Position numbers and translations under genes: made by a program. The notes under the pieces were generated by a model that ran no database searches, had not been told where the DNA came from, and saw nothing but the letters and a program-made list of their open reading frames with translations. DNA of 64,000 nucleotides. Source: an uncultured Acidobacteriaceae bacterium (GTDB lineage: Bacteria > Acidobacteriota > Terriglobia > Terriglobales > Acidobacteriaceae). Positions 1 to 64,000 of the stretch are shown here, in pieces (the stretch's first letter is position 1; every line of letters starts with the position of its first letter). Where the stretch lies: the NCBI GenBank assembly GCA_964236945.1, contig CAXSGC010000001.1, forward strand, positions 107,341 to 171,340. Direction: 5' to 3'.

Positions 1-728
1 GCCATGAGGTTTTTGGGGTCGGCGGCTACGGCGGCCTTCTGCTGTTCGAGGGCGGCGGAGAGATCGCCCTTGCGCTCGAGCATGGACGCGAGGACAAGGT
101 GGGCGGTGAGGTTTTTGGGGTCGAGGGAGACGGCCTGGCGGAGCTGCTGTTCGGCGGAGCCGGAGGTTGCGGGATCGGAGCCCTGGAGGAGGCCGAGGGC
201 GGTGTGAAAGGCGGACCGGTTGGGGTCGATGACGAGGGCGTGCTGGATCTGCGCGAGGGCCTCGGGGCGGTTTCCTTTGGAGGCGGCGATGCTGGCGAGG
301 AGGGCGTAGGCGTCGGCGTTGTTGCTGTTGAGGGCGAGGACGGCGTTGGCCTGCTCGGTGGCGCGATCGGCTTGTTTGCCGGCGAGGAGGATATTTCCGA
401 GATCGATGCGGGCCTGGACGTTGTCCGGCTGGAGGGCGACGGTGCGGCTGAGTTCGGCGTAGGCGGGCAGCGGCGAACCCATTTTGAGGTAGGTGGTGGC
501 GAGCTGGTAGTGGGCGTCCGCGAAGTTGTGATCGACCTTGAGGGCGTTGGAGAACTGGATCGAGGCTTCCTTGTACTTGCCTTCAGCGGCGTATCGTTTG
601 CCGCTTTCGAGGTACTTGCGCTTTTGGACGTTGGGGTCGTGATGGCAGCCGGTGGTGGCGCCCAGGGCGAGAACGAGAGCAAAGGCGGCGGAGGTGTGGA
701 GACGGGAGGCGGGGGGGAAGGTTTTCAT
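1..728 (-). CDS. Tetratricopeptide-repeat lipoprotein (PrsT-like, exosortase-locus associated); 3' end runs off the window
   Basis: Read manually on the minus strand from ATG at 728: MKTFPPASRLHTSAAFALVLALGATTGCHHDPNVQKRKYLESGKRYAAEGKYKEASIQFSNALKVDHNFADAHYQLA. Signal peptide with lipobox-like TTGC followed by successive TPR-like helices. Absent from the ORF track because it has no stop inside the window. Confidence 0.85.
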   Translation of the reverse strand, partial: MKTFPPASRLHTSAAFALVLALGATTGCHHDPNVQKRKYLESGKRYAAEGKYKEASIQFSNALKVDHNFADAHYQLATTYLKMGSPLPAYAELSRTVALQPDNVQARIDLGNILLAGKQADRATEQANAVLALNSNNADAYALLASIAASKGNRPEALAQIQHALVIDPNRSAFHTALGLLQGSDPATSGSAEQQLRQAVSLDPKNLTAHLVLASMLERKGDLSAALEQQKAAVAADPKNLM

Positions 729-859
729 TGTGTTTCTTATGTCCTTATCGGCAGCATCTGCCGAAAACTTTAGGGCCCGAGAGAAATATTGTGCTCGATC
801 GTGCGTCTGGTGCCAGGCCGGTCCTCTGAATCGTTGGGGAGGCGACCTCTTTTTCAGCA

Positions 860-1507
860 TCAGACGGGGATAAAGCGGGAGAGTTGCGGGGCCATCAGAC
901 CGGTAAATTTCAGGACGCGATCTTTGGCGGCGTCGACGCTCTCATTGGGGGCGATAGGGGTGATGACGCGGACGAGTGCGCCGTCGGTGCGATTGAGGCG
1001 CATGGCATCGGCGATCATGTAGGCCTTGGAGATGTACTCGTTGGCGATGCTGCGGCCGTGGGCCTGATACCAGTAGAGGACGAACTGGCGGGACTCGCCG
1101 TTGGAGATGACGTACTGGCCGACGCGGTAGGTTTTGCCGTGCGTGTCCTGAAGGTCGGTGTAGCGGGACGACTCAAAGGTCCATCCGGCGCCGGGGAGGC
1201 AGTGCTGGGGGGAGTGGATGGTCTGTCCGGTTCGCTGGGTGGCGAAGTATCCGATAAAGAGGCCGACGGGTGGTGTGCGAGCGGCGGCGGGATCGGTGTA
1301 GACCCGATTGAGGAAGTCGCCCTTGCCGAGGACGCCGAGCACGGCGTCGTCCATGGGGATGTCCTGTCCGGACCAGGGTCCGATGTCCAACGGCATGGCG
1401 CTGACGGGTTCGCTCCGGGGGACGCGGTCGGCGTCGCCGCGGCGATGGAGAAGCAGGGCGGTGGCTGCGAGGAGGAGGACGACAACCCAGAAGCGGGAGG
1501 TTTTCAT
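860..1507 (-). CDS. epsI: Exosortase-associated EpsI family protein
   Basis: Start MKTSRFWVVVLLL at 1507. Contains IHSPQHCLPGAGW, VLYWYQAHGR and TDGALVRV, typical of the EpsI family; directly downstream of the exosortase. Confidence 0.88.
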   Translation of the reverse strand: MKTSRFWVVVLLLAATALLLHRRGDADRVPRSEPVSAMPLDIGPWSGQDIPMDDAVLGVLGKGDFLNRVYTDPAAARTPPVGLFIGYFATQRTGQTIHSPQHCLPGAGWTFESSRYTDLQDTHGKTYRVGQYVISNGESRQFVLYWYQAHGRSIANEYISKAYMIADAMRLNRTDGALVRVITPIAPNESVDAAKDRVLKFTGLMAPQLSRFIPV

Positions 1508-2523
1508 GCTTGTGCCTCCGGTCGGGAACGGTAGACCACCTGCATGAGGCGGTGGAGGAAGTAAAGGCATATCAATGAGATAACGAACATGACCCAGCCT
1601 GAGAACTCGTGAAAGAAGCCGACTGCTTTGGAGGGGTCCCAATATTGCACGCAGAGTCCGGTTCCGACGATGCGGGCGGTATTGGCGGCGACGGCGATGG
1701 GGATGCTGGCGAGAGCGAGGATCCATCGGCGAGCCGTGGTTTTTTCGAGGAAGTATCCGTAGAAGACGGCGAGGGTGAAGAGGCTCATGAGCGAGCGGAT
1801 GCCGCTGCAGGCTTCGGCGACCTCGAGACGCATGATGGGCAGCTGGATGACGTTGCCTTCGCGGTAGACCGGAACGCCGAGGAACGGGAGGAGAAAGCTG
1901 GCGAGTTCGGAGGCAAGGAGCTGGAGGGGGAAGGTGATCTGGTTGAAGATGATGGAAGGAAAGGGGATAGCGAGCAGGAGGACGGCCAGGGGAAAGCGTA
2001 CTTCGCGGAGCATGGCGGAGCCGAAGAAGGTCCAGACGATGCCGGCGAGGATGAGGACAAAGGAGGTGCGGGAGAGGAAGAGTTCCGCGCCGAAGACGCC
2101 GAAGATGACAAAGAGGATGCCGAGAAGGAGGAGGCTGAGGCCTGCCCAGGAGGGGCGGACGGGGGTGTTGCGGATGGCTGAGCGCTTATCCCAGAGCAGA
2201 AAGAGGGAGAAGAAGGGCACGATAAAGCCGTGCGAGAAGTCGGGGATGTTGTACCAGTCGGTGACGAGCTTGACCGCGATGCGGAAGTAGATGGCGACGA
2301 GGAGGAGGGCGATGAGAGCGAGGGCGGCCCAGGTGGAGGGCGTGAGTTTGGACGAGCGGATGGGATCCGGAGCCGGGTTGCGGTCTGGATCGAGGTCTGG
2401 ATCGAGGTCTGGGCTGCGGTCTGGACTGAGGTCTGAATTCAGATTGGGGACGGAAGACCGGGGTGAGGCCGGCGAGAGCACCGCGGCATAGGGCTCGGTC
2501 TGAACGCTGGGAGCAGCGGTCAT
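1504..2523 (-). CDS. Exosortase (EpsH/Xrt family); alternative GTG start at 2601
   Basis: Multi-TM protein with DFSHGFIVP, EVAEACSGIRSL (catalytic Cys), ANTARI (Arg) and FFHEFSG (His). Confidence 0.93.
   Translation of the reverse strand: MTAAPSVQTEPYAAVLSPASPRSSVPNLNSDLSPDRSPDLDPDLDPDRNPAPDPIRSSKLTPSTWAALALIALLLVAIYFRIAVKLVTDWYNIPDFSHGFIVPFFSLFLLWDKRSAIRNTPVRPSWAGLSLLLLGILFVIFGVFGAELFLSRTSFVLILAGIVWTFFGSAMLREVRFPLAVLLLAIPFPSIIFNQITFPLQLLASELASFLLPFLGVPVYREGNVIQLPIMRLEVAEACSGIRSLMSLFTLAVFYGYFLEKTTARRWILALASIPIAVAANTARIVGTGLCVQYWDPSKAVGFFHEFSGWVMFVISLICLYFLHRLMQVVYRSRPEAQA
2384..2443. repeat. Five degenerate 12-bp tandem units in the exosortase N-terminus (encode DLSPDRSPDLDPDLDPDR)
   Basis: TCTGGATCGAGG x2, TCTGGGCTGCGG, TCTGGACTGAGG, TCTGAATTCAGA. 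Confidence 0.8.
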
Positions 2524-2859
2524 GTTCAGTGCATTCTGCTCCAAAGCTGTTTCCTCCGAGGACTTCTGCTTCTGTTTGGCCGCCTGCCGTTCCGGTCGCA
2601 CCGGAGTTCAGGGAGCGCTTGCACTGGGAGTATACCCCCCGGGGGAGGACAATTTCGCGGGAGATGACGGCGACTGTCGCACTTTAGTTGTACGAGGCGG
2701 GGCGAATTGTGATCGTGTTTGGGAGCTACGTCGCCTATACTTGGGACCTGACCGGGAGTGTTTCCAGCACGGATGTGCCTCTGCTTGTAACGCAACAGGG
2801 AGGCGAACGCACTTTTTTGTGGAGTTTCGGGTCTGTATAGGGGAGGAAGAGCGGGACGC

Positions 2860-3813
2860 ATGAAGACGCTGGCGAGTCACGGCACGGAAGAGGAGCTCGG
2901 GGGCAAGTTGCGCCGGGGGGTTCGGCCGCGGAGTTTACGGCTTTTCTGCTCTTCTATTGGCATTTTCGGGAATTCTGGCTGGTTTTCCGGGCGTTCTGGA
3001 AATTTTGGACGGAGGCCCGCGTCTGTTTCCGTGACACTGCTGCTGCTGTGGTTTTTCGGGTTAGGGCCAGTGGGTTTCTCTGGAAAGCTGACGCTGGCGC
3101 AGACCTCGTCGAATGGGGTGAGTTCGCCGGCGCCGGGCACGAGTTCGACTCCATCCGGACAAGCGGCTCCGGCGGCGCAGGCTGGGCCGACGTCTCCGGG
3201 AACATCAACTCAAGGGCAGACGACGGCGGCTCCGGACACTGCTCCACCGCCTGGAGGCGCGGCGTTGGGGCCTGCGCCGGCTCAGAGCAGCACTGCGGCG
3301 CCGGCGAGCGGGGGGATTCCGGGCGTCAACAATGAGACCTATGTCATTGGCGCCGAGGACAGCTTGCAGGTGACTGTCTGGAAGGAGCCGCAGCTTTCAG
3401 GATCGTATCTCGTGCGACCGGACGGGATGATCTCCATGGTGCTGTTGAACGATGTAAGGGCGGCCGGATATACGCCCATGCAGCTGTCGGCCGACATTAC
3501 GGATCGATTGAAGAAGCTGGTGCAGAATCCGATCGTTTCGGTTGTGGTGAACTCGGTCCCAAGCCAGCGCATATTTATGGTGGGCGAGGTGGGACACGTC
3601 GGTCCGCTCAGCCTCCTGCCGGGCATGTCGCCGTTGCAGGCGATTGCGACGGCGGGCGGGTTGAGTCCGTATGCAAATAAGAAGCATATCTATATCTTGC
3701 GCGGGACGGGGCCGGCGCAGCAGAAGATTCCGTTCGACTATAAGAAGGCACTCAAGGGCGATAACAGCCAGGGCGTGACGCTGCATCCTGGGGACACGAT
3801 TGTTGTGCCATGA
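2860..3813 (+). CDS. Polysaccharide biosynthesis/export protein (Wza-like, Poly_export plus SLBB domains); true start may be further downstream
   Basis: YVIGAEDSLQVTVWKEPQLSG, VRPDGMISMVLLNDV, IFMVGEVGHVG and LHPGDTIVVP, preceded by a Pro/Ala/Thr-rich linker. Confidence 0.9.
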   Translation: MKTLASHGTEEELGGKLRRGVRPRSLRLFCSSIGIFGNSGWFSGRSGNFGRRPASVSVTLLLLWFFGLGPVGFSGKLTLAQTSSNGVSSPAPGTSSTPSGQAAPAAQAGPTSPGTSTQGQTTAAPDTAPPPGGAALGPAPAQSSTAAPASGGIPGVNNETYVIGAEDSLQVTVWKEPQLSGSYLVRPDGMISMVLLNDVRAAGYTPMQLSADITDRLKKLVQNPIVSVVVNSVPSQRIFMVGEVGHVGPLSLLPGMSPLQAIATAGGLSPYANKKHIYILRGTGPAQQKIPFDYKKALKGDNSQGVTLHPGDTIVVP

Positions 3814-5129
3814 GATCGACGATGCGAAGTTTCCCAATCTGTGGCTTGCTGGTTCTGTCTCTCCGGTTTGCGGTTGGGCAGGCGGCCCCGACGGCGGTTC
3901 CGTCGTCCGGGCCGCGGACCGGTTTGAACATCCCGTGGCTGAACGGCGGTCTGCAGTATGGCTTGAACGCATCGCAGATGTTTCAGACGGGGTACTACGG
4001 TGGGGGCGGTGTGTCCAAGCAGGCCAGCGTCTCGGGCAACCTGGCGTTCTCGACCAAGAGCGAGACGGGGCCGTTCAGCCTGGTGTATACGGGCGGGGTT
4101 CAGATCCCGGAACAGAGCGACATTTCGACGAACTACTTTCAAAGCCTGGCGCTGTCGCAGAGCCTCCTGATCAAGAGTTGGAGCGTGGGTGTGACGGACG
4201 TGGTCAGCTACCTTCCGCAGTCGCCGACGGTGGGGCTTTCGGGCATTCCGGGCACGGGCGATCTTGGGCTGACGCCGGTGGGGATTGGGAGTGAACCGGC
4301 GCAGGATGTCTTGACGACCAATTCGACGCGGGTCAGCAACACGGTGAGCGCAAGCGTTGGCCGGCGGCTTTCTGGACGGGATTCGGTAAGTGGAAGCGCC
4401 GCTTACGGACTTTTGCACTTTTTCGGCGATACGGGGATCGATAATACGCAGATCTCGGCGAGTGCCGGCCTGAATCACCAGTTTGACCCGCGGACGTCTG
4501 CCAACGTCGGTGTGAGCTACGGCATATTTCGCTATGACCTGGCTGGGCACACATCGTTTACGACGCGCGGTGTCAGTGTCGGAGCGCAGCGGCAGGTGAC
4601 GCGGGCTTTGGGGGTTTCGGCCTCGGGCGGGCCGCAGTGGGTCAACAGCTCGGATCAACTCGCGATTCGGTCGCGACTGACGTGGGGAGCATCGGTCGCA
4701 GCCAACTATGCCAAGCGGATCTTTGTGACGCAGATTGCGTACTCGCGCGGCGTGAATGCGGGTTCGGGCGTGCAGACGGGATCGATCTCCGACAGCTTGA
4801 CGGGGTCGCTTTCGCGAAGCTTTGGGCCGAGCTGGTCGACCTCGTTGAACGCCGGGTTTACGCGATCGCAGGGTTTGGCGTCCACGCCGACGGCCGCCAA
4901 TGTGGCTGTGCTTGGGATCGCGAACAATGGTTCGATCAGCGGATTTTACGGGGGCGTGCAGGCATCGCGCCGGATCTCCCGGTCGATTTCGGCGACGGGC
5001 AGCTATACGGCGCTGACGCAGAGTTTGAGCAATGCATTGACAACGCAGGCGACCTTGAACGGTACTGTGCAATCTTTTGCGTTGGGGATTTCGTACTCTC
5101 CACGCCAGACCCATCTTGGGTTCTTTTAA
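3810..5129 (+). CDS. Outer-membrane beta-barrel protein of the EPS export locus
   Basis: Signal peptide, alternating Ser/Gly/aromatic beta-strand pattern, C-terminal Phe; lies between the Wza-like and chain-length genes with a 4-bp overlap. Confidence 0.75.
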   Translation: MRSTMRSFPICGLLVLSLRFAVGQAAPTAVPSSGPRTGLNIPWLNGGLQYGLNASQMFQTGYYGGGGVSKQASVSGNLAFSTKSETGPFSLVYTGGVQIPEQSDISTNYFQSLALSQSLLIKSWSVGVTDVVSYLPQSPTVGLSGIPGTGDLGLTPVGIGSEPAQDVLTTNSTRVSNTVSASVGRRLSGRDSVSGSAAYGLLHFFGDTGIDNTQISASAGLNHQFDPRTSANVGVSYGIFRYDLAGHTSFTTRGVSVGAQRQVTRALGVSASGGPQWVNSSDQLAIRSRLTWGASVAANYAKRIFVTQIAYSRGVNAGSGVQTGSISDSLTGSLSRSFGPSWSTSLNAGFTRSQGLASTPTAANVAVLGIANNGSISGFYGGVQASRRISRSISATGSYTALTQSLSNALTTQATLNGTVQSFALGISYSPRQTHLGFF

Positions 5130-5137
5130 GGAGCTTT

Positions 5138-6670
5138 ATGTTAGGCCACCGCGTTTTGACGATGGAAGATTACGGCACGATGCTGAGGCGGCGCTGGTGG
5201 ATCGTCGCGATTCCGGCGCTGCTGCTGCCGATGCTTGCGTATGCAGCGAGTTATCTGGTTCCGCCGCAGTATGTCTCACAGACTTTGGTGTTGGTGGAGC
5301 AGCAGAAGGTGCCGGAGGACTACGTTCGGCCGGTCCTCACTGAAGACCTGAACTCGCGGCTAGCCTCGATGAGCGAGCAGATCATGAGCCGGTCGAGGCT
5401 GGAGCCGATCATCGAGAAGTACAACCTGTATGGGAACAAGAAGCAGACGATGGACGACCGTCTGGATCTGGTGCGCAAGGATATCGGGATCAAGCCGATC
5501 GGTTCGCGCACCGGAGGCGTTCCGGGATTTTATATCAGCTTCCGGGCCTCGGAGCCGAAGACAGCGCAGCTGGTTTGCGGCGACATTACGTCGTTGTTTG
5601 TGACCGAAAGCCTCCATCAGAGGGAGCAATCGGCTGAGGGGACGACGGACTTTCTGACCCAGCAGTTGAATCAGGCCAAGCGCGTTCTGGACGATCAGGA
5701 CGCAAAGCTGGCGGAGTTCAAGATGACGTACATGGGACGTCTGCCGGGCGACGACGGAACGAACTCGAACATGCTGGCGAGTTTGGGCACGCAGCTGGAT
5801 GCGGCGACGCAGGCGCTGAGCCGGATGGAGCAGGACCGTACGTATATGCAGGCGCTCCTCGCCCAGCAGGTGCACGATCAGAGCCTGGCGGAGACGGGCG
5901 ACCGGCCGGCGGCGGCTCCTGGGGCGCAGCAGACGGAGTTGCGGCAGTTGCAGGCGCAGGAGGCAGAGCTGACGGCGCGCTACACGCCGGATTATCCGGA
6001 CGTTGTGGCGATTCGGCGCCAGGAAGCGGAGCTTCGGCGGCAGATGGCGGCTCCCGTTGCACCGAGCCCGTCGCGCGAGGCGGCACCGCGGTCCAACCGT
6101 CCCGAATCGCCGAGCGTGCAGCAGTTGCGGGCGCAGTTGCGGGCGCAGGAGCAGGCGATCGCGCAGAAGAAGCAGGACCAGATGTCGATCTCCGGGCAGA
6201 TGCGGGGGTACCAGGAGAAGCTCCATTCGAGCCCCAAAGTGGAAGAAGAGTTCAAGAACATGACGCGGGACTACCAGAACGCGCAGAAGTCGTACGACGA
6301 TCTCCTGGCCAAGAAGACGCAGTCGAAGATGGCGACCGATCTCGAGCGGAGGCAGCAGGGCGAGCAGTTTCGCGTGATGGATGAACCGAATCTGCCAGAT
6401 GCTCCGACCTTTCCGCGGCGAAATGTTTACGCGATGGGCGGTTTGGCAGCCGGTTTGCTACTGGGTCTGGGGATCTCCGGCCTCCTGGAGTACCGCGATA
6501 CGGTTCTTCGGAGTGAACGGGATGTCTGGGCGTTTACGAAGCTGCCGACCCTGGGCGTGATCTCGCTGATGGAAGAGCCCCTGGCGGTTCAAAAGCAGGG
6601 CCGACCAAGAATCTTCGGCAGGCGACGAAACGCGGCCGTTCTCCCGAAGCCGCTGAATGTTGGTGGGTGA
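5138..6670 (+). CDS. Polysaccharide chain-length determinant (Wzz/Wzc periplasmic portion, GumC family)
   Basis: SD AAGGAG before ATG 5138; two TM helices flanking a Gln-rich coiled coil; YTPDYPDV and GEQFRVMDEPNLPDAP motifs. Confidence 0.9.
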   Translation: MLGHRVLTMEDYGTMLRRRWWIVAIPALLLPMLAYAASYLVPPQYVSQTLVLVEQQKVPEDYVRPVLTEDLNSRLASMSEQIMSRSRLEPIIEKYNLYGNKKQTMDDRLDLVRKDIGIKPIGSRTGGVPGFYISFRASEPKTAQLVCGDITSLFVTESLHQREQSAEGTTDFLTQQLNQAKRVLDDQDAKLAEFKMTYMGRLPGDDGTNSNMLASLGTQLDAATQALSRMEQDRTYMQALLAQQVHDQSLAETGDRPAAAPGAQQTELRQLQAQEAELTARYTPDYPDVVAIRRQEAELRRQMAAPVAPSPSREAAPRSNRPESPSVQQLRAQLRAQEQAIAQKKQDQMSISGQMRGYQEKLHSSPKVEEEFKNMTRDYQNAQKSYDDLLAKKTQSKMATDLERRQQGEQFRVMDEPNLPDAPTFPRRNVYAMGGLAAGLLLGLGISGLLEYRDTVLRSERDVWAFTKLPTLGVISLMEEPLAVQKQGRPRIFGRRRNAAVLPKPLNVGG

Positions 6671-6675
6671 CCCTT

Positions 6676-7641
6676 ATGTATAACAGTTTCTATCAGTTAC
6701 AGAGCAGTCCGTTCGGTACAAGTCCGGACCCGCGGTTTCTCTACATGATGCCTCACACACGGGAGGCGCTGGCGTGCCTGGAGTATGGGATTTCGGCTCG
6801 AAAGGGCTTCACGGTGCTGACGGGCGAGGTGGGGACGGGCAAGACGACGCTTCTGCGGAGGGCTCTGGGTTCGTTCCACGGGCGCCGTGTGTCGACTGCC
6901 TTTGTCTTCAATCCACGGCTTGATGTGCTTGATTTCCTGGAGTTTGTCCTGACGGACTTCGGGATTGCGCCGGCGACCCGGACAAAGTCGGGGATGCTCT
7001 TGCAGCTGAACCGATGGTTGATTGAGCGGTACCGGATGGAGGAGACCTGCGTCGTTGTAGTCGATGAGGCGCAGAATCTTTCGTGGGATCTGCTGGAGGA
7101 GATTCGGTTGCTGACGAACCTCGAGACTTCGTCCGAGAAGCTCTTGCAGATTGTGTTGTCCGGTCAGCCGGAGCTCGACGAGAAGCTGCGGCACCCGAGT
7201 GTCCGGCAGCTTCGGCAGAGGGTGTCCTTGTGGTGTCGGACGCAGGCTCTGACGGAGGCGCAGACGCACGCGTATGTCGCGGAACGGCTTCGGATCGCGG
7301 GTGCGACGACGCCGCTGTTTTCGGAGGCTGCTTTGGACGCTGTGCACCGGTATAGCCGGGGCATCCCGCGCGTGATCAATCTGTTGTGTGAACACGCCTT
7401 GATTGTGGGATATGTCGAGCAGATCCGGCAGATTTCGGCGGCTGTGGTGGATGGGGTTGCGGGCGAGCTGGAGCTGGACGTGCAGCCGTTTCTGATCTCG
7501 CACTCGGCGATGAACCTGGGTGGGGCGAGTGCCTCGCGGGCGCCGGCCGGTGCTGCTGCGGGAGGTCTGACGGACGTTTCGAACCTGTCGGAGTTTGGGC
7601 CAGAGCTGAGCGTGGAGTCATCCGGGAGGCGAGATCGATGA
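6676..7641 (+). CDS. ExeA/GspA-like AAA ATPase associated with exosortase loci
   Basis: PFGTSPDPRFLY, Walker A GEVGTGKTT, Walker B VVVVDEAQNL, LSGQPEL, SRGIPRVIN. Confidence 0.9.
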   Translation: MYNSFYQLQSSPFGTSPDPRFLYMMPHTREALACLEYGISARKGFTVLTGEVGTGKTTLLRRALGSFHGRRVSTAFVFNPRLDVLDFLEFVLTDFGIAPATRTKSGMLLQLNRWLIERYRMEETCVVVVDEAQNLSWDLLEEIRLLTNLETSSEKLLQIVLSGQPELDEKLRHPSVRQLRQRVSLWCRTQALTEAQTHAYVAERLRIAGATTPLFSEAALDAVHRYSRGIPRVINLLCEHALIVGYVEQIRQISAAVVDGVAGELELDVQPFLISHSAMNLGGASASRAPAGAAAGGLTDVSNLSEFGPELSVESSGRRDR

Positions 7642-8591
7642 GCCGAATCTATGATGCGTTGCAAAAAGCGGAGTCCGAGAAGGGCAGCGGGGCTGTCGCG
7701 ATCGCGGAGCCGAAGCAGGAGCTGAAGTACGCCCGGGCGGCGGTTGCGGAGCTGCACCCGGCACGGCCGGCGGACGTGCCCGAGATGCCGTTGGGCGGGT
7801 TTGCGGCCGCGGTGAATGGACGGGCGTCCGGGGCTGTCGACCTGAGCGCGGTTCCGGCGCGGCCGTGGGCGCCTTCGCTCAGGCAGCTTCCCGCGCTGAT
7901 GGAGCGGGGGCAGGGTGTGGAACAGTTTCGGAGCTTGCGGGCGCGGATTCAGGAGATGCGGGATTTGAAACCGCTGAAGTCCATCCTGATCAGCAGCGGT
8001 TTGCCGCAGGAGGGAAAGAGTTTTGTGGCGGCGAATCTGGCGATCAGCCTGGCTCGCAACAAGCATGCCAAGGTCTTGCTGATCGACGGAGATATGCGGC
8101 GGTACACGCTGCACCAGCTGTTGGGCTGCGACTCCGAGCCGGGGCTGTCGGAGTATCTGGCCGGAAAGGCGACGGTCACGGAGGTGATGCAGCGACCGGA
8201 CCTGTCCCAGGCCGGGATGACAAATGGGTCGGGGATGCGGAAGGCGGGATTTCCTGCGATCACCTTTATCGCTGGTGGAAATGGTGGGGACAAGGCGGCG
8301 GATCTGTCTGGAAATCACCGATTCGAGGAGCTGATTCAAGCCGTTTCACCGATGTTTGACTGGATCGTGGTTGATTCGTCTCCGGTTTTGCCGGTTTCGG
8401 ATGCCGTCAATCTGGCGCGGGCTTGCGATGGTGTGCTGCTGGTGGCGCGCGGCGGCGTGACCGATCTGACAACGGCGCAGCGGGCGCAGAGTGAGTTGAA
8501 AGCATCGAATCTGCTCGGATTCGTGTTGAATGCTGTGGTGAAGGCGCCACAGCTGGGCACGTATTACGGGTATGACCGAGAGAAAGCGTAA
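7638..8591 (+). CDS. CpsD/CapB-family bacterial tyrosine kinase
   Basis: MSRIYDALQKA N-terminus, EQFRSLR, Walker-like PQEGKS, LLIDGDMRR, IVVDSSP and a C-terminal Tyr cluster (TYYGY). Confidence 0.92.
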   Translation: MSRIYDALQKAESEKGSGAVAIAEPKQELKYARAAVAELHPARPADVPEMPLGGFAAAVNGRASGAVDLSAVPARPWAPSLRQLPALMERGQGVEQFRSLRARIQEMRDLKPLKSILISSGLPQEGKSFVAANLAISLARNKHAKVLLIDGDMRRYTLHQLLGCDSEPGLSEYLAGKATVTEVMQRPDLSQAGMTNGSGMRKAGFPAITFIAGGNGGDKAADLSGNHRFEELIQAVSPMFDWIVVDSSPVLPVSDAVNLARACDGVLLVARGGVTDLTTAQRAQSELKASNLLGFVLNAVVKAPQLGTYYGYDREKA

Positions 8592-8612
8592 GGGGCCGAG
8601 AGGAACGACCTG

Positions 8613-9989
8613 ATGATTCGGCTGTTCAAGGTCTACTATCCGACCCGCACGATCGTTCTTCTTGGGTGCGAGGCTCTGATTGTGAGCGGGTCTTTCCTGC
8701 TTGCGACTGCGATGGTGCTCGGCCAGGATACGTTTCTGGTTTTGAACTATGAGTATGGTGCGCTCAAGATTCTTGGTCTGACGATTGTGACGCTGTTGTG
8801 CTCGTACTACTTCGATCTGTACGAGCCGCAGCGCATTTCAGAGCGGTGGGAGATCTATTTTCGGCTCCTTTTGGTGCTGGGATTTCTGTCGTTTCTCTTG
8901 TCCGCGATCACCTATGTGTTTCCCGCGGTGGACATTGCGCATTCCGTTCTGCTGCTGGGGCTCGCCTTTTTGACGGCAGCGCTGGTCGCGTGGAGGAGCG
9001 CGTACGAGTGGATTATCGGGCGCGAGGTGTTTCGCGAGCGGGTGTACATCCTGGGGGCGGGGGAGCGCGCCCAGACGATCCTGCGCATGTTGCGATCGCG
9101 TCCGGATGCGGGGATGGAAGTGGTGGGATGGGACGCGGCGCTGCCTCCCGGGGTGGATTCGCGGGCGGCGTTTGGCGATGTCCTGGATTCGTTTCGAGGG
9201 AGCAAACCGAAGGTCGATCGGGTGATTGTGGCGATGGAGGACCGGCGCGGGGCGCTTCCGGTTCGGGAGCTCCTGAAGCTGCGGTTTGACGGCGTGGCGA
9301 TCGAGGACGCGGGGATGTTGCTGGAGCGGCTCTCCGGAAAGTTGCAGCTGGACGGTCTGCGTCCGAGCAACTTCATTTATAGCGAGGGTTTTCGGGTGAA
9401 GCCGTCGCAGCAGATTGCGCGGCGTCTGGTTTCGACGATGGCGGCGGCGACTGGGCTTCTGCTGTTTCTGCCTTTTTTGCCCGTGGTGATGCTGATGGTG
9501 CGGATCTCGTCGCCGGGGCCGATCTTTTTCAAGCAGACGCGGGTGGGCCTGGGCGGGCGACCGTTCTCGGTGTACAAGTTTCGGACGATGCGGCAGGATG
9601 CCGAGGTGGCGGGCGCCAAATGGGCCACCAAGAACGACCCGCGCGTGACCCGGGTGGGGATGTTTATGCGCAAGACGCGCCTGGATGAGATTCCGCAGCT
9701 CTGGAATGTGCTGCGGGGCGATATGGGGTTTGTGGGTCCGCGACCGGAGCGTCCGGAGTTTGTTCCGTGGCTTTCCGAGCAGATTCCGTACTTCGACCTG
9801 CGGCACATGATCCGGCCGGGGCTGACGGGATGGGCGCAGGTTCGGTACGGCTACGGGTCGACCCTGGCCGAGGCGCGCGAGAAGCTGGAGTACGACCTGT
9901 ACTACATCAAGCACATGTCGCTGGGGCTGGACCTCTTGATCATGTTTGAGACGATCAAGACGATCCTGCGGCGCCGCGGGGCGCAGTGA
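8613..9989 (+). CDS. Priming sugar transferase (polyprenyl glycosylphosphotransferase, exosortase-locus type)
   Basis: N-terminal TM helices; C-terminal Bac_transf motifs KFRTM, DPRVTRVG, RLDEIPQLWNVLRGDM, GPRPERP, PGLTGWAQV, YDLYY. Confidence 0.95.
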   Translation: MIRLFKVYYPTRTIVLLGCEALIVSGSFLLATAMVLGQDTFLVLNYEYGALKILGLTIVTLLCSYYFDLYEPQRISERWEIYFRLLLVLGFLSFLLSAITYVFPAVDIAHSVLLLGLAFLTAALVAWRSAYEWIIGREVFRERVYILGAGERAQTILRMLRSRPDAGMEVVGWDAALPPGVDSRAAFGDVLDSFRGSKPKVDRVIVAMEDRRGALPVRELLKLRFDGVAIEDAGMLLERLSGKLQLDGLRPSNFIYSEGFRVKPSQQIARRLVSTMAAATGLLLFLPFLPVVMLMVRISSPGPIFFKQTRVGLGGRPFSVYKFRTMRQDAEVAGAKWATKNDPRVTRVGMFMRKTRLDEIPQLWNVLRGDMGFVGPRPERPEFVPWLSEQIPYFDLRHMIRPGLTGWAQVRYGYGSTLAEAREKLEYDLYYIKHMSLGLDLLIMFETIKTILRRRGAQ

Positions 9990-11164
9990 GCTGGGTCTTC
10001 TGGGCTTCGTTTGGGGTCGTCGCGTACACCTATGCGGGGTATCCGGCGGTGATGGCTGTGCTGGCGCGGGTGCGGCCGCGGCCCTGGCGACGGGTGGTTG
10101 AGCCTCGATCGGTCAGCGTGGTGATGGCGGTGCATAACGGAGCGCACCTGCTCGGGGGCCAGATCGAGCATCTTCTGTCGCTGCCGGAGAGCTATGTTCG
10201 CGAGGTGATCGTTGTCTCGGATGGGTCGACCGATGGAACGGCGGAGGTTCTGACCGAGGCGCGGGGATCGCGTCTGCGATCGATCCTCCTGCCGGAGCGC
10301 GTGGGCAAGGCTTCGGCCTTGAACGCGGGGATGGGGACGGTGACAAGCGAAATTGTCTTGTTTATCGACATCCGGCCGCGAGTGGCCGAGGGTGCGATCG
10401 AGCGATTGATGAGCAGTTTTGCCGATCCGACGGTCGGTTGTGTTGCCGGGGAGCTGGTGCTGGACAGCTCGGGTCTGGACGCGGCGGCCTCGGCCGTAAG
10501 TGGGGTTTACTGGAGGTACGAGCAGTGGATTCGGAACTGCGAGGCGGCTTTTGACTCGCCGGTCGGGGTGTATGGCGGGTTTTATGCGGCGCGCCGGGCT
10601 TTGCTTTCGCCGTTCCCGCCGGGGATTGTTCTCGACGATATGTTTCAGCCGCTGTCGATCGTTCGGCAGGGGTACCGGAGTGTGCTGGATCGCGAGGCGG
10701 TGGTGCTGGACGCGTGGCCGGGCAAGGTGGCGGGCGAGTTTCAGCGGAAGGTGCGGACGCTGGCCGGCAACTTTGAGCTGGTGTGGCTGGCGCCGTGGAC
10801 GCTGAGCTTTCAAAACCGCGTGCTGTTTCAGCTCGTTTCGCACAAGCTGTTGCGGCTGGTTGTGCCGTACTGCTTTGTGGGGATGTTGGTGAGCGCGAGC
10901 TGGCTGGGCCGGTTCTCGGGTGGATGGAGGCTGGTTGCGGGGCTGGAGTGGGCTGGGTTGCTGTCGGCTTTGCTGGCGCTGCGAGTTCGGCTGCCGTTGG
11001 TACAGCGGTATGCGGCGGCGGGGGGAGCGCTTCTGGTGCTGAACGCTGCGGCGGTTGCGGGATTATGGCGCTTTTTGTTTTCGGACGGGCCGCTTTGGAA
11101 GAGCTGGGCTGTGCAGGGAGCTCAGGGTGGGCGCCCAGGCATGGCTGAGATAGAGGCCGGATAG
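9986..11164 (+). CDS. Glycosyltransferase family 2 (processive-like, membrane-anchored)
   Basis: VSDGSTDGT, GKASALN, FIDIR, LDD and FQRKVR motifs with flanking TM helices. Confidence 0.9.
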   Translation: MSWVFWASFGVVAYTYAGYPAVMAVLARVRPRPWRRVVEPRSVSVVMAVHNGAHLLGGQIEHLLSLPESYVREVIVVSDGSTDGTAEVLTEARGSRLRSILLPERVGKASALNAGMGTVTSEIVLFIDIRPRVAEGAIERLMSSFADPTVGCVAGELVLDSSGLDAAASAVSGVYWRYEQWIRNCEAAFDSPVGVYGGFYAARRALLSPFPPGIVLDDMFQPLSIVRQGYRSVLDREAVVLDAWPGKVAGEFQRKVRTLAGNFELVWLAPWTLSFQNRVLFQLVSHKLLRLVVPYCFVGMLVSASWLGRFSGGWRLVAGLEWAGLLSALLALRVRLPLVQRYAAAGGALLVLNAAAVAGLWRFLFSDGPLWKSWAVQGAQGGRPGMAEIEAG

Positions 11165-11222
11165 GGCAAAACTCTCATAGAGCGGATCTCCTGGTCCTGT
11201 GAGCTGGATGGAGTATAGGAGT

Positions 11223-11246
11223 GCCGTTTTGATTGAGGAAAACGGC
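11223..11246. terminator. Hairpin between convergent operons, possible terminator
   Basis: GCCGTTTT-N8-AAAACGGC perfect 8-bp inverted repeat downstream of the GT2 stop. Confidence 0.4.
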
Positions 11247-11287
11247 CATGGCCTTCCGTTCCGGGGTACACCTGCAAGAGAACTGCT

Positions 11288-11424
11288 CTAGGAGCTTGTT
11301 GAAATCAAGATTGGAAGGCGGAGGCCGTACCTCAGCGGCTAAAGCCGCGCTGCAAACAAAGCGTTAAGGGCACGGCTGAAGCCGTGCCCTTAAGAGAAAC
11401 GGAGTAGTTTCAACAACTTCCTAG
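11288..11424. mobile_element. 137-bp MITE/REP-like element, copy 1
   Basis: Imperfect terminal inverted repeats CTAGGAGCTTGTTGAAA / TTTCAACAACTTCCTAG. Internal hairpins GCGGC-TAAA-GCCGC and a perfect TTAAGGGCACGGC-TGAA-GCCGTGCCCTTAA. A second copy lies at 29178. Confidence 0.8.
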
Positions 11425-11433
11425 CCGTAAGGT

Positions 11434-11514
11434 GTCATCTTGCCGGCGGCGCAGCCTTAGTGGAAGACCTGCTGTTGTACGGCCAAAGCCGCAGATCCCC
11501 TTTGGGAATGACAA
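11434..11514. repeat. REP-like element (GTCATC...GCAGATCC...ATGACAA type)
   Basis: Ends in GCAGATCCCCTTTGGGAATGACAA; a related element at 23704-23759 also has GAGATCC...GATGACAA. Confidence 0.55.
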
Positions 11515-11556
11515 AACGAAGAGAAAGATCAGATGTATCCCTTCAGGTAATTTGCT

Positions 11557-13041
11557 TCAGTGGGCGAACATGTTCTGCAGGCGAAGGATGATGTAGACGA
11601 CCAGGATGAGGCCGATGGAGCTCATGAAGGAGAGCCGGGCCGCGCGGCCCATGCGCATGCGTGCTGGGACGAGGCCGCGGTTGAGCGCCATCTGGTAGAT
11701 GACCTGCGCGAGGCCGCCGTAGAGGAAGAGCAGCATGACGTAGGCGCGCGAGAGAAACCATCCGGTGATGAGGAAACCGGCGAGGCTGAGCAGGGAGAGT
11801 CGCGCCATGCCGCGGATCTGCTCGGCGGAGAGTTGGGCGGGTTCGGCGAGGCTGGCGAGATGGGGTGGGGGTTGCGGCGGGATTGGCGCGGGCACCAGAT
11901 TTTGGAGCTCGTCATCGTCCTCTGCTTCGGCGAGGAGGAGGCCGCCGGCCCCGGCGGGAGCGAGACGCGCGTGGGCCACGGCAGGTTGCGGGGAGCGCAT
12001 GCTGAGGTAGGGGTTGGCGGGCGCGTCCTGGATGGAGTCAGGAGTTGCGAGGCCGGCCTTTTGGGCGACGCGGAGGTCGCGAAGGGAGGTAAGGAGGAAG
12101 AGCACCCAGAAGAAGAGGCCGAAGAGGCCGAGTTCGGCGGCGCAGACGACCACTGAGTTGTGAGCGGTGATGTAGAAGTACTCGCCGAAGCGCTGGAAGC
12201 CGACGCCGAAGACGGGGTGCGAGCGGATGAGTTGCAGGCCGGTGGACCAGGCTTCGAGGCGGTCGGAGCCGGCTTCGACGGAGATCTCGCGGCCGCCGGT
12301 CCAGCCGATGGCCATGGAGGCGGCGAAGGCGACGGCGGCTCCGATGAGGGAGGGGATGGTGCCGAGTTTTCGTCGGCTGGCGAGGATGCCGACCGCGAGC
12401 ATGCCGACGATGCCGCCGCGGGAGTGTGTCAGGAAGAGGCCGAAGGTGAGGAGGCCGACGGGGAGCAGGACGAGGAAGAAGTTCCGCAGCGCGCTGCCTT
12501 TTTGCCAGAAGAGGAAGAGGAGTGGGGTGAGGCTGACGAGCGCCTGCGCCAGGTCGTTGGGGTCGTTGATTTCGCCGAGGCCCTGGATGCGGAAGATGGG
12601 GATGTCGCCTTCGGTCATCTGCGTGAAGAGGTAGGGGTCGGTGAGCGAGCCCTGATGGAGGGCGAACCAGGCGCGAAGAATGGTGTAAAAGCAGGCGACG
12701 GAGAGGACGCCGACGAGCAGGAGGATGTGTTTGCGCGTGCGGACGTTGATGAAGACGAGGAAGAAGATGAGCGCCTGGGGGAGAAAGGAGATGAGAGCGA
12801 AGGGAGCGTGGCCGAGCCAGCCGCTGAAGATGATGGAGATAAAGACGGCGGCGCAGATGCCGAGGATGGCAAAGGCTTGCGGGACGCGGGAGAGGCTGGA
12901 GCCCTGAAGGGCGAAGACGGAGGTGAGGAGAGCGAGGGCGGCGAGGATGAGTTCGATGCGGAACTCGGCGAGCGCGCCGAAGAGCACGGCGGGGCTGAGG
13001 TACGCGGTGAGGACGTAGAGCAGTGTGAAGAAGAGGGCCAT
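11557..13041 (-). CDS. O-antigen ligase / Wzy polymerase-like membrane protein
   Basis: About 12 TM helices; DPNDLAQ, THSRGG, HPVFGVG and AHNSVV motifs of the Wzy_C family. Confidence 0.88.
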   Translation of the reverse strand: MALFFTLLYVLTAYLSPAVLFGALAEFRIELILAALALLTSVFALQGSSLSRVPQAFAILGICAAVFISIIFSGWLGHAPFALISFLPQALIFFLVFINVRTRKHILLLVGVLSVACFYTILRAWFALHQGSLTDPYLFTQMTEGDIPIFRIQGLGEINDPNDLAQALVSLTPLLFLFWQKGSALRNFFLVLLPVGLLTFGLFLTHSRGGIVGMLAVGILASRRKLGTIPSLIGAAVAFAASMAIGWTGGREISVEAGSDRLEAWSTGLQLIRSHPVFGVGFQRFGEYFYITAHNSVVVCAAELGLFGLFFWVLFLLTSLRDLRVAQKAGLATPDSIQDAPANPYLSMRSPQPAVAHARLAPAGAGGLLLAEAEDDDELQNLVPAPIPPQPPPHLASLAEPAQLSAEQIRGMARLSLLSLAGFLITGWFLSRAYVMLLFLYGGLAQVIYQMALNRGLVPARMRMGRAARLSFMSSIGLILVVYIILRLQNMFAH

Positions 13042-13080
13042 AGGGGTTCGCGATGCTGTGGACAGCGGGAGCGGGCTGGG

Positions 13081-14235
13081 TCAGCGTGAGATGGCGAGGT
13101 CCTCCTTGGCTTTGGGGTTGGGGGCTTCGGGGGTGGGGGGTTCGGCGGTGTAGGCGGCTGGGTGTGGGGCGCGGCTCCGGTAGAGGCGCATGTAGGTTTC
13201 GGCCATCTGGCTGAGGGTGAAGTGCTGGGCGAAGGCCGATTTGCCGGCGTTGCCGAGGGTTTGGCGGAGATGCGGGTCGCGGGCGAGGCGGAGGATCTCG
13301 GGGCTCATCGAGTCGGGGTCGCCGACCGGGGTGCGGAGGCCGGCGCCGGTGTTCCGGACGACCTCGGCCATGCCGCCGACGTCGGTGACGAGCGCTGGGA
13401 GTCCGATGGACATGGCCTGGAGGAGGGAGACGGGCAGGCCCTCGGAGGTGGACGACATGGTGAAGACGTCGGCGGCGGAGTAGAAGGGGGCGACCTGGTG
13501 TTGCTCGCCCCAGAAGGTGACGGTGCCTGGAGGGGCGACATCGCGGGCGAGGTGTTCGAGGGATTGGCGCTCGTGACCGTCGCCGACGATCCAGAGGTGG
13601 AGATCGGGGAGATCGCGTGCGGCGATGGCGGTGGCGCGGATGAGGGTGGAGAGGTTCTTGACGGGGGCGAGGCGGCCGACGAAGAGGAGGGTGAAGCCGG
13701 ATTTTGGGGGCCGGTCGGGGGCGGGCACCGGCGTGAGCGGGACGATGCCGTTGTAGACGCGGGAGATGCGGCGGGGGTCGGACCAGGGGGCGCGGCGGAG
13801 GTTGGCGCAGGTGGCGTCGCAGATGCCGACGACGTGGTCGCAGAGGCGGGAGACAGCGCCGTAGAGCCGCTCTTCTCTGAGGTTGTAGGGCGGTGCGACG
13901 AGGCTGTGGCGCGTTGAAACGATGGAGGTTGCACCGGCGAGGCGGGCGGCGAGCGCGGCCTGGAGGGTGGGTGCGGCGTTGTGGCAGTGGACGACCTCTG
14001 GACGAAGCTGCTGGAAGGCGCGGAGGTAGGTCGGCAAGGTGCGGACGGGGTTGCCGGTGCCGAGGACATCGACCTGGAAGCCTTCGGTCTGGAGCACTTC
14101 GCCGAGCGCGCCGACGTTGGTCTGGGCGAAGATGGAGACGTCGTGGCCGGCGGCACGCTGCACCCGGGAGAGCTGCGCGACGAGCGATTCGGCGCCGCCC
14201 ATCTCCATGCTGTAGATGACGTGGACGATCTTCAT
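13081..14235 (-). CDS. Glycosyltransferase family 4 (GT-B)
   Basis: MKIVHVIYSMEMGGAE, FVGRLAPVKN, SEGLPVSLLQAM. Confidence 0.92.
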   Translation of the reverse strand: MKIVHVIYSMEMGGAESLVAQLSRVQRAAGHDVSIFAQTNVGALGEVLQTEGFQVDVLGTGNPVRTLPTYLRAFQQLRPEVVHCHNAAPTLQAALAARLAGATSIVSTRHSLVAPPYNLREERLYGAVSRLCDHVVGICDATCANLRRAPWSDPRRISRVYNGIVPLTPVPAPDRPPKSGFTLLFVGRLAPVKNLSTLIRATAIAARDLPDLHLWIVGDGHERQSLEHLARDVAPPGTVTFWGEQHQVAPFYSAADVFTMSSTSEGLPVSLLQAMSIGLPALVTDVGGMAEVVRNTGAGLRTPVGDPDSMSPEILRLARDPHLRQTLGNAGKSAFAQHFTLSQMAETYMRLYRSRAPHPAAYTAEPPTPEAPNPKAKEDLAISR

Positions 14236-14421
14236 AGGTGGAGTTTTGGTATCGCTCCTTTTGCGGCGGCTTTGGACTCCTCCACTCATTATCGGCTGCG
14301 GCGGACGGAACTTGAGGAGTTCAGCTTACCTCTTTGGTGGTAGGCCGAGGGTGCGAAGTGACACTCGATTTGGGGCCGAAAGACGGTAGAGTTACGGTGG
14401 AGCTCAGGGGATCGGGGCTCC

Positions 14422-14484
14422 GGGATGATGTTTGGAGGGTCTGAGATGACGTTTGGAGGGTCCGGGATGATGTTTGGAGGAGAA
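14422..14484. repeat. Three 21-bp tandem units, each containing TTTGGAGG, immediately upstream of the 14487 gene
   Basis: GGGATGATGTTTGGAGGGTCT / GAGATGACGTTTGGAGGGTCC / GGGATGATGTTTGGAGGAGAA. Confidence 0.85.
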
Positions 14485-14486
14485 GT

Positions 14487-15602
14487 TTGAACTTGCCGCG
14501 CAATGCGGAGCTTTGGTTGGAGGGGTACGTGCGCGACCGAGGGCGGCGCTGGCTCGATCGGAGCTCGCCCAAGCGGCTGTGGGTGGCGATCACGGATCAC
14601 TACGAGCCGATGGGAGGTCAGGTTTCGCGTGCGACGGCGGTGGAGCGGGTGGAGCGGTGGCAGAGGATGTGGCCGGAGATCGCGGAGCGGGCGCCGAGGG
14701 ATGGTGCGGGACGGCGGCCGTGCTACAGCTTCTTTTACCCGCAGGAGGAGTACGTCCCGGAGTTGCTGGAGCCGCTGGCGGAGATGACGCGGGCCGGCAT
14801 TGGCGATGTGGAGGTGCACCTGCATCACGACCGGGAGACGGCGGACGGATTTCGGGCGAAGGTCGGGGAGTTTTGCCGGCAGCTGCGGGACGACCATGGT
14901 TTGTTGCGGGAGTATGGCGGGCGGACGGTGTTTGGGTTTATCCACGGCAACTGGGCGCTCGACAACTCGCGGCCGGACGGACGTTGGTGCGGGTTGACGG
15001 GGGAGATCGGGATCCTGCGGGAGCTGGGGTGTTATGCGGACTTTACGATGCCGTCGTGCCCGAGCCCGACGCAAGCGCGGATTGTGAACCAGATCTATTG
15101 GTCGACGGGTCGGATGGATCGGCCGCGGTCGTTCGATCAGGGGGTTGAGGCGGCTCCGGGGGGTGGGGAACGGGGCGCGATGCTGATGATCCAGGGGCCG
15201 CTGGGGCTGCGGTTTCGCGGACGTCTGATGCCCCGGATGGAAACGGGCGAGCTGGCGGCGTACGATCCGCCGACCCGGGATCGCGTGGAGCGGTGGCTGG
15301 CGTTGGCGCCGCGGGTGGGGGAGGATGCGTTTTTGAAGCTGTACACCCATGGGGCGCGCGAGGATAACGCGGCGGCGCTGCTGGGTTCGGGAGGGGGTTC
15401 GGGCGCGGGCGACGGCGGGCTGCTGCGGATGTACGGATGGCTGGCGGAGGCGGCGGCCAGGCGCGGGATGGAGGTGCGGTGGGTGAGTGCGTTTGAGATG
15501 TTTCGGGCGGTGGAGGGGCTGACGGGAGCTGGGGCGGCGGGGGCGAAGGGTGCGGAGCAGGATGAGGCGGTGCTTGCGCCGGGCGGAGGTCGCTCGGCTT
15601 GA
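14487..15602 (+). CDS. Uncharacterised EPS-locus protein, possibly a carbohydrate esterase/hydrolase-like metalloenzyme
   Basis: TTG start 6 nt after GGAGG. His/Asp-rich motifs TDHYEP, EVHLHH, FIHGNWALDNS, ADFTMPS, KLYTHG. Stop overlaps the next GT start. Confidence 0.75.
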   Translation: MNLPRNAELWLEGYVRDRGRRWLDRSSPKRLWVAITDHYEPMGGQVSRATAVERVERWQRMWPEIAERAPRDGAGRRPCYSFFYPQEEYVPELLEPLAEMTRAGIGDVEVHLHHDRETADGFRAKVGEFCRQLRDDHGLLREYGGRTVFGFIHGNWALDNSRPDGRWCGLTGEIGILRELGCYADFTMPSCPSPTQARIVNQIYWSTGRMDRPRSFDQGVEAAPGGGERGAMLMIQGPLGLRFRGRLMPRMETGELAAYDPPTRDRVERWLALAPRVGEDAFLKLYTHGAREDNAAALLGSGGGSGAGDGGLLRMYGWLAEAAARRGMEVRWVSAFEMFRAVEGLTGAGAAGAKGAEQDEAVLAPGGGRSA

Positions 15603-16939
15603 ACGTCTTGCTGGTCACGTTTTCGTTTCCACCGGCGGGCGGTGTGGGGGTGTTGCGGGCGTTGAGCCTGGCAAAGTATCTGCCGGAGTTTGGGGTTCGG
15701 TTGGATGTGTTGACGGCGAAGAACGCGCCGGCGGTGGGGACGGACACTTCCCTGCTCCGGCAGGTTCCGGCGGAGGTGACGGTGCACCAGACGTGGACGC
15801 CGGATCTGCCGTTTGGGGTGCGGAAGGCGATCAAACGAGTGGTGTCGGGGGGCAGGGTTGGGAAGAAAGGCTCGTCGGCGGCGGGGAGCGTGGCGGCCGA
15901 GCGCGGGAGCAATCCGCTGAAGGCGCTGGTCGGGAATTTGTTGCTGCCGGACCCGCAGGTGGGATGGCTGCCGTTTGCGTTTCGGGCGGCGCGGAGGATC
16001 GTTCGCGAACGGGCGATCGACGTGGTGCTGATTACGGTGCCGCCGTTTTCGACGGTTCGGCTCGTGACGATGCTCCGACGGCAGTTCCCCCGGCTGCCGA
16101 TCGTTCTGGACTTCCGGGATGAGTGGCTGACGACGACGATGCCTCTGGTGAGCTTCAACAACAATGAGCGGGCGCGGCGGGTGGCGGAGAAGGCCGAGGC
16201 GGAGGCGGTGCGGGACGCGACGGCGGTGGTGGCGGTGACCGAGGCTGCGCGCGGGGAGATTGCGGGACGGTACCCGGAGCAGCCGGAGGCGAAGTTTGTC
16301 TATCTACCGAACGGGTTCGACGGGGTGCTGCCTCGCGAGACGCCGGCGAGGGCTGGGAGCGGCGAGACGGTGGTGTTGACCTATCTTGGGACGGTGTACG
16401 GGTCGACCGATCCGGGGACGTTTGTGGAGGCGGTGCTCGGGCTGCCGGGGGAGTTGCGGGCGCGGCTGCGGGTGCGGTATATCGGGCATGTGGAGACGCC
16501 GGCGTTGCGAGCGTCGTTGCTTCGGCTGGGCGAGACGCTGGAGCTGCGCGGGTTTGTGCCGCAGGCGGAGGCGCTGCGGGCGATCGACGACACGACGTAC
16601 CTGCTCCTGATTACGCATGATCGGATCAACGTCGCGGCGAAGTTCTACGACTATCTCGGCTCCGGCAAGCGCATGGTTGCGGCGGTGCACCCGGAGGGCG
16701 ATGTGCGGCGGTTGCTGGAGCGGACGCGCGCGGGATGGTGGAGCGATGCGGGCGACGTCGGCGCGATCGGGCGCATGCTGGTGGAGGTCTTGAGTGGAGC
16801 GGCCTCGGAGGAGGGTCTGCCGGGGCCGGACTTCGAGGAGATTGCGAGGTTTCACCGGCGAGCGGTTGCGGAGCGGTACGGAGAGCTTCTGACCCGGGTG
16901 GCGGCCGGGGCCGGGGCCGGGCGGGAGACGCAGGAGTGA
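15599..16939 (+). CDS. Glycosyltransferase family 4
   Basis: FPPAGGVGVLR, LPDPQVGW, LDFRDEW, PNGFD and KFYDYL motifs. Confidence 0.88.
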   Translation: MNVLLVTFSFPPAGGVGVLRALSLAKYLPEFGVRLDVLTAKNAPAVGTDTSLLRQVPAEVTVHQTWTPDLPFGVRKAIKRVVSGGRVGKKGSSAAGSVAAERGSNPLKALVGNLLLPDPQVGWLPFAFRAARRIVRERAIDVVLITVPPFSTVRLVTMLRRQFPRLPIVLDFRDEWLTTTMPLVSFNNNERARRVAEKAEAEAVRDATAVVAVTEAARGEIAGRYPEQPEAKFVYLPNGFDGVLPRETPARAGSGETVVLTYLGTVYGSTDPGTFVEAVLGLPGELRARLRVRYIGHVETPALRASLLRLGETLELRGFVPQAEALRAIDDTTYLLLITHDRINVAAKFYDYLGSGKRMVAAVHPEGDVRRLLERTRAGWWSDAGDVGAIGRMLVEVLSGAASEEGLPGPDFEEIARFHRRAVAERYGELLTRVAAGAGAGRETQE

Positions 16940-18105
16940 CCCGGGTGGCGGTGGTGACACGGTATTTTCCGACCTCGTTTCATCCGTGGGCGGGGCACTC
17001 GGCGTACCAGACGCTGCGGTTGCTGGCGGACCGGTGGGCGTTGAAGGTGTTCTATATGGAGTCGCGGTATCCGGAGCGGCTTCGGCCGCGGAGCCGAACG
17101 CATGACGCGTTGGACCCGGAGTTTCGCCCCGGTGGCGTCGATGTCGAGTACATCCCGTACCCGGCGCTGCCGCTCGTTTCGCGGCCGCTGAACGGGTGGG
17201 TGGCGGCGCGCAAGCTCCTGCCGGAGGTGCGGGCGTTTCGGCCGGACGTGCTCCTGAACTATGTGGTGTATCCGGACGGGTTTGCGGCGTTGCGTCTTGG
17301 GCGGGAGCTCGACGTGCCGGTGGTAGTGACGGCGATCGGATCGGACCTGAACCAGATCAGCGATCCCGTGTGCGGGGCGCTGACGCGGCGTGTGCTGCGG
17401 GAGGCCGACTCTGTCGTGACGGTCAGCGATGCGTTGCGGAGGAAGGCGCTGGCGATGGGGGCGCGGCCGGAGCGCAGCCGGGCGGTGCTGAACGGATGCG
17501 ATACTTCGATCTTCTATCCGCGGGATCGGGCGGAGGCGCGAGAGGCGCTCGGGTTGGAGGCCGGGGCGGAGATTGTGACGTATATCGGTCGCATCGATGT
17601 GGCGAAGGGCCTGCGCGAGCTGGTGGAGGCGGTGGCGGGGCTGCGGCGGGAGCGGCCCGGGCTGCGATGTTATCTGGTGGGAGACGGGCCGGATGAGCCG
17701 GGAATCCGGGAGTTGGTCGCGAGTCATGGGGCGGGGGAGGCGGTGCGGATGGTGCCGCCGTGCTCTTCGACGGGCGTGGCGCAGTGGATGGCGGCGTCGG
17801 ACCTGGTGGCTCTGCCGAGCTACCGGGAGGGCTGCCCCAACGTGATTGTGGAGGCGCTGGCGTGTGGCCGGCCGGTGGTGGCGAGCGACGTGGGCGGGAT
17901 TCCGGAGCTGATGAGCGAGAGCACGGGAAGGATGGTGCCGGCGAGGGATGTCTCGGCGCTCGGGGAGGCGATCCGAGCGGTGCTCAATCGCGCGTGGGAT
18001 GCGGCAGAGATCAGCCGGAGGCACAGCCGCGGATGGACGGATGTGGCGGAGGACGTGTTCGGGATCGTGGAGGGAGTTCTGGAGCGGCCGGGGCCGGGGA
18101 GGTAG
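16936..18105 (+). CDS. Glycosyltransferase family 4 (TuaC-like)
   Basis: GTG start overlapping the upstream TGA; YPDG, IGSDLN, NGCD, KGLREL and EGCPNVIVEALACG motifs. Confidence 0.9.
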   Translation: MTRVAVVTRYFPTSFHPWAGHSAYQTLRLLADRWALKVFYMESRYPERLRPRSRTHDALDPEFRPGGVDVEYIPYPALPLVSRPLNGWVAARKLLPEVRAFRPDVLLNYVVYPDGFAALRLGRELDVPVVVTAIGSDLNQISDPVCGALTRRVLREADSVVTVSDALRRKALAMGARPERSRAVLNGCDTSIFYPRDRAEAREALGLEAGAEIVTYIGRIDVAKGLRELVEAVAGLRRERPGLRCYLVGDGPDEPGIRELVASHGAGEAVRMVPPCSSTGVAQWMAASDLVALPSYREGCPNVIVEALACGRPVVASDVGGIPELMSESTGRMVPARDVSALGEAIRAVLNRAWDAAEISRRHSRGWTDVAEDVFGIVEGVLERPGPGR

Positions 18106-18140
18106 TGCGCCGACGGCGGGCTGGGATCAGGGCGCATTTT

Positions 18141-19493
18141 TTAGAACGCGCGGGGGCGGGAGAGCGTCGGACGGAGCGCTGGGTCGGAGGTTTTTCTGGG
18201 GACCGGCGTGAGGCGGAGGGGACGCGGCGGGACCTGCGGCATACCGACTTCGCTGAGTTTGTAGAGCAGCGAGCGGTAGCTGATTTTGAGCCACTTGGCG
18301 GTCTTCTGCCGGTTCCAGCTGTTGGCCTGGAGCACCTTGAGGATGATCTGGCGTTCCAGATCCTGCGTCGCTTTTTTGGTGATGTGCTTGAGCGAGACGG
18401 GTTCGCTGAGGTCGATGTCGGTGGTGATGCCGTTTTTTGGATCTTCGGGCATGAGTTCGCTGACGAGCGCATCTTCGCTGCCGATGAGGACGTAGGAGCG
18501 GATGAGGTTTTCGAGCTGGCGGATGTTGCCTGGCCAGTGGTACCCCTGCATGAGGCGGACGGCGCTCTTCGAGAGCAGCTCCGGGGTGTGATGGAAGGCG
18601 CGGGCGTAGTGGTCGATAAAGTAGTCGACGAGGACGGGGAGGTCGGCGAGGCGCTGGCGCAGCGGCGGGAGGTTGATGGTGACGGCGTTGATGCGGAAGA
18701 GGAAGTCGAGGCGAAACGTGCCGGCTTCGACCTCCGATCGGAGGTCCCCGTTGGCCACCGAGACGAGCCGGGTGGTGATGGAGCGGGGCTCGTGGCCGCC
18801 GACCCGGGTAAAGGTGCCGTCCTGGAGTACCTGGAGGAGCTTGGACTGCACGGCGAGGTCGAGGCTGCCGACCTCATCGAGGAAGAGGGTTCCGAGGTGG
18901 GCCTGTTCGACGCGTCCGAGCTTGGTGGCGTGGGCGCCGGTGAAGGCTCCTTTTTCATAGCCGAAGAGCTCGGTTTCGAGCAGGGTGTGCGGGATGGCGG
19001 GGCAGCTGACCTTGATGAGGGAGCCTCGGCCACGGCGCGACAAGGCATGGAGCAGGTGGACGCAGAGCTCCTTTCCGGTTCCACTTTCGCCCTGGAGGAG
19101 GACGGGGACGTCGGTCTCGGCGACGCGTTCGAGCTTGGTGCGAACGGACAGCATGGCAGGTGTTCTGCCGAAGAGGATGTCCAGGGGCGGGAGATTGGGC
19201 GGGAGATTGGGCGGGAGATTGGGCGGGAGATTGGGCGGGAGATTGGAGAGCGGGAGATTGGAGGGCGGGAGATTGGGGAGAGGGCCGGGATCGGAAGTGG
19301 AGAGCAAGGCGGTTGTCCTATCGGAGATGCGCAGTGGAACACGGAAAGGGCTGCAGTACGAGTGGAGGTAGCACGTTTCGGTCCAATCTGACGAGGGAGC
19401 CGGGGAGTGAAGAGAAGGTGGTGTTGGAGCAGTGTACTTGAGTAGGCCGCAGCCGGGTTCGACCGGGGAAAAACTGTCGGTGTGCGCGGTCAT
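18141..19493 (-). CDS. Sigma-54 enhancer-binding protein (AAA+ and Fis-type HTH) with no receiver domain; start uncertain
   Basis: GESGTGKE, ELFGYEKGAFTGA, LFLDEVG, WPGNIRQLEN and HTH NRQKTAKWLKISYRSLLYKL. Confidence 0.92.
   Translation of the reverse strand: MTAHTDSFSPVEPGCGLLKYTAPTPPSLHSPAPSSDWTETCYLHSYCSPFRVPLRISDRTTALLSTSDPGPLPNLPPSNLPLSNLPPNLPPNLPPNLPPNLPPLDILFGRTPAMLSVRTKLERVAETDVPVLLQGESGTGKELCVHLLHALSRRGRGSLIKVSCPAIPHTLLETELFGYEKGAFTGAHATKLGRVEQAHLGTLFLDEVGSLDLAVQSKLLQVLQDGTFTRVGGHEPRSITTRLVSVANGDLRSEVEAGTFRLDFLFRINAVTINLPPLRQRLADLPVLVDYFIDHYARAFHHTPELLSKSAVRLMQGYHWPGNIRQLENLIRSYVLIGSEDALVSELMPEDPKNGITTDIDLSEPVSLKHITKKATQDLERQIILKVLQANSWNRQKTAKWLKISYRSLLYKLSEVGMPQVPPRPLRLTPVPRKTSDPALRPTLSRPRAF
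19187..19276. repeat. Seven copies of GCGGGAGATTGG (PNLP peptide repeat) just ahead of the AAA+ domain
   Basis: Five copies at a 12-bp period, then two at a 15-bp period; frame preserved. Confidence 0.9.
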
Positions 19494-19809
19494 TGGAGCT
19501 GCGGGCTGTGGGCTCGGAGGAGCGGCTCGGGGGAGGCGGGGCTGGGTAAGTGACTGGAAGGCGGATGGGGGAGTTACGAAAGAGGAAAAGTTTTATCCCT
19601 TTATCGGCAAACATTTTAACAATTTTCCTGTGCAATTGCCGTCGGAGCATCTAGAATCCTGCTCAGTTCCCGTACGGTGCGGATTGCTCTCCCCGCTCTC
19701 TGTCCGGACGGTTCGACCTGGCAATTTTGGGGGCGAATCGTCGATCGCGTGAATGTGTCAAGGCCTTTGGGACGATGATCCCGAGCCTACAAATCAGGGG
19801 TTTTTTCGA

Positions 19810-21252
19810 ATGTCCGCATCTTTGTCGTACTCGATCTCTGCCGCAAGACCCGCAGCTCCCAAATCGCGCATCGGCATTCTTGAACCGGATGCGGACGTCT
19901 TGGAGTATCTGCGTTCGACCCTCACAAAATACGCTCTCGAGCCTTTCTCCGAACCCGAGGATCTGGTTGCCGCGCTGGGGAGGGGAGCGGGTCTGGACAT
20001 GCTCCTGCTGGCGCAGCAGACCCATGAGAACCCCGTGCCTTTGCTGGGCAAGATCCGGTCGGCGTGTCCGCAGCTGCCGATCATTGTGCTGTCGTGCTCG
20101 GCCGAACTGAGGGATCTGGAGGCGGTGATCCGTCTGGGGGTGCGCGGGATTGTGATGAAGCCGTTTCTCGGCTCGGACGTGGAGGCGGCGATCGAGGAGC
20201 ATCTGGCTCTTCTGGACCGGCGGCCTCTCCTGGACGATCCCAAGGAGATCCAGCTGACGGAGACGTACTCGTTTGTGCGATCGAGCAAGCGGATGCGGGA
20301 GTTGGAGGCGCAGGCTTCGCTGGTGGCGCGGGCGGATATCCCGGTGCTGATTCTGGGGGAAAGCGGGACCGGCAAGGAAGTGTTGGCGCTGTTTACGCAC
20401 AAGATGTCGGCGCGCAGCCAGCACACATTTCTGAAGGTGAACTGTGCCGCGGTGCCGGCGGATCTGCTCGAAAGCGAGCTGTTCGGCTACGAGCAGGGAG
20501 CGTTTACGGGAGCGGTAAAGACGAAGCCGGGCAAGTTCGAGATTTGTACGGGGGGAACGATCTTTCTGGACGAGATCGGCGAGATGCCGGCCATCTTGCA
20601 GGCGAAGCTGTTGCAGGTGCTGCAGGATGGGACGTTTTCGCGGCTGGGCAGCCGGTCGCCGATGAAGGTGGACGTGCGTGTGATTGCGGCGACCAACATC
20701 AATATGAAGGAGGCGATGGCGCAGAAGACGTTTCGCGAGGATCTTTACTATCGCCTGAATGGATTTACGTTGAGCATTCCGGCGCTCCGGCATCGGCGCG
20801 AGGAGATCCCTGTTCTGTCGCAGTTTTTCATGCGCAAGGCGGCGCAGAGGTACGGTCGGGAGCCGCTGTACTTTTCGGCGGCGCTGATGGAAGCTTTGAC
20901 CGAGTATCCTTGGCCGGGCAATATTCGGGAGCTGCAGAACGTGATCAACCGGTATCTGGTGCTGGGGGATGAGCGGTCGATTCTCGACGACCTTGCCGTG
21001 GAGATCCGGGCGACGGCGCCTGTGTCGGCCGGCGGCGGCGGCGGCGGGGCGGAAGCGCCCGGGGCGAGCGGCGGCGGCCTGAAGCAGATGGTGCGCAGCC
21101 TGAAAGGCGAGGCGGAAGCCACGGCCATACAGCAGGTGTTGGAGGAGGTTGGATGGAACCGCAAGGCGGCAGCAAACGATCTGCAGATCAGCTACAAGGC
21201 TCTGCTTTACAAGATCAAGCAGTACGACTTGTCTCCGCCCAGCCGGGTGTAG
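19810..21252 (+). CDS. Sigma-54 enhancer-binding protein with degenerate (pseudo) receiver domain
   Basis: REC-like N-terminus (RIGILEPD, DMLLLAQ, VMKPF); GESGTGKE, GAFTGA, FLDEIGEM, WPGNIRELQN; C-terminal HTH. Confidence 0.93.
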   Translation: MSASLSYSISAARPAAPKSRIGILEPDADVLEYLRSTLTKYALEPFSEPEDLVAALGRGAGLDMLLLAQQTHENPVPLLGKIRSACPQLPIIVLSCSAELRDLEAVIRLGVRGIVMKPFLGSDVEAAIEEHLALLDRRPLLDDPKEIQLTETYSFVRSSKRMRELEAQASLVARADIPVLILGESGTGKEVLALFTHKMSARSQHTFLKVNCAAVPADLLESELFGYEQGAFTGAVKTKPGKFEICTGGTIFLDEIGEMPAILQAKLLQVLQDGTFSRLGSRSPMKVDVRVIAATNINMKEAMAQKTFREDLYYRLNGFTLSIPALRHRREEIPVLSQFFMRKAAQRYGREPLYFSAALMEALTEYPWPGNIRELQNVINRYLVLGDERSILDDLAVEIRATAPVSAGGGGGGAEAPGASGGGLKQMVRSLKGEAEATAIQQVLEEVGWNRKAAANDLQISYKALLYKIKQYDLSPPSRV

Positions 21253-21266
21253 CACAGCGGCTCCCG

Positions 21267-21743
21267 GTGGGTGAAGTGTTGTACCGCGTCGTCATCCGGT
21301 TTGAGGATCATGCGGTTCGCGGGTTTGCGCGAGCGAGCGATCTGGGATCGATCGAGCAGATGCTGCGCAACGATCCGCAGCATCCCCTGGAGTCGATCCG
21401 GCTGCAGATGCTCGACGGCGAGACGACGGAGCAGGTGGACACGCGGGAGGCCAAGGCGATCTTCTTTGTGAAGACGTTTGACGGCGACACGCGGCATCGT
21501 CCGCTGCATTTTCACGAGAACACGCCCATCATGGAAGGTCTGTGGGTGCGGGTGTGCTTCAACGATAGCGAGACGATCGAAGGCATCATCAGCAACACGC
21601 ACGACCATGTGCTGGGCAGCGGATTTTTTATGATGCCGACCGACCCGAACGGCAACAACAAGCTGATCTATGTGCTGAAGAGCCGGTTGAGCAATTTCAA
21701 TGTGCTTGGGCTGCGGAAGGCTCCGCGGGTGCCGGAGTTTTAG
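21267..21743 (+). CDS. Small uncharacterised protein resembling the DUF6982 family
   Basis: GTG start 15 nt after the activator stop. VVIRFEDHAVRG, KAIFFVKTFDG, VRVCFNDSETIEG, GFFMMPTDPNGNN; family assignment from recall, unverified. Confidence 0.7.
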   Translation: MGEVLYRVVIRFEDHAVRGFARASDLGSIEQMLRNDPQHPLESIRLQMLDGETTEQVDTREAKAIFFVKTFDGDTRHRPLHFHENTPIMEGLWVRVCFNDSETIEGIISNTHDHVLGSGFFMMPTDPNGNNKLIYVLKSRLSNFNVLGLRKAPRVPEF

Positions 21744-21778
21744 GGCAGATTCCCTGTCGATAGAGCCGACCCTTGTGG

Positions 21779-21860
21779 CGGGCCTTCAGCCCTCTTCCGA
21801 GTTTCCCGTCTTTTACCTAGGGCTTCGCCCCAGGCTGGTATATGCCCGGGCCTTCAGCCC
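21779..21860. repeat. REP-like doublet between convergent genes
   Basis: CGGGCCTTCAGCCC at 21779 and 21847, flanking the hairpin CCTAGGGCTTCGCCCCAGG. Confidence 0.7.
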
Positions 21861-21909
21861 GCAAGACGAGGAGCTACGGGCATCGAAGGACCGCTCTAAC
21901 TACAGTTTT

Positions 21910-22860
21910 CTACGCGGGGATGGAGCTGCTTTCTCGCGCCCAGCGGATGGTTTTGTCGAGGCCGAAGGCGAGGTCGGCGGTGGGCTTGTAGCCGAAGGTC
22001 TGCTCGGCGAGCGAGATGTCGGCGACGGAGTGTTTGATGTCGCCGGCGCGCTCGGGCGCGAAGTTGAGGTTGCCAGTGTAGCCGGTGATGCGCTTGATTT
22101 CGCGGAAGGCGTCGACGAGGGTGGTGCGCTGGCCGGTGGCGATGTTGAAGACGCGACCGGAGACCGGGCCGGAGCTTTTGGCGGCGAGGAGATTGGCGCT
22201 GACGACGTTGTCGATGTAGGTGAAGTCGCGGCTGGTGAGGCCGTCGCCGAAGACGGTGGGGGTGTCGCCGGCGAGCATCTGCGAGATGAAGCGGGCGAGC
22301 ACGCCGGAGTATTGGCTCGTCGGGTCCTGACGCGGTCCGAAGATGTTGAAGTAGCGGAGAGCGACGGTTTCGAGGCCGAACATGCGGGTGTAGGCGGCCA
22401 GGTAGTGCTCGCCGGCGAGCTTCTGGACGGCGTAGGCGGAGATGGGCGAGGGGGCCATGCTCTCGGATTTGGGGAGTTCGGGGCTGTCGCCGTACGCGGC
22501 CGAGGAGGCGGCGTAGAGGACGCGGCGGACCCCGGCGTGGCGGCTGGCTTCAAGGACGTGGAGGGTGCCGTCGAGGTTGGGGGCGTTGGTGCCGATGGGG
22601 TCTTCGACCGACTTGGGGACGGAGGGGATGGCGGCTTCGTGGAAGATGTAGTCGACGCCCTGAGCGGCGGAGCGGAGGTCGTCGCGATCGAGGATGTCGG
22701 CGTGGCGGAAGTCGATCGCGCGGCGGATCTCGCTGATGTTTTCGAGCGATCCGGTGGACAGGTTGTCGATGCCGCGGACCTCGGCGCCTTCCGCCAGAAG
22801 AGCGCGGGCGAGCGAGGATCCGATGAAGCCGGCGATACCGGTGATGAGGACGCGTGCCAT
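21910..22860 (-). CDS. NAD-dependent epimerase/dehydratase (UDP-glucose/UDP-GlcNAc 4-epimerase-like)
   Basis: MARVLITGIAGFIGS Rossmann motif, YAASSAAYG, YAVQK catalytic motif, LRYFNIFGPRQ. Confidence 0.94.
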   Translation of the reverse strand: MARVLITGIAGFIGSSLARALLAEGAEVRGIDNLSTGSLENISEIRRAIDFRHADILDRDDLRSAAQGVDYIFHEAAIPSVPKSVEDPIGTNAPNLDGTLHVLEASRHAGVRRVLYAASSAAYGDSPELPKSESMAPSPISAYAVQKLAGEHYLAAYTRMFGLETVALRYFNIFGPRQDPTSQYSGVLARFISQMLAGDTPTVFGDGLTSRDFTYIDNVVSANLLAAKSSGPVSGRVFNIATGQRTTLVDAFREIKRITGYTGNLNFAPERAGDIKHSVADISLAEQTFGYKPTADLAFGLDKTIRWARESSSIPA

Positions 22861-23025
22861 GGGTTTTGAGGTCTCCTTGCGGCTCGGATGGGAGATCCGG
22901 GTTGCTCGGAGATATCGTACCCCGAGAGGTCGGGTCTGCAATGCCCGAATATGGGGATGGCGCGATTGCGGGGTTTGGTGTTGGTTGAGGCGGCTCCGGG
23001 CTGCCGGGTTTTGTTGCGGCGAGAG

Positions 23026-23150
23026 CCCAGGCTACTCCGGAACCTGCCAGGCTACTCCGGAACTTGCCAGGCTACTCCGGAACCTGCCGGGCTACTCCGG
23101 GACCTGCCAGGCTACTCCGGGACCTGCCAGGCTACTCCGGGACCTGCCAG
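23026..23150. repeat. Six-copy 20-bp tandem array derived from the 3' end of the lipoprotein gene
   Basis: GCTACTCCGG recurs at 23031, 23051, 23071, 23091, 23111 and 23131; unit approximately CCAGGCTACTCCGG(A/G)ACCTG. Confidence 0.95.
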
Positions 23151-23671
23151 CCCACGCCGGTCTGGGCGAGGGTGAGGGTTGCGGGGGTGGGCGCGTCGAT
23201 GTTCTTGGCGGCCTCGGGGAAGGCCTTCTGCACGTCGGGGGATTTGGCCCAGACGGGGACGTCTACGAGCGTGTAACGGTAGGTGACCTTGCTCTCGTTG
23301 AAGCCGTCGGGGGCTTTGGCGGGCGGTGTGGAGCCGTCGATGCCGGCGATGCGGCGGAAGCCGTAGCAGAAGCGCGGGGCGGATTTTTTTCCGTAGTCGG
23401 AGACGGTGTAGCGGGTGACGTGGATGGCGGGCTCGGTCTCGTGGTTGAGGAGTTTGGAGCCGACGAGGGTGTCGAGCTGCTTGATTTCGGCGGGGTTGGA
23501 GGTCTCGTAGGGGAAGCGGAGGGCGGTCTGGTAGAGGCAGTCGGGGTGGTCGACGAGGTACTTTGCGATGCCTTTGGTGAAGTTTTCAGGCGTGGGCGCG
23601 GAGGCCGATTTGCAGCCGGAGAGGACGAGGGCGGTGAGGGCGAGGGCGCCGGTGAGGCGAAGAAGATTCAT
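23132..23671 (-). CDS. Hypothetical lipoprotein
   Basis: MNLLRLTGALALTALVLSGC signal peptide with lipobox LSGC. Confidence 0.8.
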   Translation of the reverse strand: MNLLRLTGALALTALVLSGCKSASAPTPENFTKGIAKYLVDHPDCLYQTALRFPYETSNPAEIKQLDTLVGSKLLNHETEPAIHVTRYTVSDYGKKSAPRFCYGFRRIAGIDGSTPPAKAPDGFNESKVTYRYTLVDVPVWAKSPDVQKAFPEAAKNIDAPTPATLTLAQTGVGWQVPE

Positions 23672-23703
23672 GTGAGGTTCAGGATATGCGAAAGACGCGA
23701 TAA

Positions 23704-23853
23704 GCGAGATCCGGTTTCTCTGCTCCGGTCTGCTTGCTCCGCTCGGAGCGAGATGACAAGGGTTGTGGGTTTGGGCGAAAGCGGTTCGCGCGTGTCCGCG
23801 CGAATACCCCACCCTTCATGACGGTGAAGCTGTCGTGGAGGATGGGGCACCCA
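23704..23853. repeat. Cluster of two REP-like palindromic elements
   Basis: GAGATCC...GATGACAA at 23704-23759, and CCCCACCCTTCATGAC...GTCGTGGAGGATGGGGCACCC at 23807-23853; the latter overlaps the last codons of the oxidase gene. Confidence 0.6.
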
Positions 23854-25108
23854 AGGACGGCCGCATGCGGTTGTAGAGCTCCTGGAGGGTGCGGACGCCG
23901 GCTTCGGCTTCGGGGCGGTCGGGTTGTTCGTTGATGTCGTTCCAGCCGGTGTCGTCGCCTTGCGGGCTGGGCTGGACGACGATGCCGTCGCGGCGGGCGA
24001 CGACGTTGAGATCTTTGTAGAGCAGGCTGTAGTTGACGCCGTCCTGCGGGATGAGCCAGGCGATCTGGCCGCGCACGGGGACGATGCTTTCGTCGCTCCA
24101 GAGCGCGCGGGCGCCGTAGCCGGTGCAGTTGAGGATGAGTGTTTCGGGCAGTGCGGCGAGGTCGGCGGGGGTGTGGAATTCGCGGGTTTCGATGCGTCCG
24201 CCGGCGATCTGGAACTCCTCGACGAGAGCGCGCGCGTAGCCGGCGATGTTGAAGGTGAGGGTGGAGGAGCGGCGGACGGAGCGGGTGGGAAAGGGCGTGG
24301 AGCCGGGGGGCATCTCCTGGGGGCGCGGCGTGAGGTCGCGGATGCGGTCGCGGAGGCGGATGAAGCCGTGGCTGTCGCCTGAGTCGGCGGGAGTTGAGGC
24401 AGGGCCGGAGGGCGAGTCGGAGGGCGGGTTGTCGCTGAGGGAGTAGCGGTCGGTCCACTCGATGGGTGTGCCGGGCGAGCCGAGATAGCTTTGGTAGAGG
24501 GAGAAGGAGCTGCGGGCCATGCGCTCCCACTCGGCGGCGAAGCCGGGCGGGGCGGCGGAGGTGAGGGCGATGCGGGAGTCGGGGGTCCAGGAGCCGGTGG
24601 CGCGGGCGGAGCGCACGTAGGGTGGGCGTTCACGGGCGTAGACGGTGACGCGCAGGCCCATCCGCTGGGCGGTGAGCGCCGCTGTGAGACCGAGAGCGCC
24701 GCAGCCGAGGACGGCGCAGGATCGAACGTCGCCGGAGGTGGCTTCGAGGGCGCGGCGGACGACGAGGTCGGCGGAGCCCCAGGAGAGCGACCAACCGCTG
24801 CCGCCGTGGCCGTAGTTGTGCACGACGATCTTGTCGGCGACGCGTTCGACGTCGAGCCGGGGGCCGGCGGCGCGGAAGGGGCGGAGGCAGACGGTGATGC
24901 GGAAGATGCGGTCGAGGTCGGCGCGGATGGGGGTGATGGGGCCGGGGAGGTCGTAGAACGGGAGGTTGGGAGCGGTCTGGGCGAGGGTCTGGGCGGCGGC
25001 TGCGGACGGGGGCCTGTGGGCGGAGGCGCAACCGGCGAGGCCGAGGGATTCGAGGGCGCCCGCACCGGCGAGGGCGCCTGCCTGCTGCAGGAAGAGACGA
25101 CGATTCAT
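23816..25108 (-). CDS. FAD-dependent oxidoreductase, D-amino-acid-oxidase family, with Tat signal and lipobox
   Basis: MNRRLFLQQAGALAG...LAGC; CLRPFR, VHNYGHGGSGWSLSWG, VLGCGALG, LNCTGYGA, VPVRGQ. Confidence 0.88.
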   Translation of the reverse strand: MNRRLFLQQAGALAGAGALESLGLAGCASAHRPPSAAAAQTLAQTAPNLPFYDLPGPITPIRADLDRIFRITVCLRPFRAAGPRLDVERVADKIVVHNYGHGGSGWSLSWGSADLVVRRALEATSGDVRSCAVLGCGALGLTAALTAQRMGLRVTVYARERPPYVRSARATGSWTPDSRIALTSAAPPGFAAEWERMARSSFSLYQSYLGSPGTPIEWTDRYSLSDNPPSDSPSGPASTPADSGDSHGFIRLRDRIRDLTPRPQEMPPGSTPFPTRSVRRSSTLTFNIAGYARALVEEFQIAGGRIETREFHTPADLAALPETLILNCTGYGARALWSDESIVPVRGQIAWLIPQDGVNYSLLYKDLNVVARRDGIVVQPSPQGDDTGWNDINEQPDRPEAEAGVRTLQELYNRMRPSLGAPSSTTASPS

Positions 25109-25311
25109 CTGGCCTGTGTCCTCCAGGTTGCGGGGTGAGAGCGATATAGCCGATGGTTGGTGGTTTGAAGGTATCAGAGGCTCCGTTGAAATCTGGAGGT
25201 TTTTCACCGAGCTGAAAGGGCGATCGTACGCGGCGAGAGCAACGGCTGGATCGCGGTGTTCGTCACATAGGACACACCTCAGCATGTGAGGGGTCAGGTA
25301 CGGGGTGATGT

Positions 25312-26532
25312 TTGCGCATTCTGGTGATCAATAGCGGATCGTCTTCCATCAAGTTTTCGGTGTACCGGGCGGGTGGCGCTGGGGCTGATGGTGGGGCTGG
25401 CGGCGCGCCGGAGATGGTGGCCGAGGGCGAGGCGAGCGGGATCGGGACCGATGGTGCGAAGTTTCGGTTTCGGGATGCGGCGGGCGCGGATGTGAGCGGG
25501 GGCGCGACGCTGGCAACCGGGGCGACGGCGGAGCAGGCGGCAGCCGCCGTGGCGGACGCGGTGAGCCGGCCGGGCGACGAGCGGGTGGATGCGGTGGGGT
25601 ACCGTGTGGTGCATCCTGGGGCCAAGCTGACGGCGCATGTACGCGTGACGGCGGAGGTGCTGGACGATCTGCGGGCGGCGGCGGCGTTCGCTCCGCTCCA
25701 TGATCCGGCGGCGGTGCGGCTGATCGAGGAGATGCAGCGGAGGTTTCCTGAGGCGGGGCACTTTGCTTGTTTCGACACGGTGTTTCACGAGACGATGCCG
25801 GAGCCGGCGAAGCGGTATGCGCTGCCGGAGGAGCTGCGTGCGGCGGGGGTGCGGAGGTACGGGTTTCATGGGCTTTCGTGCGAGTCGGTGGTCTGGCAGA
25901 TGCGGGAGGCGGGGATCCTGCCGCGGCGGCTGGTGATGGCGCACCTGGGGAGCGGATGCAGTGTGACGGCGATCGTGGACGGGCGATCGGTCGAGAACAC
26001 GATGGGTCTGACGCCCACGGGCGGCGTGGTGATGGGGACGCGGCCGGGGGATCTCGACCCGGGGGTGGTGCTGTATCTGTTGCGGCAGCAGAAGGGGGAT
26101 GTCGGCGCGGCGGTGGATGCGGTCGAGGGGATGCTGAATCACGATGCGGGGGTGCATGCGGTTTCGGGCATGGGCAACGATATGAAGAAGGTGCGGGAGG
26201 CGGCCGAGGCCGGCGACGATCGGGCGCGGATGGCTGTCGAGGTATTTACGCGCAGCGTGCGGAAGGCGATTGGGAGCTATGTGGCGCTGATGGGCGGTGT
26301 GGATGGCATGGTGTTCGCGGGCGGCATTGGGGAGAACGATGCTCGGTCGCGGAAAGAAGTTCTGTCTGGGTTGGGCGCAATGGGCATCGAACTGGAGGAG
26401 GGTCGCAATCTGGCGCGGGGTTCCGGCCCCCGGGAGATTGGCCGGGAGGGCGCGGCGACGAGGGTATGGGTGGTGCCGGCCGACGAGGACGGGACGATCG
26501 CCCGGCATGTGGTTGAGATGGCACGTGGTTGA
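25312..26532 (+). CDS. ackA: Acetate/propionate kinase
   Basis: LVINSGSSSIKF, YRVVHPG, APLHDP, FDTVFH, RRYGFHGLS, HLGSG, MGTRPGDLDP, FAGGIGEN. Confidence 0.95.
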   Translation: MRILVINSGSSSIKFSVYRAGGAGADGGAGGAPEMVAEGEASGIGTDGAKFRFRDAAGADVSGGATLATGATAEQAAAAVADAVSRPGDERVDAVGYRVVHPGAKLTAHVRVTAEVLDDLRAAAAFAPLHDPAAVRLIEEMQRRFPEAGHFACFDTVFHETMPEPAKRYALPEELRAAGVRRYGFHGLSCESVVWQMREAGILPRRLVMAHLGSGCSVTAIVDGRSVENTMGLTPTGGVVMGTRPGDLDPGVVLYLLRQQKGDVGAAVDAVEGMLNHDAGVHAVSGMGNDMKKVREAAEAGDDRARMAVEVFTRSVRKAIGSYVALMGGVDGMVFAGGIGENDARSRKEVLSGLGAMGIELEEGRNLARGSGPREIGREGAATRVWVVPADEDGTIARHVVEMARG

Positions 26533-26597
26533 GATGGCTGTAGTTGAGATGGCACGTGGTTGAGATGGCTGTAGTTGAGATGGCTGTAGTTGAGATA
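26512..26597. repeat. Six-unit 15/16-bp tandem array spanning the ackA stop codon
   Basis: GTTGAGATGGCACGTG (16 bp) and GTTGAGATGGCTGTA (15 bp) units in order 16, 15, 16, 15, 15, partial. Confidence 0.92.
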
Positions 26598-26677
26598 CCG
26601 GGCTGTAACATCCCCGGCGCAGCATAGAAATTTAGCTTGAGGATTTGGGAAGAGCAGCACAAGGGAGATCGACACCG

Positions 26678-29146
26678 ATGAGCGCATCGACCGTACCGGC
26701 GATTGAGCCGAATCAGGGGCAGGCTGCAGAGAAGACTGCAGGGGCAGAGAACGGTGCGTCCTCGGCGCAGACAGAGGGGCCGAAGACGCTGGGCGCCGAT
26801 GAGTTGCGGCGCATGGATGGGTACTGGCGGGCGTGCAATTACCTGTGCGGCGCGATGCTGTATCTGCAGGAGAATCCGCTCCTGCGCGAGCCGCTGGAGG
26901 TGGAGCAGATCAAGCAGCGTCTGCTGGGGCACTGGGGAACGGACCCCGGGCAGACGTTTACCTGGGTGCACCTGAACCGGGTGATCAAGAAGTTCGATCT
27001 CGACATGATTTATATCGCGGGGCCGGGGCACGGAGCGCCGGCGACGCTGTCGAACAGCTATCTGGAGGGCGTGTACTCGGAGGTGTATCCGGAGAAGAGC
27101 CGGGACGTCGCCGGGATGCAGAAGTTCCTGAAGGAGTTTTCGTTTCCGGGGGGGATTGGAAGCCACTGCACGCCGGAGACGCCGGGGTCGATCCACGAGG
27201 GCGGCGAGCTGGGATACAGCGTTGGGCATGCGTTTGGGGCGGCGTTCGACAATCCGGACCTGATCGTTGCGGTGATGGTGGGCGACGGCGAGGCGGAGAC
27301 CGGACCTCTGGCGACGAGCTGGCACTCCAACAAATTTCTGAACGCGGCGCGCGACGGCGCGGTGCTGCCGATCCTGCACCTGAACGGCTACAAGATCGCC
27401 AATCCGACGTTGCTGGCGCGCCTTCCCGGCGAAGAGTTGGAGATGCTGTTCAAGGGCTACGGATGGACGCCGTACTTCGTCGAGGGCGACGATCCGGAGC
27501 GGATGCACCAGCGCATGGCGGAGGTGGTGGAGCAGTGCGTGACGGAGATCCGGTCGATCCAGGACGCGGCGCGCAAGGAGCCGGCGAACGATGCTCCGCG
27601 GGCGAAGTGGCCGATGATTATCCTGCGCAGTCCGAAGGGTTGGACGGGGCCGAAGTATGTGGACGGGCACAAGGTGGAGAATTTCTGGCGGGCGCACCAG
27701 ATCCCGTTGACCGATCCACGGACGCACCCCGAGGAGTTCAAGCAATTGGAAGAGTGGCTGCGAAGCTACCGTCCGGAGGAGTTGTTCGACGAGAGCGGGC
27801 GTTTGAAGGCGGAGTATGCGGCGATGGCTCCCGAGGGTGAGCGCCGGATCAGCGCGAACCCGCACGCGAACGGGGGCAAGCTGCGCAAGCCGCTCGATCT
27901 TCCGGACTTTCGCGACTACGCGGTAAAGGTGGAGAAGCCGGGCCAGACGATGATCTCGCCGACGGCGACGCTGGCCAAGTTTTTACGCGATGTGATGCGG
28001 CAGAACATGACGAGCTTCCGGGTGTTCGGGCCGGACGAGACGGCGTCGAATAAGCTGCAGGCGATCTACGAGGTGAGCAAGAAGACGTGGCTGGAAGAGG
28101 AGTTGCCGGCGGACGAGGACGGCAGCCAGCTGGCGCGCAACGGGCGTGTGATGGAGATGCTGAGCGAGACGACGTTGGAGGGCTGGTTCGAGGGGTATGT
28201 GCTGACGGGACGGCACGGCCTTTTGAACACCTATGAGGCGTTTATTCACATCATCGACTCGATGTTCAACCAGCATGCGAAGTGGCTGGAGAAGAGCAAG
28301 GACCTGAAGTGGCGAGCGCCGATTTCGTCGATCAATCTCCTGATCTCCTCGGTGGTGTGGCGGCAGGATCATAATGGGTTTTCGCACCAGGATCCTGGGT
28401 TTCTGGATGTGGTGACGAACAAGAGCGCTTCGGTAACGCGCATCTATCTTCCGCCCGATGCGAACTGTTTGTTGAGTGTCGGGGACCACTGCCTGCGCAG
28501 CACGGACTACGTCAACGTGATCGTCGCGGACAAGCAGGAGCACCCGGTCTATCTGGACATGGCTGCCGCGATCGAGCATTGCACCAAGGGCATCGGCATC
28601 TGGGACTTTGCCAGCAACGACAGCGGCGACGAGCCGGACGTGGTGATGGCGAGTTGCGGCGATGTGATGACGGCGGAGGCTCTGGCGGCGGTGGCGATCC
28701 TGCGGGAGCGCTGCCCGGAGGTGAAGATCCGGTTTGTAAATGTGGTCGATCTGTTCAAGCTGCAGTCGAACCTCCAGCATCCGCACGGCCTGACGGATCG
28801 GGACTTCGATTCGCTGTTTACGCTGGACAAGCCGGTAATCTTCAACTTTCACGGCTATCCGTGGCTGATCCACAAGATGACGTATCAGCGGAACAATCAC
28901 GAGAACATGCACGTGCATGGGTACAAGGAGAAGGGCAACATCAACACGCCGCTGGAGCTGGCGATCCTCAACCAGGCCGACCGGTTTACACTGGCGATCG
29001 ATGTGATCGACCGTGTGCCGAAGCTGCGGCAGACGGCGGCGCATACCAAGGAGTGGCTGCGCGGGCAGATCATCGAGAGTGTGAACTACGCACACGAGTT
29101 CGGGATCGACCGGCCGGAGACGCGCGACTGGAAGTGGCCGATCTAG
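26678..29146 (+). CDS. xfp: Phosphoketolase (xylulose-5-P / fructose-6-P)
   Basis: [59 protein letters not shown]. Confidence 0.97.
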
Positions 29147-29177
29147 GGTCCCTTCAGTACTACGCCAGGCGGTAAGT

Positions 29178-29313
29178 CTAATAGCTTGTTAAGAACAAGA
29201 GTGGAAGGCGAATGGCGTACCTCAGCGGCTAAAGCCGCACCGCAAAGCAAAGCATTCCGGCACAGCTGAAGCCGTGCCCTTAAGCAAGACGGAGTCTTTC
29301 AACAGACTCCTAA
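29178..29313. mobile_element. 136-bp MITE/REP-like element, copy 2
   Basis: Colinear with 11288-11424; shares GTACCTCAGCGGCTAAAGCCGC, GCTGAAGCCGTGCCCTTAAG and ACGGAGT...TTTCAACA...CCTA. Confidence 0.8.
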
Positions 29314-29509
29314 GAGCGGGTGGGATCTGCGATGGCGTGCCGAGCTGAGCGCAGCCAATTTCCAAAGGACGCTCTCCGGCGTCAAATGAAGTCGGTTCTG
29401 GGATCTCGCCCATTGCGGTGTTGGGGCGGTGTGCGTCTGGGGCTTGGAAGGTTGAGGTGCGCCGCCGCCGGAAGTTGAAGCGCCGATGCGCCGGGCCGCT
29501 AGATTCCCG

Positions 29510-29539
29510 TTGACAAATGATGAGAGCGCTGTGAATATT
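29510..29539 (+). promoter_or_regulatory. Possible sigma-70 promoter for the LysR gene
   Basis: Perfect TTGACA at 29510 followed 17-18 bp later by a weak -10 (GAATAT or AATATT). Confidence 0.35.
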
Positions 29540-29678
29540 GGGCTACACCGCTACTCATTTTCAGGAAATTGCTGTATTTCGACGTAGCTCTCTCCCTTGC
29601 CACAACCTAGACGTTGTCCCTTGCTTTGGCAGCCCGTAGCAGACGCACAGGTTTCTCTCACGATACCGAGGCTCTCCT

Positions 29679-30788
29679 TTGGACTTCAGAATCAGGCAGC
29701 TGCAGTGTTTTCTGACGCTTGCGGACCTTTTGCACTACGGCAAGACGGCGCGCGTGCTGTACATGAGCCAGCCGACGATCACGTTTCAGATCAAGTCGCT
29801 CGAAGAGGCGTTTGGGGCGAAGCTGTTTGAGCGCAGCCGGCAGCAGGTGCGGCTGACGGCGGCCGGCGTGGCGTTTCGGGAGTATGCGCAGACGATTCTT
29901 GCGACCGTAAAAGAGGCGCGATCGCGTCTGGGCGACATGGATTCCAGACTGCGGCTGAAGGTGGGCTGCGGTGCGTTGGGGCAGACGGTGCTCCTGCCGG
30001 CGGTGATTCGCACCCTGGCGGCGGAGTTTCCGAGCTTTGAGCTCGCGGTGATGGAGCTGACGACCGAGCAGCAGAGGCTGCGGCTCCTGGAGGGTTCGGT
30101 CGATGCGCTTTTGATGGTGGAGGAGATGTCGATCCCGCGCGTGAAGTTTGAGCTGATTCGGGCGGAGCCTCTGGTGGCGATGGTGGCGCGGGGGAGCCCG
30201 CTCGCGTCGCGCGGGAGCATCTCGGTCGAGGAGCTGCGGCGGACACCCCTGATCGCGTCGCGCGGCAAGGATGGTCAGATGCAGCAGGCGCATCTTCGCC
30301 GGCTGTTGCTGACGTGGGGAATCGCGCCGCGGGTGGTGGAGGCGCCGGAGTCGACCGCGGTGGTGCTGGCCTATGCGGCGGCGGGGGAGGGCCTGGCGAT
30401 TGTGGCGGAGTCGGTCGGTCTGGCCGGGTTTCCGGGTTTAGCCATGCTGCGTTTCGAGGAGGAGATTTCGCCGATTGCGCTCGGTCTGGCGTCGACGGAA
30501 GGCAACGGGAGCGAGGCTTTGGCGGTCTTTCGCGAGGTGGTGATGCGGTGCGCGGGGCGGCCGGAGGTGTGGATCTGCTCGGGGTCTGAGACGGAATCCG
30601 GAGGGGACTTCGGGCCGGAGGAGGCGTGGGGCGCGGTTGGGCAGAGCGCTCTGCCGCCGGTCGGCGCGGCCGAGTTGCGGAGCAGGGATCTCGCGTTGCG
30701 GGGTGCGCGACCGCGTGCTGTCGGGGCTGTCGGACACTACAGGTCGTCGAGGTCGACGGCCGGTCGGGATGTGCGTCTGGAGGCTTGA
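29679..30788 (+). CDS. LysR-family transcriptional regulator with about 75 aa C-terminal extension
   Basis: [39 protein letters not shown] and LTAAG, then a substrate-binding domain. Confidence 0.92.
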
Positions 30789-30838
30789 GGGGACGGTCGC
30801 TGGGCGAACGGAACGCGCGTAAAATCAAGGCGACACCC

Positions 30839-31462
30839 ATGGTCTTCGTTCTCGACAACTACGACTCGTTTACCTACAACCTGGTGCAGTATATGGGCGA
30901 GTTGGGCGCGGAGATGGTGATCCGTCGCAACGACGAGGTGACGCCGGAGGAGGTGGAGGCGATGCGTCCGGAGCGCATTGTGATCTCGCCGGGGCCGTGT
31001 ACGCCGGCGGAGGCGGGGATCAGCGTGGGCCTGATCCGGCACTATGCGGAGATGGGTCTGCGGGACGAGGCGGAGGGGCGGAAGTCCGCCGGGCGGAGGG
31101 TGCCGATTCTGGGTGTCTGCCTGGGGCATCAGGCGATCGGGGCGGCGTTTGGGGGTCTGGTGGTGCGGGCACCGAAGCTGATGCACGGAAAGACGAGCGA
31201 GGTGGCGCACGACGGTCGGACGATCTTCGACGGGATCGGGTCGGCGATGACGTGTACGCGGTATCACTCGTTGATTGTGCGCGAGGAGGGTCTGCCGGCG
31301 GATCTGGAGATCTCGGCGCGGAGCGAGCCCGATGATGCAGGAGAGACGCTGATTATGGGTCTCAGGCATCGAACGTTGCCGATCGAAGGTGTGCAGTTTC
31401 ATCCGGAGAGCGTCCTGACGCGGGACGGTCGGCAGCTGATCCGCAATTTTCTGTCGATGTAG
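30839..31462 (+). CDS. trpG: Anthranilate / aminodeoxychorismate synthase component II (glutamine amidotransferase)
   Basis: [47 protein letters not shown]. Confidence 0.95.
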
Positions 31463-31473
31463 TCTGGACGGAT

Positions 31474-32586
31474 ATGGAGAGGCTGCGAATCTGGTGGATC
31501 GGGCGATGGGCTTTGTCGGCGATCTGCTTTGCGGGGCTTGGGAGCGGGGGCGTTGCTGCCCAGCAGCAGGGATCGGCCGTGATCGGCGACTTGCGGCTTT
31601 CGGATGCGACCGTCTCCGGCGCGATGGAGGTGACGGGCGACCGTGCGGTGGTGCGCGGCGGATCGACGATTACGGCAAAGGGGCAGACGGCGGATCTGCG
31701 GCTGGAGCGCGGCGGTGTGGTGGAGGTGTGCGCGACTAGCAGGGTCCATGTGACGTCGGGCGCGAGCGCTCCGGGGGTGCCGGCGCCTCTGTTGTTTGCT
31801 CTGGAGCGCGGGGCGATGGAGCTGCGAACGGTTGTGGATGAGCGCGATGTGGTGATCACGCCGGACCTGCGGTTTACGGTGCGTGCGCGAGGTCCGCTCG
31901 ACCTGCGGATGCGCGTGACGCAGAACGGCGACACGTGCGTGGAGGGCGTGGGCGGGCGGGCGCCGGCGCTTGAGATTGTGGACCAGTTTGGGACGGCGAG
32001 CTATGAGCTGCGCGCCGGGCAGCATGTGTTGTTTGAGCATGCGAGCCTGCGCGAGGTGGTGGATCACGAGACGTCGCCGTGCGGGTGTCCGCCGCCGTTG
32101 CCCGCGGTGTCGGTGGCGGAGAGTGGAAGGTCGGCTCTGCCGGGCGAGCGTGTGGCGGCGCCGGGTGAGCGGGGCTCGGGCGCGGCGGCACAGCATCCGT
32201 TTCCGGCGGCGGAGAGTCAGGGTCTGACGGCGGAGTCTGCCGGGGCGAGCGTACCTCAGGCGAAGCCGGGCGAGGTGCACGCGGCGGTGGCGGCGACGCT
32301 GAGCTACGACGCGGCTGGGGGCGGGGCCGGGGCGGGATCTGGGGCTGGATCTGGGCCGGGGGCGGGAGCTGGAAGCGGTGCTTCTGCTCCGGCGCCGGGG
32401 GCGTCGGCGGGCAGTGCGAGCGCGGCGACGTCGGCGGCCGCTCCCGGGGCATCGGCTGGCGGTCCGCAGACATCTGGAGATGTGCGGGCGGTCGCTCCGC
32501 CTCCTTCACCGCCGACACCTCCAGGGGCGACCGACATTGCGCACCGGATCGGGCGGTTCTTTCGCCGACTCTTTGGCGGGGGGTAG
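31474..32586 (+). CDS. Hypothetical secreted protein
   Basis: Signal peptide, beta-rich N-terminal domain, Ala/Gly/Pro-rich linker and an amphipathic C-terminus (RIGRFFRRLFGGG). Confidence 0.7.
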   Translation: MERLRIWWIGRWALSAICFAGLGSGGVAAQQQGSAVIGDLRLSDATVSGAMEVTGDRAVVRGGSTITAKGQTADLRLERGGVVEVCATSRVHVTSGASAPGVPAPLLFALERGAMELRTVVDERDVVITPDLRFTVRARGPLDLRMRVTQNGDTCVEGVGGRAPALEIVDQFGTASYELRAGQHVLFEHASLREVVDHETSPCGCPPPLPAVSVAESGRSALPGERVAAPGERGSGAAAQHPFPAAESQGLTAESAGASVPQAKPGEVHAAVAATLSYDAAGGGAGAGSGAGSGPGAGAGSGASAPAPGASAGSASAATSAAAPGASAGGPQTSGDVRAVAPPPSPPTPPGATDIAHRIGRFFRRLFGGG

Positions 32587-32686
32587 ACGCCCGGCAGAGG
32601 CCCGGGAAGCGTCACGGTACTTCGGTACTTCCGTGCCGCGAGACCGTGGATCGCCGGAAAACCGGGACGGCTATGCTGAAGGAGCG

Positions 32687-33757
32687 ATGTCCACCACCCC
32701 CTCCTCGACCGCTGCCCGCACGTACTACCCGGAGCTGGACGGTGTGCGTGCGATCGCGGCGATGATGGTGATCTTTTTTCATATGGGGCAGATGGGCATC
32801 CCGTTGCGCGGGCCGGTCAGCTTTGGGCAGAGCGGTGTGGATCTCTTCTTTGTGCTCTCCGGTTTTCTGATCACGTCGATTCTTTTGAAGGCGCGCCCGG
32901 AGGATTGGAGCGAGGTGCGGAAGTTCTACGTCCGGCGCAGCCTGCGCATCTTTCCGCTGTACTACGGGTACCTGATCGTGGCGACGATCCTGGGCGCCGG
33001 TGTGACGGGATGGTATTGGGTGTACCTGCAGAATTTTCGGATCGCGATGGGCGCGCCGATGGGCGAGACCGGCCACTTCTGGTCGCTTGCGGTGGAGGAG
33101 CAGTTTTACCTCCTATGGCCGTTTCTGGTCCTCTTCCTGCCGCGCAGGCACCTGCTGAAGGCGCTATGGCTGATGCTGGCGGGAGGCATCCTTTGCCGGG
33201 CTGTTCTGGTGACCAGATCGCACGTGGACGTGTTTTACCTGACGCTGACGCGGCTGGATGGGCTGTGCGGTGGAGCGCTTCTGGCGGTGTATCAGTATCG
33301 TGGCGTGCTCCACCGGATGCGGGGCCTGTTGATGCTGTTGGGGGGTGTGGCGTTTGTGCTGGTGGGATGGCAGGGGATGCTGTACCACGGCGACGCTCTG
33401 CCCTGGGTTGAGGTCACCAAGTACACCTTTGTGAGCTCTCTGTTTACCTCGGGCATCGGTCTGCTTCTGCTGAGTTCGCGGACGTGGCTGACAGGATGGC
33501 TTGCCTGGACGCCGATGCGCTTTCTGGGCCGGATCAGCTATGGCCTGTATGTCTTTCATCCCGCGGTGCTGGGATTTTGTTTTTCGCACCTGCAGGGGAG
33601 CCCGGCGGTGGTGCGATCGGGTGCGGGGCTTTTGTTGACGCTGGGGGTCGCCGTTCTGAGCTGGTATGGGTATGAAAAGCCGTTTTTGCGGATGAAGGAT
33701 AGATGGGCGCCGGAGATGAAGTTTTCGGCTTCGGCGGTGGCGCACACTCCGGGCTGA
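32687..33757 (+). CDS. Acyltransferase family 3 (OafA-like membrane O-acyltransferase)
   Basis: SD AAGGAG; ELDGVRAIA, GVDLFFVLSGFLIT, RRSLRIFPLYY, HFWSLAVEEQFY, GRISYGLYVFH, YEKP. Confidence 0.94.
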   Translation: MSTTPSSTAARTYYPELDGVRAIAAMMVIFFHMGQMGIPLRGPVSFGQSGVDLFFVLSGFLITSILLKARPEDWSEVRKFYVRRSLRIFPLYYGYLIVATILGAGVTGWYWVYLQNFRIAMGAPMGETGHFWSLAVEEQFYLLWPFLVLFLPRRHLLKALWLMLAGGILCRAVLVTRSHVDVFYLTLTRLDGLCGGALLAVYQYRGVLHRMRGLLMLLGGVAFVLVGWQGMLYHGDALPWVEVTKYTFVSSLFTSGIGLLLLSSRTWLTGWLAWTPMRFLGRISYGLYVFHPAVLGFCFSHLQGSPAVVRSGAGLLLTLGVAVLSWYGYEKPFLRMKDRWAPEMKFSASAVAHTPG

Positions 33758-33931
33758 CGGCAGGATTGCGCCCTGGGTGAGGCACCGGCGAGGTGTGCTC
33801 GGCGGGATGTGCCGGGGGAGTCTCGGAGGCGTTTGCTGCGCTACAATCAGGCTGTCGCCGCGCCCCGGCGACCCGTGGACAGTGGGTCTGCCGCTGCCAC
33901 TCCTTTCAACACGATCTGAGGTCTTTTCGTT

Positions 33932-34489
33932 ATGTCGATTCCCGCAACGCAGATGCGCCCGGGTATGATTATCAAGTTCAAAGACGACCTTCACCTGGTG
34001 TTTTCAGTGGAGCACAGAACGCCCGGCAACCTCCGCGCGTTTATCCAGGCCAAGCTGCGCAACGTTCGTACGGGAGCGATGTATGTGGAGCGATTTCGAT
34101 CGCCCGACCCGATCGATCGGGTGATCGTCGACGAGATCAAGATGGAGTTCCTGTACAACGATGGCGACGAGTACTACTTCATGGACGACAAGTACGAGCA
34201 GACCATGCTGACGCACGACACGCTGGGCGATGCGGTGGAGTACCTCCTGCCGAATCTCTCGATCAGCGTCAGTTTTCACGATGGCAAGGCGGTCGGGATT
34301 GAGCTTCCGGGTGTGGTCGAGATGACGGTGGTCGAGACGGAGCCGGGGATCAAGTCGGCCACAGCGTCGAGCGTCACCAAGCCGGCAAAGACCGAGACCG
34401 GCCTGGTGGTGCAGGTGCCTCCGTTTATCAACGAGGGCGAGAAGATCCGGGTCGATACGGCGGAAGGCGCGTACATGAGTCGGGCATAG
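33932..34489 (+). CDS. efp: Translation elongation factor P
   Basis: HRTPGNLRAF, KLRNV, ETEPGIK, KPAKTETG, VPPFINEGEKIRVDT. Confidence 0.97.
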   Translation: MSIPATQMRPGMIIKFKDDLHLVFSVEHRTPGNLRAFIQAKLRNVRTGAMYVERFRSPDPIDRVIVDEIKMEFLYNDGDEYYFMDDKYEQTMLTHDTLGDAVEYLLPNLSISVSFHDGKAVGIELPGVVEMTVVETEPGIKSATASSVTKPAKTETGLVVQVPPFINEGEKIRVDTAEGAYMSRA

Positions 34490-34579
34490 AGGCTGGACGC
34501 AGCTTGGCAACCATCAGCGGTGCTGAGTGCAGAGACGCACTCTATCGACTACGCTATGAGAGCCACTTAGACTAACGGC

Positions 34580-34861
34580 ATGGTTGCTCATTTTCTGGTC
34601 AAAGGCCGTGTGCAGGGCGTGGGGTTTCGCTGGTTTGTTCAGCGCGAGGCGGCCGAGCTTGCTCTGCGCGGATGGGTGCGCAACACGGACGACGGATGTG
34701 TCGAGATTGTGGCTGCGGGCGCGCCGGAGCTGCTCGCCGAGCTGCGCACGGCACTCAAAAAAGGCTCGCGCGGAAGCCGGGTCGATGCCATCGTTGAACA
34801 CGAGCTCGACGAGAGTCAGGCAGCGGGGCTTGAAAGCTTTGAGATTCAGGGGGCGTGGTAG
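34580..34861 (+). CDS. acyP: Acylphosphatase
   Basis: GRVQGVGFR, GWVRNTDDG. Confidence 0.95.
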   Translation: MVAHFLVKGRVQGVGFRWFVQREAAELALRGWVRNTDDGCVEIVAAGAPELLAELRTALKKGSRGSRVDAIVEHELDESQAAGLESFEIQGAW

Positions 34862-34867
34862 AGGACG

Positions 34868-35407
34868 ATGGCAAAGCCGATCGACTGTGAGCCGCTGAAG
34901 GACCTGATCCGGACGATTCCGGACTTTCCGAAGCCGGGAATCCTGTTCTACGACATCACGACGCTGCTGAAGGACAAGCGCGGATTTGCGCAGCTGATCG
35001 ACGCGTTTGCGGCGTACTACATCGGCAAGGAGGTGGACCTGGTGCTGGGCATCGAGGCGCGCGGTTTCATCTTTGGGCCGGCGCTTGCGTATCGCCTGAA
35101 CGCCGGATTTGTGCCCGTGCGCAAGCCGAAGAAGCTGCCTGGACCGGCGGCCAAGGTGACTTATGACCTGGAGTACGGCACCGATTCGCTTGAGATTCAC
35201 CTGGATGCGATCGAGCCGGGGCAGCGCGTCGTCATCGTCGACGATCTTTTGGCGACCGGCGGAACGATGGAGGCTACCGTGCAGCTGGTGCGTCAGCTGG
35301 GCGGCGAGGTGGTTGGGCTCGGATTTGCGATCGAGCTGGACTTTCTGAAGGGACGCGCACGGTTCAGCGAGTACGACGTCCTGAGCCTGCTGCACTATAA
35401 CGAGTAG
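34868..35407 (+). CDS. apt: Adenine phosphoribosyltransferase
   Basis: [46 protein letters not shown]. Confidence 0.97.
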
Positions 35408-35454
35408 ACGAGGCGACGACGCGACGAGGAGGCGAGGCGACGAGACGCTCGGAT

Positions 35455-36495
35455 ATGCTGGAGTCCGTGGACCTTCGATTTCCCAGACTCAGCCGACAAA
35501 CGCGCTACTCTCTGCTGATTGCCTTTCTGTTATTTGCGGGGCTTGCCCTGGCGGTCTGGCTTCGCAAGCAGGCGCCGCCCGAGGTGGCGCGGCTGTTGCC
35601 GGAGTCGGACGCCATCCTCTACGCCAATCTGAAACCTCTGCGGTCGGCGACGCACTTCGATCGGACGCCGGTGGAGCGCAGCGCGGAGTACGCGCAGTTT
35701 ATCGCCGCCACGGGAATCGTTCCCGAACGGGATCTGGACGCGGTCGCCTTTGCCTTGCAGCGCATGGACGACCCGAACGGGCCCAACGGTTCGGTCGCGT
35801 ACTCGGAGGTGTTCGAGGGACGGTTCGACGGCGATCGGCTGCGGCAGTATCTTCGCTCCATCGCGACGCAGGTGGAGCCGTACGCCGGCCATGACATCTT
35901 TACTATTCCGGTCGGGGAGGCGGTCGAGGGGCGGCGTCGGCAGCTGCGCGTGGTGCAGCTCGGGTATGACACGATCGCTGCGTCGAACACGCCGACGGCG
36001 GAGCAGATTCATCTGATTCTGGATCGGCATCGATCGGCGGCGCTGCCGTTTTCCGGATCGTCTCTCCTGGCGGCGCGCTACGGCGACGTGCCTCTGCTTT
36101 CGAGCGCGTGGGCCATCGGGCACGTCGGTCTGCCGTTTTCGGAGCGCGGCCGGATCTCGGTGTTCGGCCTTCAGCTGCCGCTTGCGGAGGACACGACGTT
36201 TGTTGCGAGCGTGCGGTATATCGGCTCCGTTCGGCTGCGGGTGGAGGAGCTTGCGCCAAGCGAGACGGAGGCGGCTCGGACGGCCGAGACCCTGCGAAGC
36301 CTGCTGGCGCTTGTGGGTCAGTTTGAGATGGCTCGGGCGGGCGTGACGGGCGGGTCCGAGGATCCGGCGCTGAGAGAGGCACTTGCCTCCGTGAAGGTGG
36401 AGCAGCACAAGGATCGCGCGGTCCTTACGGCGGCGGTTCCGGTGGAACTTCTGCGGCAGATGGCGGGAGCGCCGACGGATTCTACCCGACGATAG
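35455..36495 (+). CDS. Hypothetical membrane-anchored protein
   Basis: Single N-terminal TM helix, long soluble domain, normal codon usage. Confidence 0.7.
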   Translation: MLESVDLRFPRLSRQTRYSLLIAFLLFAGLALAVWLRKQAPPEVARLLPESDAILYANLKPLRSATHFDRTPVERSAEYAQFIAATGIVPERDLDAVAFALQRMDDPNGPNGSVAYSEVFEGRFDGDRLRQYLRSIATQVEPYAGHDIFTIPVGEAVEGRRRQLRVVQLGYDTIAASNTPTAEQIHLILDRHRSAALPFSGSSLLAARYGDVPLLSSAWAIGHVGLPFSERGRISVFGLQLPLAEDTTFVASVRYIGSVRLRVEELAPSETEAARTAETLRSLLALVGQFEMARAGVTGGSEDPALREALASVKVEQHKDRAVLTAAVPVELLRQMAGAPTDSTRR

Positions 36496-36586
36496 GGCCT
36501 GGATGGCGGTAACCTCGGCGAGCGAGCGGCATCTTAGAGGAGTACCCTGAGAAATCTCGCAGAGAGGACTAAAGTTTAGGAGTTTT

Positions 36587-37999
36587 ATGCCGATACAGAT
36601 GTCAGAGATGATGTTTCAGAGAAAATGTGGATGGGCGACCGCCGTTGTTGTGGGTTGCTCCGGTCTGGTGTTCAGCTCCGCGGCGCTGTATGGGCAGGCG
36701 ACTGCGCCGGCAAGCGGACAGGCAAATGCCCCAGGCACGGGACAGACGATTACCGGCAAGGCGGCCTTTACCGACTACTCGCAGGAGCATCCGGGCGTTC
36801 GCCGCCGGATCACGGTCGCGGACCTTCCGCAGCCGATGGAGGACACGTCGGTCGACAACGGCCCGAGCGTTGTTCCGCGTCCCGAGGGTGCCTGGCCACA
36901 GGCGCCGGCCGGCTTCAAGGTCGAGCTTTATGCGCAGGGCTTTACCGAGCCGCGACTGATCCGCACCGCACCGAATGGCGACTTGTTCCTTGCCGATTCG
37001 CACGCCGACAAGATCTGGGTGCTGCGCGGCGTCGGCCCTGACGGCAAGGTGCAGCAGAAAGAGGTCTACACGACGCTGGTGGACCCGAACGGCAAGTCGC
37101 TGCCGTTCGGCATCAATTTTTATCCCGCGAACAATCCGAAGTGGGTGTACGTGGCGAACACCGTCAATGTTGTCCGGTTCCCGTATAAGACGGGCGATCT
37201 GCACGCCAGCGGACCGGCCGAGGTGGTCGTCAAGGAGCTTCCCGGATTTGCGCAGCTGCGCGGCGGCGGGCACTGGACGCGCGATGTTGTGTTTACGCCG
37301 GATGGCAAACACATGCTGATCTCGGTGGGCTCGGCCTCAAACGTGGACGACCCGGATACGCACCCGAATGAGTTCCATCGGGCCGATGTCCTGGAATACA
37401 CGCCGGAAGGTAAATTCATCAAGGTGTATGCGAGCGGCATTCGGAACTGTGTGGGGGAGGCGATCAACCCGGTTACGGGGCAGCTGTGGTGCTCGACCAA
37501 CGAGCGCGATCGGCTGGGCGACAACCTCGTTCCGGACTACATCACGAGCGTGCAGGAAGACGGCTTCTACGGCTGGCCGTGGTACTACATGGGTGGGCAC
37601 CAGGATCCGCGGCACCAGGGCAAACACCCCGAGCTGCAAGCCAAGGTGCTGACGCCGGATGTTTTGCTGCAGCCGCACTTCGCTTCGCTTGAGCTGACCT
37701 TTTACGAGGGCAGCCAGTTCCCTGCCAACTACAAGGGCGACGCCTTTGCCGCCGAACACGGCTCGTGGAACAAGGCGAAACGCGCCGGCTACGAGGTGAT
37801 CCGCGTTCCCATGCGGGATGGTCACGCGACCGGCGAGTACGAAGACTTTCTGACCGGCTTTGTGACGCCGGAGGGGCAGGTCTGGGGCAGGCCGGTGGGC
37901 GTCACGGTTGCCAAGGACGGTTCGCTGTTCGTCACCGACGATGGCACAAAGAGCGTCTGGCACGTGAGCTACACGGGAAGTCAGGCATCGAATCGCTAG
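36587..37999 (+). CDS. Glucose/sorbosone dehydrogenase family (PQQ-type beta-propeller)
   Basis: Signal peptide; GGGHWTR, SVGSASN, GIRNCVG, NERDRLGD, YGWP, AEHGSWN, GRPVGV, DGSLFVTDD. Confidence 0.9.
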   Translation: MPIQMSEMMFQRKCGWATAVVVGCSGLVFSSAALYGQATAPASGQANAPGTGQTITGKAAFTDYSQEHPGVRRRITVADLPQPMEDTSVDNGPSVVPRPEGAWPQAPAGFKVELYAQGFTEPRLIRTAPNGDLFLADSHADKIWVLRGVGPDGKVQQKEVYTTLVDPNGKSLPFGINFYPANNPKWVYVANTVNVVRFPYKTGDLHASGPAEVVVKELPGFAQLRGGGHWTRDVVFTPDGKHMLISVGSASNVDDPDTHPNEFHRADVLEYTPEGKFIKVYASGIRNCVGEAINPVTGQLWCSTNERDRLGDNLVPDYITSVQEDGFYGWPWYYMGGHQDPRHQGKHPELQAKVLTPDVLLQPHFASLELTFYEGSQFPANYKGDAFAAEHGSWNKAKRAGYEVIRVPMRDGHATGEYEDFLTGFVTPEGQVWGRPVGVTVAKDGSLFVTDDGTKSVWHVSYTGSQASNR

Positions 38000-38021
38000 A
38001 TCGCCGTGTCGGTTCGAAACC

Positions 38022-38053
38022 AGAAGGCGGCCCTCCGGGGTCGTCTTTCTTTT
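38022..38053 (+). terminator. Rho-independent terminator after the dehydrogenase
   Basis: AGAAGGCGGCCC-TCCG-GGGTCGTCTTTCT hairpin (with G:U pairs) followed by a T run. Confidence 0.6.
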
Positions 38054-38135
38054 GCCAGCTGCGATCGCTGGAGCGCTTACGCATTCCACGCGGGGGACTT
38101 CCCTACCCCGAGGCCGGCACTCGCTTCGCTGCCGC

Positions 38136-38184
38136 GGCTTTGGGCTTTGGGCTTCGGGCTTCGGGCTTCGGGCTTCGGGCTTCG
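38136..38184. repeat. Intergenic heptamer microsatellite GGCTT(T/C)G x7
   Basis: Two GGCTTTG then five GGCTTCG units. Confidence 0.92.
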
Positions 38185-38245
38185 AAGTAGCATGTTTGGC
38201 AACTCGACTGCATACGACAGTGCTGGCAGTCGAAGCACAAACGGT

Positions 38246-39259
38246 CTATCGGGAGGCGATGGCGGCTGATCCGCCCAGATCGGCGATCGTGCCCCGGAGA
38301 TACGGGTGCGGGTTGACGGCGAGGTCGTGGATGCGGACCTCGTAGTGCACATGGTTGCCCGTGGTGCGGCCGGAGTGGCCGACGTAGCCGATGATCTGTC
38401 CCTTGAAGACGGTCTGACCGGAGAGCACGTTGAAGCCGGACATGTGGCCGTAGCAGGTCTTGAGGCCATGGCCGTGGTCGATGACGACCTCTCTGCCGTA
38501 GCCGTTGACGACACCGGCCGTGACGACCATACCGTCGGCGGTGGCGCGAATCGGTGTGCCCAGGGGCGCCGAGATGTCGACGCCTTTGTGGAACTCGCCT
38601 TCACCGGTGCCGAGTACTGGATCTTCCCGCTGGCCGAAGCCGGAGGTGATGGGACCCATGACCGGCCACAGACTGGGCGCGATCGAGGCGTCTAGCGTCG
38701 TGTCGACGCCGGGGATGCGGTTCAAACTGTTGCGAAGCTGCGGGGCCGGAGCGACGACAGGGGCGCTGTTGTCGAGGAACCGCGTCGCCGTTCCCGAGAT
38801 CGCGGACGTTCGCAGGGCGTAGAAGGTGTCGAGCGATTTGTAGTAGCTCGCGTTGGAGAAAGAGGCGCTGTCGCCGGCCAGAGGGGCGGTCGCGGCCGCG
38901 GTCTGGGGCGCATGCGCGGTCGCCAGAGCCAGCTTCGAGGTGGTCATGCCGTAAAGCGCGGAGATCTCGGTGGCAAGCGATCCGAGGCTGGCGGCCTGAA
39001 TGTCGCGCTCATGCGCCGTCTCGGCCAGGTGGGCGTAGTCGTTCTGGAGATTGATGTGGTCGCGGCGCAGGTCGTTAAAGCGGGAGGTCTTGATGAGCAT
39101 CCGCGAGTAGGAGCCGGTGAGTCCCGTGATCGTAAACAGACCCACAACGGCGACGGCCACAAACATGTACGCGTAGTGGAGGGGGATCGGCACCTTGCTG
39201 AGCGAACCGTCGGCGCCGCGGCTGACAAGGAGGATGTAGTACCGCTTCTTCGAGATCAT
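38246..39259 (-). CDS. M23 family metallopeptidase (peptidoglycan endopeptidase-like)
   Basis: N-terminal TM and coiled coil; PSLWPV, FHKGVD, YGHMS, TGNHVHYEVR. Confidence 0.92.
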   Translation of the reverse strand: MISKKRYYILLVSRGADGSLSKVPIPLHYAYMFVAVAVVGLFTITGLTGSYSRMLIKTSRFNDLRRDHINLQNDYAHLAETAHERDIQAASLGSLATEISALYGMTTSKLALATAHAPQTAAATAPLAGDSASFSNASYYKSLDTFYALRTSAISGTATRFLDNSAPVVAPAPQLRNSLNRIPGVDTTLDASIAPSLWPVMGPITSGFGQREDPVLGTGEGEFHKGVDISAPLGTPIRATADGMVVTAGVVNGYGREVVIDHGHGLKTCYGHMSGFNVLSGQTVFKGQIIGYVGHSGRTTGNHVHYEVRIHDLAVNPHPYLRGTIADLGGSAAIASR

Positions 39260-39464
39260 GGAGATCAAAGGGGGAGGACCTGTGCCCGGGGTTTTGTCCG
39301 ACCAGAAGGGCGGCACGGAGAGCATTTGCGAAGCTGCAGAGCAGAATGGCATTTGAGACTCGTCATTCGCAATCTGCGGAGCTCACGGGGCGTTCCACTA
39401 TCTTAACAAACCGACCGGGACAATACAACTATGTCGCGATCCGGTGGGCTATGCTGCTTAGCGT

Positions 39465-40496
39465 ATGCGAGACAAGGGCAGGACGGGAGGCGAGCTCGAT
39501 CTGATCGGGCAGATCCGCGATCGGTTTCGCGGGATCGGGAGCCCCAGGGTCGCGCTTGGCATCGGCGATGATTGCGCTGTGCTCCGTGCTCCGCCGGGGT
39601 CGGAGATCCTGGTCACGACCGACATGTCGCACGAGGGGCGGCACTTTCGCCGGGATCTCCATTCGGCGGAGTCTGCCGGGCATCGGACGCTGGCGCGAGG
39701 TTTGAGCGACATTGCCGCGATGGGAGGCGATCCGATGGCGGCCTTTCTTTCTCTGGCCCTGCCCCGAGAGAGCCTGGAAACGGCACAGGGGCGGCGGTGG
39801 TTTGGGCGCTTTCTGGACGGCATGCACGCGCTGGCGGAGCGGACCGGAACGCCGCTCGCCGGGGGCGATACGGGCGAGACCGCGGGTGCGCTCCTGATGG
39901 CAGATATCTGTGTTCTGGGATCGGCTCCGCGGGGGACGGCGCTCGGCCGGAGTGGGGCTCGGCCGGGCGACCGAATTTACGTGACCGGAGCCTTGGGAGG
40001 GGCGGCAGCTGAACTGCAAGGAATGCTCTCTCGACCCGGGCGGTCCGATGCTCGGCGGCGTGGGCCGCAGAGCTTTCCGGAGCCCAGACTGGGGGCGGGG
40101 CGGGAGCTCCGTCGGCGACGTCTGGCGACCGCGTGTATCGACGTGAGCGACGGCTTGTCGACCGACCTGACGCATCTCTGCCGAGCCTCGGGGGTATGCG
40201 CTTGGATCGACCTCTCGGCCTTGCCGATTCACACCTTCGCTCTCGGCCTGAAGGGCGAGGGGGAGGCTCGGCGGGCGATGCTCGATGGCGGCGAAGACTA
40301 CGAGCTGCTGTTTACGGCGAAGTCGAGCGCGAGAGTTCCGCGGCGGGTTGGAGGGGTAGCGATCACGGAGATCGGACGCGTGACCGAGCGTCCGCCTCGC
40401 GCGAGCCGAGGCCAAAAGGTCTGGATTACGGGCGTCGACCCGGACGGCCGACCGGTGCCGATCCCGCCGGGAGGTTGGGAGCACTTCCGATCGTGA
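39465..40496 (+). CDS. thiL: Thiamine-monophosphate kinase
   Basis: GIGDDCA, TTDM, SDIAAMGG, GGDT, RSGARPGD, DVSDGL, GGEDYELLF. Confidence 0.95.
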   Translation: MRDKGRTGGELDLIGQIRDRFRGIGSPRVALGIGDDCAVLRAPPGSEILVTTDMSHEGRHFRRDLHSAESAGHRTLARGLSDIAAMGGDPMAAFLSLALPRESLETAQGRRWFGRFLDGMHALAERTGTPLAGGDTGETAGALLMADICVLGSAPRGTALGRSGARPGDRIYVTGALGGAAAELQGMLSRPGRSDARRRGPQSFPEPRLGAGRELRRRRLATACIDVSDGLSTDLTHLCRASGVCAWIDLSALPIHTFALGLKGEGEARRAMLDGGEDYELLFTAKSSARVPRRVGGVAITEIGRVTERPPRASRGQKVWITGVDPDGRPVPIPPGGWEHFRS

Positions 40497-40633
40497 ACTC
40501 CTCGAAACCGTGAACGCCTGTAACAAGGCCCGGGACGAATTTTGAGCGCATCCCATCTCCGATGGTCCAGGGCTTCCGGCTGATAGCAGCTGATAGGGCT
40601 GATAGCATTTGGGGGCCGGGGTTTACGCCAAAG

Positions 40634-41791
40634 ATGCGGGACAGCACGGAGGTAATTCGATCGACCTTGACCGAGCCGCGCGCAGGCGAGCCGATGCACG
40701 CTGGACCGGTGTTTGCCGCGCCCTTCCACGTTCCCGGCGATCCGGCGGAGGTACGGTACAGCTACGGTCGATCCGGCAATCCGACCTGGACGGCGCTTGA
40801 AGGCGCGATTGCGGCGATGGAGTCCGGGTCGGGGGCGGGGTCCGGGTGCGGGTCCGGCTCGGGGCCCGGGTCTGGGGTGAAGGCTCTGGTGTTTGGGTCG
40901 GGCATGGCGGCGTGTACGGCGGTCTTCGGCTCGCTTCTGCGTCCCGGCGATGCTGTGGTGATGCCCGCCGGCGGCTACTTTACCGCGCGCATGTTGATCG
41001 AGGAATACTTCGCGCCGATCGGCATCGAGCTCCGGCTGGCGCCCACCGCCGGCAACGCGCAGGAAGGCTGTCTGGCGGGAGCGAAGCTGCTCTGGATCGA
41101 GTCGCCCAGCAACCCGGGGATGGAGATCTGCGACATCCGTGCGCTGTGCGACGCGGCGCACAGGTTGGGTGTGCTGGTGGCTGCCGACAACTCGACCGTC
41201 ACGCCGCTTGGCCAGCGCGTGCTGGAGCTTGGGGCCGATCTCAGCGTCGTCTCCGATACCAAGCTGATGACGGGGCACAGCGATCTTCTGCTGGGGCATG
41301 TGGCGACGAGGGACGGCGATCTCCACAACCTCCTCGAGCGGTGGCGCACGATGACCGGAGCCGTGCCGGGGCCGATGGAGGCTTGGCTGGCCCTGCGTTC
41401 GATCGGCACACTTCCGTTGCGCCTGGAGCGGAGTTCCGAGAACGCGCTCGCGATTGCGCAATTTCTGCTGACCCGGCCGGAGGTCCACCGTGTGCTCTAC
41501 CCGGGGGTGGCGGGCCACCCGGGCCACACGATCGCAGCGGGGCAGATGCAGCACTTTGGACCGGTGCTCAGCTTTGAATTGCGCGACCAGGCCGCGGCCG
41601 AACAGTTTCTGGCGTCGGCGCGGCTGATCACGGAGGCGACCAGTTTCGGAGGGATTACCACGACGGCCGAGCGGCGCGGACGTTGGGGTCACGACGCCGT
41701 CGCTCCCGGATTTATCCGCATGAGCGCGGGCTGCGAGGCGGTGGAGGACCTGATCGACGACATGGCTCAGGTGCTGGACCAGATCGGTTGA
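40634..41791 (+). CDS. Cystathionine gamma-lyase/synthase family PLP enzyme
   Basis: YGRSGNPT, SGMAA, ESPSNP, DNST, SDTKLMTGHSD (PLP lysine), YPG, SFGG, IRMSAGCE. Confidence 0.92.
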   Translation: MRDSTEVIRSTLTEPRAGEPMHAGPVFAAPFHVPGDPAEVRYSYGRSGNPTWTALEGAIAAMESGSGAGSGCGSGSGPGSGVKALVFGSGMAACTAVFGSLLRPGDAVVMPAGGYFTARMLIEEYFAPIGIELRLAPTAGNAQEGCLAGAKLLWIESPSNPGMEICDIRALCDAAHRLGVLVAADNSTVTPLGQRVLELGADLSVVSDTKLMTGHSDLLLGHVATRDGDLHNLLERWRTMTGAVPGPMEAWLALRSIGTLPLRLERSSENALAIAQFLLTRPEVHRVLYPGVAGHPGHTIAAGQMQHFGPVLSFELRDQAAAEQFLASARLITEATSFGGITTTAERRGRWGHDAVAPGFIRMSAGCEAVEDLIDDMAQVLDQIG

Positions 41792-42390
41792 GCGACAGCC
41801 GGGTTGAGGGCGGTTTCGAGGACGCCGTTTTTGAGCGGACGTGGAGGGCGGATGTGCTCCCGGCGCCGCCGATGATTGCGCCGGCCCGGCAGTTTACCTA
41901 CCCGGTGCGCGTGCCGGGGGAAGACGAGGCTCTGGCGCGCGGGGCGCTTCTCGTCGACGTTCGGCCGCGAGTGGGTGGGAGCTTTCTGGCGACGTGTGCG
42001 CTTGGATTTGAGAGCGCTTCGCTCCCATCGGCGGTCTTCGCGTGCCCTGGGCCGGACGATCTGTGCGCGCTCGCCGGAGGGTACGCGTATGTTCTCGACA
42101 CAACCGATCCGGCGCGGGCGGCGACCGTTCCGCTAAAGCCGGTGGTCGAGGTCAGACCGTTGCCGGAGGTCGGTTTGCTGCTGTTTGTCGGCTTCCATGC
42201 GATCGCGGCGTGGGGCGCGGAGGGGATGCGATGGTTGAGCGACAGGCTGAGCTGGGAGGGCGTCAGCGTCGGCGAGGTCGAGGGATGGACACTCGGGGGC
42301 TCTGGATGGGACATTCGCTCGGACAAGGAAATTCCGTTTGCGCTCGATCTCCGGACGGGCAAGCACACCGGCGGAGGCTACCGCCTGTGA
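41788..42390 (+). CDS. Hypothetical protein
   Basis: In-frame TTG overlapping the upstream TGA; ends DLRTGKHTGGGYRL. Start uncertain (ATG 41872 is an alternative). Confidence 0.65.
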   Translation: MSDSRVEGGFEDAVFERTWRADVLPAPPMIAPARQFTYPVRVPGEDEALARGALLVDVRPRVGGSFLATCALGFESASLPSAVFACPGPDDLCALAGGYAYVLDTTDPARAATVPLKPVVEVRPLPEVGLLLFVGFHAIAAWGAEGMRWLSDRLSWEGVSVGEVEGWTLGGSGWDIRSDKEIPFALDLRTGKHTGGGYRL

Positions 42391-42399
42391 TCCCAGCGA

Positions 42400-43014
42400 T
42401 TACGGATCGGTCCCTGCCGCGGGTGGGACGGCGTAGAAGCTCAGGGCCGCGTCCCCCTGCTTGAGCGTGCGTGTCTGCTGGAGCGCGCCGAAGCTGCCCG
42501 GGAGTGGGAGCTTGCTCCCATGCTCGGCGACGACGAGGGCTCCCGGGGCGAGCAGGGCGGCGACGCCGCGAGCGCTTCCGAGCAGGCCCAGCGTGGAGCT
42601 GTAGGCGAGGTTGTCGGTGTACGGCGGATCGAGGTAGACGAGATCGAACCCGGTGGCATTTCCCGCGTTGTTGCCAGGGCCAGCCTGATGCAGGAGGCGA
42701 TCGAGCACCGCCTCCACCTTGCGCTCTTCGAGGGTCCAACCGGCAGTGACGCCGAGCGCGTGGAGATTGAGGCGGATGGTCCCCGCTGCGGGCCGGGCCG
42801 CTTCGGCGAAGAGCACGTACGCCGCGCCCCGGCTCAGGGCCTCGATGCCAACCGCGCCGGTGCCGGCGAAGAGATCGAGAAAGCGCGCGCCGGCGATCCG
42901 TGGGGCCAGGATGTTGAAGACGGTCTCGCGTAGACGGTCGCTGGTGGGCCGGGTCAGGAGGCCGGCGGGGGCACGGAGCGCTCGCGAGCGAAAGGTCCCG
43001 GCGATCACACGCAT
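42400..43014 (-). CDS. rsmD: 16S rRNA m2G966 methyltransferase
   Basis: MRVIAGTFRSR, RPTSDRLRE, LDLFAGTGAVGIEALSRGA, YLDPPY. Confidence 0.95.
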   Translation of the reverse strand: MRVIAGTFRSRALRAPAGLLTRPTSDRLRETVFNILAPRIAGARFLDLFAGTGAVGIEALSRGAAYVLFAEAARPAAGTIRLNLHALGVTAGWTLEERKVEAVLDRLLHQAGPGNNAGNATGFDLVYLDPPYTDNLAYSSTLGLLGSARGVAALLAPGALVVAEHGSKLPLPGSFGALQQTRTLKQGDAALSFYAVPPAAGTDP

Positions 43015-43105
43015 GGGGCTTATCGTAAATGGATCGCGGGCACCCGCGAGGATGCGGGGACGCGAACTCGCCACGCCCCGTGTCAAAGCAATCTAGAATA
43101 GACCT

Positions 43106-44227
43106 ATGCGCGAATGGAGCTTTCCGATTGGAACCCTGCTGGGCGTAGAGCTTCGGGTGCACGTCTCCTTTTTGCTTCTGCTGGGGCTCGCGATGAGCTA
43201 CTCGGTGACGCTGACGGGGACGGCCGGACGCGGCCTGGGTTTGTGTGCCTTTCTCCTCCTGGCGTTGCTTTTGCGCGAGACGGCGCGAGCGATCGCGGTG
43301 GCGGCGATGTCGCTCGATCTGAGCGGGATGCTGCTCCTGCCGACCGGCAGCGTGCTCCGCTACGGGACGGCGGAGGCGAATGAACGGGCGCATCGGCCCG
43401 AGGTGATCCGGCGGCTGGCCCTGCTTGGGCCGCTTACCAACATCGGCACGGGGCTGGTTCTCGGATCTCTGATCCTGGCCTTCAGCCCGCTCGTTCAGCT
43501 CACAGATCTGCCGTGGATCACGCCCGCGCACCTGCTTCGAGCCGCCGTCTGGATGAACCTGCTCCTGGGCGCTGTGAACCTGCTTCCGGTGGCGCCGCTC
43601 GATGGCGGAGAGCTCTTTCGCCTCGGCCTGCAGGGTATGCCGGCCGGCCTGAGGAGCCGAAGCGCATTTCGCAGCCTCGGCCGCCTCATCTCCGTGGCCA
43701 TAGCCGCCGTGGGTCTGGCGCTGCGCAATCCGTGGCTGACCACCTTGGGCGCGTTTCTTGTCTTTACCGGACCTCTCGATCAGGGCTCCGATCCCGCCGC
43801 GACGGACGCCGGCACGGAGAAGGAACCCGTGCGCATCAGCGACGTCATGCTGGTCGACTTCAATACCCTTTCGGCGTCGGATACGCTCGAGGATGCGCTC
43901 GATCGTTCCGTGCACTCGCTGCAGGACGTCTTTCCTGTGGTGCGACGCGGAAGCATGGTCGGCGCGGTGTCGCGGCAAGGCATCCTCGAAGCCCTGCAGA
44001 CCCACGGCAACGGCTACATCCAGGGCGTAATGACGAGGTCCTTTGCCACCGCCCAGCCCGGCGACGCCCTGATGAAGACGCTGGGGCGCATCATGCTTGG
44101 GCGCGGTGTGCAGCTGGTGCCGGTGCTCGACGGCGATCGCATCGTCGGCATCCTGACACCGCAAAATCTGTCGCAGTCCATGCGTCTGCTGGACCGAGGG
44201 CGAAGACTGCGGCGTCAGGTATCGTGA
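43106..44227 (+). CDS. Site-2 protease (M50)-like membrane protein with CBS domains
   Basis: LRVHVSF, LGPLTN, NLLPVAPLDGG and two CBS domains. The canonical HExxH appears as RETAR, so it may be catalytically degenerate. Confidence 0.82.
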   Translation: MREWSFPIGTLLGVELRVHVSFLLLLGLAMSYSVTLTGTAGRGLGLCAFLLLALLLRETARAIAVAAMSLDLSGMLLLPTGSVLRYGTAEANERAHRPEVIRRLALLGPLTNIGTGLVLGSLILAFSPLVQLTDLPWITPAHLLRAAVWMNLLLGAVNLLPVAPLDGGELFRLGLQGMPAGLRSRSAFRSLGRLISVAIAAVGLALRNPWLTTLGAFLVFTGPLDQGSDPAATDAGTEKEPVRISDVMLVDFNTLSASDTLEDALDRSVHSLQDVFPVVRRGSMVGAVSRQGILEALQTHGNGYIQGVMTRSFATAQPGDALMKTLGRIMLGRGVQLVPVLDGDRIVGILTPQNLSQSMRLLDRGRRLRRQVS

Positions 44228-44268
44228 GCGGCCCAGGTATCGTGAGCGGCCCAGACTTGTGAGCCGCC
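44216..44268. repeat. 18-bp tandem duplication spanning the M50 stop and the rsmI start
   Basis: CAGGTATCGTGAGCGGCC x2, then degenerate CAGACTTGTGAGCCGCC. Confidence 0.85.
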
Positions 44269-45197
44269 AGGACGATCCTCCTCCGGCGGAGGAAGCGGCA
44301 GAGATCGCGCCCGGACCTCCCCGGCCGCTGGCGCCCGGGCTCTACCTGGTGGCGACCCCGATCGGCAACCTCGAGGATATGACGTTGCGCGGCCTGCGCG
44401 TGCTCAGGTCCGCCGACCGGATCGCGTGCGAAGATACCCGGCAGACCGCCAGGCTGCTGCACCATTTCGGCATCCACAGGCCGACCGTGAGCTACCACAA
44501 GCACAACGAGCTGGCCAGGACGGCGGAGCTGATTGCCGAGCTCACCGCCGGCGCTCGCATCGCGGTCGTCAGCGACGCGGGCACGCCGGGTATCGCGGAC
44601 CCGGGCGGCGAGCTGGTTGCGGCTGCCATCGCTGCCGGCGTGCCTGTTGTTCCCGTTCCCGGAGCGAATGCTGTGGTTGCGGCCGTGATCGCGAGCGGAC
44701 TTGCGACCGACGGCGGCTTCGCCTTTCGCGGATTTCTGCCGTCCAAGGGCGGAGATCGACGGAACGTTCTCGAGGCCTTGCATGCTCGCCTGCGGGCAGC
44801 CGAACCCGCCATCGGGCCAGCCCCGGTGGAGGTCTTCTACGAGACGCCGCACCGCATCGTCGAGGCGCTCGCAGACGTCGAGGCGGTGTTTGGCGCCGGG
44901 CACCGGATCGCGATCGCCCGCGAGCTTACAAAGATGCACGAAGAGTTCTTGCGCGGGACGGTCCGCGAGGTGCGCGGGGTGCTGGCGCAGCGAGACGTCG
45001 TGCGCGGCGAGATGGTGCTTCTGATCGAGGGCACCGTGGCTGCCGGCGTGGGTGAGACAGTCTCGGTCGCCGAGGCGGTCAGGCGTTTGGTTCAGGCGGG
45101 CACCGACGAGAAGGACGCTCTAAAGCAGGTGGCCCGGGATCGCGGCATGGGCAAAAGCGAGGCCTACCGGGAGTGGCAGAGGAGCCGATCGCGCTGA
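44259..45197 (+). CDS. rsmI: 16S rRNA Cm1402 2'-O-methyltransferase
   Basis: LYLVATPIGNLEDMT, CEDTR, VSDAGTPGIADPG, FYETPHR, ARELTKMHEEF. Confidence 0.96.
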   Translation: MSRQDDPPPAEEAAEIAPGPPRPLAPGLYLVATPIGNLEDMTLRGLRVLRSADRIACEDTRQTARLLHHFGIHRPTVSYHKHNELARTAELIAELTAGARIAVVSDAGTPGIADPGGELVAAAIAAGVPVVPVPGANAVVAAVIASGLATDGGFAFRGFLPSKGGDRRNVLEALHARLRAAEPAIGPAPVEVFYETPHRIVEALADVEAVFGAGHRIAIARELTKMHEEFLRGTVREVRGVLAQRDVVRGEMVLLIEGTVAAGVGETVSVAEAVRRLVQAGTDEKDALKQVARDRGMGKSEAYREWQRSRSR

Positions 45198-45235
45198 GGG
45201 TGGGTGGCTGGATGGCGGTATTCCGGATACTTCGG

Positions 45236-45709
45236 TCAGTCCAGCGGGCCTCCGGAGATCTTTCCCGTCTCCGCGTGCAGACGCTGGCGAACGGTACTTT
45301 CGCGCCCTTTGACGCGATCGTAGACATACACGTCCGACGTCGTGCCGAGGCTCTCGTTGTAGAGCGAAAGGCCGCCGGTCGCCTCCTTCAGCTCCTCGGC
45401 GAAGCTGTGGATGGCACGCAGCTTGTCGGCGGTGGCGGGGATCTCAAGACGGTTCGTCTTGAGGAATTTCTGGTAGCCGCGGTCCAGAATGACGCTGATC
45501 TCGCCGTTCAGGAGCCACCCTGGATGCGCCAGCATCTCAACCGTGTCGCCGGGGCCGGCCCCAATCTCCGCCGCGCATCCGTACTTGCGCACCTGAAAAG
45601 CGGCCGCGGTGCGTTTTGCACCCCCTTGCGCCGGCGCGACATCAAATCGATGTGTGCCGAGGGCGGAGAGAATGTCGTTGAAACTTCGCTGGTGGACCTT
45701 TTTGGCCAT
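45236..45709 (-). CDS. Hypothetical protein
   Basis: 157-aa ORF filling the gap, with protein-like composition (GYQKFLKT, YNESLGTTSD, YDRVKGR). Confidence 0.7.
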   Translation of the reverse strand: MAKKVHQRSFNDILSALGTHRFDVAPAQGGAKRTAAAFQVRKYGCAAEIGAGPGDTVEMLAHPGWLLNGEISVILDRGYQKFLKTNRLEIPATADKLRAIHSFAEELKEATGGLSLYNESLGTTSDVYVYDRVKGRESTVRQRLHAETGKISGGPLD

Positions 45710-45831
45710 AAGTTAGACTCACGTTTACTGTCGCACATCGGCCCCGGCGCATCAACGCGCAAGCGGCCGGCCGAGACCATCCCTGAGGCTCAGGGGGCGG
45801 TCGAGACAGAGTTGAGCCAGGGACTGAGCGG

Positions 45832-46812
45832 ATGGTGGCTGTCGAAAAATCGCTGGGCACGAGCATCGGGGAGCTGGGCACGAGCATACTCGGTCGCATC
45901 GGCAACACGCCGCTGGTGCGTCTGGGCACGCTGACCGCCCACATGCCCGGAGTGCAGATTCTGGGCAAGGCCGAGTGGGCCAATCCGGGCGGATCGGTGA
46001 AGGATCGTGCGGCCTCGGCCATCGTTCTCGATGCGGAACGCCGGGGCGAGCTGCGGTTTGGCCGGCGTGCGGGCTCGGCAAGGGGACGGGCCCTGCTCGA
46101 CGCCACCAGCGGCAACACCGGCATCGCGTACGCCATGCTGGGCGCGGCGCTCGGCTTCCCGGTGACGCTGTGCATGCCGTCCAACGTTTCGCCGGAGCGG
46201 AAGAAGTACCTTGCCGCCTACGGTGCGGAGATCTTGTGGACCGATCCCGGGGCCGGCTCCGATGGCGCGATTCGCAAGGCGCGGGCGCTCGCCGAAGCTG
46301 AGCCCGAGCTCTACTTCTACGCCGACCAGTACAACAACGAGCAGAACTGGAAGGAGCACTACCGCGCCACGGGCGACGAGATCTGGCGGCAGACGGAGGG
46401 GCAGATCACGCACTTCCTCGCCGGCCTGGGCACCAGCGGAACGTTTATGGGAACCACGCGGCGGCTGCGCGAACTGAACCCGGCGATCCGTTGCATCTCC
46501 ATGCAGCCCGATTCGCCGTTCAACGGCCTTGAAGGCCTGAAGCATATGTCGACGGCGATCGTTCCCGGAATTTACGATCCCGCGCTGGCCGACGAGAACA
46601 TCGAGATGGAGACCGAGAAAGCTTACGTGATGGCGAAGCGGCTGGCGCATTCCGAGGGTCTGCTGGTCGGGGTCTCTGCCGCCGCGGCTGTGGCGGCTTC
46701 GCTCCAGGTCGCCGAACGCGAGGCCCGCGCCGGACGCGAGGCGGTGGTCGTCACGGTCCTCTGCGACTCCGCCGAGAAGTACATGAGTGAACGCTTCTGG
46801 ACGGAGGTGTAG
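45832..46812 (+). CDS. PLP-dependent cysteine synthase family protein (CysM-like)
   Basis: IGNTPLV, NPGGSVKDR (PLP lysine), ATSGNTG, DQYNN, GLGTSGT, KYMSERFW. Confidence 0.93.
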   Translation: MVAVEKSLGTSIGELGTSILGRIGNTPLVRLGTLTAHMPGVQILGKAEWANPGGSVKDRAASAIVLDAERRGELRFGRRAGSARGRALLDATSGNTGIAYAMLGAALGFPVTLCMPSNVSPERKKYLAAYGAEILWTDPGAGSDGAIRKARALAEAEPELYFYADQYNNEQNWKEHYRATGDEIWRQTEGQITHFLAGLGTSGTFMGTTRRLRELNPAIRCISMQPDSPFNGLEGLKHMSTAIVPGIYDPALADENIEMETEKAYVMAKRLAHSEGLLVGVSAAAAVAASLQVAEREARAGREAVVVTVLCDSAEKYMSERFWTEV

Positions 46813-46816
46813 GCCG

Positions 46817-47398
46817 ATGCTCTCCTTGAGCTACGCGGACTACCAGGCGATCCGCGCCCATGGCGAAGAGACCTATCCGCACGAGTGCTGCGGGATTCTT
46901 CTCGGAACGCACGCGGCGGGGAATGAGCCCACGGCGAGCGCCCCGGGTGCGGGCGGCAATGTGGTCCGACGCGTCCTGCGCGCGGGCAACACGCGCACCG
47001 ATTCGGCTCACAATCGTTACCACATCGCTCCCGAGGAGCTGGTGCGAGCGCAGCGAGAAGGTCGCCGCGACGGCCTCGACATCGTCGGCTTCTACCACTC
47101 GCATCCGGACCACCCCGCTCAGTGGTCGGCGACCGATTTTGCCGAGGCGCACTGGATCGGCTGCTCCTATGTCATCACGGCCGTTGAAAATGTCATCACG
47201 TCCGTTGAAAATGTCATCACGGCCGTTGAAAAAGGCCATGCGACGGTTACAAATTCGTTTTTACTGCAGGGCTCCGACGAAGAGAGCAAGGTCTTCGTGG
47301 ACGAGGCGCTCGAGATCGACGTCACCGGCGTGGACGACCGCGACGCGAAGCTCGCCGCCGAGCAGAGCATACAGGTTCTAGAGGGAGAAATCAGATGA
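46817..47398 (+). CDS. JAMM/MPN+ (M67, Mec-like) metalloprotease
   Basis: YPHECCG and FYHSHPDHPAQWSATD (E...HxH-x7-S-x2-D). Confidence 0.92.
   Translation: MLSLSYADYQAIRAHGEETYPHECCGILLGTHAAGNEPTASAPGAGGNVVRRVLRAGNTRTDSAHNRYHIAPEELVRAQREGRRDGLDIVGFYHSHPDHPAQWSATDFAEAHWIGCSYVITAVENVITSVENVITAVEKGHATVTNSFLLQGSDEESKVFVDEALEIDVTGVDDRDAKLAAEQSIQVLEGEIR
47171..47233. repeat. In-frame 21-bp triplication inside the JAMM gene
   Basis: GTCATCACG(G/T)CCGTTGAAAA(T/A) x3, encoding VITAVEN VITSVEN VITAVEK. Confidence 0.93.
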
Positions 47399-47682
47399 AG
47401 ATTCACATTCCGACACCGCTGCGGGCGTACGCCGGCGGCCAGGAAACCGTTGAAGTCGGCGCAATGTCGGTGCAAGGCGCTCTCGATGCGCTTACGATGA
47501 GCGCGCCCGAGTTGCGCAAGCACCTCTTCACCGAAGACAACAAGCTGCGGTCGTTTGTCAACGTCTACCTGAACGACGACGACATCCGGTATCTGCCCGC
47601 CAAAGAGGCGACAGGAACCGGCCCGGACGACGAACTGACGATCATTCCATCGATCGCGGGCGGCTCGCTGAATTATTTGTAA
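47395..47682 (+). CDS. MoaD/ThiS (CysO-like) ubiquitin-fold sulfur carrier with C-terminal extension
   Basis: IHIPTPLR, LRSFVNVYLNDDDIR, IIPSIAGG followed by SLNYL. Confidence 0.93.
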   Translation: MKIHIPTPLRAYAGGQETVEVGAMSVQGALDALTMSAPELRKHLFTEDNKLRSFVNVYLNDDDIRYLPAKEATGTGPDDELTIIPSIAGGSLNYL

Positions 47683-47728
47683 CCGTGAATGTTCGCGGTT
47701 TTTGACCTTGTAACATGCACCGTTACAA
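47677..47728. promoter_or_regulatory. Candidate operator: three TTGTAAC heptamers
   Basis: TTGTAAC at 47677 and 47708, inverted GTTACAA at 47722 (perfect 7-7-7 palindrome). Confidence 0.5.
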
Positions 47729-47793
47729 ACGTTTGGGTTCGCCCCCCGTGACACTTCCGTCCTGCTCGATCCGGGCGAAAAGGAGTACGCACC

Positions 47794-49029
<1,236 letters not shown>

Positions 49030-49052
49030 GGCGGCGGTTCCGTGAAGCCGCT

Positions 49053-50387
49053 CTAGTCCTCTGCCTTGTCGTCGATCGTCAGCATCTGCATCGAGAGCGG
49101 CGGCTCCAGCATGCATTCAAACTGCGCGATGGTTGCGACGGCGCGGCTGATCGTCGAGGTCAGGCACGGCTCCGTCGTGACCACAAACGGCAGGTGATCC
49201 TTGGGAAATCCTGGTCGTTGCAGGAGCGAATCGATGTTCGCGCCGACTGTGGCCAAGGCGCCCGAGATCGCAGAAACGATGCCGGGTTTGTCGCTGACCA
49301 TGAAGCGGAGATAGTGCGGCGCGAAGAATTCGCCGGTCACCTCCATCGCCGTCACCGGAAGCGAGACCTCCGAGCAGCCCTGCGCCACCGAGAGCAGATC
49401 GCTGACGATCGCGACCGCCGTCGGGTTGCCGCCCGCGCCGTGCCCGGAGAAGACGACATCGCCGCCAAACTCGCCCGTCGTGACCACCATGTTCTGCGTT
49501 CCGTGCGACCACGCAATGGGCGATGCGAGCGGAACCAGCATGGGCGCGACGCGCGCGCGCACGGCATTGCCGTTGGCCGGCGGTGCGGCCCCCGCCGTGG
49601 GCAGCTGCGCCCGCGACACTTGCCGGATGGTGCACCCCAGCTCGCGCGCGTACTGAAAATCGATGGCCGCGACGGACGATATGCTCTGCGTCGCAACCTG
49701 ATCCGGATTGAGCTCCGCATGGAGAGCGATGCGTGAAAGGATGCAGAGCTTGGCGCGCGCGTCCAGGCCATCCACGTCGGCGCGCGGATCGGCCTCGGCG
49801 TACCCGGCTGCCTGCGCCTGCCGCAGCGATTCGACGTACTCGGCGCCAGCCTCCATGTGGCTCAGGATGAAGTTGCACGTCCCGTTCACGATGCCGGAGA
49901 GACGCGTGATGCGGTCGCCCTGCAAGCCGTCCAGCGTCGCCGGAATGACCGGGACGCCGCCCGCGACCGAGGCGTTGTAGCGCAGCTGCACGCCGTGCTC
50001 GCGAGCCAGGCCGGTCAGCGCGGCACCGCGGTAGGCGATCAGCTGTTTGTTCGCGGTGACGACCGACTTGCCCGACCGCATCGCCGCGCGCAGCCACTCG
50101 TCCATCGGGTCGAGGCCGCCGATCGTCTCGACCACCACATCCACGTCCGAGCCGAGAACGTCCTCAATCTTGTCGGTCCAGACTGCAGTCTTCGGGACGG
50201 TCGCAGCAGCTTCAGACGCGCGCTTGCGATCGATGCCCCGGTTGAAGATGTAGGCCAGATCAATGCGCGCGAAGTTTTGCGCGGCGAGCAGACGCGCGAC
50301 CGACTGGCCCACGGTGCCGAAGCCGAGGATGGCAACCCGCGTCGTTGGTGATGCGGTCGGTCTTGCTCGGGGGTCTGCTGTTGTCAC
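49053..50387 (-). CDS. hom: Homoserine dehydrogenase with ACT domain
   Basis: GTG start after SD GAGGAG; GFGTVG, VVTANK, ASVAGGVP, GIVNGTCN, DVDGLDA, GAGG and a C-terminal ACT domain. Confidence 0.93.
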   Translation of the reverse strand: MTTADPRARPTASPTTRVAILGFGTVGQSVARLLAAQNFARIDLAYIFNRGIDRKRASEAAATVPKTAVWTDKIEDVLGSDVDVVVETIGGLDPMDEWLRAAMRSGKSVVTANKQLIAYRGAALTGLAREHGVQLRYNASVAGGVPVIPATLDGLQGDRITRLSGIVNGTCNFILSHMEAGAEYVESLRQAQAAGYAEADPRADVDGLDARAKLCILSRIALHAELNPDQVATQSISSVAAIDFQYARELGCTIRQVSRAQLPTAGAAPPANGNAVRARVAPMLVPLASPIAWSHGTQNMVVTTGEFGGDVVFSGHGAGGNPTAVAIVSDLLSVAQGCSEVSLPVTAMEVTGEFFAPHYLRFMVSDKPGIVSAISGALATVGANIDSLLQRPGFPKDHLPFVVTTEPCLTSTISRAVATIAQFECMLEPPLSMQMLTIDDKAED

Positions 50388-50429
50388 GGTCTCTCCTCGG
50401 CGATCTCGCACATCCGCTCGCCTGCAGCT

Positions 50430-50903
50430 CTAGTACGGGATGCGGTTGGAGCTTGCCATCCAGGCGTCGAAGCCGGCTTGCGCTTCTTTGCCCAGCAGAG
50501 CCTTGCTGGGGATCAGCCGGTCTGCGATGGGCTTTCTGATCTCATCGTAGAGCAAGCGGTCGTCGAAGCCGGCGGCGGCCGCATCGAGAGCCGAGCTTCC
50601 GTAGAAGATCGCGTCCAGACGAGACCAGTAGATCGCGGCCAGGCACATCGGGCATGGCTCGCAGCTGGTGTAGATCGCGCATCCGCGCAGCTCAAAGCTC
50701 CGGAGCGCGGCGCAGGCGTTGCGGATGGCGGTCACCTCCGCGTGCGCGGTCGGATCGTTGCTCGCCGTCACCCGGTTCGCTCCGGTCGCGATCACGTCGT
50801 CGCCGCGCACGATGACGGCGCCGAACGGACCACCTCGACCCGCGCGCACATTTTCAACTGCGAGCGCGATGGCCTGTTGCATGAAAGCCGGATTCTCGTG
50901 CAT
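50430..50903 (-). CDS. Zn-dependent nucleoside/guanine deaminase (CDA superfamily, GuaD-like)
   Basis: GGPFGA, DPTAHAE, CEPCPMC; divergent from the purine catabolism operon. Confidence 0.9.
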   Translation of the reverse strand: MHENPAFMQQAIALAVENVRAGRGGPFGAVIVRGDDVIATGANRVTASNDPTAHAEVTAIRNACAALRSFELRGCAIYTSCEPCPMCLAAIYWSRLDAIFYGSSALDAAAAGFDDRLLYDEIRKPIADRLIPSKALLGKEAQAGFDAWMASSNRIPY

Positions 50904-50948
50904 GCGGCTTGCCTGTCCTTCTCTGGAGGGTGCTGGAGATCGAGATCC

Positions 50949-50976
50949 GTGCGGGATAATGTCGATTATGGCACAG
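50949..50976. other. Candidate dif (XerCD) site overlapping the allantoinase start
   Basis: GTGCGGGATAA-TGTCGA-TTATGGCACAG has the 11-6-11 layout with ATAA/TTATG inner arms, and sits in the GC-skew inversion zone. The outer right arm deviates from the usual TTATGTTAA. Confidence 0.45.
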
Positions 50977-52314
50977 GCTTTCTTGTCAGACAGGATCGTC
51001 ACCGAGGACGGGATCCGCGACGGCGCTCTCCTGGTCGAGGACGGACGGATCGTCAGTCTCTGCGCGGCGTCCGAGGTACCCGCCGACGCAGACCGCATCG
51101 ATTGCGGACGGAGCGCGATCCTGCCCGGTCTGGTCGACACGCACGTTCACCTGAACGAGCCGGGGCGCACCGAATGGGAGGGCTTCTGGACCGGCACGCG
51201 CGCGGCCGCCGCGGGAGGATATACGACGCTGGTCGACATGCCGCTGAACTGCCTGCCCGAGACCACGACGGTCGAGGCGCTCGACGCCAAGCGCGCCGCC
51301 GCGCATGGGCAAACCTTTGTGGACTGGGCGGCGTGGGGCGGCGCGGTGACCGGCAACCAGGGGCATCTGCTGCCGCTCGCAGGGGCCGGCGTTCGCGGAT
51401 ACAAGTGCTTTCTGCTCTACCCCGGATGCGACGGTTTCACGATGATCAGCCTGAGCGATCTGGAAGAGGCGCTTCCGCAGATCAGGCGTTCGGGACTCCC
51501 GCTGCTGGTGCATGCCGAGCTCGCCGGACCCATCGAGCGCGCGACGGAAGCACTGGCGCAGAGCGACTGGAGGAGCTACGCAACGTATCTCGCCTCGCGC
51601 CCGGACACGGCCGAGATCGACGCCATCCGGTGCCTGATCGATCTCTGCCGCACCCATCGATTTCACCTGCACATCGTCCACCTTTCGACCGCGCTGGCGC
51701 TGCCGCTGCTGCGCGAGGCGCGGGCCGAGGGCTTGGCCATTACGATTGAGACCTGCCCGCACTACCTCCACTTCGCGGCCGAAGAGATCCGCGACGGAGC
51801 GACGCTGCTGAAGTGCGCGCCTCCGCTGCGTGGAAGAGCGAACCGCGAAGCTCTGTGGGACGCGCTCCGGGACGGAACCATCGACCTGATCGCGACCGAC
51901 CACTCGCCCTGTCCGCCAGAGATGAAAGAGCTGGCGAGCGGACGTTTCGACCAGGCCTGGGGAGGCATCGCCAGCCTCTCGCTCGCGCTCCCGGTCGTCC
52001 ATACCGAGGCTTGTCGGCGCGGTTTCAAGCTGTCCGACATCGCTCGCTGGATGAGCCAGGCGCCGGCACAGCTGGCGGGGATCGGCCACGTCGCGGGCGC
52101 GCTCGGGCCGGGGCGCGAGGCGAACTTCGTCGTCTTCGATCCCGAAGCTGAGTTTGTCGTCACTCCGGAGCACCTGCACTTTCGCCATCCGATCTCGCCT
52201 TACGTCGGAGAGACGCTCCTGGGCGTTGTCACGGCGACGTACCTGCGCGGAGATCCGGTGTGGGACGGCGCGACGTTTGAGGCTCAGCCGCGCGGCCGCG
52301 AGGTCACGGTATGA
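50968..52314 (+). CDS. allB: Allantoinase
   Basis: LPGLVDTHVHLNEPGRTEWEGF, GGYTT, DMPLN, VHAE, HIVH, ETCPHYL, KCAPP, ATDHSP, WGGIASL. Confidence 0.95.
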   Translation: MAQAFLSDRIVTEDGIRDGALLVEDGRIVSLCAASEVPADADRIDCGRSAILPGLVDTHVHLNEPGRTEWEGFWTGTRAAAAGGYTTLVDMPLNCLPETTTVEALDAKRAAAHGQTFVDWAAWGGAVTGNQGHLLPLAGAGVRGYKCFLLYPGCDGFTMISLSDLEEALPQIRRSGLPLLVHAELAGPIERATEALAQSDWRSYATYLASRPDTAEIDAIRCLIDLCRTHRFHLHIVHLSTALALPLLREARAEGLAITIETCPHYLHFAAEEIRDGATLLKCAPPLRGRANREALWDALRDGTIDLIATDHSPCPPEMKELASGRFDQAWGGIASLSLALPVVHTEACRRGFKLSDIARWMSQAPAQLAGIGHVAGALGPGREANFVVFDPEAEFVVTPEHLHFRHPISPYVGETLLGVVTATYLRGDPVWDGATFEAQPRGREVTV

Positions 52315-52843
52315 TCGCCGCAGAGATGACGACCTCCGTTCTCGATCTGTGGAATCAACTCGACATGGCCGAGGCCGCACAGGAGATCCTGCCTGCTGCG
52401 GCTCCGAAATCTGGGCGCGCGGTGTCGCGGAGCGGCGGCCTCTGGAGGACCACGCAGATCTGCTCGCGGCCAGTCGTGCAGCCTTCGCCGGCCTCACTTC
52501 GCGAGATTGGACGGCGGCTTTTGAGAGCCACCCGCGCATCGGCGAGCAGCACGCGGCGGGCGAGGCGACCGGCCGATCACTCGCGTGGAGCCGGGCTGAG
52601 CAGAGCTCCGCCGACGCTGACAACGAACATGTCGCGCACCTGCTGCGGGAAGGCAACCGGGCGTACGAGGCGCGCTTCGGCCAGATCTTCCTGGTCTGCG
52701 CCGCCGGCAGGAGCAGGTCGGAGATCCTCGCGATCCTGAACGCCCGTATGCTCAACGACCCCGAAACCGAGCAGACGGTCGCCCGAGCCGAGCAGGAGCG
52801 CATCACGGCTTTGCGGCTCGAACGCTGGCTCGGGGGAGCGTAG
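52311..52843 (+). pseudogene. uraD: OHCU decarboxylase with a 1-bp deletion frameshift near 52392-52393 (real lesion or sequencing error)
   Basis: N-terminus MTTSVLDLWNQLDMAEAAQEILP is in the 52311 frame; the conserved CCGS, HPRIG, SRAEQ, GNRAYEARFGQIFLVCAAG and EQERITALRL part is in another frame. Junction ATC CTG CC|TGC TGC GGC. Confidence 0.85.
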
Positions 52844-52846
52844 CGG

Positions 52847-53185
52847 ATGGGCATCTCGACCCACATCCTCGACACCTCCCTAGGCCGTCCGGCCGCGGCG
52901 GTCCCAGTCTCGCTCGCGCGTCTTGAGCGCGAACATTGGACCACGATCGCGCATCGAGAGACCGACCGCGACGGCCGCTGCAAAGACCTCCTCTCAGTCG
53001 ACACCTCGATCGCATCCGGCATCTACCGCCTGCGCTTCGAGACGTCCGTCTACTTCGGGCGCCTCGGCTCGCGGAGCCTCTATCCTTACGTCGAGATCGT
53101 CTTCGAGGTCCCCGACCCGGCCGCCCACTTTCACATCCCGCTGCTCCTGAGCGCGAACAGCTACACCACGTATCGAGGAAGCTAG
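52847..53185 (+). CDS. uraH: 5-hydroxyisourate hydrolase (transthyretin-like)
   Basis: ISTHILD, TDRDGR, YP, HFHIPLLLS and the C-terminal YRGS signature. Confidence 0.96.
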   Translation: MGISTHILDTSLGRPAAAVPVSLARLEREHWTTIAHRETDRDGRCKDLLSVDTSIASGIYRLRFETSVYFGRLGSRSLYPYVEIVFEVPDPAAHFHIPLLLSANSYTTYRGS

Positions 53186-53191
53186 ATCGGC

Positions 53192-54040
53192 ATGCATCGG
53201 CTCACCGCAAATCGTTACGGAAAATCGCGCGTTCGTCTGCTCAAAGTCACACGTAACCTCGACGAGCACAATCTCTCCGAGTGGACCGTGCAGGTGCTCC
53301 TCCGCGGCGACTTCGAAGCGGCACACACCGCAGGGGACAACAGCAAGATCCTCGCAACCGACACCATGAAGAACACGGTCTACTCGGTCGCTCGATCGAG
53401 CTTGGCCGACTCGATGGAGGCCTACGCAAAGGAACTCATCGGCTTCATCCTCGACCGCAATCCGCAGGTCGGATCGGCCGAAGTCACGGTCGAAAGCGCG
53501 CTCTGGAAGCGCCTCACGGTCGACGGCAGGCCGCATCCGTCGAGCTTCATGCGCGGCAGCGCCGAGCGGCAGACCACGGTGGTCGGGCAGACGCAGAGCG
53601 GCCCTTTTCAGATCACCTCCGGCCTCGACGACCTCACGCTGATGAAGACCGCCGACTCTGGATTTTCAGGCTTTATTCGGGATTCCTTGACCACTCTGCC
53701 GGAGACGGACGACCGTCTTCTCGGCACTTCCATGCGCGCACGCTGGCCGTATCTGCGCGAGGATCTCGACTTCAACACCGTTCGCGATCAGGTGCGCGAG
53801 AGCCTGCTCGCGACGTTTGCCAACCACAGGAGTCGATCCGTGCAGGAGACGCTCTTTGCGATGGCGGCGGCAGCGCTCGATCGCACGCCGGAGATCGATG
53901 AGATCGAGATTGCGATGCCCAACAAGCACGCTCTGCTGGTCGATCTCGCGCGCTTCGGGCAGACCAATCCGAACCAGATCTTTGTGCCTACGGACGAGCC
54001 GCATGGATACATCGAGGCGCGTGTCCAGCGTGCGCGCTAA
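53192..54040 (+). CDS. pucL: Urate oxidase (uricase)
   Basis: YGKSRVRL, ATDTMKN, KTADSGF, TLPETDDR, SVQETL, MPNKH, PHGYIEA. Confidence 0.95.
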   Translation: MHRLTANRYGKSRVRLLKVTRNLDEHNLSEWTVQVLLRGDFEAAHTAGDNSKILATDTMKNTVYSVARSSLADSMEAYAKELIGFILDRNPQVGSAEVTVESALWKRLTVDGRPHPSSFMRGSAERQTTVVGQTQSGPFQITSGLDDLTLMKTADSGFSGFIRDSLTTLPETDDRLLGTSMRARWPYLREDLDFNTVRDQVRESLLATFANHRSRSVQETLFAMAAAALDRTPEIDEIEIAMPNKHALLVDLARFGQTNPNQIFVPTDEPHGYIEARVQRAR

Positions 54041-54053
54041 GGAGCTCGGGCCG

Positions 54054-55334
54054 ATGAGCGACACCGCGCGCGCCGTGGACATCCTCCATCGCTGCCGCGA
54101 GATCAGCCGATGCACGGAGGTCCCCGGCACCATCACGCGCGGATATCTGTCCGAGCCCATGCACGCGGTGCATCGGCTCTTACGCGAGTGGATGAGCTCG
54201 GCCGGCATGGAGGTTCGCCTGGACGCCGCGGGCAACCTGCGGGGTCTGCGCCGCACGTCCACCCCTGGGTCGCCGCGGCTTCTGCTCGGATCGCACCTCG
54301 ATACCGTTCCCGATGCCGGAGCGTTCGACGGCGTCTTCGGGGTCGTGCTCGCCGTCGCCGCGGTCGAAGCGCTTGGAGACGTGTCGCTGCCGTACGAGAT
54401 CGAAGTCATCGGCTTCTCGGAGGAGGAGGGCGTCTGCTTCGGCAAGCCGTTTCTCGGCAGCCTGGCCGTCGTCGGCCAGATCGACCCGGCAACGCTGGCG
54501 CGGTCGGATCGGCATGGCGTCACCGTCGCCGAGCGACTTCGCCGCTTCGGCCTCAACCCGGACGACCTCTCCGACGCCCGGCTCGCCGCGAACACCGCCG
54601 CCTACATCGAGGTGCACATCGAACAGGGTCCGGTCCTCGACACCGCAGGCGAGTCGATCGCGGTTGTGACGTCGATCGTCGGCCAGTTGCGCCTGCTGTT
54701 TCACTTCCGCGGACAAGCCAACCACGCCGGCACGACGCCCATGCACCTGCGCCGCGACCCCGTCGTCGCCGCCGCGGAGTGGATCGTCGCGATCGAACGT
54801 TTGGCGAGCGACGTCTCCGGCCTCGTCGCCACGACCGGCCACCTCCGCGCCCACCCCGGAGCCGTCAACGTCATCGCGGGCGCGGTCGAGGCGACCCTCG
54901 ACGTTCGGCATGAGATGGATGTAACGCGAGAGAACTTCGCCCGATCCGCGATCGACACCGCCCGCGAGATCGCCGCGCGCCGTGGCCTTACGGTGGACGC
55001 CAGACTTGAGACCGAACAGAGCTCCGTGCCGATGCATCCCGGTCTCGTCCGCCAGCTCTGCTCCGCGGCTGAAGAAGCGCTTGGATCTCCTGTCCGGACG
55101 ATGCCGAGCGGTGCCGGCCACGACGCCATGATCCTGGCCCGGAGCGTTCCCTCGGCGATGCTCTTCGTTCGCAGCCCCGGCGGCATCAGCCATCATCCGG
55201 AAGAAGCTGTGCTCCATGACGACGCCGCCGCCGCGCTCCGCACCCTCACAGCGTTCGTCCATAGGTTCGGCCAAACCGGCGCACTCGGCTCGCCTGATAT
55301 CTTGGGCGGGAATGGTCCTGATGCCCATGCATAA
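54054..55334 (+). CDS. allC: Allantoate amidohydrolase (M20 family)
   Basis: DAAGN, GSHLDTVPDAGAFDG, FSEEEG, FLGS, HIEQGPVL, HAGTTPM, SGAGHDAM, GGISHHPEE. Confidence 0.88.
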   Translation: MSDTARAVDILHRCREISRCTEVPGTITRGYLSEPMHAVHRLLREWMSSAGMEVRLDAAGNLRGLRRTSTPGSPRLLLGSHLDTVPDAGAFDGVFGVVLAVAAVEALGDVSLPYEIEVIGFSEEEGVCFGKPFLGSLAVVGQIDPATLARSDRHGVTVAERLRRFGLNPDDLSDARLAANTAAYIEVHIEQGPVLDTAGESIAVVTSIVGQLRLLFHFRGQANHAGTTPMHLRRDPVVAAAEWIVAIERLASDVSGLVATTGHLRAHPGAVNVIAGAVEATLDVRHEMDVTRENFARSAIDTAREIAARRGLTVDARLETEQSSVPMHPGLVRQLCSAAEEALGSPVRTMPSGAGHDAMILARSVPSAMLFVRSPGGISHHPEEAVLHDDAAAALRTLTAFVHRFGQTGALGSPDILGGNGPDAHA

Positions 55335-56085
55335 CACCGGCAGCACGCGCAGCCACAGCAGCCGCGATCACCTCCTGCAGACGCCGGACACGTTTGTGCG
55401 GACGCCGCTTCCATGCCTCGATCGCGCGGTCGCGATCGTCCACATTGCACCGGCCGGGGGTGCCGCCTTTGCCCAGTACACGGTCGAGTTCGAAGCGGCG
55501 GGCCTGATGCGAAGCTCCGGCTTCGAGCGCTTTGTTTACGTTCTCGAAGGCGAGCTTACGCTCCACCTCGCGGAGCAGCAGCACCTTCTGCGCAAAGGCA
55601 GCTTCGCCTATCTGCCGGCCACGCAGACGCATCGGTTCAGCGCTCTCGGCCGCGCTCGCGCCGTCGTCTTCGAGCTTCCGCCTCGGACTTCGGAGACGGA
55701 ACCAGGGGCCGCCGGCGCAGTCGAATCCGAACCCTCGTTCCTGATCGGCCACGAGCCGGAAATCCCTCCCTCCGCGCTTCTGGACGACCCGAGCATCCAG
55801 GTGCGATCGCTCCTTCCCGAAAACATTGGCGTCCGCTTCGCCGTCAACACGATGACCTACGACCCTGGAGCTTCGCTCAGCATGGTCGAGGTCCACGTCA
55901 TGGAGCACGGCCTCCTGATGCTCGAAGGCGGCGGCATCTATCGTCTCGGCAGCAGATGGTCTCCCGTCCGGGCAGGCGATTTCATCTGGATGGCGCCGTT
56001 CTGTCCGCAGTGGTTCGGGGCCCTGGGAAAGACGCCCGCGAAGTATCTCATCTACAAGGATTGGAACCGGCATCCGATCGGATAG
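55321..56085 (+). CDS. allE: (S)-ureidoglycine aminohydrolase (bicupin)
   Basis: EVHVMEHGLLMLEG, GIYRLG, GDFIWMAPFCPQW, YLIYKDWNR. Confidence 0.93.
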   Translation: MPMHNTGSTRSHSSRDHLLQTPDTFVRTPLPCLDRAVAIVHIAPAGGAAFAQYTVEFEAAGLMRSSGFERFVYVLEGELTLHLAEQQHLLRKGSFAYLPATQTHRFSALGRARAVVFELPPRTSETEPGAAGAVESEPSFLIGHEPEIPPSALLDDPSIQVRSLLPENIGVRFAVNTMTYDPGASLSMVEVHVMEHGLLMLEGGGIYRLGSRWSPVRAGDFIWMAPFCPQWFGALGKTPAKYLIYKDWNRHPIG

Positions 56086-56117
56086 AAGCGCCGGACGACC
56101 TAAATACAAGGACGCAC

Positions 56118-57425
56118 ATGCTGGACACCACTGAACTTCCGGATGGCTCGCAGGTCGGCTTCCCCGACGCCGACCCGATACAAATTGATGCAGCGAAGCT
56201 CAGCGCCGAACTCGCCGAACTCGCCAACTTCAGCGACGCTCCAGCCGCGCCTGCAGGTACCGCCGTCACGCGCATCGTCTTCTCCGAGCAGGATCGTCGG
56301 GCGCGCGCATGGCTGAAACATCTCGCCTCGGACGCCGGTCTCGATACACGCGAGGACGCGGTCGGCAATACCTTCTTCCGCTGGTCCGGAACCGATCCGT
56401 ATCTGCCCGCGGTCGCCACCGGATCGCACATCGACGCCATCCCGCACGCGGGCATGTACGACGGAACCGTCGGCGTGCTCGGCGGTCTGGAGGCCATCCG
56501 GGCGCTGCGGCGAAGCGGCTTCCGGCCGCGGCGCTCGATCGATCTGGTCCTCTTCACCTCCGAGGAGCCTACCCGCTTCGGCATCGGCTGTCTGGGAAGC
56601 CGTCTGCTCGCGGGTGTCCTCACCCCTGAGCGCGCAGCCACCCTGCGCGACCCGGACGGCGCTACCCTGGATCAGCTTCGCGAAGCCGCCGGCTTCCACG
56701 GACCAATCTCCGCCGTACCACTTTCTCAAGGTCACTACAGCGCTTGGCTCGAACTGCACATCGAACAGGGGCCGCTGCTCGAACGCGAAGGCCTTCCGCT
56801 CGGCATCGTCACCGGCATCGCCGCGCCCGCCGGATATCGCTTCGAGATCATGGGTCTCGGCGGCCACGCCGGCGCCCTCCTGATGCCCGACCGGAGGGAC
56901 GCGCTCTGCGCCGCCGCCGAGGTGATCCTCTCGGTCGAGCGACGGACGCTCGAAACCGGCGCCATCGACACCGTCGCGACCGTCGGCACCTGCCAGGTCC
57001 ACCCCGGCGCGGTCAACAGCGTTCCGAGCCGCGTCGGGCTTGAACTCGATCTGCGCGACACGGATCCAGGACGCCGCGATGAAGTCATCGCCGCCATCCG
57101 CGGCGACATCGCCGAGATCGCATCGAAGCGCGGCGTCCACATCACCGAGCAATTCGTCAACGCCGACCAGCCCGCCGCCTGCTCGACCGAGCTCATCGAT
57201 CTGCTCGAAAGCTCCGCGGACGCGATCGGAGCTCCGTCTCGCCGGATGGTCAGCCGCGCGTACCACGACTCGCTCTTTCTGGCCCGCATCGCCCCCATCG
57301 GCATGCTCTTTATCCCCTGCCGGGGGGGCATCAGCCATCGTCCCGAAGAGTACGCCAGCCCTGAAGACATCGCGCTCGGCACCCGCGTTCTGGCGCTCGC
57401 GCTTGCTAAGCTAGCATCGGTGTAG
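56118..57425 (+). CDS. M20 amidohydrolase, probably ureidoglycolate amidohydrolase (plant UAH-like)
   Basis: GSHIDAIP, FTSEEPTRFGIGCLGSR, HIEQGP and SRAYHDSLF closely resemble plant UAH motifs as recalled; follows allE in the operon. Confidence 0.8.
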   Translation: MLDTTELPDGSQVGFPDADPIQIDAAKLSAELAELANFSDAPAAPAGTAVTRIVFSEQDRRARAWLKHLASDAGLDTREDAVGNTFFRWSGTDPYLPAVATGSHIDAIPHAGMYDGTVGVLGGLEAIRALRRSGFRPRRSIDLVLFTSEEPTRFGIGCLGSRLLAGVLTPERAATLRDPDGATLDQLREAAGFHGPISAVPLSQGHYSAWLELHIEQGPLLEREGLPLGIVTGIAAPAGYRFEIMGLGGHAGALLMPDRRDALCAAAEVILSVERRTLETGAIDTVATVGTCQVHPGAVNSVPSRVGLELDLRDTDPGRRDEVIAAIRGDIAEIASKRGVHITEQFVNADQPAACSTELIDLLESSADAIGAPSRRMVSRAYHDSLFLARIAPIGMLFIPCRGGISHRPEEYASPEDIALGTRVLALALAKLASV

Positions 57426-57445
57426 CGTCCGCACCTCCCTATCGC

Positions 57446-58885
57446 ATGGCCCTGGAGTCAATCAATCCCGCCAATGGAAAGCTCTTGCGCCGCTTCGATC
57501 CCATCGATGCGACGACCCTCCGCGAGAAAGTGGCGCGCGCGCATGTCGCCTTTCGCGCTTACGGGCACGTGCCGATCGAACATCGCGCGCTCTGCATGCG
57601 CAAGCTGGCGTCGATCCTGGACAGCGAAGCCGAAGATCTCGCGCGCACCATTACGATCGAGATGGGCAAACCCATTGCGGCGGCGCGGCAGGAGATCCTG
57701 AAATGTGCCGGCACGTGTCTCTTCTACGCGGAAGAGGCCGCGCGCATGTTGGCGCCCGAGTCGATCGCCACCGAGGCCGCTCATAGCTACGTCCGATGGG
57801 ATCCGCTCGGCGTCTTGCTGGCGGTGATGCCGTGGAACTTTCCCTTCTGGCAGGTCTTCCGCTGCCTCGTTCCGGCACTGATGGCCGGCAACGTCGTTCT
57901 TCTGAAACACGCTTCCAACGTGCCGCAGTGCGCGCTCGCGATCGAAAGTCTGGTCCGCCGATCGGGCTTTCCCCCTGGAACATTTCAGGCGCTGCTCATC
58001 GATGTCCAAGCCGTCGAATCCGTGCTCGCCGACGATCGCGTTGTCGCGGTCACCGTCACCGGAAGCGAGGCCGCCGGCCGAGCGATCGGCGCGCAGGCGG
58101 GTTGGCTGATCAAGAAGTCGGTGATGGAGCTCGGTGGCAGCGACCCCTTCATCGTGATGAGCTCCGCCGACCTCGATCGTGCCTCCGAGATGGCGGTTCG
58201 ATCGCGCCTGATCAACAGCGGGCAATCCTGCATCGCGGCCAAACGCTTTCTGCTCGCAGCCGAAATCTACGATCGCTTCACCGAACGCTTTGTCGCCGGC
58301 ATGCGCGAGATGGTCGTCGGCGATCCGTTGAACAGCAACACGGACGTGGGCCCGCTCGCGACAAAACGTCTGCTCGACGACCTCGAATTGCAGGTCGGCG
58401 CTGCCGTCAAAGCCGGTGCACGCGTGCTGACGGGCGGCCACCGCATCCGCGGTCTTACAACGGACGGGCCCGAGGACGCCAAGGGAGAGGGAAACTTCTT
58501 CCAGCCCACCGTTCTCGAGGGCGTTCCGCGCACCTCGCCCGTCTACCGCGAAGAGCTGTTTGGGCCGGTGGCCATGCTCTTTCGCGTCCGGGATCTCGAC
58601 GAAGCGATCGCGATCGCGAACGACACCCCGTTCGGCCTGGGCGCCTCGGTCTGGACGCGCGATCCCGCCGAACAGCAGCGTCTGATTGCGGAGCTCGAAT
58701 GCGGCATGGTGTTTCTGAACACGATCGTCGTGAGCGACCCGCGCCTGCCGTTCGGCGGGGTCAAACACTCCGGTTTCGGCCGCGAACTCTCGGCCTTCGG
58801 CATGCGTGAGTTCATGAACGCAAAAACAGTCGTGATCGGCGCGCCGCCATCTTCGCCTTCACCTTCAAGAAGCTCCGCCCGGTAA
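57446..58885 (+). CDS. NAD(P)-dependent aldehyde dehydrogenase (succinate-semialdehyde dehydrogenase, Sad-like)
   Basis: MPWNFPFWQ, LKHASN, TGS, ELGGSDP, NSGQSCIAAKR, ELFGP, FGGVKHSGFGREL. Confidence 0.93.
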   Translation: MALESINPANGKLLRRFDPIDATTLREKVARAHVAFRAYGHVPIEHRALCMRKLASILDSEAEDLARTITIEMGKPIAAARQEILKCAGTCLFYAEEAARMLAPESIATEAAHSYVRWDPLGVLLAVMPWNFPFWQVFRCLVPALMAGNVVLLKHASNVPQCALAIESLVRRSGFPPGTFQALLIDVQAVESVLADDRVVAVTVTGSEAAGRAIGAQAGWLIKKSVMELGGSDPFIVMSSADLDRASEMAVRSRLINSGQSCIAAKRFLLAAEIYDRFTERFVAGMREMVVGDPLNSNTDVGPLATKRLLDDLELQVGAAVKAGARVLTGGHRIRGLTTDGPEDAKGEGNFFQPTVLEGVPRTSPVYREELFGPVAMLFRVRDLDEAIAIANDTPFGLGASVWTRDPAEQQRLIAELECGMVFLNTIVVSDPRLPFGGVKHSGFGRELSAFGMREFMNAKTVVIGAPPSSPSPSRSSAR

Positions 58886-58912
58886 AAACAGCAATCGGGC
58901 ATGAGATCGGAT

Positions 58913-61846
58913 TCAGAAGCTGAACGAAGCCTGCAACTGCAGTCGCTGGACCGCGGCACTCGATGTGTACGGCGGACCCGAGAGCTGCAGGGACTGGCCG
59001 AAGTTGCGCGACGTCAGAGTGCCGACCGGAACCGTCAGGTTCTCCTTGTTGAAGACGTTCTGCAACTGCGCCCCAAGCGTCAGGTTGTAGCGCTTGCCGG
59101 TGCTGGTTCCGCCTCCGCCCATACCGACCCCGGGACCTCCACGACCGCCACCGCCGCCGCCACGTCCACCCGGTCCACCGGGACCTCCGGGGCCGCCCTG
59201 CGCAGGTCCGCCCTGCCCGCTCCCTCGGTCTGCTCCTTCCGAGTTCCTCCGCCCAAAGCCAAAGGTCTTCGTCGCCCGCAGATTCATGGTGAACAGCGCT
59301 GGTCCCGTGCAGTAGTTGATCGGAATCGGCGCATAGCTCGTCCCAAACGCCGGGATTGAGAAGGTGTTTGCGTCCGTGCATCTGGCGGAGGTCTGTCCCG
59401 CGAGAAACGTGGGCCGATCGTTGACGATGCTGTCCCCGTTCGTATCCTCGCCGGAGGTAATGTTGTACGGCTGGCCGGACTGCGCCAGAACAAACGGACT
59501 GAGGGAGATAAAGTGCGGCAGAGTGACGTTGCCACCGAGAAACAGCCGACTGCGCACGTCAAAGGCGGCACGTCCGTAGTCCGCGCCGATGTTGCCCGGG
59601 ATCGAAGGAAAGTAGTTCGGTCCAGAGGTGTCCGCGTGCGCGAAGTTCAGGCCGTAGTAGCCGAAAAGCGTTATACGTCGAGTCCGGATATTGAAGTTCG
59701 TATTGAGCTGGTTCTGCCGGAAGACGCCCTCGGACTGGTACTGGTCGGTGACCGGAAGACCTGTGTTCAACGCAGAGTAGGGGCGCCCGATCGCCGCCGT
59801 GTTCTGGCTGAGAAACTGATGGACACCACGCGCGTTCAGGTAGTTCACGCTGACGGTTGCCCCACGAAACAGCTGCTGGTCGATGCCAAATGCGGTCTGC
59901 ATCGTGTACGGACTTCGAAGGTGCGGCGCGATCGTGTACGTGGTGTTGCCCACCGCCGAAACGGCCGCAAGACAAGCTGCAACATCACTCGGGGCGCATC
60001 CGGGCGCGCTGTTTCCGACGTTCGAGAGAGTGTACTGCGTCTGGTTCACACCATTCTCGCGAAAGGTCGTGAGGACGTTGCCCAGGTTGAACCGGTCATA
60101 AAAGATGCCGAAGCCGCCGCGGACCACTGTCCTCGGCGAGCCCTTCGCCGATCCCAAACCATACGCAAACGAGACACGCGGAGCGAAGTCGTGGTGATCG
60201 CTGATCTGGTTCTGCGTCTCATAGCGGAAGCCATAGCTGAACGTCAGATTCGGCCGTGGCTTCCAATCGCTCTCCGCATAGATACCGAGGTCCGTCAGGC
60301 GTGCCCGGACCGTTGGAACATTCACGCGTGTGAAGCTGAAGTTCTGGACATTGTTGTTCTGGTAAGCGTCCAGGCTCGCGTAGCTGAAGATGCCGTTGGT
60401 GCCGGCGTTTGTATTGGTCGCCTCGCGCGTCGTCCGCAGGCGGCCGCCGAATCGAATGAAGTTCTTCGCCAGCTGCACGGAGGTGTAGTTCTGGACTTCG
60501 ATGTGCTCCTGATGATCCGAGTTCGCGCCTCCACTCGACCCGCCGGAGATGAACGAGCTTTGCACGTTGATCGTAGGTGCGTAGCTCTGCGCGCTCTGGG
60601 TCGACCGGTTGCGCTGAAACTCGAAGCGCGTCTCGTTGATGATGCGCGAGCTCACGATCTGCGAGTCGCTGATCTGGATCTCCGCTTCGTTGGAATCGGT
60701 GTTGTACGCAGTCGACGGCAGATTGAAGCTGCCCAGACCATTGTTGGTGCTGCTGTTCTGCGTGTACTGAAATCGCGCCGTAAGCGTGTTTGTGTTGCTT
60801 AGTGCAAAGTCCAGCCGCGGGCTGAGTTCTGTACGCGTCTGCGGAAACGTCGTAGCATTCTGCAGCTGCTGGATGACGCAGGTTGCGGACGCCGATCCGG
60901 GCGGGCAGAGCGTTGCCGAGCCGTTGCCTGTAGAGTCGCTGGCCGGCGTCAGAACCGTCCCGTTGAAGATCGCGTTGTCCTGAATGTTGCGATGCGACCC
61001 GGACATGGTGAAGGACGACTTCGATGTGATCGGACCGGTGATGCTGCCAAACATGAAGATCGTGTGGTACGGCGGCTGGGCGATGGCGACCTGCCCGGGA
61101 GACAGGTACTGATTCAGGACCGGATTGCCGGTGTTGAAGCTGGAATCGTTTCCATTGATCTGGTAGCTTCCGTGAAATTTGTCGGTTCCCGGCTTGGTAA
61201 ATACCTCCACACGACCGAATCCCAGACGATCGTACTGCGCCGAAAACGGGTTCTGATTCACGCGGATCTCGCGGATCGAAGACTTCGGCGGAAGTTGCCC
61301 ACCCGTAAATCCGTCCACATAGATCTGCCCGCCATTAGGTCCGGCTGCCGGGCCCGCAAGTGCCGTCAGCTCCGACGAAAGCTCGTCCGGGTCGTCCGAC
61401 AGAGCGTCCAGATCCTTGCCCTTGATCACCGTCGAGCTCGCGTTGTTGTCCTGATCGACGCTGAGCTGCGTCCCCTGCGCCGTGACCTGAATCTCCTGGT
61501 TTGTGGTCGAAATCGCCATCTTTGTATCCAGAGTCACAGCCTGCCCCGCGCCTATCCGCAAACCCTGTTTTACATAGCTCGCGAAACCTTTCATCGTGAC
61601 GGTGAGCGAGTAGGTCCCGGGGGGCACTGCATTGAAGAGATAGGTGCCATCGGAGCCGGACATCACCGTCAGCGCCCGTCCCGCCGCCGGCGTCAGAGTC
61701 GCCGTCGCTCCAGGAATCAGCGCATCGTCCGGGTCCGTCACCGTTCCGCGCACGGTCGCGCCGGCTCCTCCCTGCGCGAACCCGGGACGCGACACAAGCA
61801 GAGACAAGGACATCAACCACAAAAGTAGACCTGCGCGAAGAGACAT
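58913..61846 (-). CDS. TonB-dependent-receptor-like outer-membrane protein with N-terminal carboxypeptidase-regulatory-like domain
   Basis: SD AGGAG before ATG 61846; signal peptide, plug-like region (GRVEVFTKPG), beta-barrel strands and C-terminal QASFSF. Confidence 0.88.
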   Translation of the reverse strand: MSLRAGLLLWLMSLSLLVSRPGFAQGGAGATVRGTVTDPDDALIPGATATLTPAAGRALTVMSGSDGTYLFNAVPPGTYSLTVTMKGFASYVKQGLRIGAGQAVTLDTKMAISTTNQEIQVTAQGTQLSVDQDNNASSTVIKGKDLDALSDDPDELSSELTALAGPAAGPNGGQIYVDGFTGGQLPPKSSIREIRVNQNPFSAQYDRLGFGRVEVFTKPGTDKFHGSYQINGNDSSFNTGNPVLNQYLSPGQVAIAQPPYHTIFMFGSITGPITSKSSFTMSGSHRNIQDNAIFNGTVLTPASDSTGNGSATLCPPGSASATCVIQQLQNATTFPQTRTELSPRLDFALSNTNTLTARFQYTQNSSTNNGLGSFNLPSTAYNTDSNEAEIQISDSQIVSSRIINETRFEFQRNRSTQSAQSYAPTINVQSSFISGGSSGGANSDHQEHIEVQNYTSVQLAKNFIRFGGRLRTTREATNTNAGTNGIFSYASLDAYQNNNVQNFSFTRVNVPTVRARLTDLGIYAESDWKPRPNLTFSYGFRYETQNQISDHHDFAPRVSFAYGLGSAKGSPRTVVRGGFGIFYDRFNLGNVLTTFRENGVNQTQYTLSNVGNSAPGCAPSDVAACLAAVSAVGNTTYTIAPHLRSPYTMQTAFGIDQQLFRGATVSVNYLNARGVHQFLSQNTAAIGRPYSALNTGLPVTDQYQSEGVFRQNQLNTNFNIRTRRITLFGYYGLNFAHADTSGPNYFPSIPGNIGADYGRAAFDVRSRLFLGGNVTLPHFISLSPFVLAQSGQPYNITSGEDTNGDSIVNDRPTFLAGQTSARCTDANTFSIPAFGTSYAPIPINYCTGPALFTMNLRATKTFGFGRRNSEGADRGSGQGGPAQGGPGGPGGPGGRGGGGGGRGGPGVGMGGGGTSTGKRYNLTLGAQLQNVFNKENLTVPVGTLTSRNFGQSLQLSGPPYTSSAAVQRLQLQASFSF

Positions 61847-61979
61847 CAGAACTCCTACCCTCATATATCGGCTGTTCATTCAGAAACTTTAGGCCTGCAA
61901 CAAAGAAGTCAGCACCGATGTCATCGGAGGTTCGTCACCGCTGATTGCATCCCCCAGCCTGGCTACGCGGAATGCCAGA

Positions 61980-63329
61980 TCACTGCGTGCCGCCCTCGGG
62001 AGCTCCGCCGCCGACACTCCACGGCGAGAGAACCATGGCCTCGGACCCGCTCGGCGCTGCCGCCAGAATCGGACCTACCCCCGAGAGCACGGTGATCGCC
62101 GTCATCGGGTCGGCCGGCGACGCCTGCGAGGCGACAATCATCACCGCATCGCCCGTGTGCAGACTTGAAACCGGCAGAGCCGGCAGGCGGGCAACCATCT
62201 GCGAGAGATCTCCTCCCGCCGATCTTCCACCTCCAGGCCGGCCGCCCCCGGGCCGCGCACCGCCGGATCCGCCCGGCTCGCCTCCCTGAACACCGCCTGC
62301 ACCGGACCCTGCGGAAGCTCCGCCGGATGCTGGAGCAGAAGCGCCCGTAGCCCCGGCTCCGGAACGTCCAGCCCCTCCAACAGTTCCGCCTACACGAGCT
62401 CCACCACCCTGCCTTCCGTCCTGACTACCATTTGGGGACGCATCCGGGTGTTGCCGCGCCGCAAACCCCGCAGCCTGCTCCGGCGAAAGCATATGAATCG
62501 CCGTGTTGGGCGTAATCTTGACCGCGACGTTCCGCTTGGTCGTCAGATCCTTAAGCGAGATTGCCGAGCCCGTCGCGTCCACGCTGAGGAGCGTTCCCGA
62601 AACGTTGCGAAACGATCCACTGACGATCTCCTCTGCCTGCTCCTCCGCCTGCTGCGGGCCGGCATCGGACCGCCTTCCACGGACGCGAATCTGATCGCCC
62701 ACATGGATCTCGGCCAGGGTCCCAGGCTTGGCGTCTTCAAAGCGCACCGAATCTCCCGCGTACCGGCGAAAGATCGTCTTGTCAGTGGTCAAAACCTCTG
62801 TTTTGCGCGTCCCGGATGTCACCGTAATCGTTCCCGTCGCCGGGTCGACCGCGCTCACCAGACCTCCGCTCCCGCGCCTCTGCCAATCCGCCGCCTCCCC
62901 CTGTCGCTTCTGATCGATGTCCGACGAGCGCATCAGAATCACGCGCACGGCAGAAAATCCGGCGCCATTCGCGCTTCCCGTCGCCAGCACACGATCGCCT
63001 ACCGCGATATCCGTGAAGCTGCCCGGCTGCGCCGACTTCAGGTCCTTGCTGCCCGGCGCCAGTTGAAGCACACGCGCCGCGGCCGGCACGTCTACCGTGA
63101 CACCCTGGCCGGCGTCGGTCGTCAGCGTCAACGTCGATCCCTCGATGCGCTTCACCGTTCCGATCTGACGCGCCAGGGGAGCCGCTGCCGTCGCACCCGC
63201 GGGAGCGCTTTGAGCCCGCAAACCGGGAACTCCGCTCAGGAGCGCTGCCGACACCGCAAGGCTGACGAGAAGTGGCCGCCACGAGCGAGAAAGCCCAAAA
63301 AGCATAGTAAAGATCCTTCGCTGAAACAT
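61980..63329 (-). CDS. Secreted protein with repeated small beta domains (DUF5666-like)
   Basis: Signal peptide; three similar units (IGTVKRI...IAVGDRVLA, GLVSAVD...IHVGDQIRV, GTLLSVD...LHTGDAVMI) and a Gly-rich linker. Confidence 0.75.
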   Translation of the reverse strand: MFQRRIFTMLFGLSRSWRPLLVSLAVSAALLSGVPGLRAQSAPAGATAAAPLARQIGTVKRIEGSTLTLTTDAGQGVTVDVPAAARVLQLAPGSKDLKSAQPGSFTDIAVGDRVLATGSANGAGFSAVRVILMRSSDIDQKRQGEAADWQRRGSGGLVSAVDPATGTITVTSGTRKTEVLTTDKTIFRRYAGDSVRFEDAKPGTLAEIHVGDQIRVRGRRSDAGPQQAEEQAEEIVSGSFRNVSGTLLSVDATGSAISLKDLTTKRNVAVKITPNTAIHMLSPEQAAGFAARQHPDASPNGSQDGRQGGGARVGGTVGGAGRSGAGATGASAPASGGASAGSGAGGVQGGEPGGSGGARPGGGRPGGGRSAGGDLSQMVARLPALPVSSLHTGDAVMIVASQASPADPMTAITVLSGVGPILAAAPSGSEAMVLSPWSVGGGAPEGGTQ

Positions 63330-63512
63330 CGTCGTCCGCAGAGATCCGATCGGCGTCCCTACGGAACAGCGCGGCTGGAGGGGGGAAGAACTGAGTGCAT
63401 AACTATGGTAACCGCTCCGGCCAACCTACGCGAGCCACACGTCTGGCCCCGGGCACGCCTGCCCGAAACAGGCCGACACGCCCGCCCAAAACAGAAGGCG
63501 ACACACCCGGAA

Positions 63513-63539
63513 GACGTCCTCGATGCGCGATAAGTTTCG
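63513..63539 (-). promoter_or_regulatory. Possible ECF-sigma promoter upstream of the DUF5666-like / receptor pair
   Basis: Minus strand CGAAAC-N17-CGTC, matching the general ECF -35 (AAC) / -10 (CGT) layout. Confidence 0.35.
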
Positions 63540-63597
63540 CGCCTGTCGATCGGCTATTTGTTTCGCTCGGAACTGGCAGATCCGTCGGGGCGCCGAT

Positions 63598-63999
63598 CTA
63601 GTCCGTCTCGCACGTCAGCACGGCCAGACTGCGAGGTGGAAGCGTCACCTCTCCTTGCGAACTCTTGATTCCGTCCACACTCTCCAGCACCAGACGGAAG
63701 TTCTCAGGACTCTCCAGAACGGCCGGCTCCATGCCCAGGTTCGCCAGCACGATCACACCACTCCTCTGCATGCTCAGCCACCGCTTCTGCTCATCGAAGC
63801 GCACGCGCAGGTGCCCCGTATCGCCATCGTTGAGCGACGGCGAACTTCGCCGGAACCGGATCAGCTGCTTCGTCCACTCCAGCATCTCCGCATGCTGACC
63901 CTCATGCACCTCGCTCCAATTCAGCTTGGATCGCTGAAACGTCTCCGGGCTTTCGGGGTCGGGGATCTCGTCCGAGTTCCAACCAAACGCCGCAAAGTC
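63598..63999 (-). CDS. treZ: Malto-oligosyltrehalose trehalohydrolase, C-terminal part (5' end outside the window)
   Basis: Minus strand reads DFAAFGWNSDEIPDPESPETFQRSKLNWSEVHEGQHAEMLEWTKQLIRFRR, a TreZ C-terminal signature. Confidence 0.88.
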   Translation of the reverse strand, partial: DFAAFGWNSDEIPDPESPETFQRSKLNWSEVHEGQHAEMLEWTKQLIRFRRSSPSLNDGDTGHLRVRFDEQKRWLSMQRSGVIVLANLGMEPAVLESPENFRLVLESVDGIKSSQGEVTLPPRSLAVLTCETD

Positions 64000-64000
64000 C

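Follow-up and report, generated by a model that had tools for sequence, protein, structure and literature searches.

The closest described relative of the last enzyme encoded at this locus is the ureidoglycolate amidohydrolase (UAH) of Arabidopsis (AtUAH), which is At5g43600 (EC 3.5.1.116; PDB 4PXB, 4PXC, and 4PXE) and which was reportedly the subject of work by Werner 2010 and Shin 2014. The metal of plant UAH is Mn2+. UAH has already been described as "found in plants and bacteria" (PMC6320678), and both AAH and UAH of plants have been inferred to be of bacterial origin (PMC3493653). According to PMC13751858, citing Shin 2014, the two enzymes are told apart by Tyr423 in UAH, where AAH has a Gly, and by the QXR motif. 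The Tyr narrows the pocket of UAH, and QXR in AAH holds the second ureido group. JGI already names many acidobacterial homologues ureidoglycolate amidohydrolase, while the literature searched contained no enzyme assay of any bacterial UAH. The remark in our first-pass annotation that the route is little characterized in bacteria needs to be toned down; the family itself is known and annotated, and the novelty of the present case is modest.

Here, we analyzed a stretch of 64,000 nucleotides (the window) from an uncultured soil bacterium of the Acidobacteriaceae. Its sequence very probably holds a urate/purine catabolic operon that would lead from urate to glyoxylate without urea ever being formed.

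Layout of the urate operon

Seven genes in the order allB-uraD-uraH-uricase-AAH-UGlyAH-UAH occupy positions 50959 to 57425 of the plus strand. They are tightly packed, the spacing between neighbors ranging from -8 to 34 nt, and the plus strand of the operon showed nothing resembling a terminator; the seven would probably be co-transcribed. A guanine deaminase gene, divergent from allB, would supply xanthine toward urate. No dedicated transporter or regulator was seen within the cluster. The features, with the evidence for each, are as follows.

50430..50903, minus strand: guanine deaminase (CDA-fold, B. subtilis GuaD type), start ATG; PDB 1WKQ/1TIY, 179 bits, E 6e-52, full length; Pfam dCMP_cyt_deam_1
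50959 or 50968 (both ATG) to 52314, plus strand: allantoinase AllB; TIGR03178, 505 bits (cut-off, 358)
52349..52843, plus strand: OHCU decarboxylase UraD; TIGR03180, 151 bits (cut-off, 139)
52847..53185, plus strand: 5-hydroxyisourate hydrolase UraH; TIGR02962, 134 bits (cut-off, 87)
53192..54040, plus strand: urate oxidase, cofactor-independent; TIGR03383, 311 bits (cut-off, 168)
54054..55334, plus strand: predicted allantoate amidohydrolase (AAH, EC 3.5.3.9), M20 family, 426 aa; NF006775 equivalog, 507.9 bits (cut-off, 479)
55327..56085, plus strand: (S)-ureidoglycine aminohydrolase (UGlyAH, EC 3.5.3.26), bicupin; TIGR03214, 258 bits (cut-off, 200)
56118..57425, plus strand: predicted UAH, M20 family, 435 aa; PDB 4PXE, 459 bits, E 1.5e-136, 54% identity
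57446..58885, plus strand: ALDH, succinate-semialdehyde-dehydrogenase-like, 20 nt 3' of UAH; PDB 4IT9 SSADH, 492 bits

All seven operon ORFs were intact, with complete catalytic residues, including the three end-pathway ORFs where the first-pass annotation had placed them. The upstream genes that it had named allB, uraD, uraH, and uricase each passed the corresponding NCBIfam model. Given that E-values for the family assignments ranged from 1e-39 to 1e-152, chance is no concern. Two starts needed revision or comment. The probable start codon of UraD is the GTG at 52349, the sole in-frame start downstream of the allB stop. The long ORF of UGlyAH spans 55216-56085, but since the alignment with PDB 1SFN begins only at its residue 39, the true start is most likely the ATG at 55327, which gives a protein of 252 aa and an 8-nt overlap with the end of the AAH gene.

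Identity of the three end-pathway enzymes

The last operon enzyme is a clear relative, and indeed an orthologue, of plant UAH (EC 3.5.1.116). Among structures, its score with 4PXE (459 bits) was followed by 280 bits for the next best, a non-UAH protein, and the identity to AtUAH extended across 412 residues. Three motifs had originally suggested this identity, and all of them were found (GSHIDAIP at residues 102-109, FTSEEPTRFGI at 146-156, and SRAYHDSLF at 379-387), each identical in Arabidopsis UAH. The residue set was complete as well, with H104, D115, E149/E150, H214, and H383 aligning with AtUAH; these positions have metal-binding and catalytic roles in M20 enzymes. Y382, within SRAYHDSLF, occupies the position of Tyr423, and the QXR motif is absent, its place being taken by P-A-G (IAAPAG), as it is by P-A-S in AtUAH. 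In the alignment, a Tyr at this position also appeared in a few rows outside the UAH clade, so that this residue seems necessary but not sufficient.

In the phylogenetic tree, the protein formed one clade (100 SH-aLRT/100 UFBoot) with the crystallized AtUAH and with plant, green-algal, and red-algal UAHs. This clade comprised 27 to 28 rows, while ca. 100 other family representatives, including L-carbamoylases and AllC, fell outside. The first-pass annotation had proposed just such a phylogeny as a check, setting a place with plant UAH against one among carbamoylases or beta-ureidopropionases, and the tree gave the former. Together, the position inside the AtUAH clade, the Tyr423 equivalent, and the lack of QXR argue for a UAH.

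Database names point in part to another reading, in which the protein is an N-carbamoyl-L-amino-acid hydrolase or beta-ureidopropionase acting on some other carbamoyl compound, and ureidoglycolate decays spontaneously or through an unrecognized lyase. About half of the JGI labels on UAH homologues are N-carbamoyl-L-amino-acid hydrolase (the remainder of the split being UAH), NCBI offers only "M20 family metallo-hydrolase," and the candidate passes only the generic hydantoinase/carbamoylase model TIGR01879. However, the NCBIfam library has no UAH model, an annotation gap that explains both the low scores and the RefSeq name. Against this reading stand the 100/100 branch that splits the protein from all carbamoylase representatives and groups it with the characterized AtUAH, the blocks identical to those of AtUAH, Tyr423 included, and its fixed place after UGlyAH in several lineages. 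We consider a carbamoylase very unlikely and retain UAH as the predicted function.

The first M20 protein of the operon (54054-55334) has H81, D92, E124/E125, H188, and H356 as metal ligands, a QXR motif (Q211-L-R213), and Gly355 at the UAH-Tyr position. QXR was found in only 3 of the 133 aligned rows, namely, E. coli AllC (EcAllC), this protein, and its counterpart in the operon at locus L093. Its kinship is less straightforward. It failed the AllC-specific model TIGR03176 (257 bits versus a cut-off of 597.75) and scored 244 bits with the Geobacillus L-carbamoylase structure (3N5F) versus 196 bits with AllC. In the tree, which took in no plant AAH or PucF sequence, it was not sister to EcAllC; both fell, together with 3N5F, in a group of 13 rows (97/82), where the operon protein belonged to a lineage separate from AllC and common to a planctomycete-like operon. 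The AAH gene adjoins and overlaps the UGlyAH gene here and in nearly all of ca. 80 loci, and at locus L104, both domains are encoded in one fused ORF of 659 aa, the AAH domain being 53% identical to the operon AAH. This fusion has Q-T-Q in place of QXR, which indicates that the motif is not absolute. The original assignment as AAH is backed by motif, gene context, and the NCBIfam model, but not by close kinship to a characterized AAH.

This kinship leaves some room for a different division of labor, in which the first M20 protein is carbamoylase-like and allantoate goes to the UAH-clade enzyme or to a third paralogue of the family, encoded on contig C12 of the same genome. The score nearer to 3N5F than to AllC, the lack of a sister relationship with AllC, and the existence of the paralogue all favor such an exchange. 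Yet it is the first M20 protein that shares QXR and Gly with AllC, whereas the C12 paralogue has V-E-R at the QXR site and Leu at the Tyr position and the UAH candidate has P-A-G and Tyr. The first protein also passes the NF006775 equivalog, its lineage provides the Rosetta-stone fusion with UGlyAH, and UGlyAH requires ureidoglycine, which only AAH supplies. Exchanged roles thus appear highly improbable, and we keep AAH for the first protein and UAH for the last.

The enzyme encoded between them scored 202 bits with PDB 1SFN, 173 bits with Arabidopsis 4E2Q, and 86 bits with E. coli YlbA. Its EVHVMEHG and CPQWF segments align with EVHYNQHG and VPQWY of 4E2Q, and the metal site reads E188/H190/H194/Q228, a Glu/His/His/Gln set that corresponds to the Mn ligands in the Arabidopsis UGlyAH structure.

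Distribution and evolution

The same operon order was found in the ca. 80 Acidobacteriaceae loci, including those of cultured Terriglobus and Granulicella (Terriglobus roseus DSM 18391 and Granulicella rosea DSM 18704). Between genera, sequence identity was 50 to 70% across the operon loci with gene order kept, which indicates purifying selection. Beyond the family, three or more further metagenomic lineages had the AAH-UGlyAH-UAH module, among them a planctomycete-like contig, and once it took the form of the AAH-UGlyAH fusion. Within the family, UAH was carried by 15 of the 121 sampled genomes and urease by 5. Mutual exclusion of urease and UAH across the family was rejected, given that urease was present in 2 of the 15 genomes with UAH; it is simply a rare enzyme here.

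The restricted distribution and the lack of a dedicated transporter or regulator in the cluster might suggest that the cluster, while conserved, is for the most part redundant or inactive, a leftover in bacteria that do not use urate or allantoin, but seven intact ORFs with complete catalytic residues and the purifying selection evident between genera make this scarcely credible.

Green plants, green algae, and red algae share the UAH clade with only a few lineages of bacteria, and UGlyAH and UAH both resemble their plant counterparts far more closely than they do the E. coli enzymes. One could speculate that the bacterial AAH-UGlyAH-UAH module was the donor type of the Archaeplastida ureide end-pathway, possibly transferred as one block, although we regard this as unlikely; the trees did not settle the order of bacteria versus eukaryotes inside the UAH clade. 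The representative P0140 (45% identity) lies within the UAH clade without any ureide gene context, so the edges of the clade may hold other specificities. Another representative, P0136, sits on a eukaryote-like contig.

Proposed pathway and comparison with known systems

Uricase, UraH, and UraD together would yield (S)-allantoin, which AllB would open to allantoate. AAH would then hydrolyze one ureido group of allantoate, giving (S)-ureidoglycine, CO2, and NH3; UGlyAH would strip the amino group from (S)-ureidoglycine, giving (S)-ureidoglycolate and NH3; and UAH would hydrolyze the ureido group that is left, releasing glyoxylate, CO2, and 2 NH3. The four nitrogens of the ring would all leave as ammonia and none as urea. 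The substrates and the metal assigned to these enzymes are inferred, as is what becomes of the glyoxylate.

Delivery of the four nitrogens as ammonia suits an organism without urease or urea amidolyase. The genome is 96% complete, so that an absent gene could sit in a gap; within it, we found neither urease (alpha subunit) nor allophanate hydrolase, and no homologues of AllA (PF04115) or Ldh_2/AllD (PF02615). The lack of AllA, AllD, and urease first noticed in the window thus extends to the whole genome searched. Allantoicase also gave no match in the genome, but control genomes were equally silent, and its absence is not demonstrated.

Neither glyoxylate carboligase nor malate synthase was found in the genome, and for this reason the ALDH encoded after UAH was considered for the glyoxylate step. 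This was unsupported, the protein being a close relative of cyanobacterial SSADH and falling below every NCBIfam cut-off. Its gene comes next after UAH in most Acidobacteriaceae loci, but the L093 and L103 modules lack it, and its synteny within the family is no more telling than that of the unrelated upstream homoserine dehydrogenase and MoeZ genes. It is probably a syntenic neighbor with no step in the pathway.

Gene identities, UAH orthology, specificity residues, operon structure, conservation, and the failure to find alternative enzymes all agree with the plant-like, urea-free AAH/UGlyAH/UAH route predicted at the outset. The acidobacterial operon leaves the known pathway chemistry unchanged; what it offers is a complete and well-supported candidate route from urate to glyoxylate without urea, in a bacterial group mostly without urease, which would explain how these oligotrophs of soil and peat could draw on all four nitrogens of the purine ring. 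The two cultured carriers are organisms in which a bacterial UAH could be assayed.

Compared with AtUAH, the operon UAH has identical GSHIDAIP, FTSEEPTRFGI, and SRAYHDSLF blocks, while plant UAHs carry an N-terminal targeting extension of ca. 50 residues that the bacterial protein lacks. Unlike AtUAH, it is encoded in an operon beside AAH and UGlyAH. The operon UGlyAH is a bicupin with an E/H/H/Q site, as are Arabidopsis UGlyAH (4E2Q), Deinococcus DR1152 (1SFN), and E. coli AllE/YlbA (1RC6), and it is far nearer to the plant/Deinococcus type (173 to 202 bits) than to AllE (86 bits). The operon AAH and E. coli AllC (PDB 1Z2L and 4PXD) share the M20 fold family, the metal ligands, and the Gly at the UAH-Tyr position, with QLR in the former and QRR in the latter, but are only 34 to 35% identical. 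The E. coli all regulon relies on identical AAH and UGlyAH steps upstream and has (S)-ureidoglycolate as substrate too, from which AllA releases urea and AllD forms oxalurate, whereas the predicted UAH route gives NH3 and CO2. The B. subtilis puc pathway is likewise a urate-to-glyoxylate cluster in which an AAH is accompanied by a guanine deaminase of the CDA-fold, GuaD type; there, the AAH PucF is combined with the ureidoglycine-glyoxylate aminotransferase PucG, while the acidobacterial cluster has UGlyAH and UAH and no aminotransferase.

Layout of the ureide gene cluster

The window derives from a 3.9-Mb, 96%-complete Acidobacteriaceae genome. Seven consecutive ORFs, spaced by -8 to 34 nt, occupy the plus strand from 50959 to 57425, an interval within which no terminator-like sites were found on that strand.

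Genes of the cluster and its flanks (window coordinates, strand, assignment, and supporting model or structure)
50430-50903, minus: guanine deaminase of the B. subtilis type, divergent from allB (PDB 1WKQ, 179 bits)
50959/50968-52314, plus: allB (TIGR03178, 505 bits)
52349-52843, plus: uraD (TIGR03180, 151 bits)
52847-53185, plus: uraH (TIGR02962, 134 bits)
53192-54040, plus: uricase (TIGR03383, 311 bits)
54054-55334, plus: M20 enzyme, most likely allantoate amidohydrolase (AAH) (NF006775, 508 bits)
55327-56085, plus: bicupin, (S)-ureidoglycine aminohydrolase (UGlyAH) (TIGR03214, 258 bits)
56118-57425, plus: second M20 enzyme, predicted (S)-ureidoglycolate amidohydrolase (UAH) (PDB 4PXE, 458.9 bits)
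57446-58885, plus: SSADH-like aldehyde dehydrogenase (ALDH), 20 nt 3' of UAH (PDB 4IT9, 492 bits)
58913-61879, minus: CarboxypepD_reg and outer-membrane beta-barrel protein, 988 aa, TonB-dependent-receptor-like, just 3' of the operon
61980-63329, minus: DUF5666 protein, 449 aa, just 3' of the operon

The operon very probably encodes a urate pathway ending in AAH, UGlyAH, and UAH. The first-pass annotation had described a plant-like three-enzyme ureide end-pathway here; the genes are as it reported, and its interpretation is supported by the analyses below.

Regarding the flanks, we found no evidence tying the beta-barrel or DUF5666 protein to ureide uptake. Upstream, a plus-strand set at 45832-49029 (CysM-like cysteine synthase, JAMM/Prok-JAB protease, a 95-aa ThiS/CysO-like carrier at 47395-47682, and a rhodanese-containing MoeZ-type adenylyltransferase) looks like mycobacterial-type sulfur-carrier (CysO) cysteine biosynthesis. 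In the first ~34 kb, plus-strand GC skew is exceptionally high, with values of +0.13 to +0.36 per 2-kb window; this segment contains a phosphoketolase and a locus for exopolysaccharide with Wzz, sugar transferase, Wzy, and GT4 genes. Beyond ~46 kb the skew is about zero or negative, and the cumulative maximum, near 46 to 50 kb, may reflect either a switch in strand bias or a replication terminus.

Assignment of the three end-pathway enzymes

Three motifs previously likened to those of Arabidopsis UAH are present in the second M20 protein (residues 102-109, 146-156, and 379-387). Among all PDB chains, its best match, by a wide margin, was Arabidopsis UAH itself (AtUAH, 4PXE; 458.9 bits, E value of 1.5e-136), with 54% identity over 412 aligned residues; the runner-up was a Geobacillus L-carbamoylase (280 bits), and the E. 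coli AAH, AllC, scored 171 bits. When 1.84 billion cluster representatives were scanned, no more than a couple of dozen stood clearly above a plateau of ~40% identity. The named ones were Salix/Populus UAH and proteins of Spirogloea, Chara, Closterium, Dunaliella, and one red alga, and the remainder were metagenomic bacterial proteins labeled by JGI as UAH or N-carbamoyl-L-amino-acid hydrolase. The phylogenetic check proposed in the first-pass annotation, carried out with a 132-row tree and a careful 69-row tree (LG+C20 PMSF), placed the window UAH, other acidobacterial proteins, AtUAH, and these eukaryotic proteins in one clade (100 SH-aLRT/100 UFBoot), which excluded all the carbamoylase-like representatives as well as AllC and the window AAH. 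A 2026 review citing Shin et al. 2014 (PMC13751858) gives as discriminating residues Tyr423 in UAH, where AAH has Gly, and a QXR motif in AAH. In our alignment, the window UAH has Y382, within SRAYHD, at the Tyr423 position and IAAPAG at the QXR position, and its predicted metal/catalytic set (His, Asp, Glu-Glu, His, His) is complete. Because NCBIfam is without a UAH model, the protein passes only the generic family TIGR01879 there. Judged by its sequence, we assign the second M20 enzyme (56118-57425) as UAH.

The bicupin passes TIGR03214 above its cutoff of 200 bits, and its predicted Glu/His/His/Gln site is intact. Deinococcus DR1152 and Arabidopsis UGlyAH, with 202 and 173 bits, respectively, are far nearer to it than is E. 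coli YlbA/AllE, with 86 bits.

For the first M20 enzyme (54054-55334), AAH is the most likely assignment, although the case is weaker than that for UAH. It exceeds the cutoff (479 bits) of the NCBIfam equivalog NF006775, "allantoate amidohydrolase," and carries Q211-L-R213 and G355. In an alignment of 133 family members, Q-x-R at this position was confined to AllC, the window AAH, and its counterpart in a planctomycete-like operon (L093). Counting against the assignment, it scores higher with L-carbamoylase 3N5F (244 bits) than with AllC (196 bits), fails the TIGR03176 model, and was not recovered as sister to AllC in the tree. Gene context gives the assignment independent backing. Genes of this type always lie immediately 5' of the gene for UGlyAH, whose substrate comes only from AAH, and in a metagenomic locus (L104) a single 659-aa ORF combines a domain 53% identical to the window AAH with one 55% identical to the window UGlyAH, followed by a UAH orthologue. 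On this 4.9-kb JGI contig, the fusion spans 1070-3049 (plus) and the UAH orthologue spans 3079-4347; the QXR motif reads Q-T-Q in the fusion, and the single ORF may represent either a genuine Rosetta-stone fusion or a frameshift error of this one assembly. A third paralogue from the hydantoinase/carbamoylase M20 family lies elsewhere in the genome (L083, G000:C12:18955-20127, minus strand); with V-E-R and Leu at its two specificity positions, it fits neither the AAH nor the UAH signature.

Urea-releasing routes and the fate of glyoxylate

AllA, AllD, and urease had been noted as missing from the window, which was borne out and extends to the whole genome: searches of the latter found no urease alpha subunit, no AllA-type ureidoglycolate lyase (urea releasing), and no Ldh_2/AllD-family ureidoglycolate dehydrogenase. 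Nothing scored above the cutoff for allophanate hydrolase genome-wide, and allantoicase gave no match in a whole-genome search whose control was also silent. Given that the alternative enzymes were not found, UAH is the only recognizable ureidoglycolate enzyme in the genome; with neither urease nor allophanate hydrolase detected, released urea would be unusable by the organism. Of 121 genomes drawn from across the family, 15 had UAH, 5 had urease, and 2 had both; urease is generally rare in the family and not specifically excluded from UAH carriers.

Neither glyoxylate carboligase nor malate synthase was found in the genome. The ALDH at 57446-58885 falls under every NCBIfam equivalog cutoff and, from its sequence, is most plausibly a succinate-semialdehyde dehydrogenase. 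Although it comes after UAH in most Acidobacteriaceae loci, we rejected a glyoxylate-consuming role as unsupported, since its linkage to the module does not extend beyond this family, within which unrelated genes upstream show equal synteny.

Distribution and relation to known pathways

All 80 loci retrieved with the window UAH protein belonged to Acidobacteriaceae or close relatives, including Terriglobus roseus DSM 18391, Granulicella rosea DSM 18704, and Tunturiibacter strains, and the order allB, uraD, uraH, uox, AAH, UGlyAH, UAH was constant wherever the contig was long enough. Beyond these, the AAH-UGlyAH-UAH module was found in three further settings: L093, a planctomycete-like contig whose urate genes are in a different arrangement; L103, a contig ordered XDH, allB, uraD, uox, uraH, AAH, cupin, UAH; and the fusion locus L104. 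Separately, a eukaryote-like contig (L102, ENA ptg001112l) with eIF2B-like, NCA2, and histone deacetylase genes bears one representative of the UAH clade (P0136). There the UAH-clade gene and a cupin gene adjoin (8001-9299 and 9412-10026), and UAH and a possible UGlyAH may thus be neighbors in a eukaryote too.

Among the papers searched, those mentioning UAH were nearly all on plants or algae, and none described a bacterial UAH assay or an acidobacterial UAH. It was from Arabidopsis that the enzyme was identified and crystallized (Werner 2010 and Shin 2014, cited by PMC3793230 and PMC13751858), and one paper gives its occurrence as "found in plants and bacteria" (PMC6320678); Yue et al. 2012 placed plant AAH and UAH among bacteria-derived genes (PMC3493653). 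Many acidobacterial homologues are already named UAH in the JGI annotation. The window operon thus adds a well-supported bacterial example to a pathway type that is already known and does not represent a novel kind of system.
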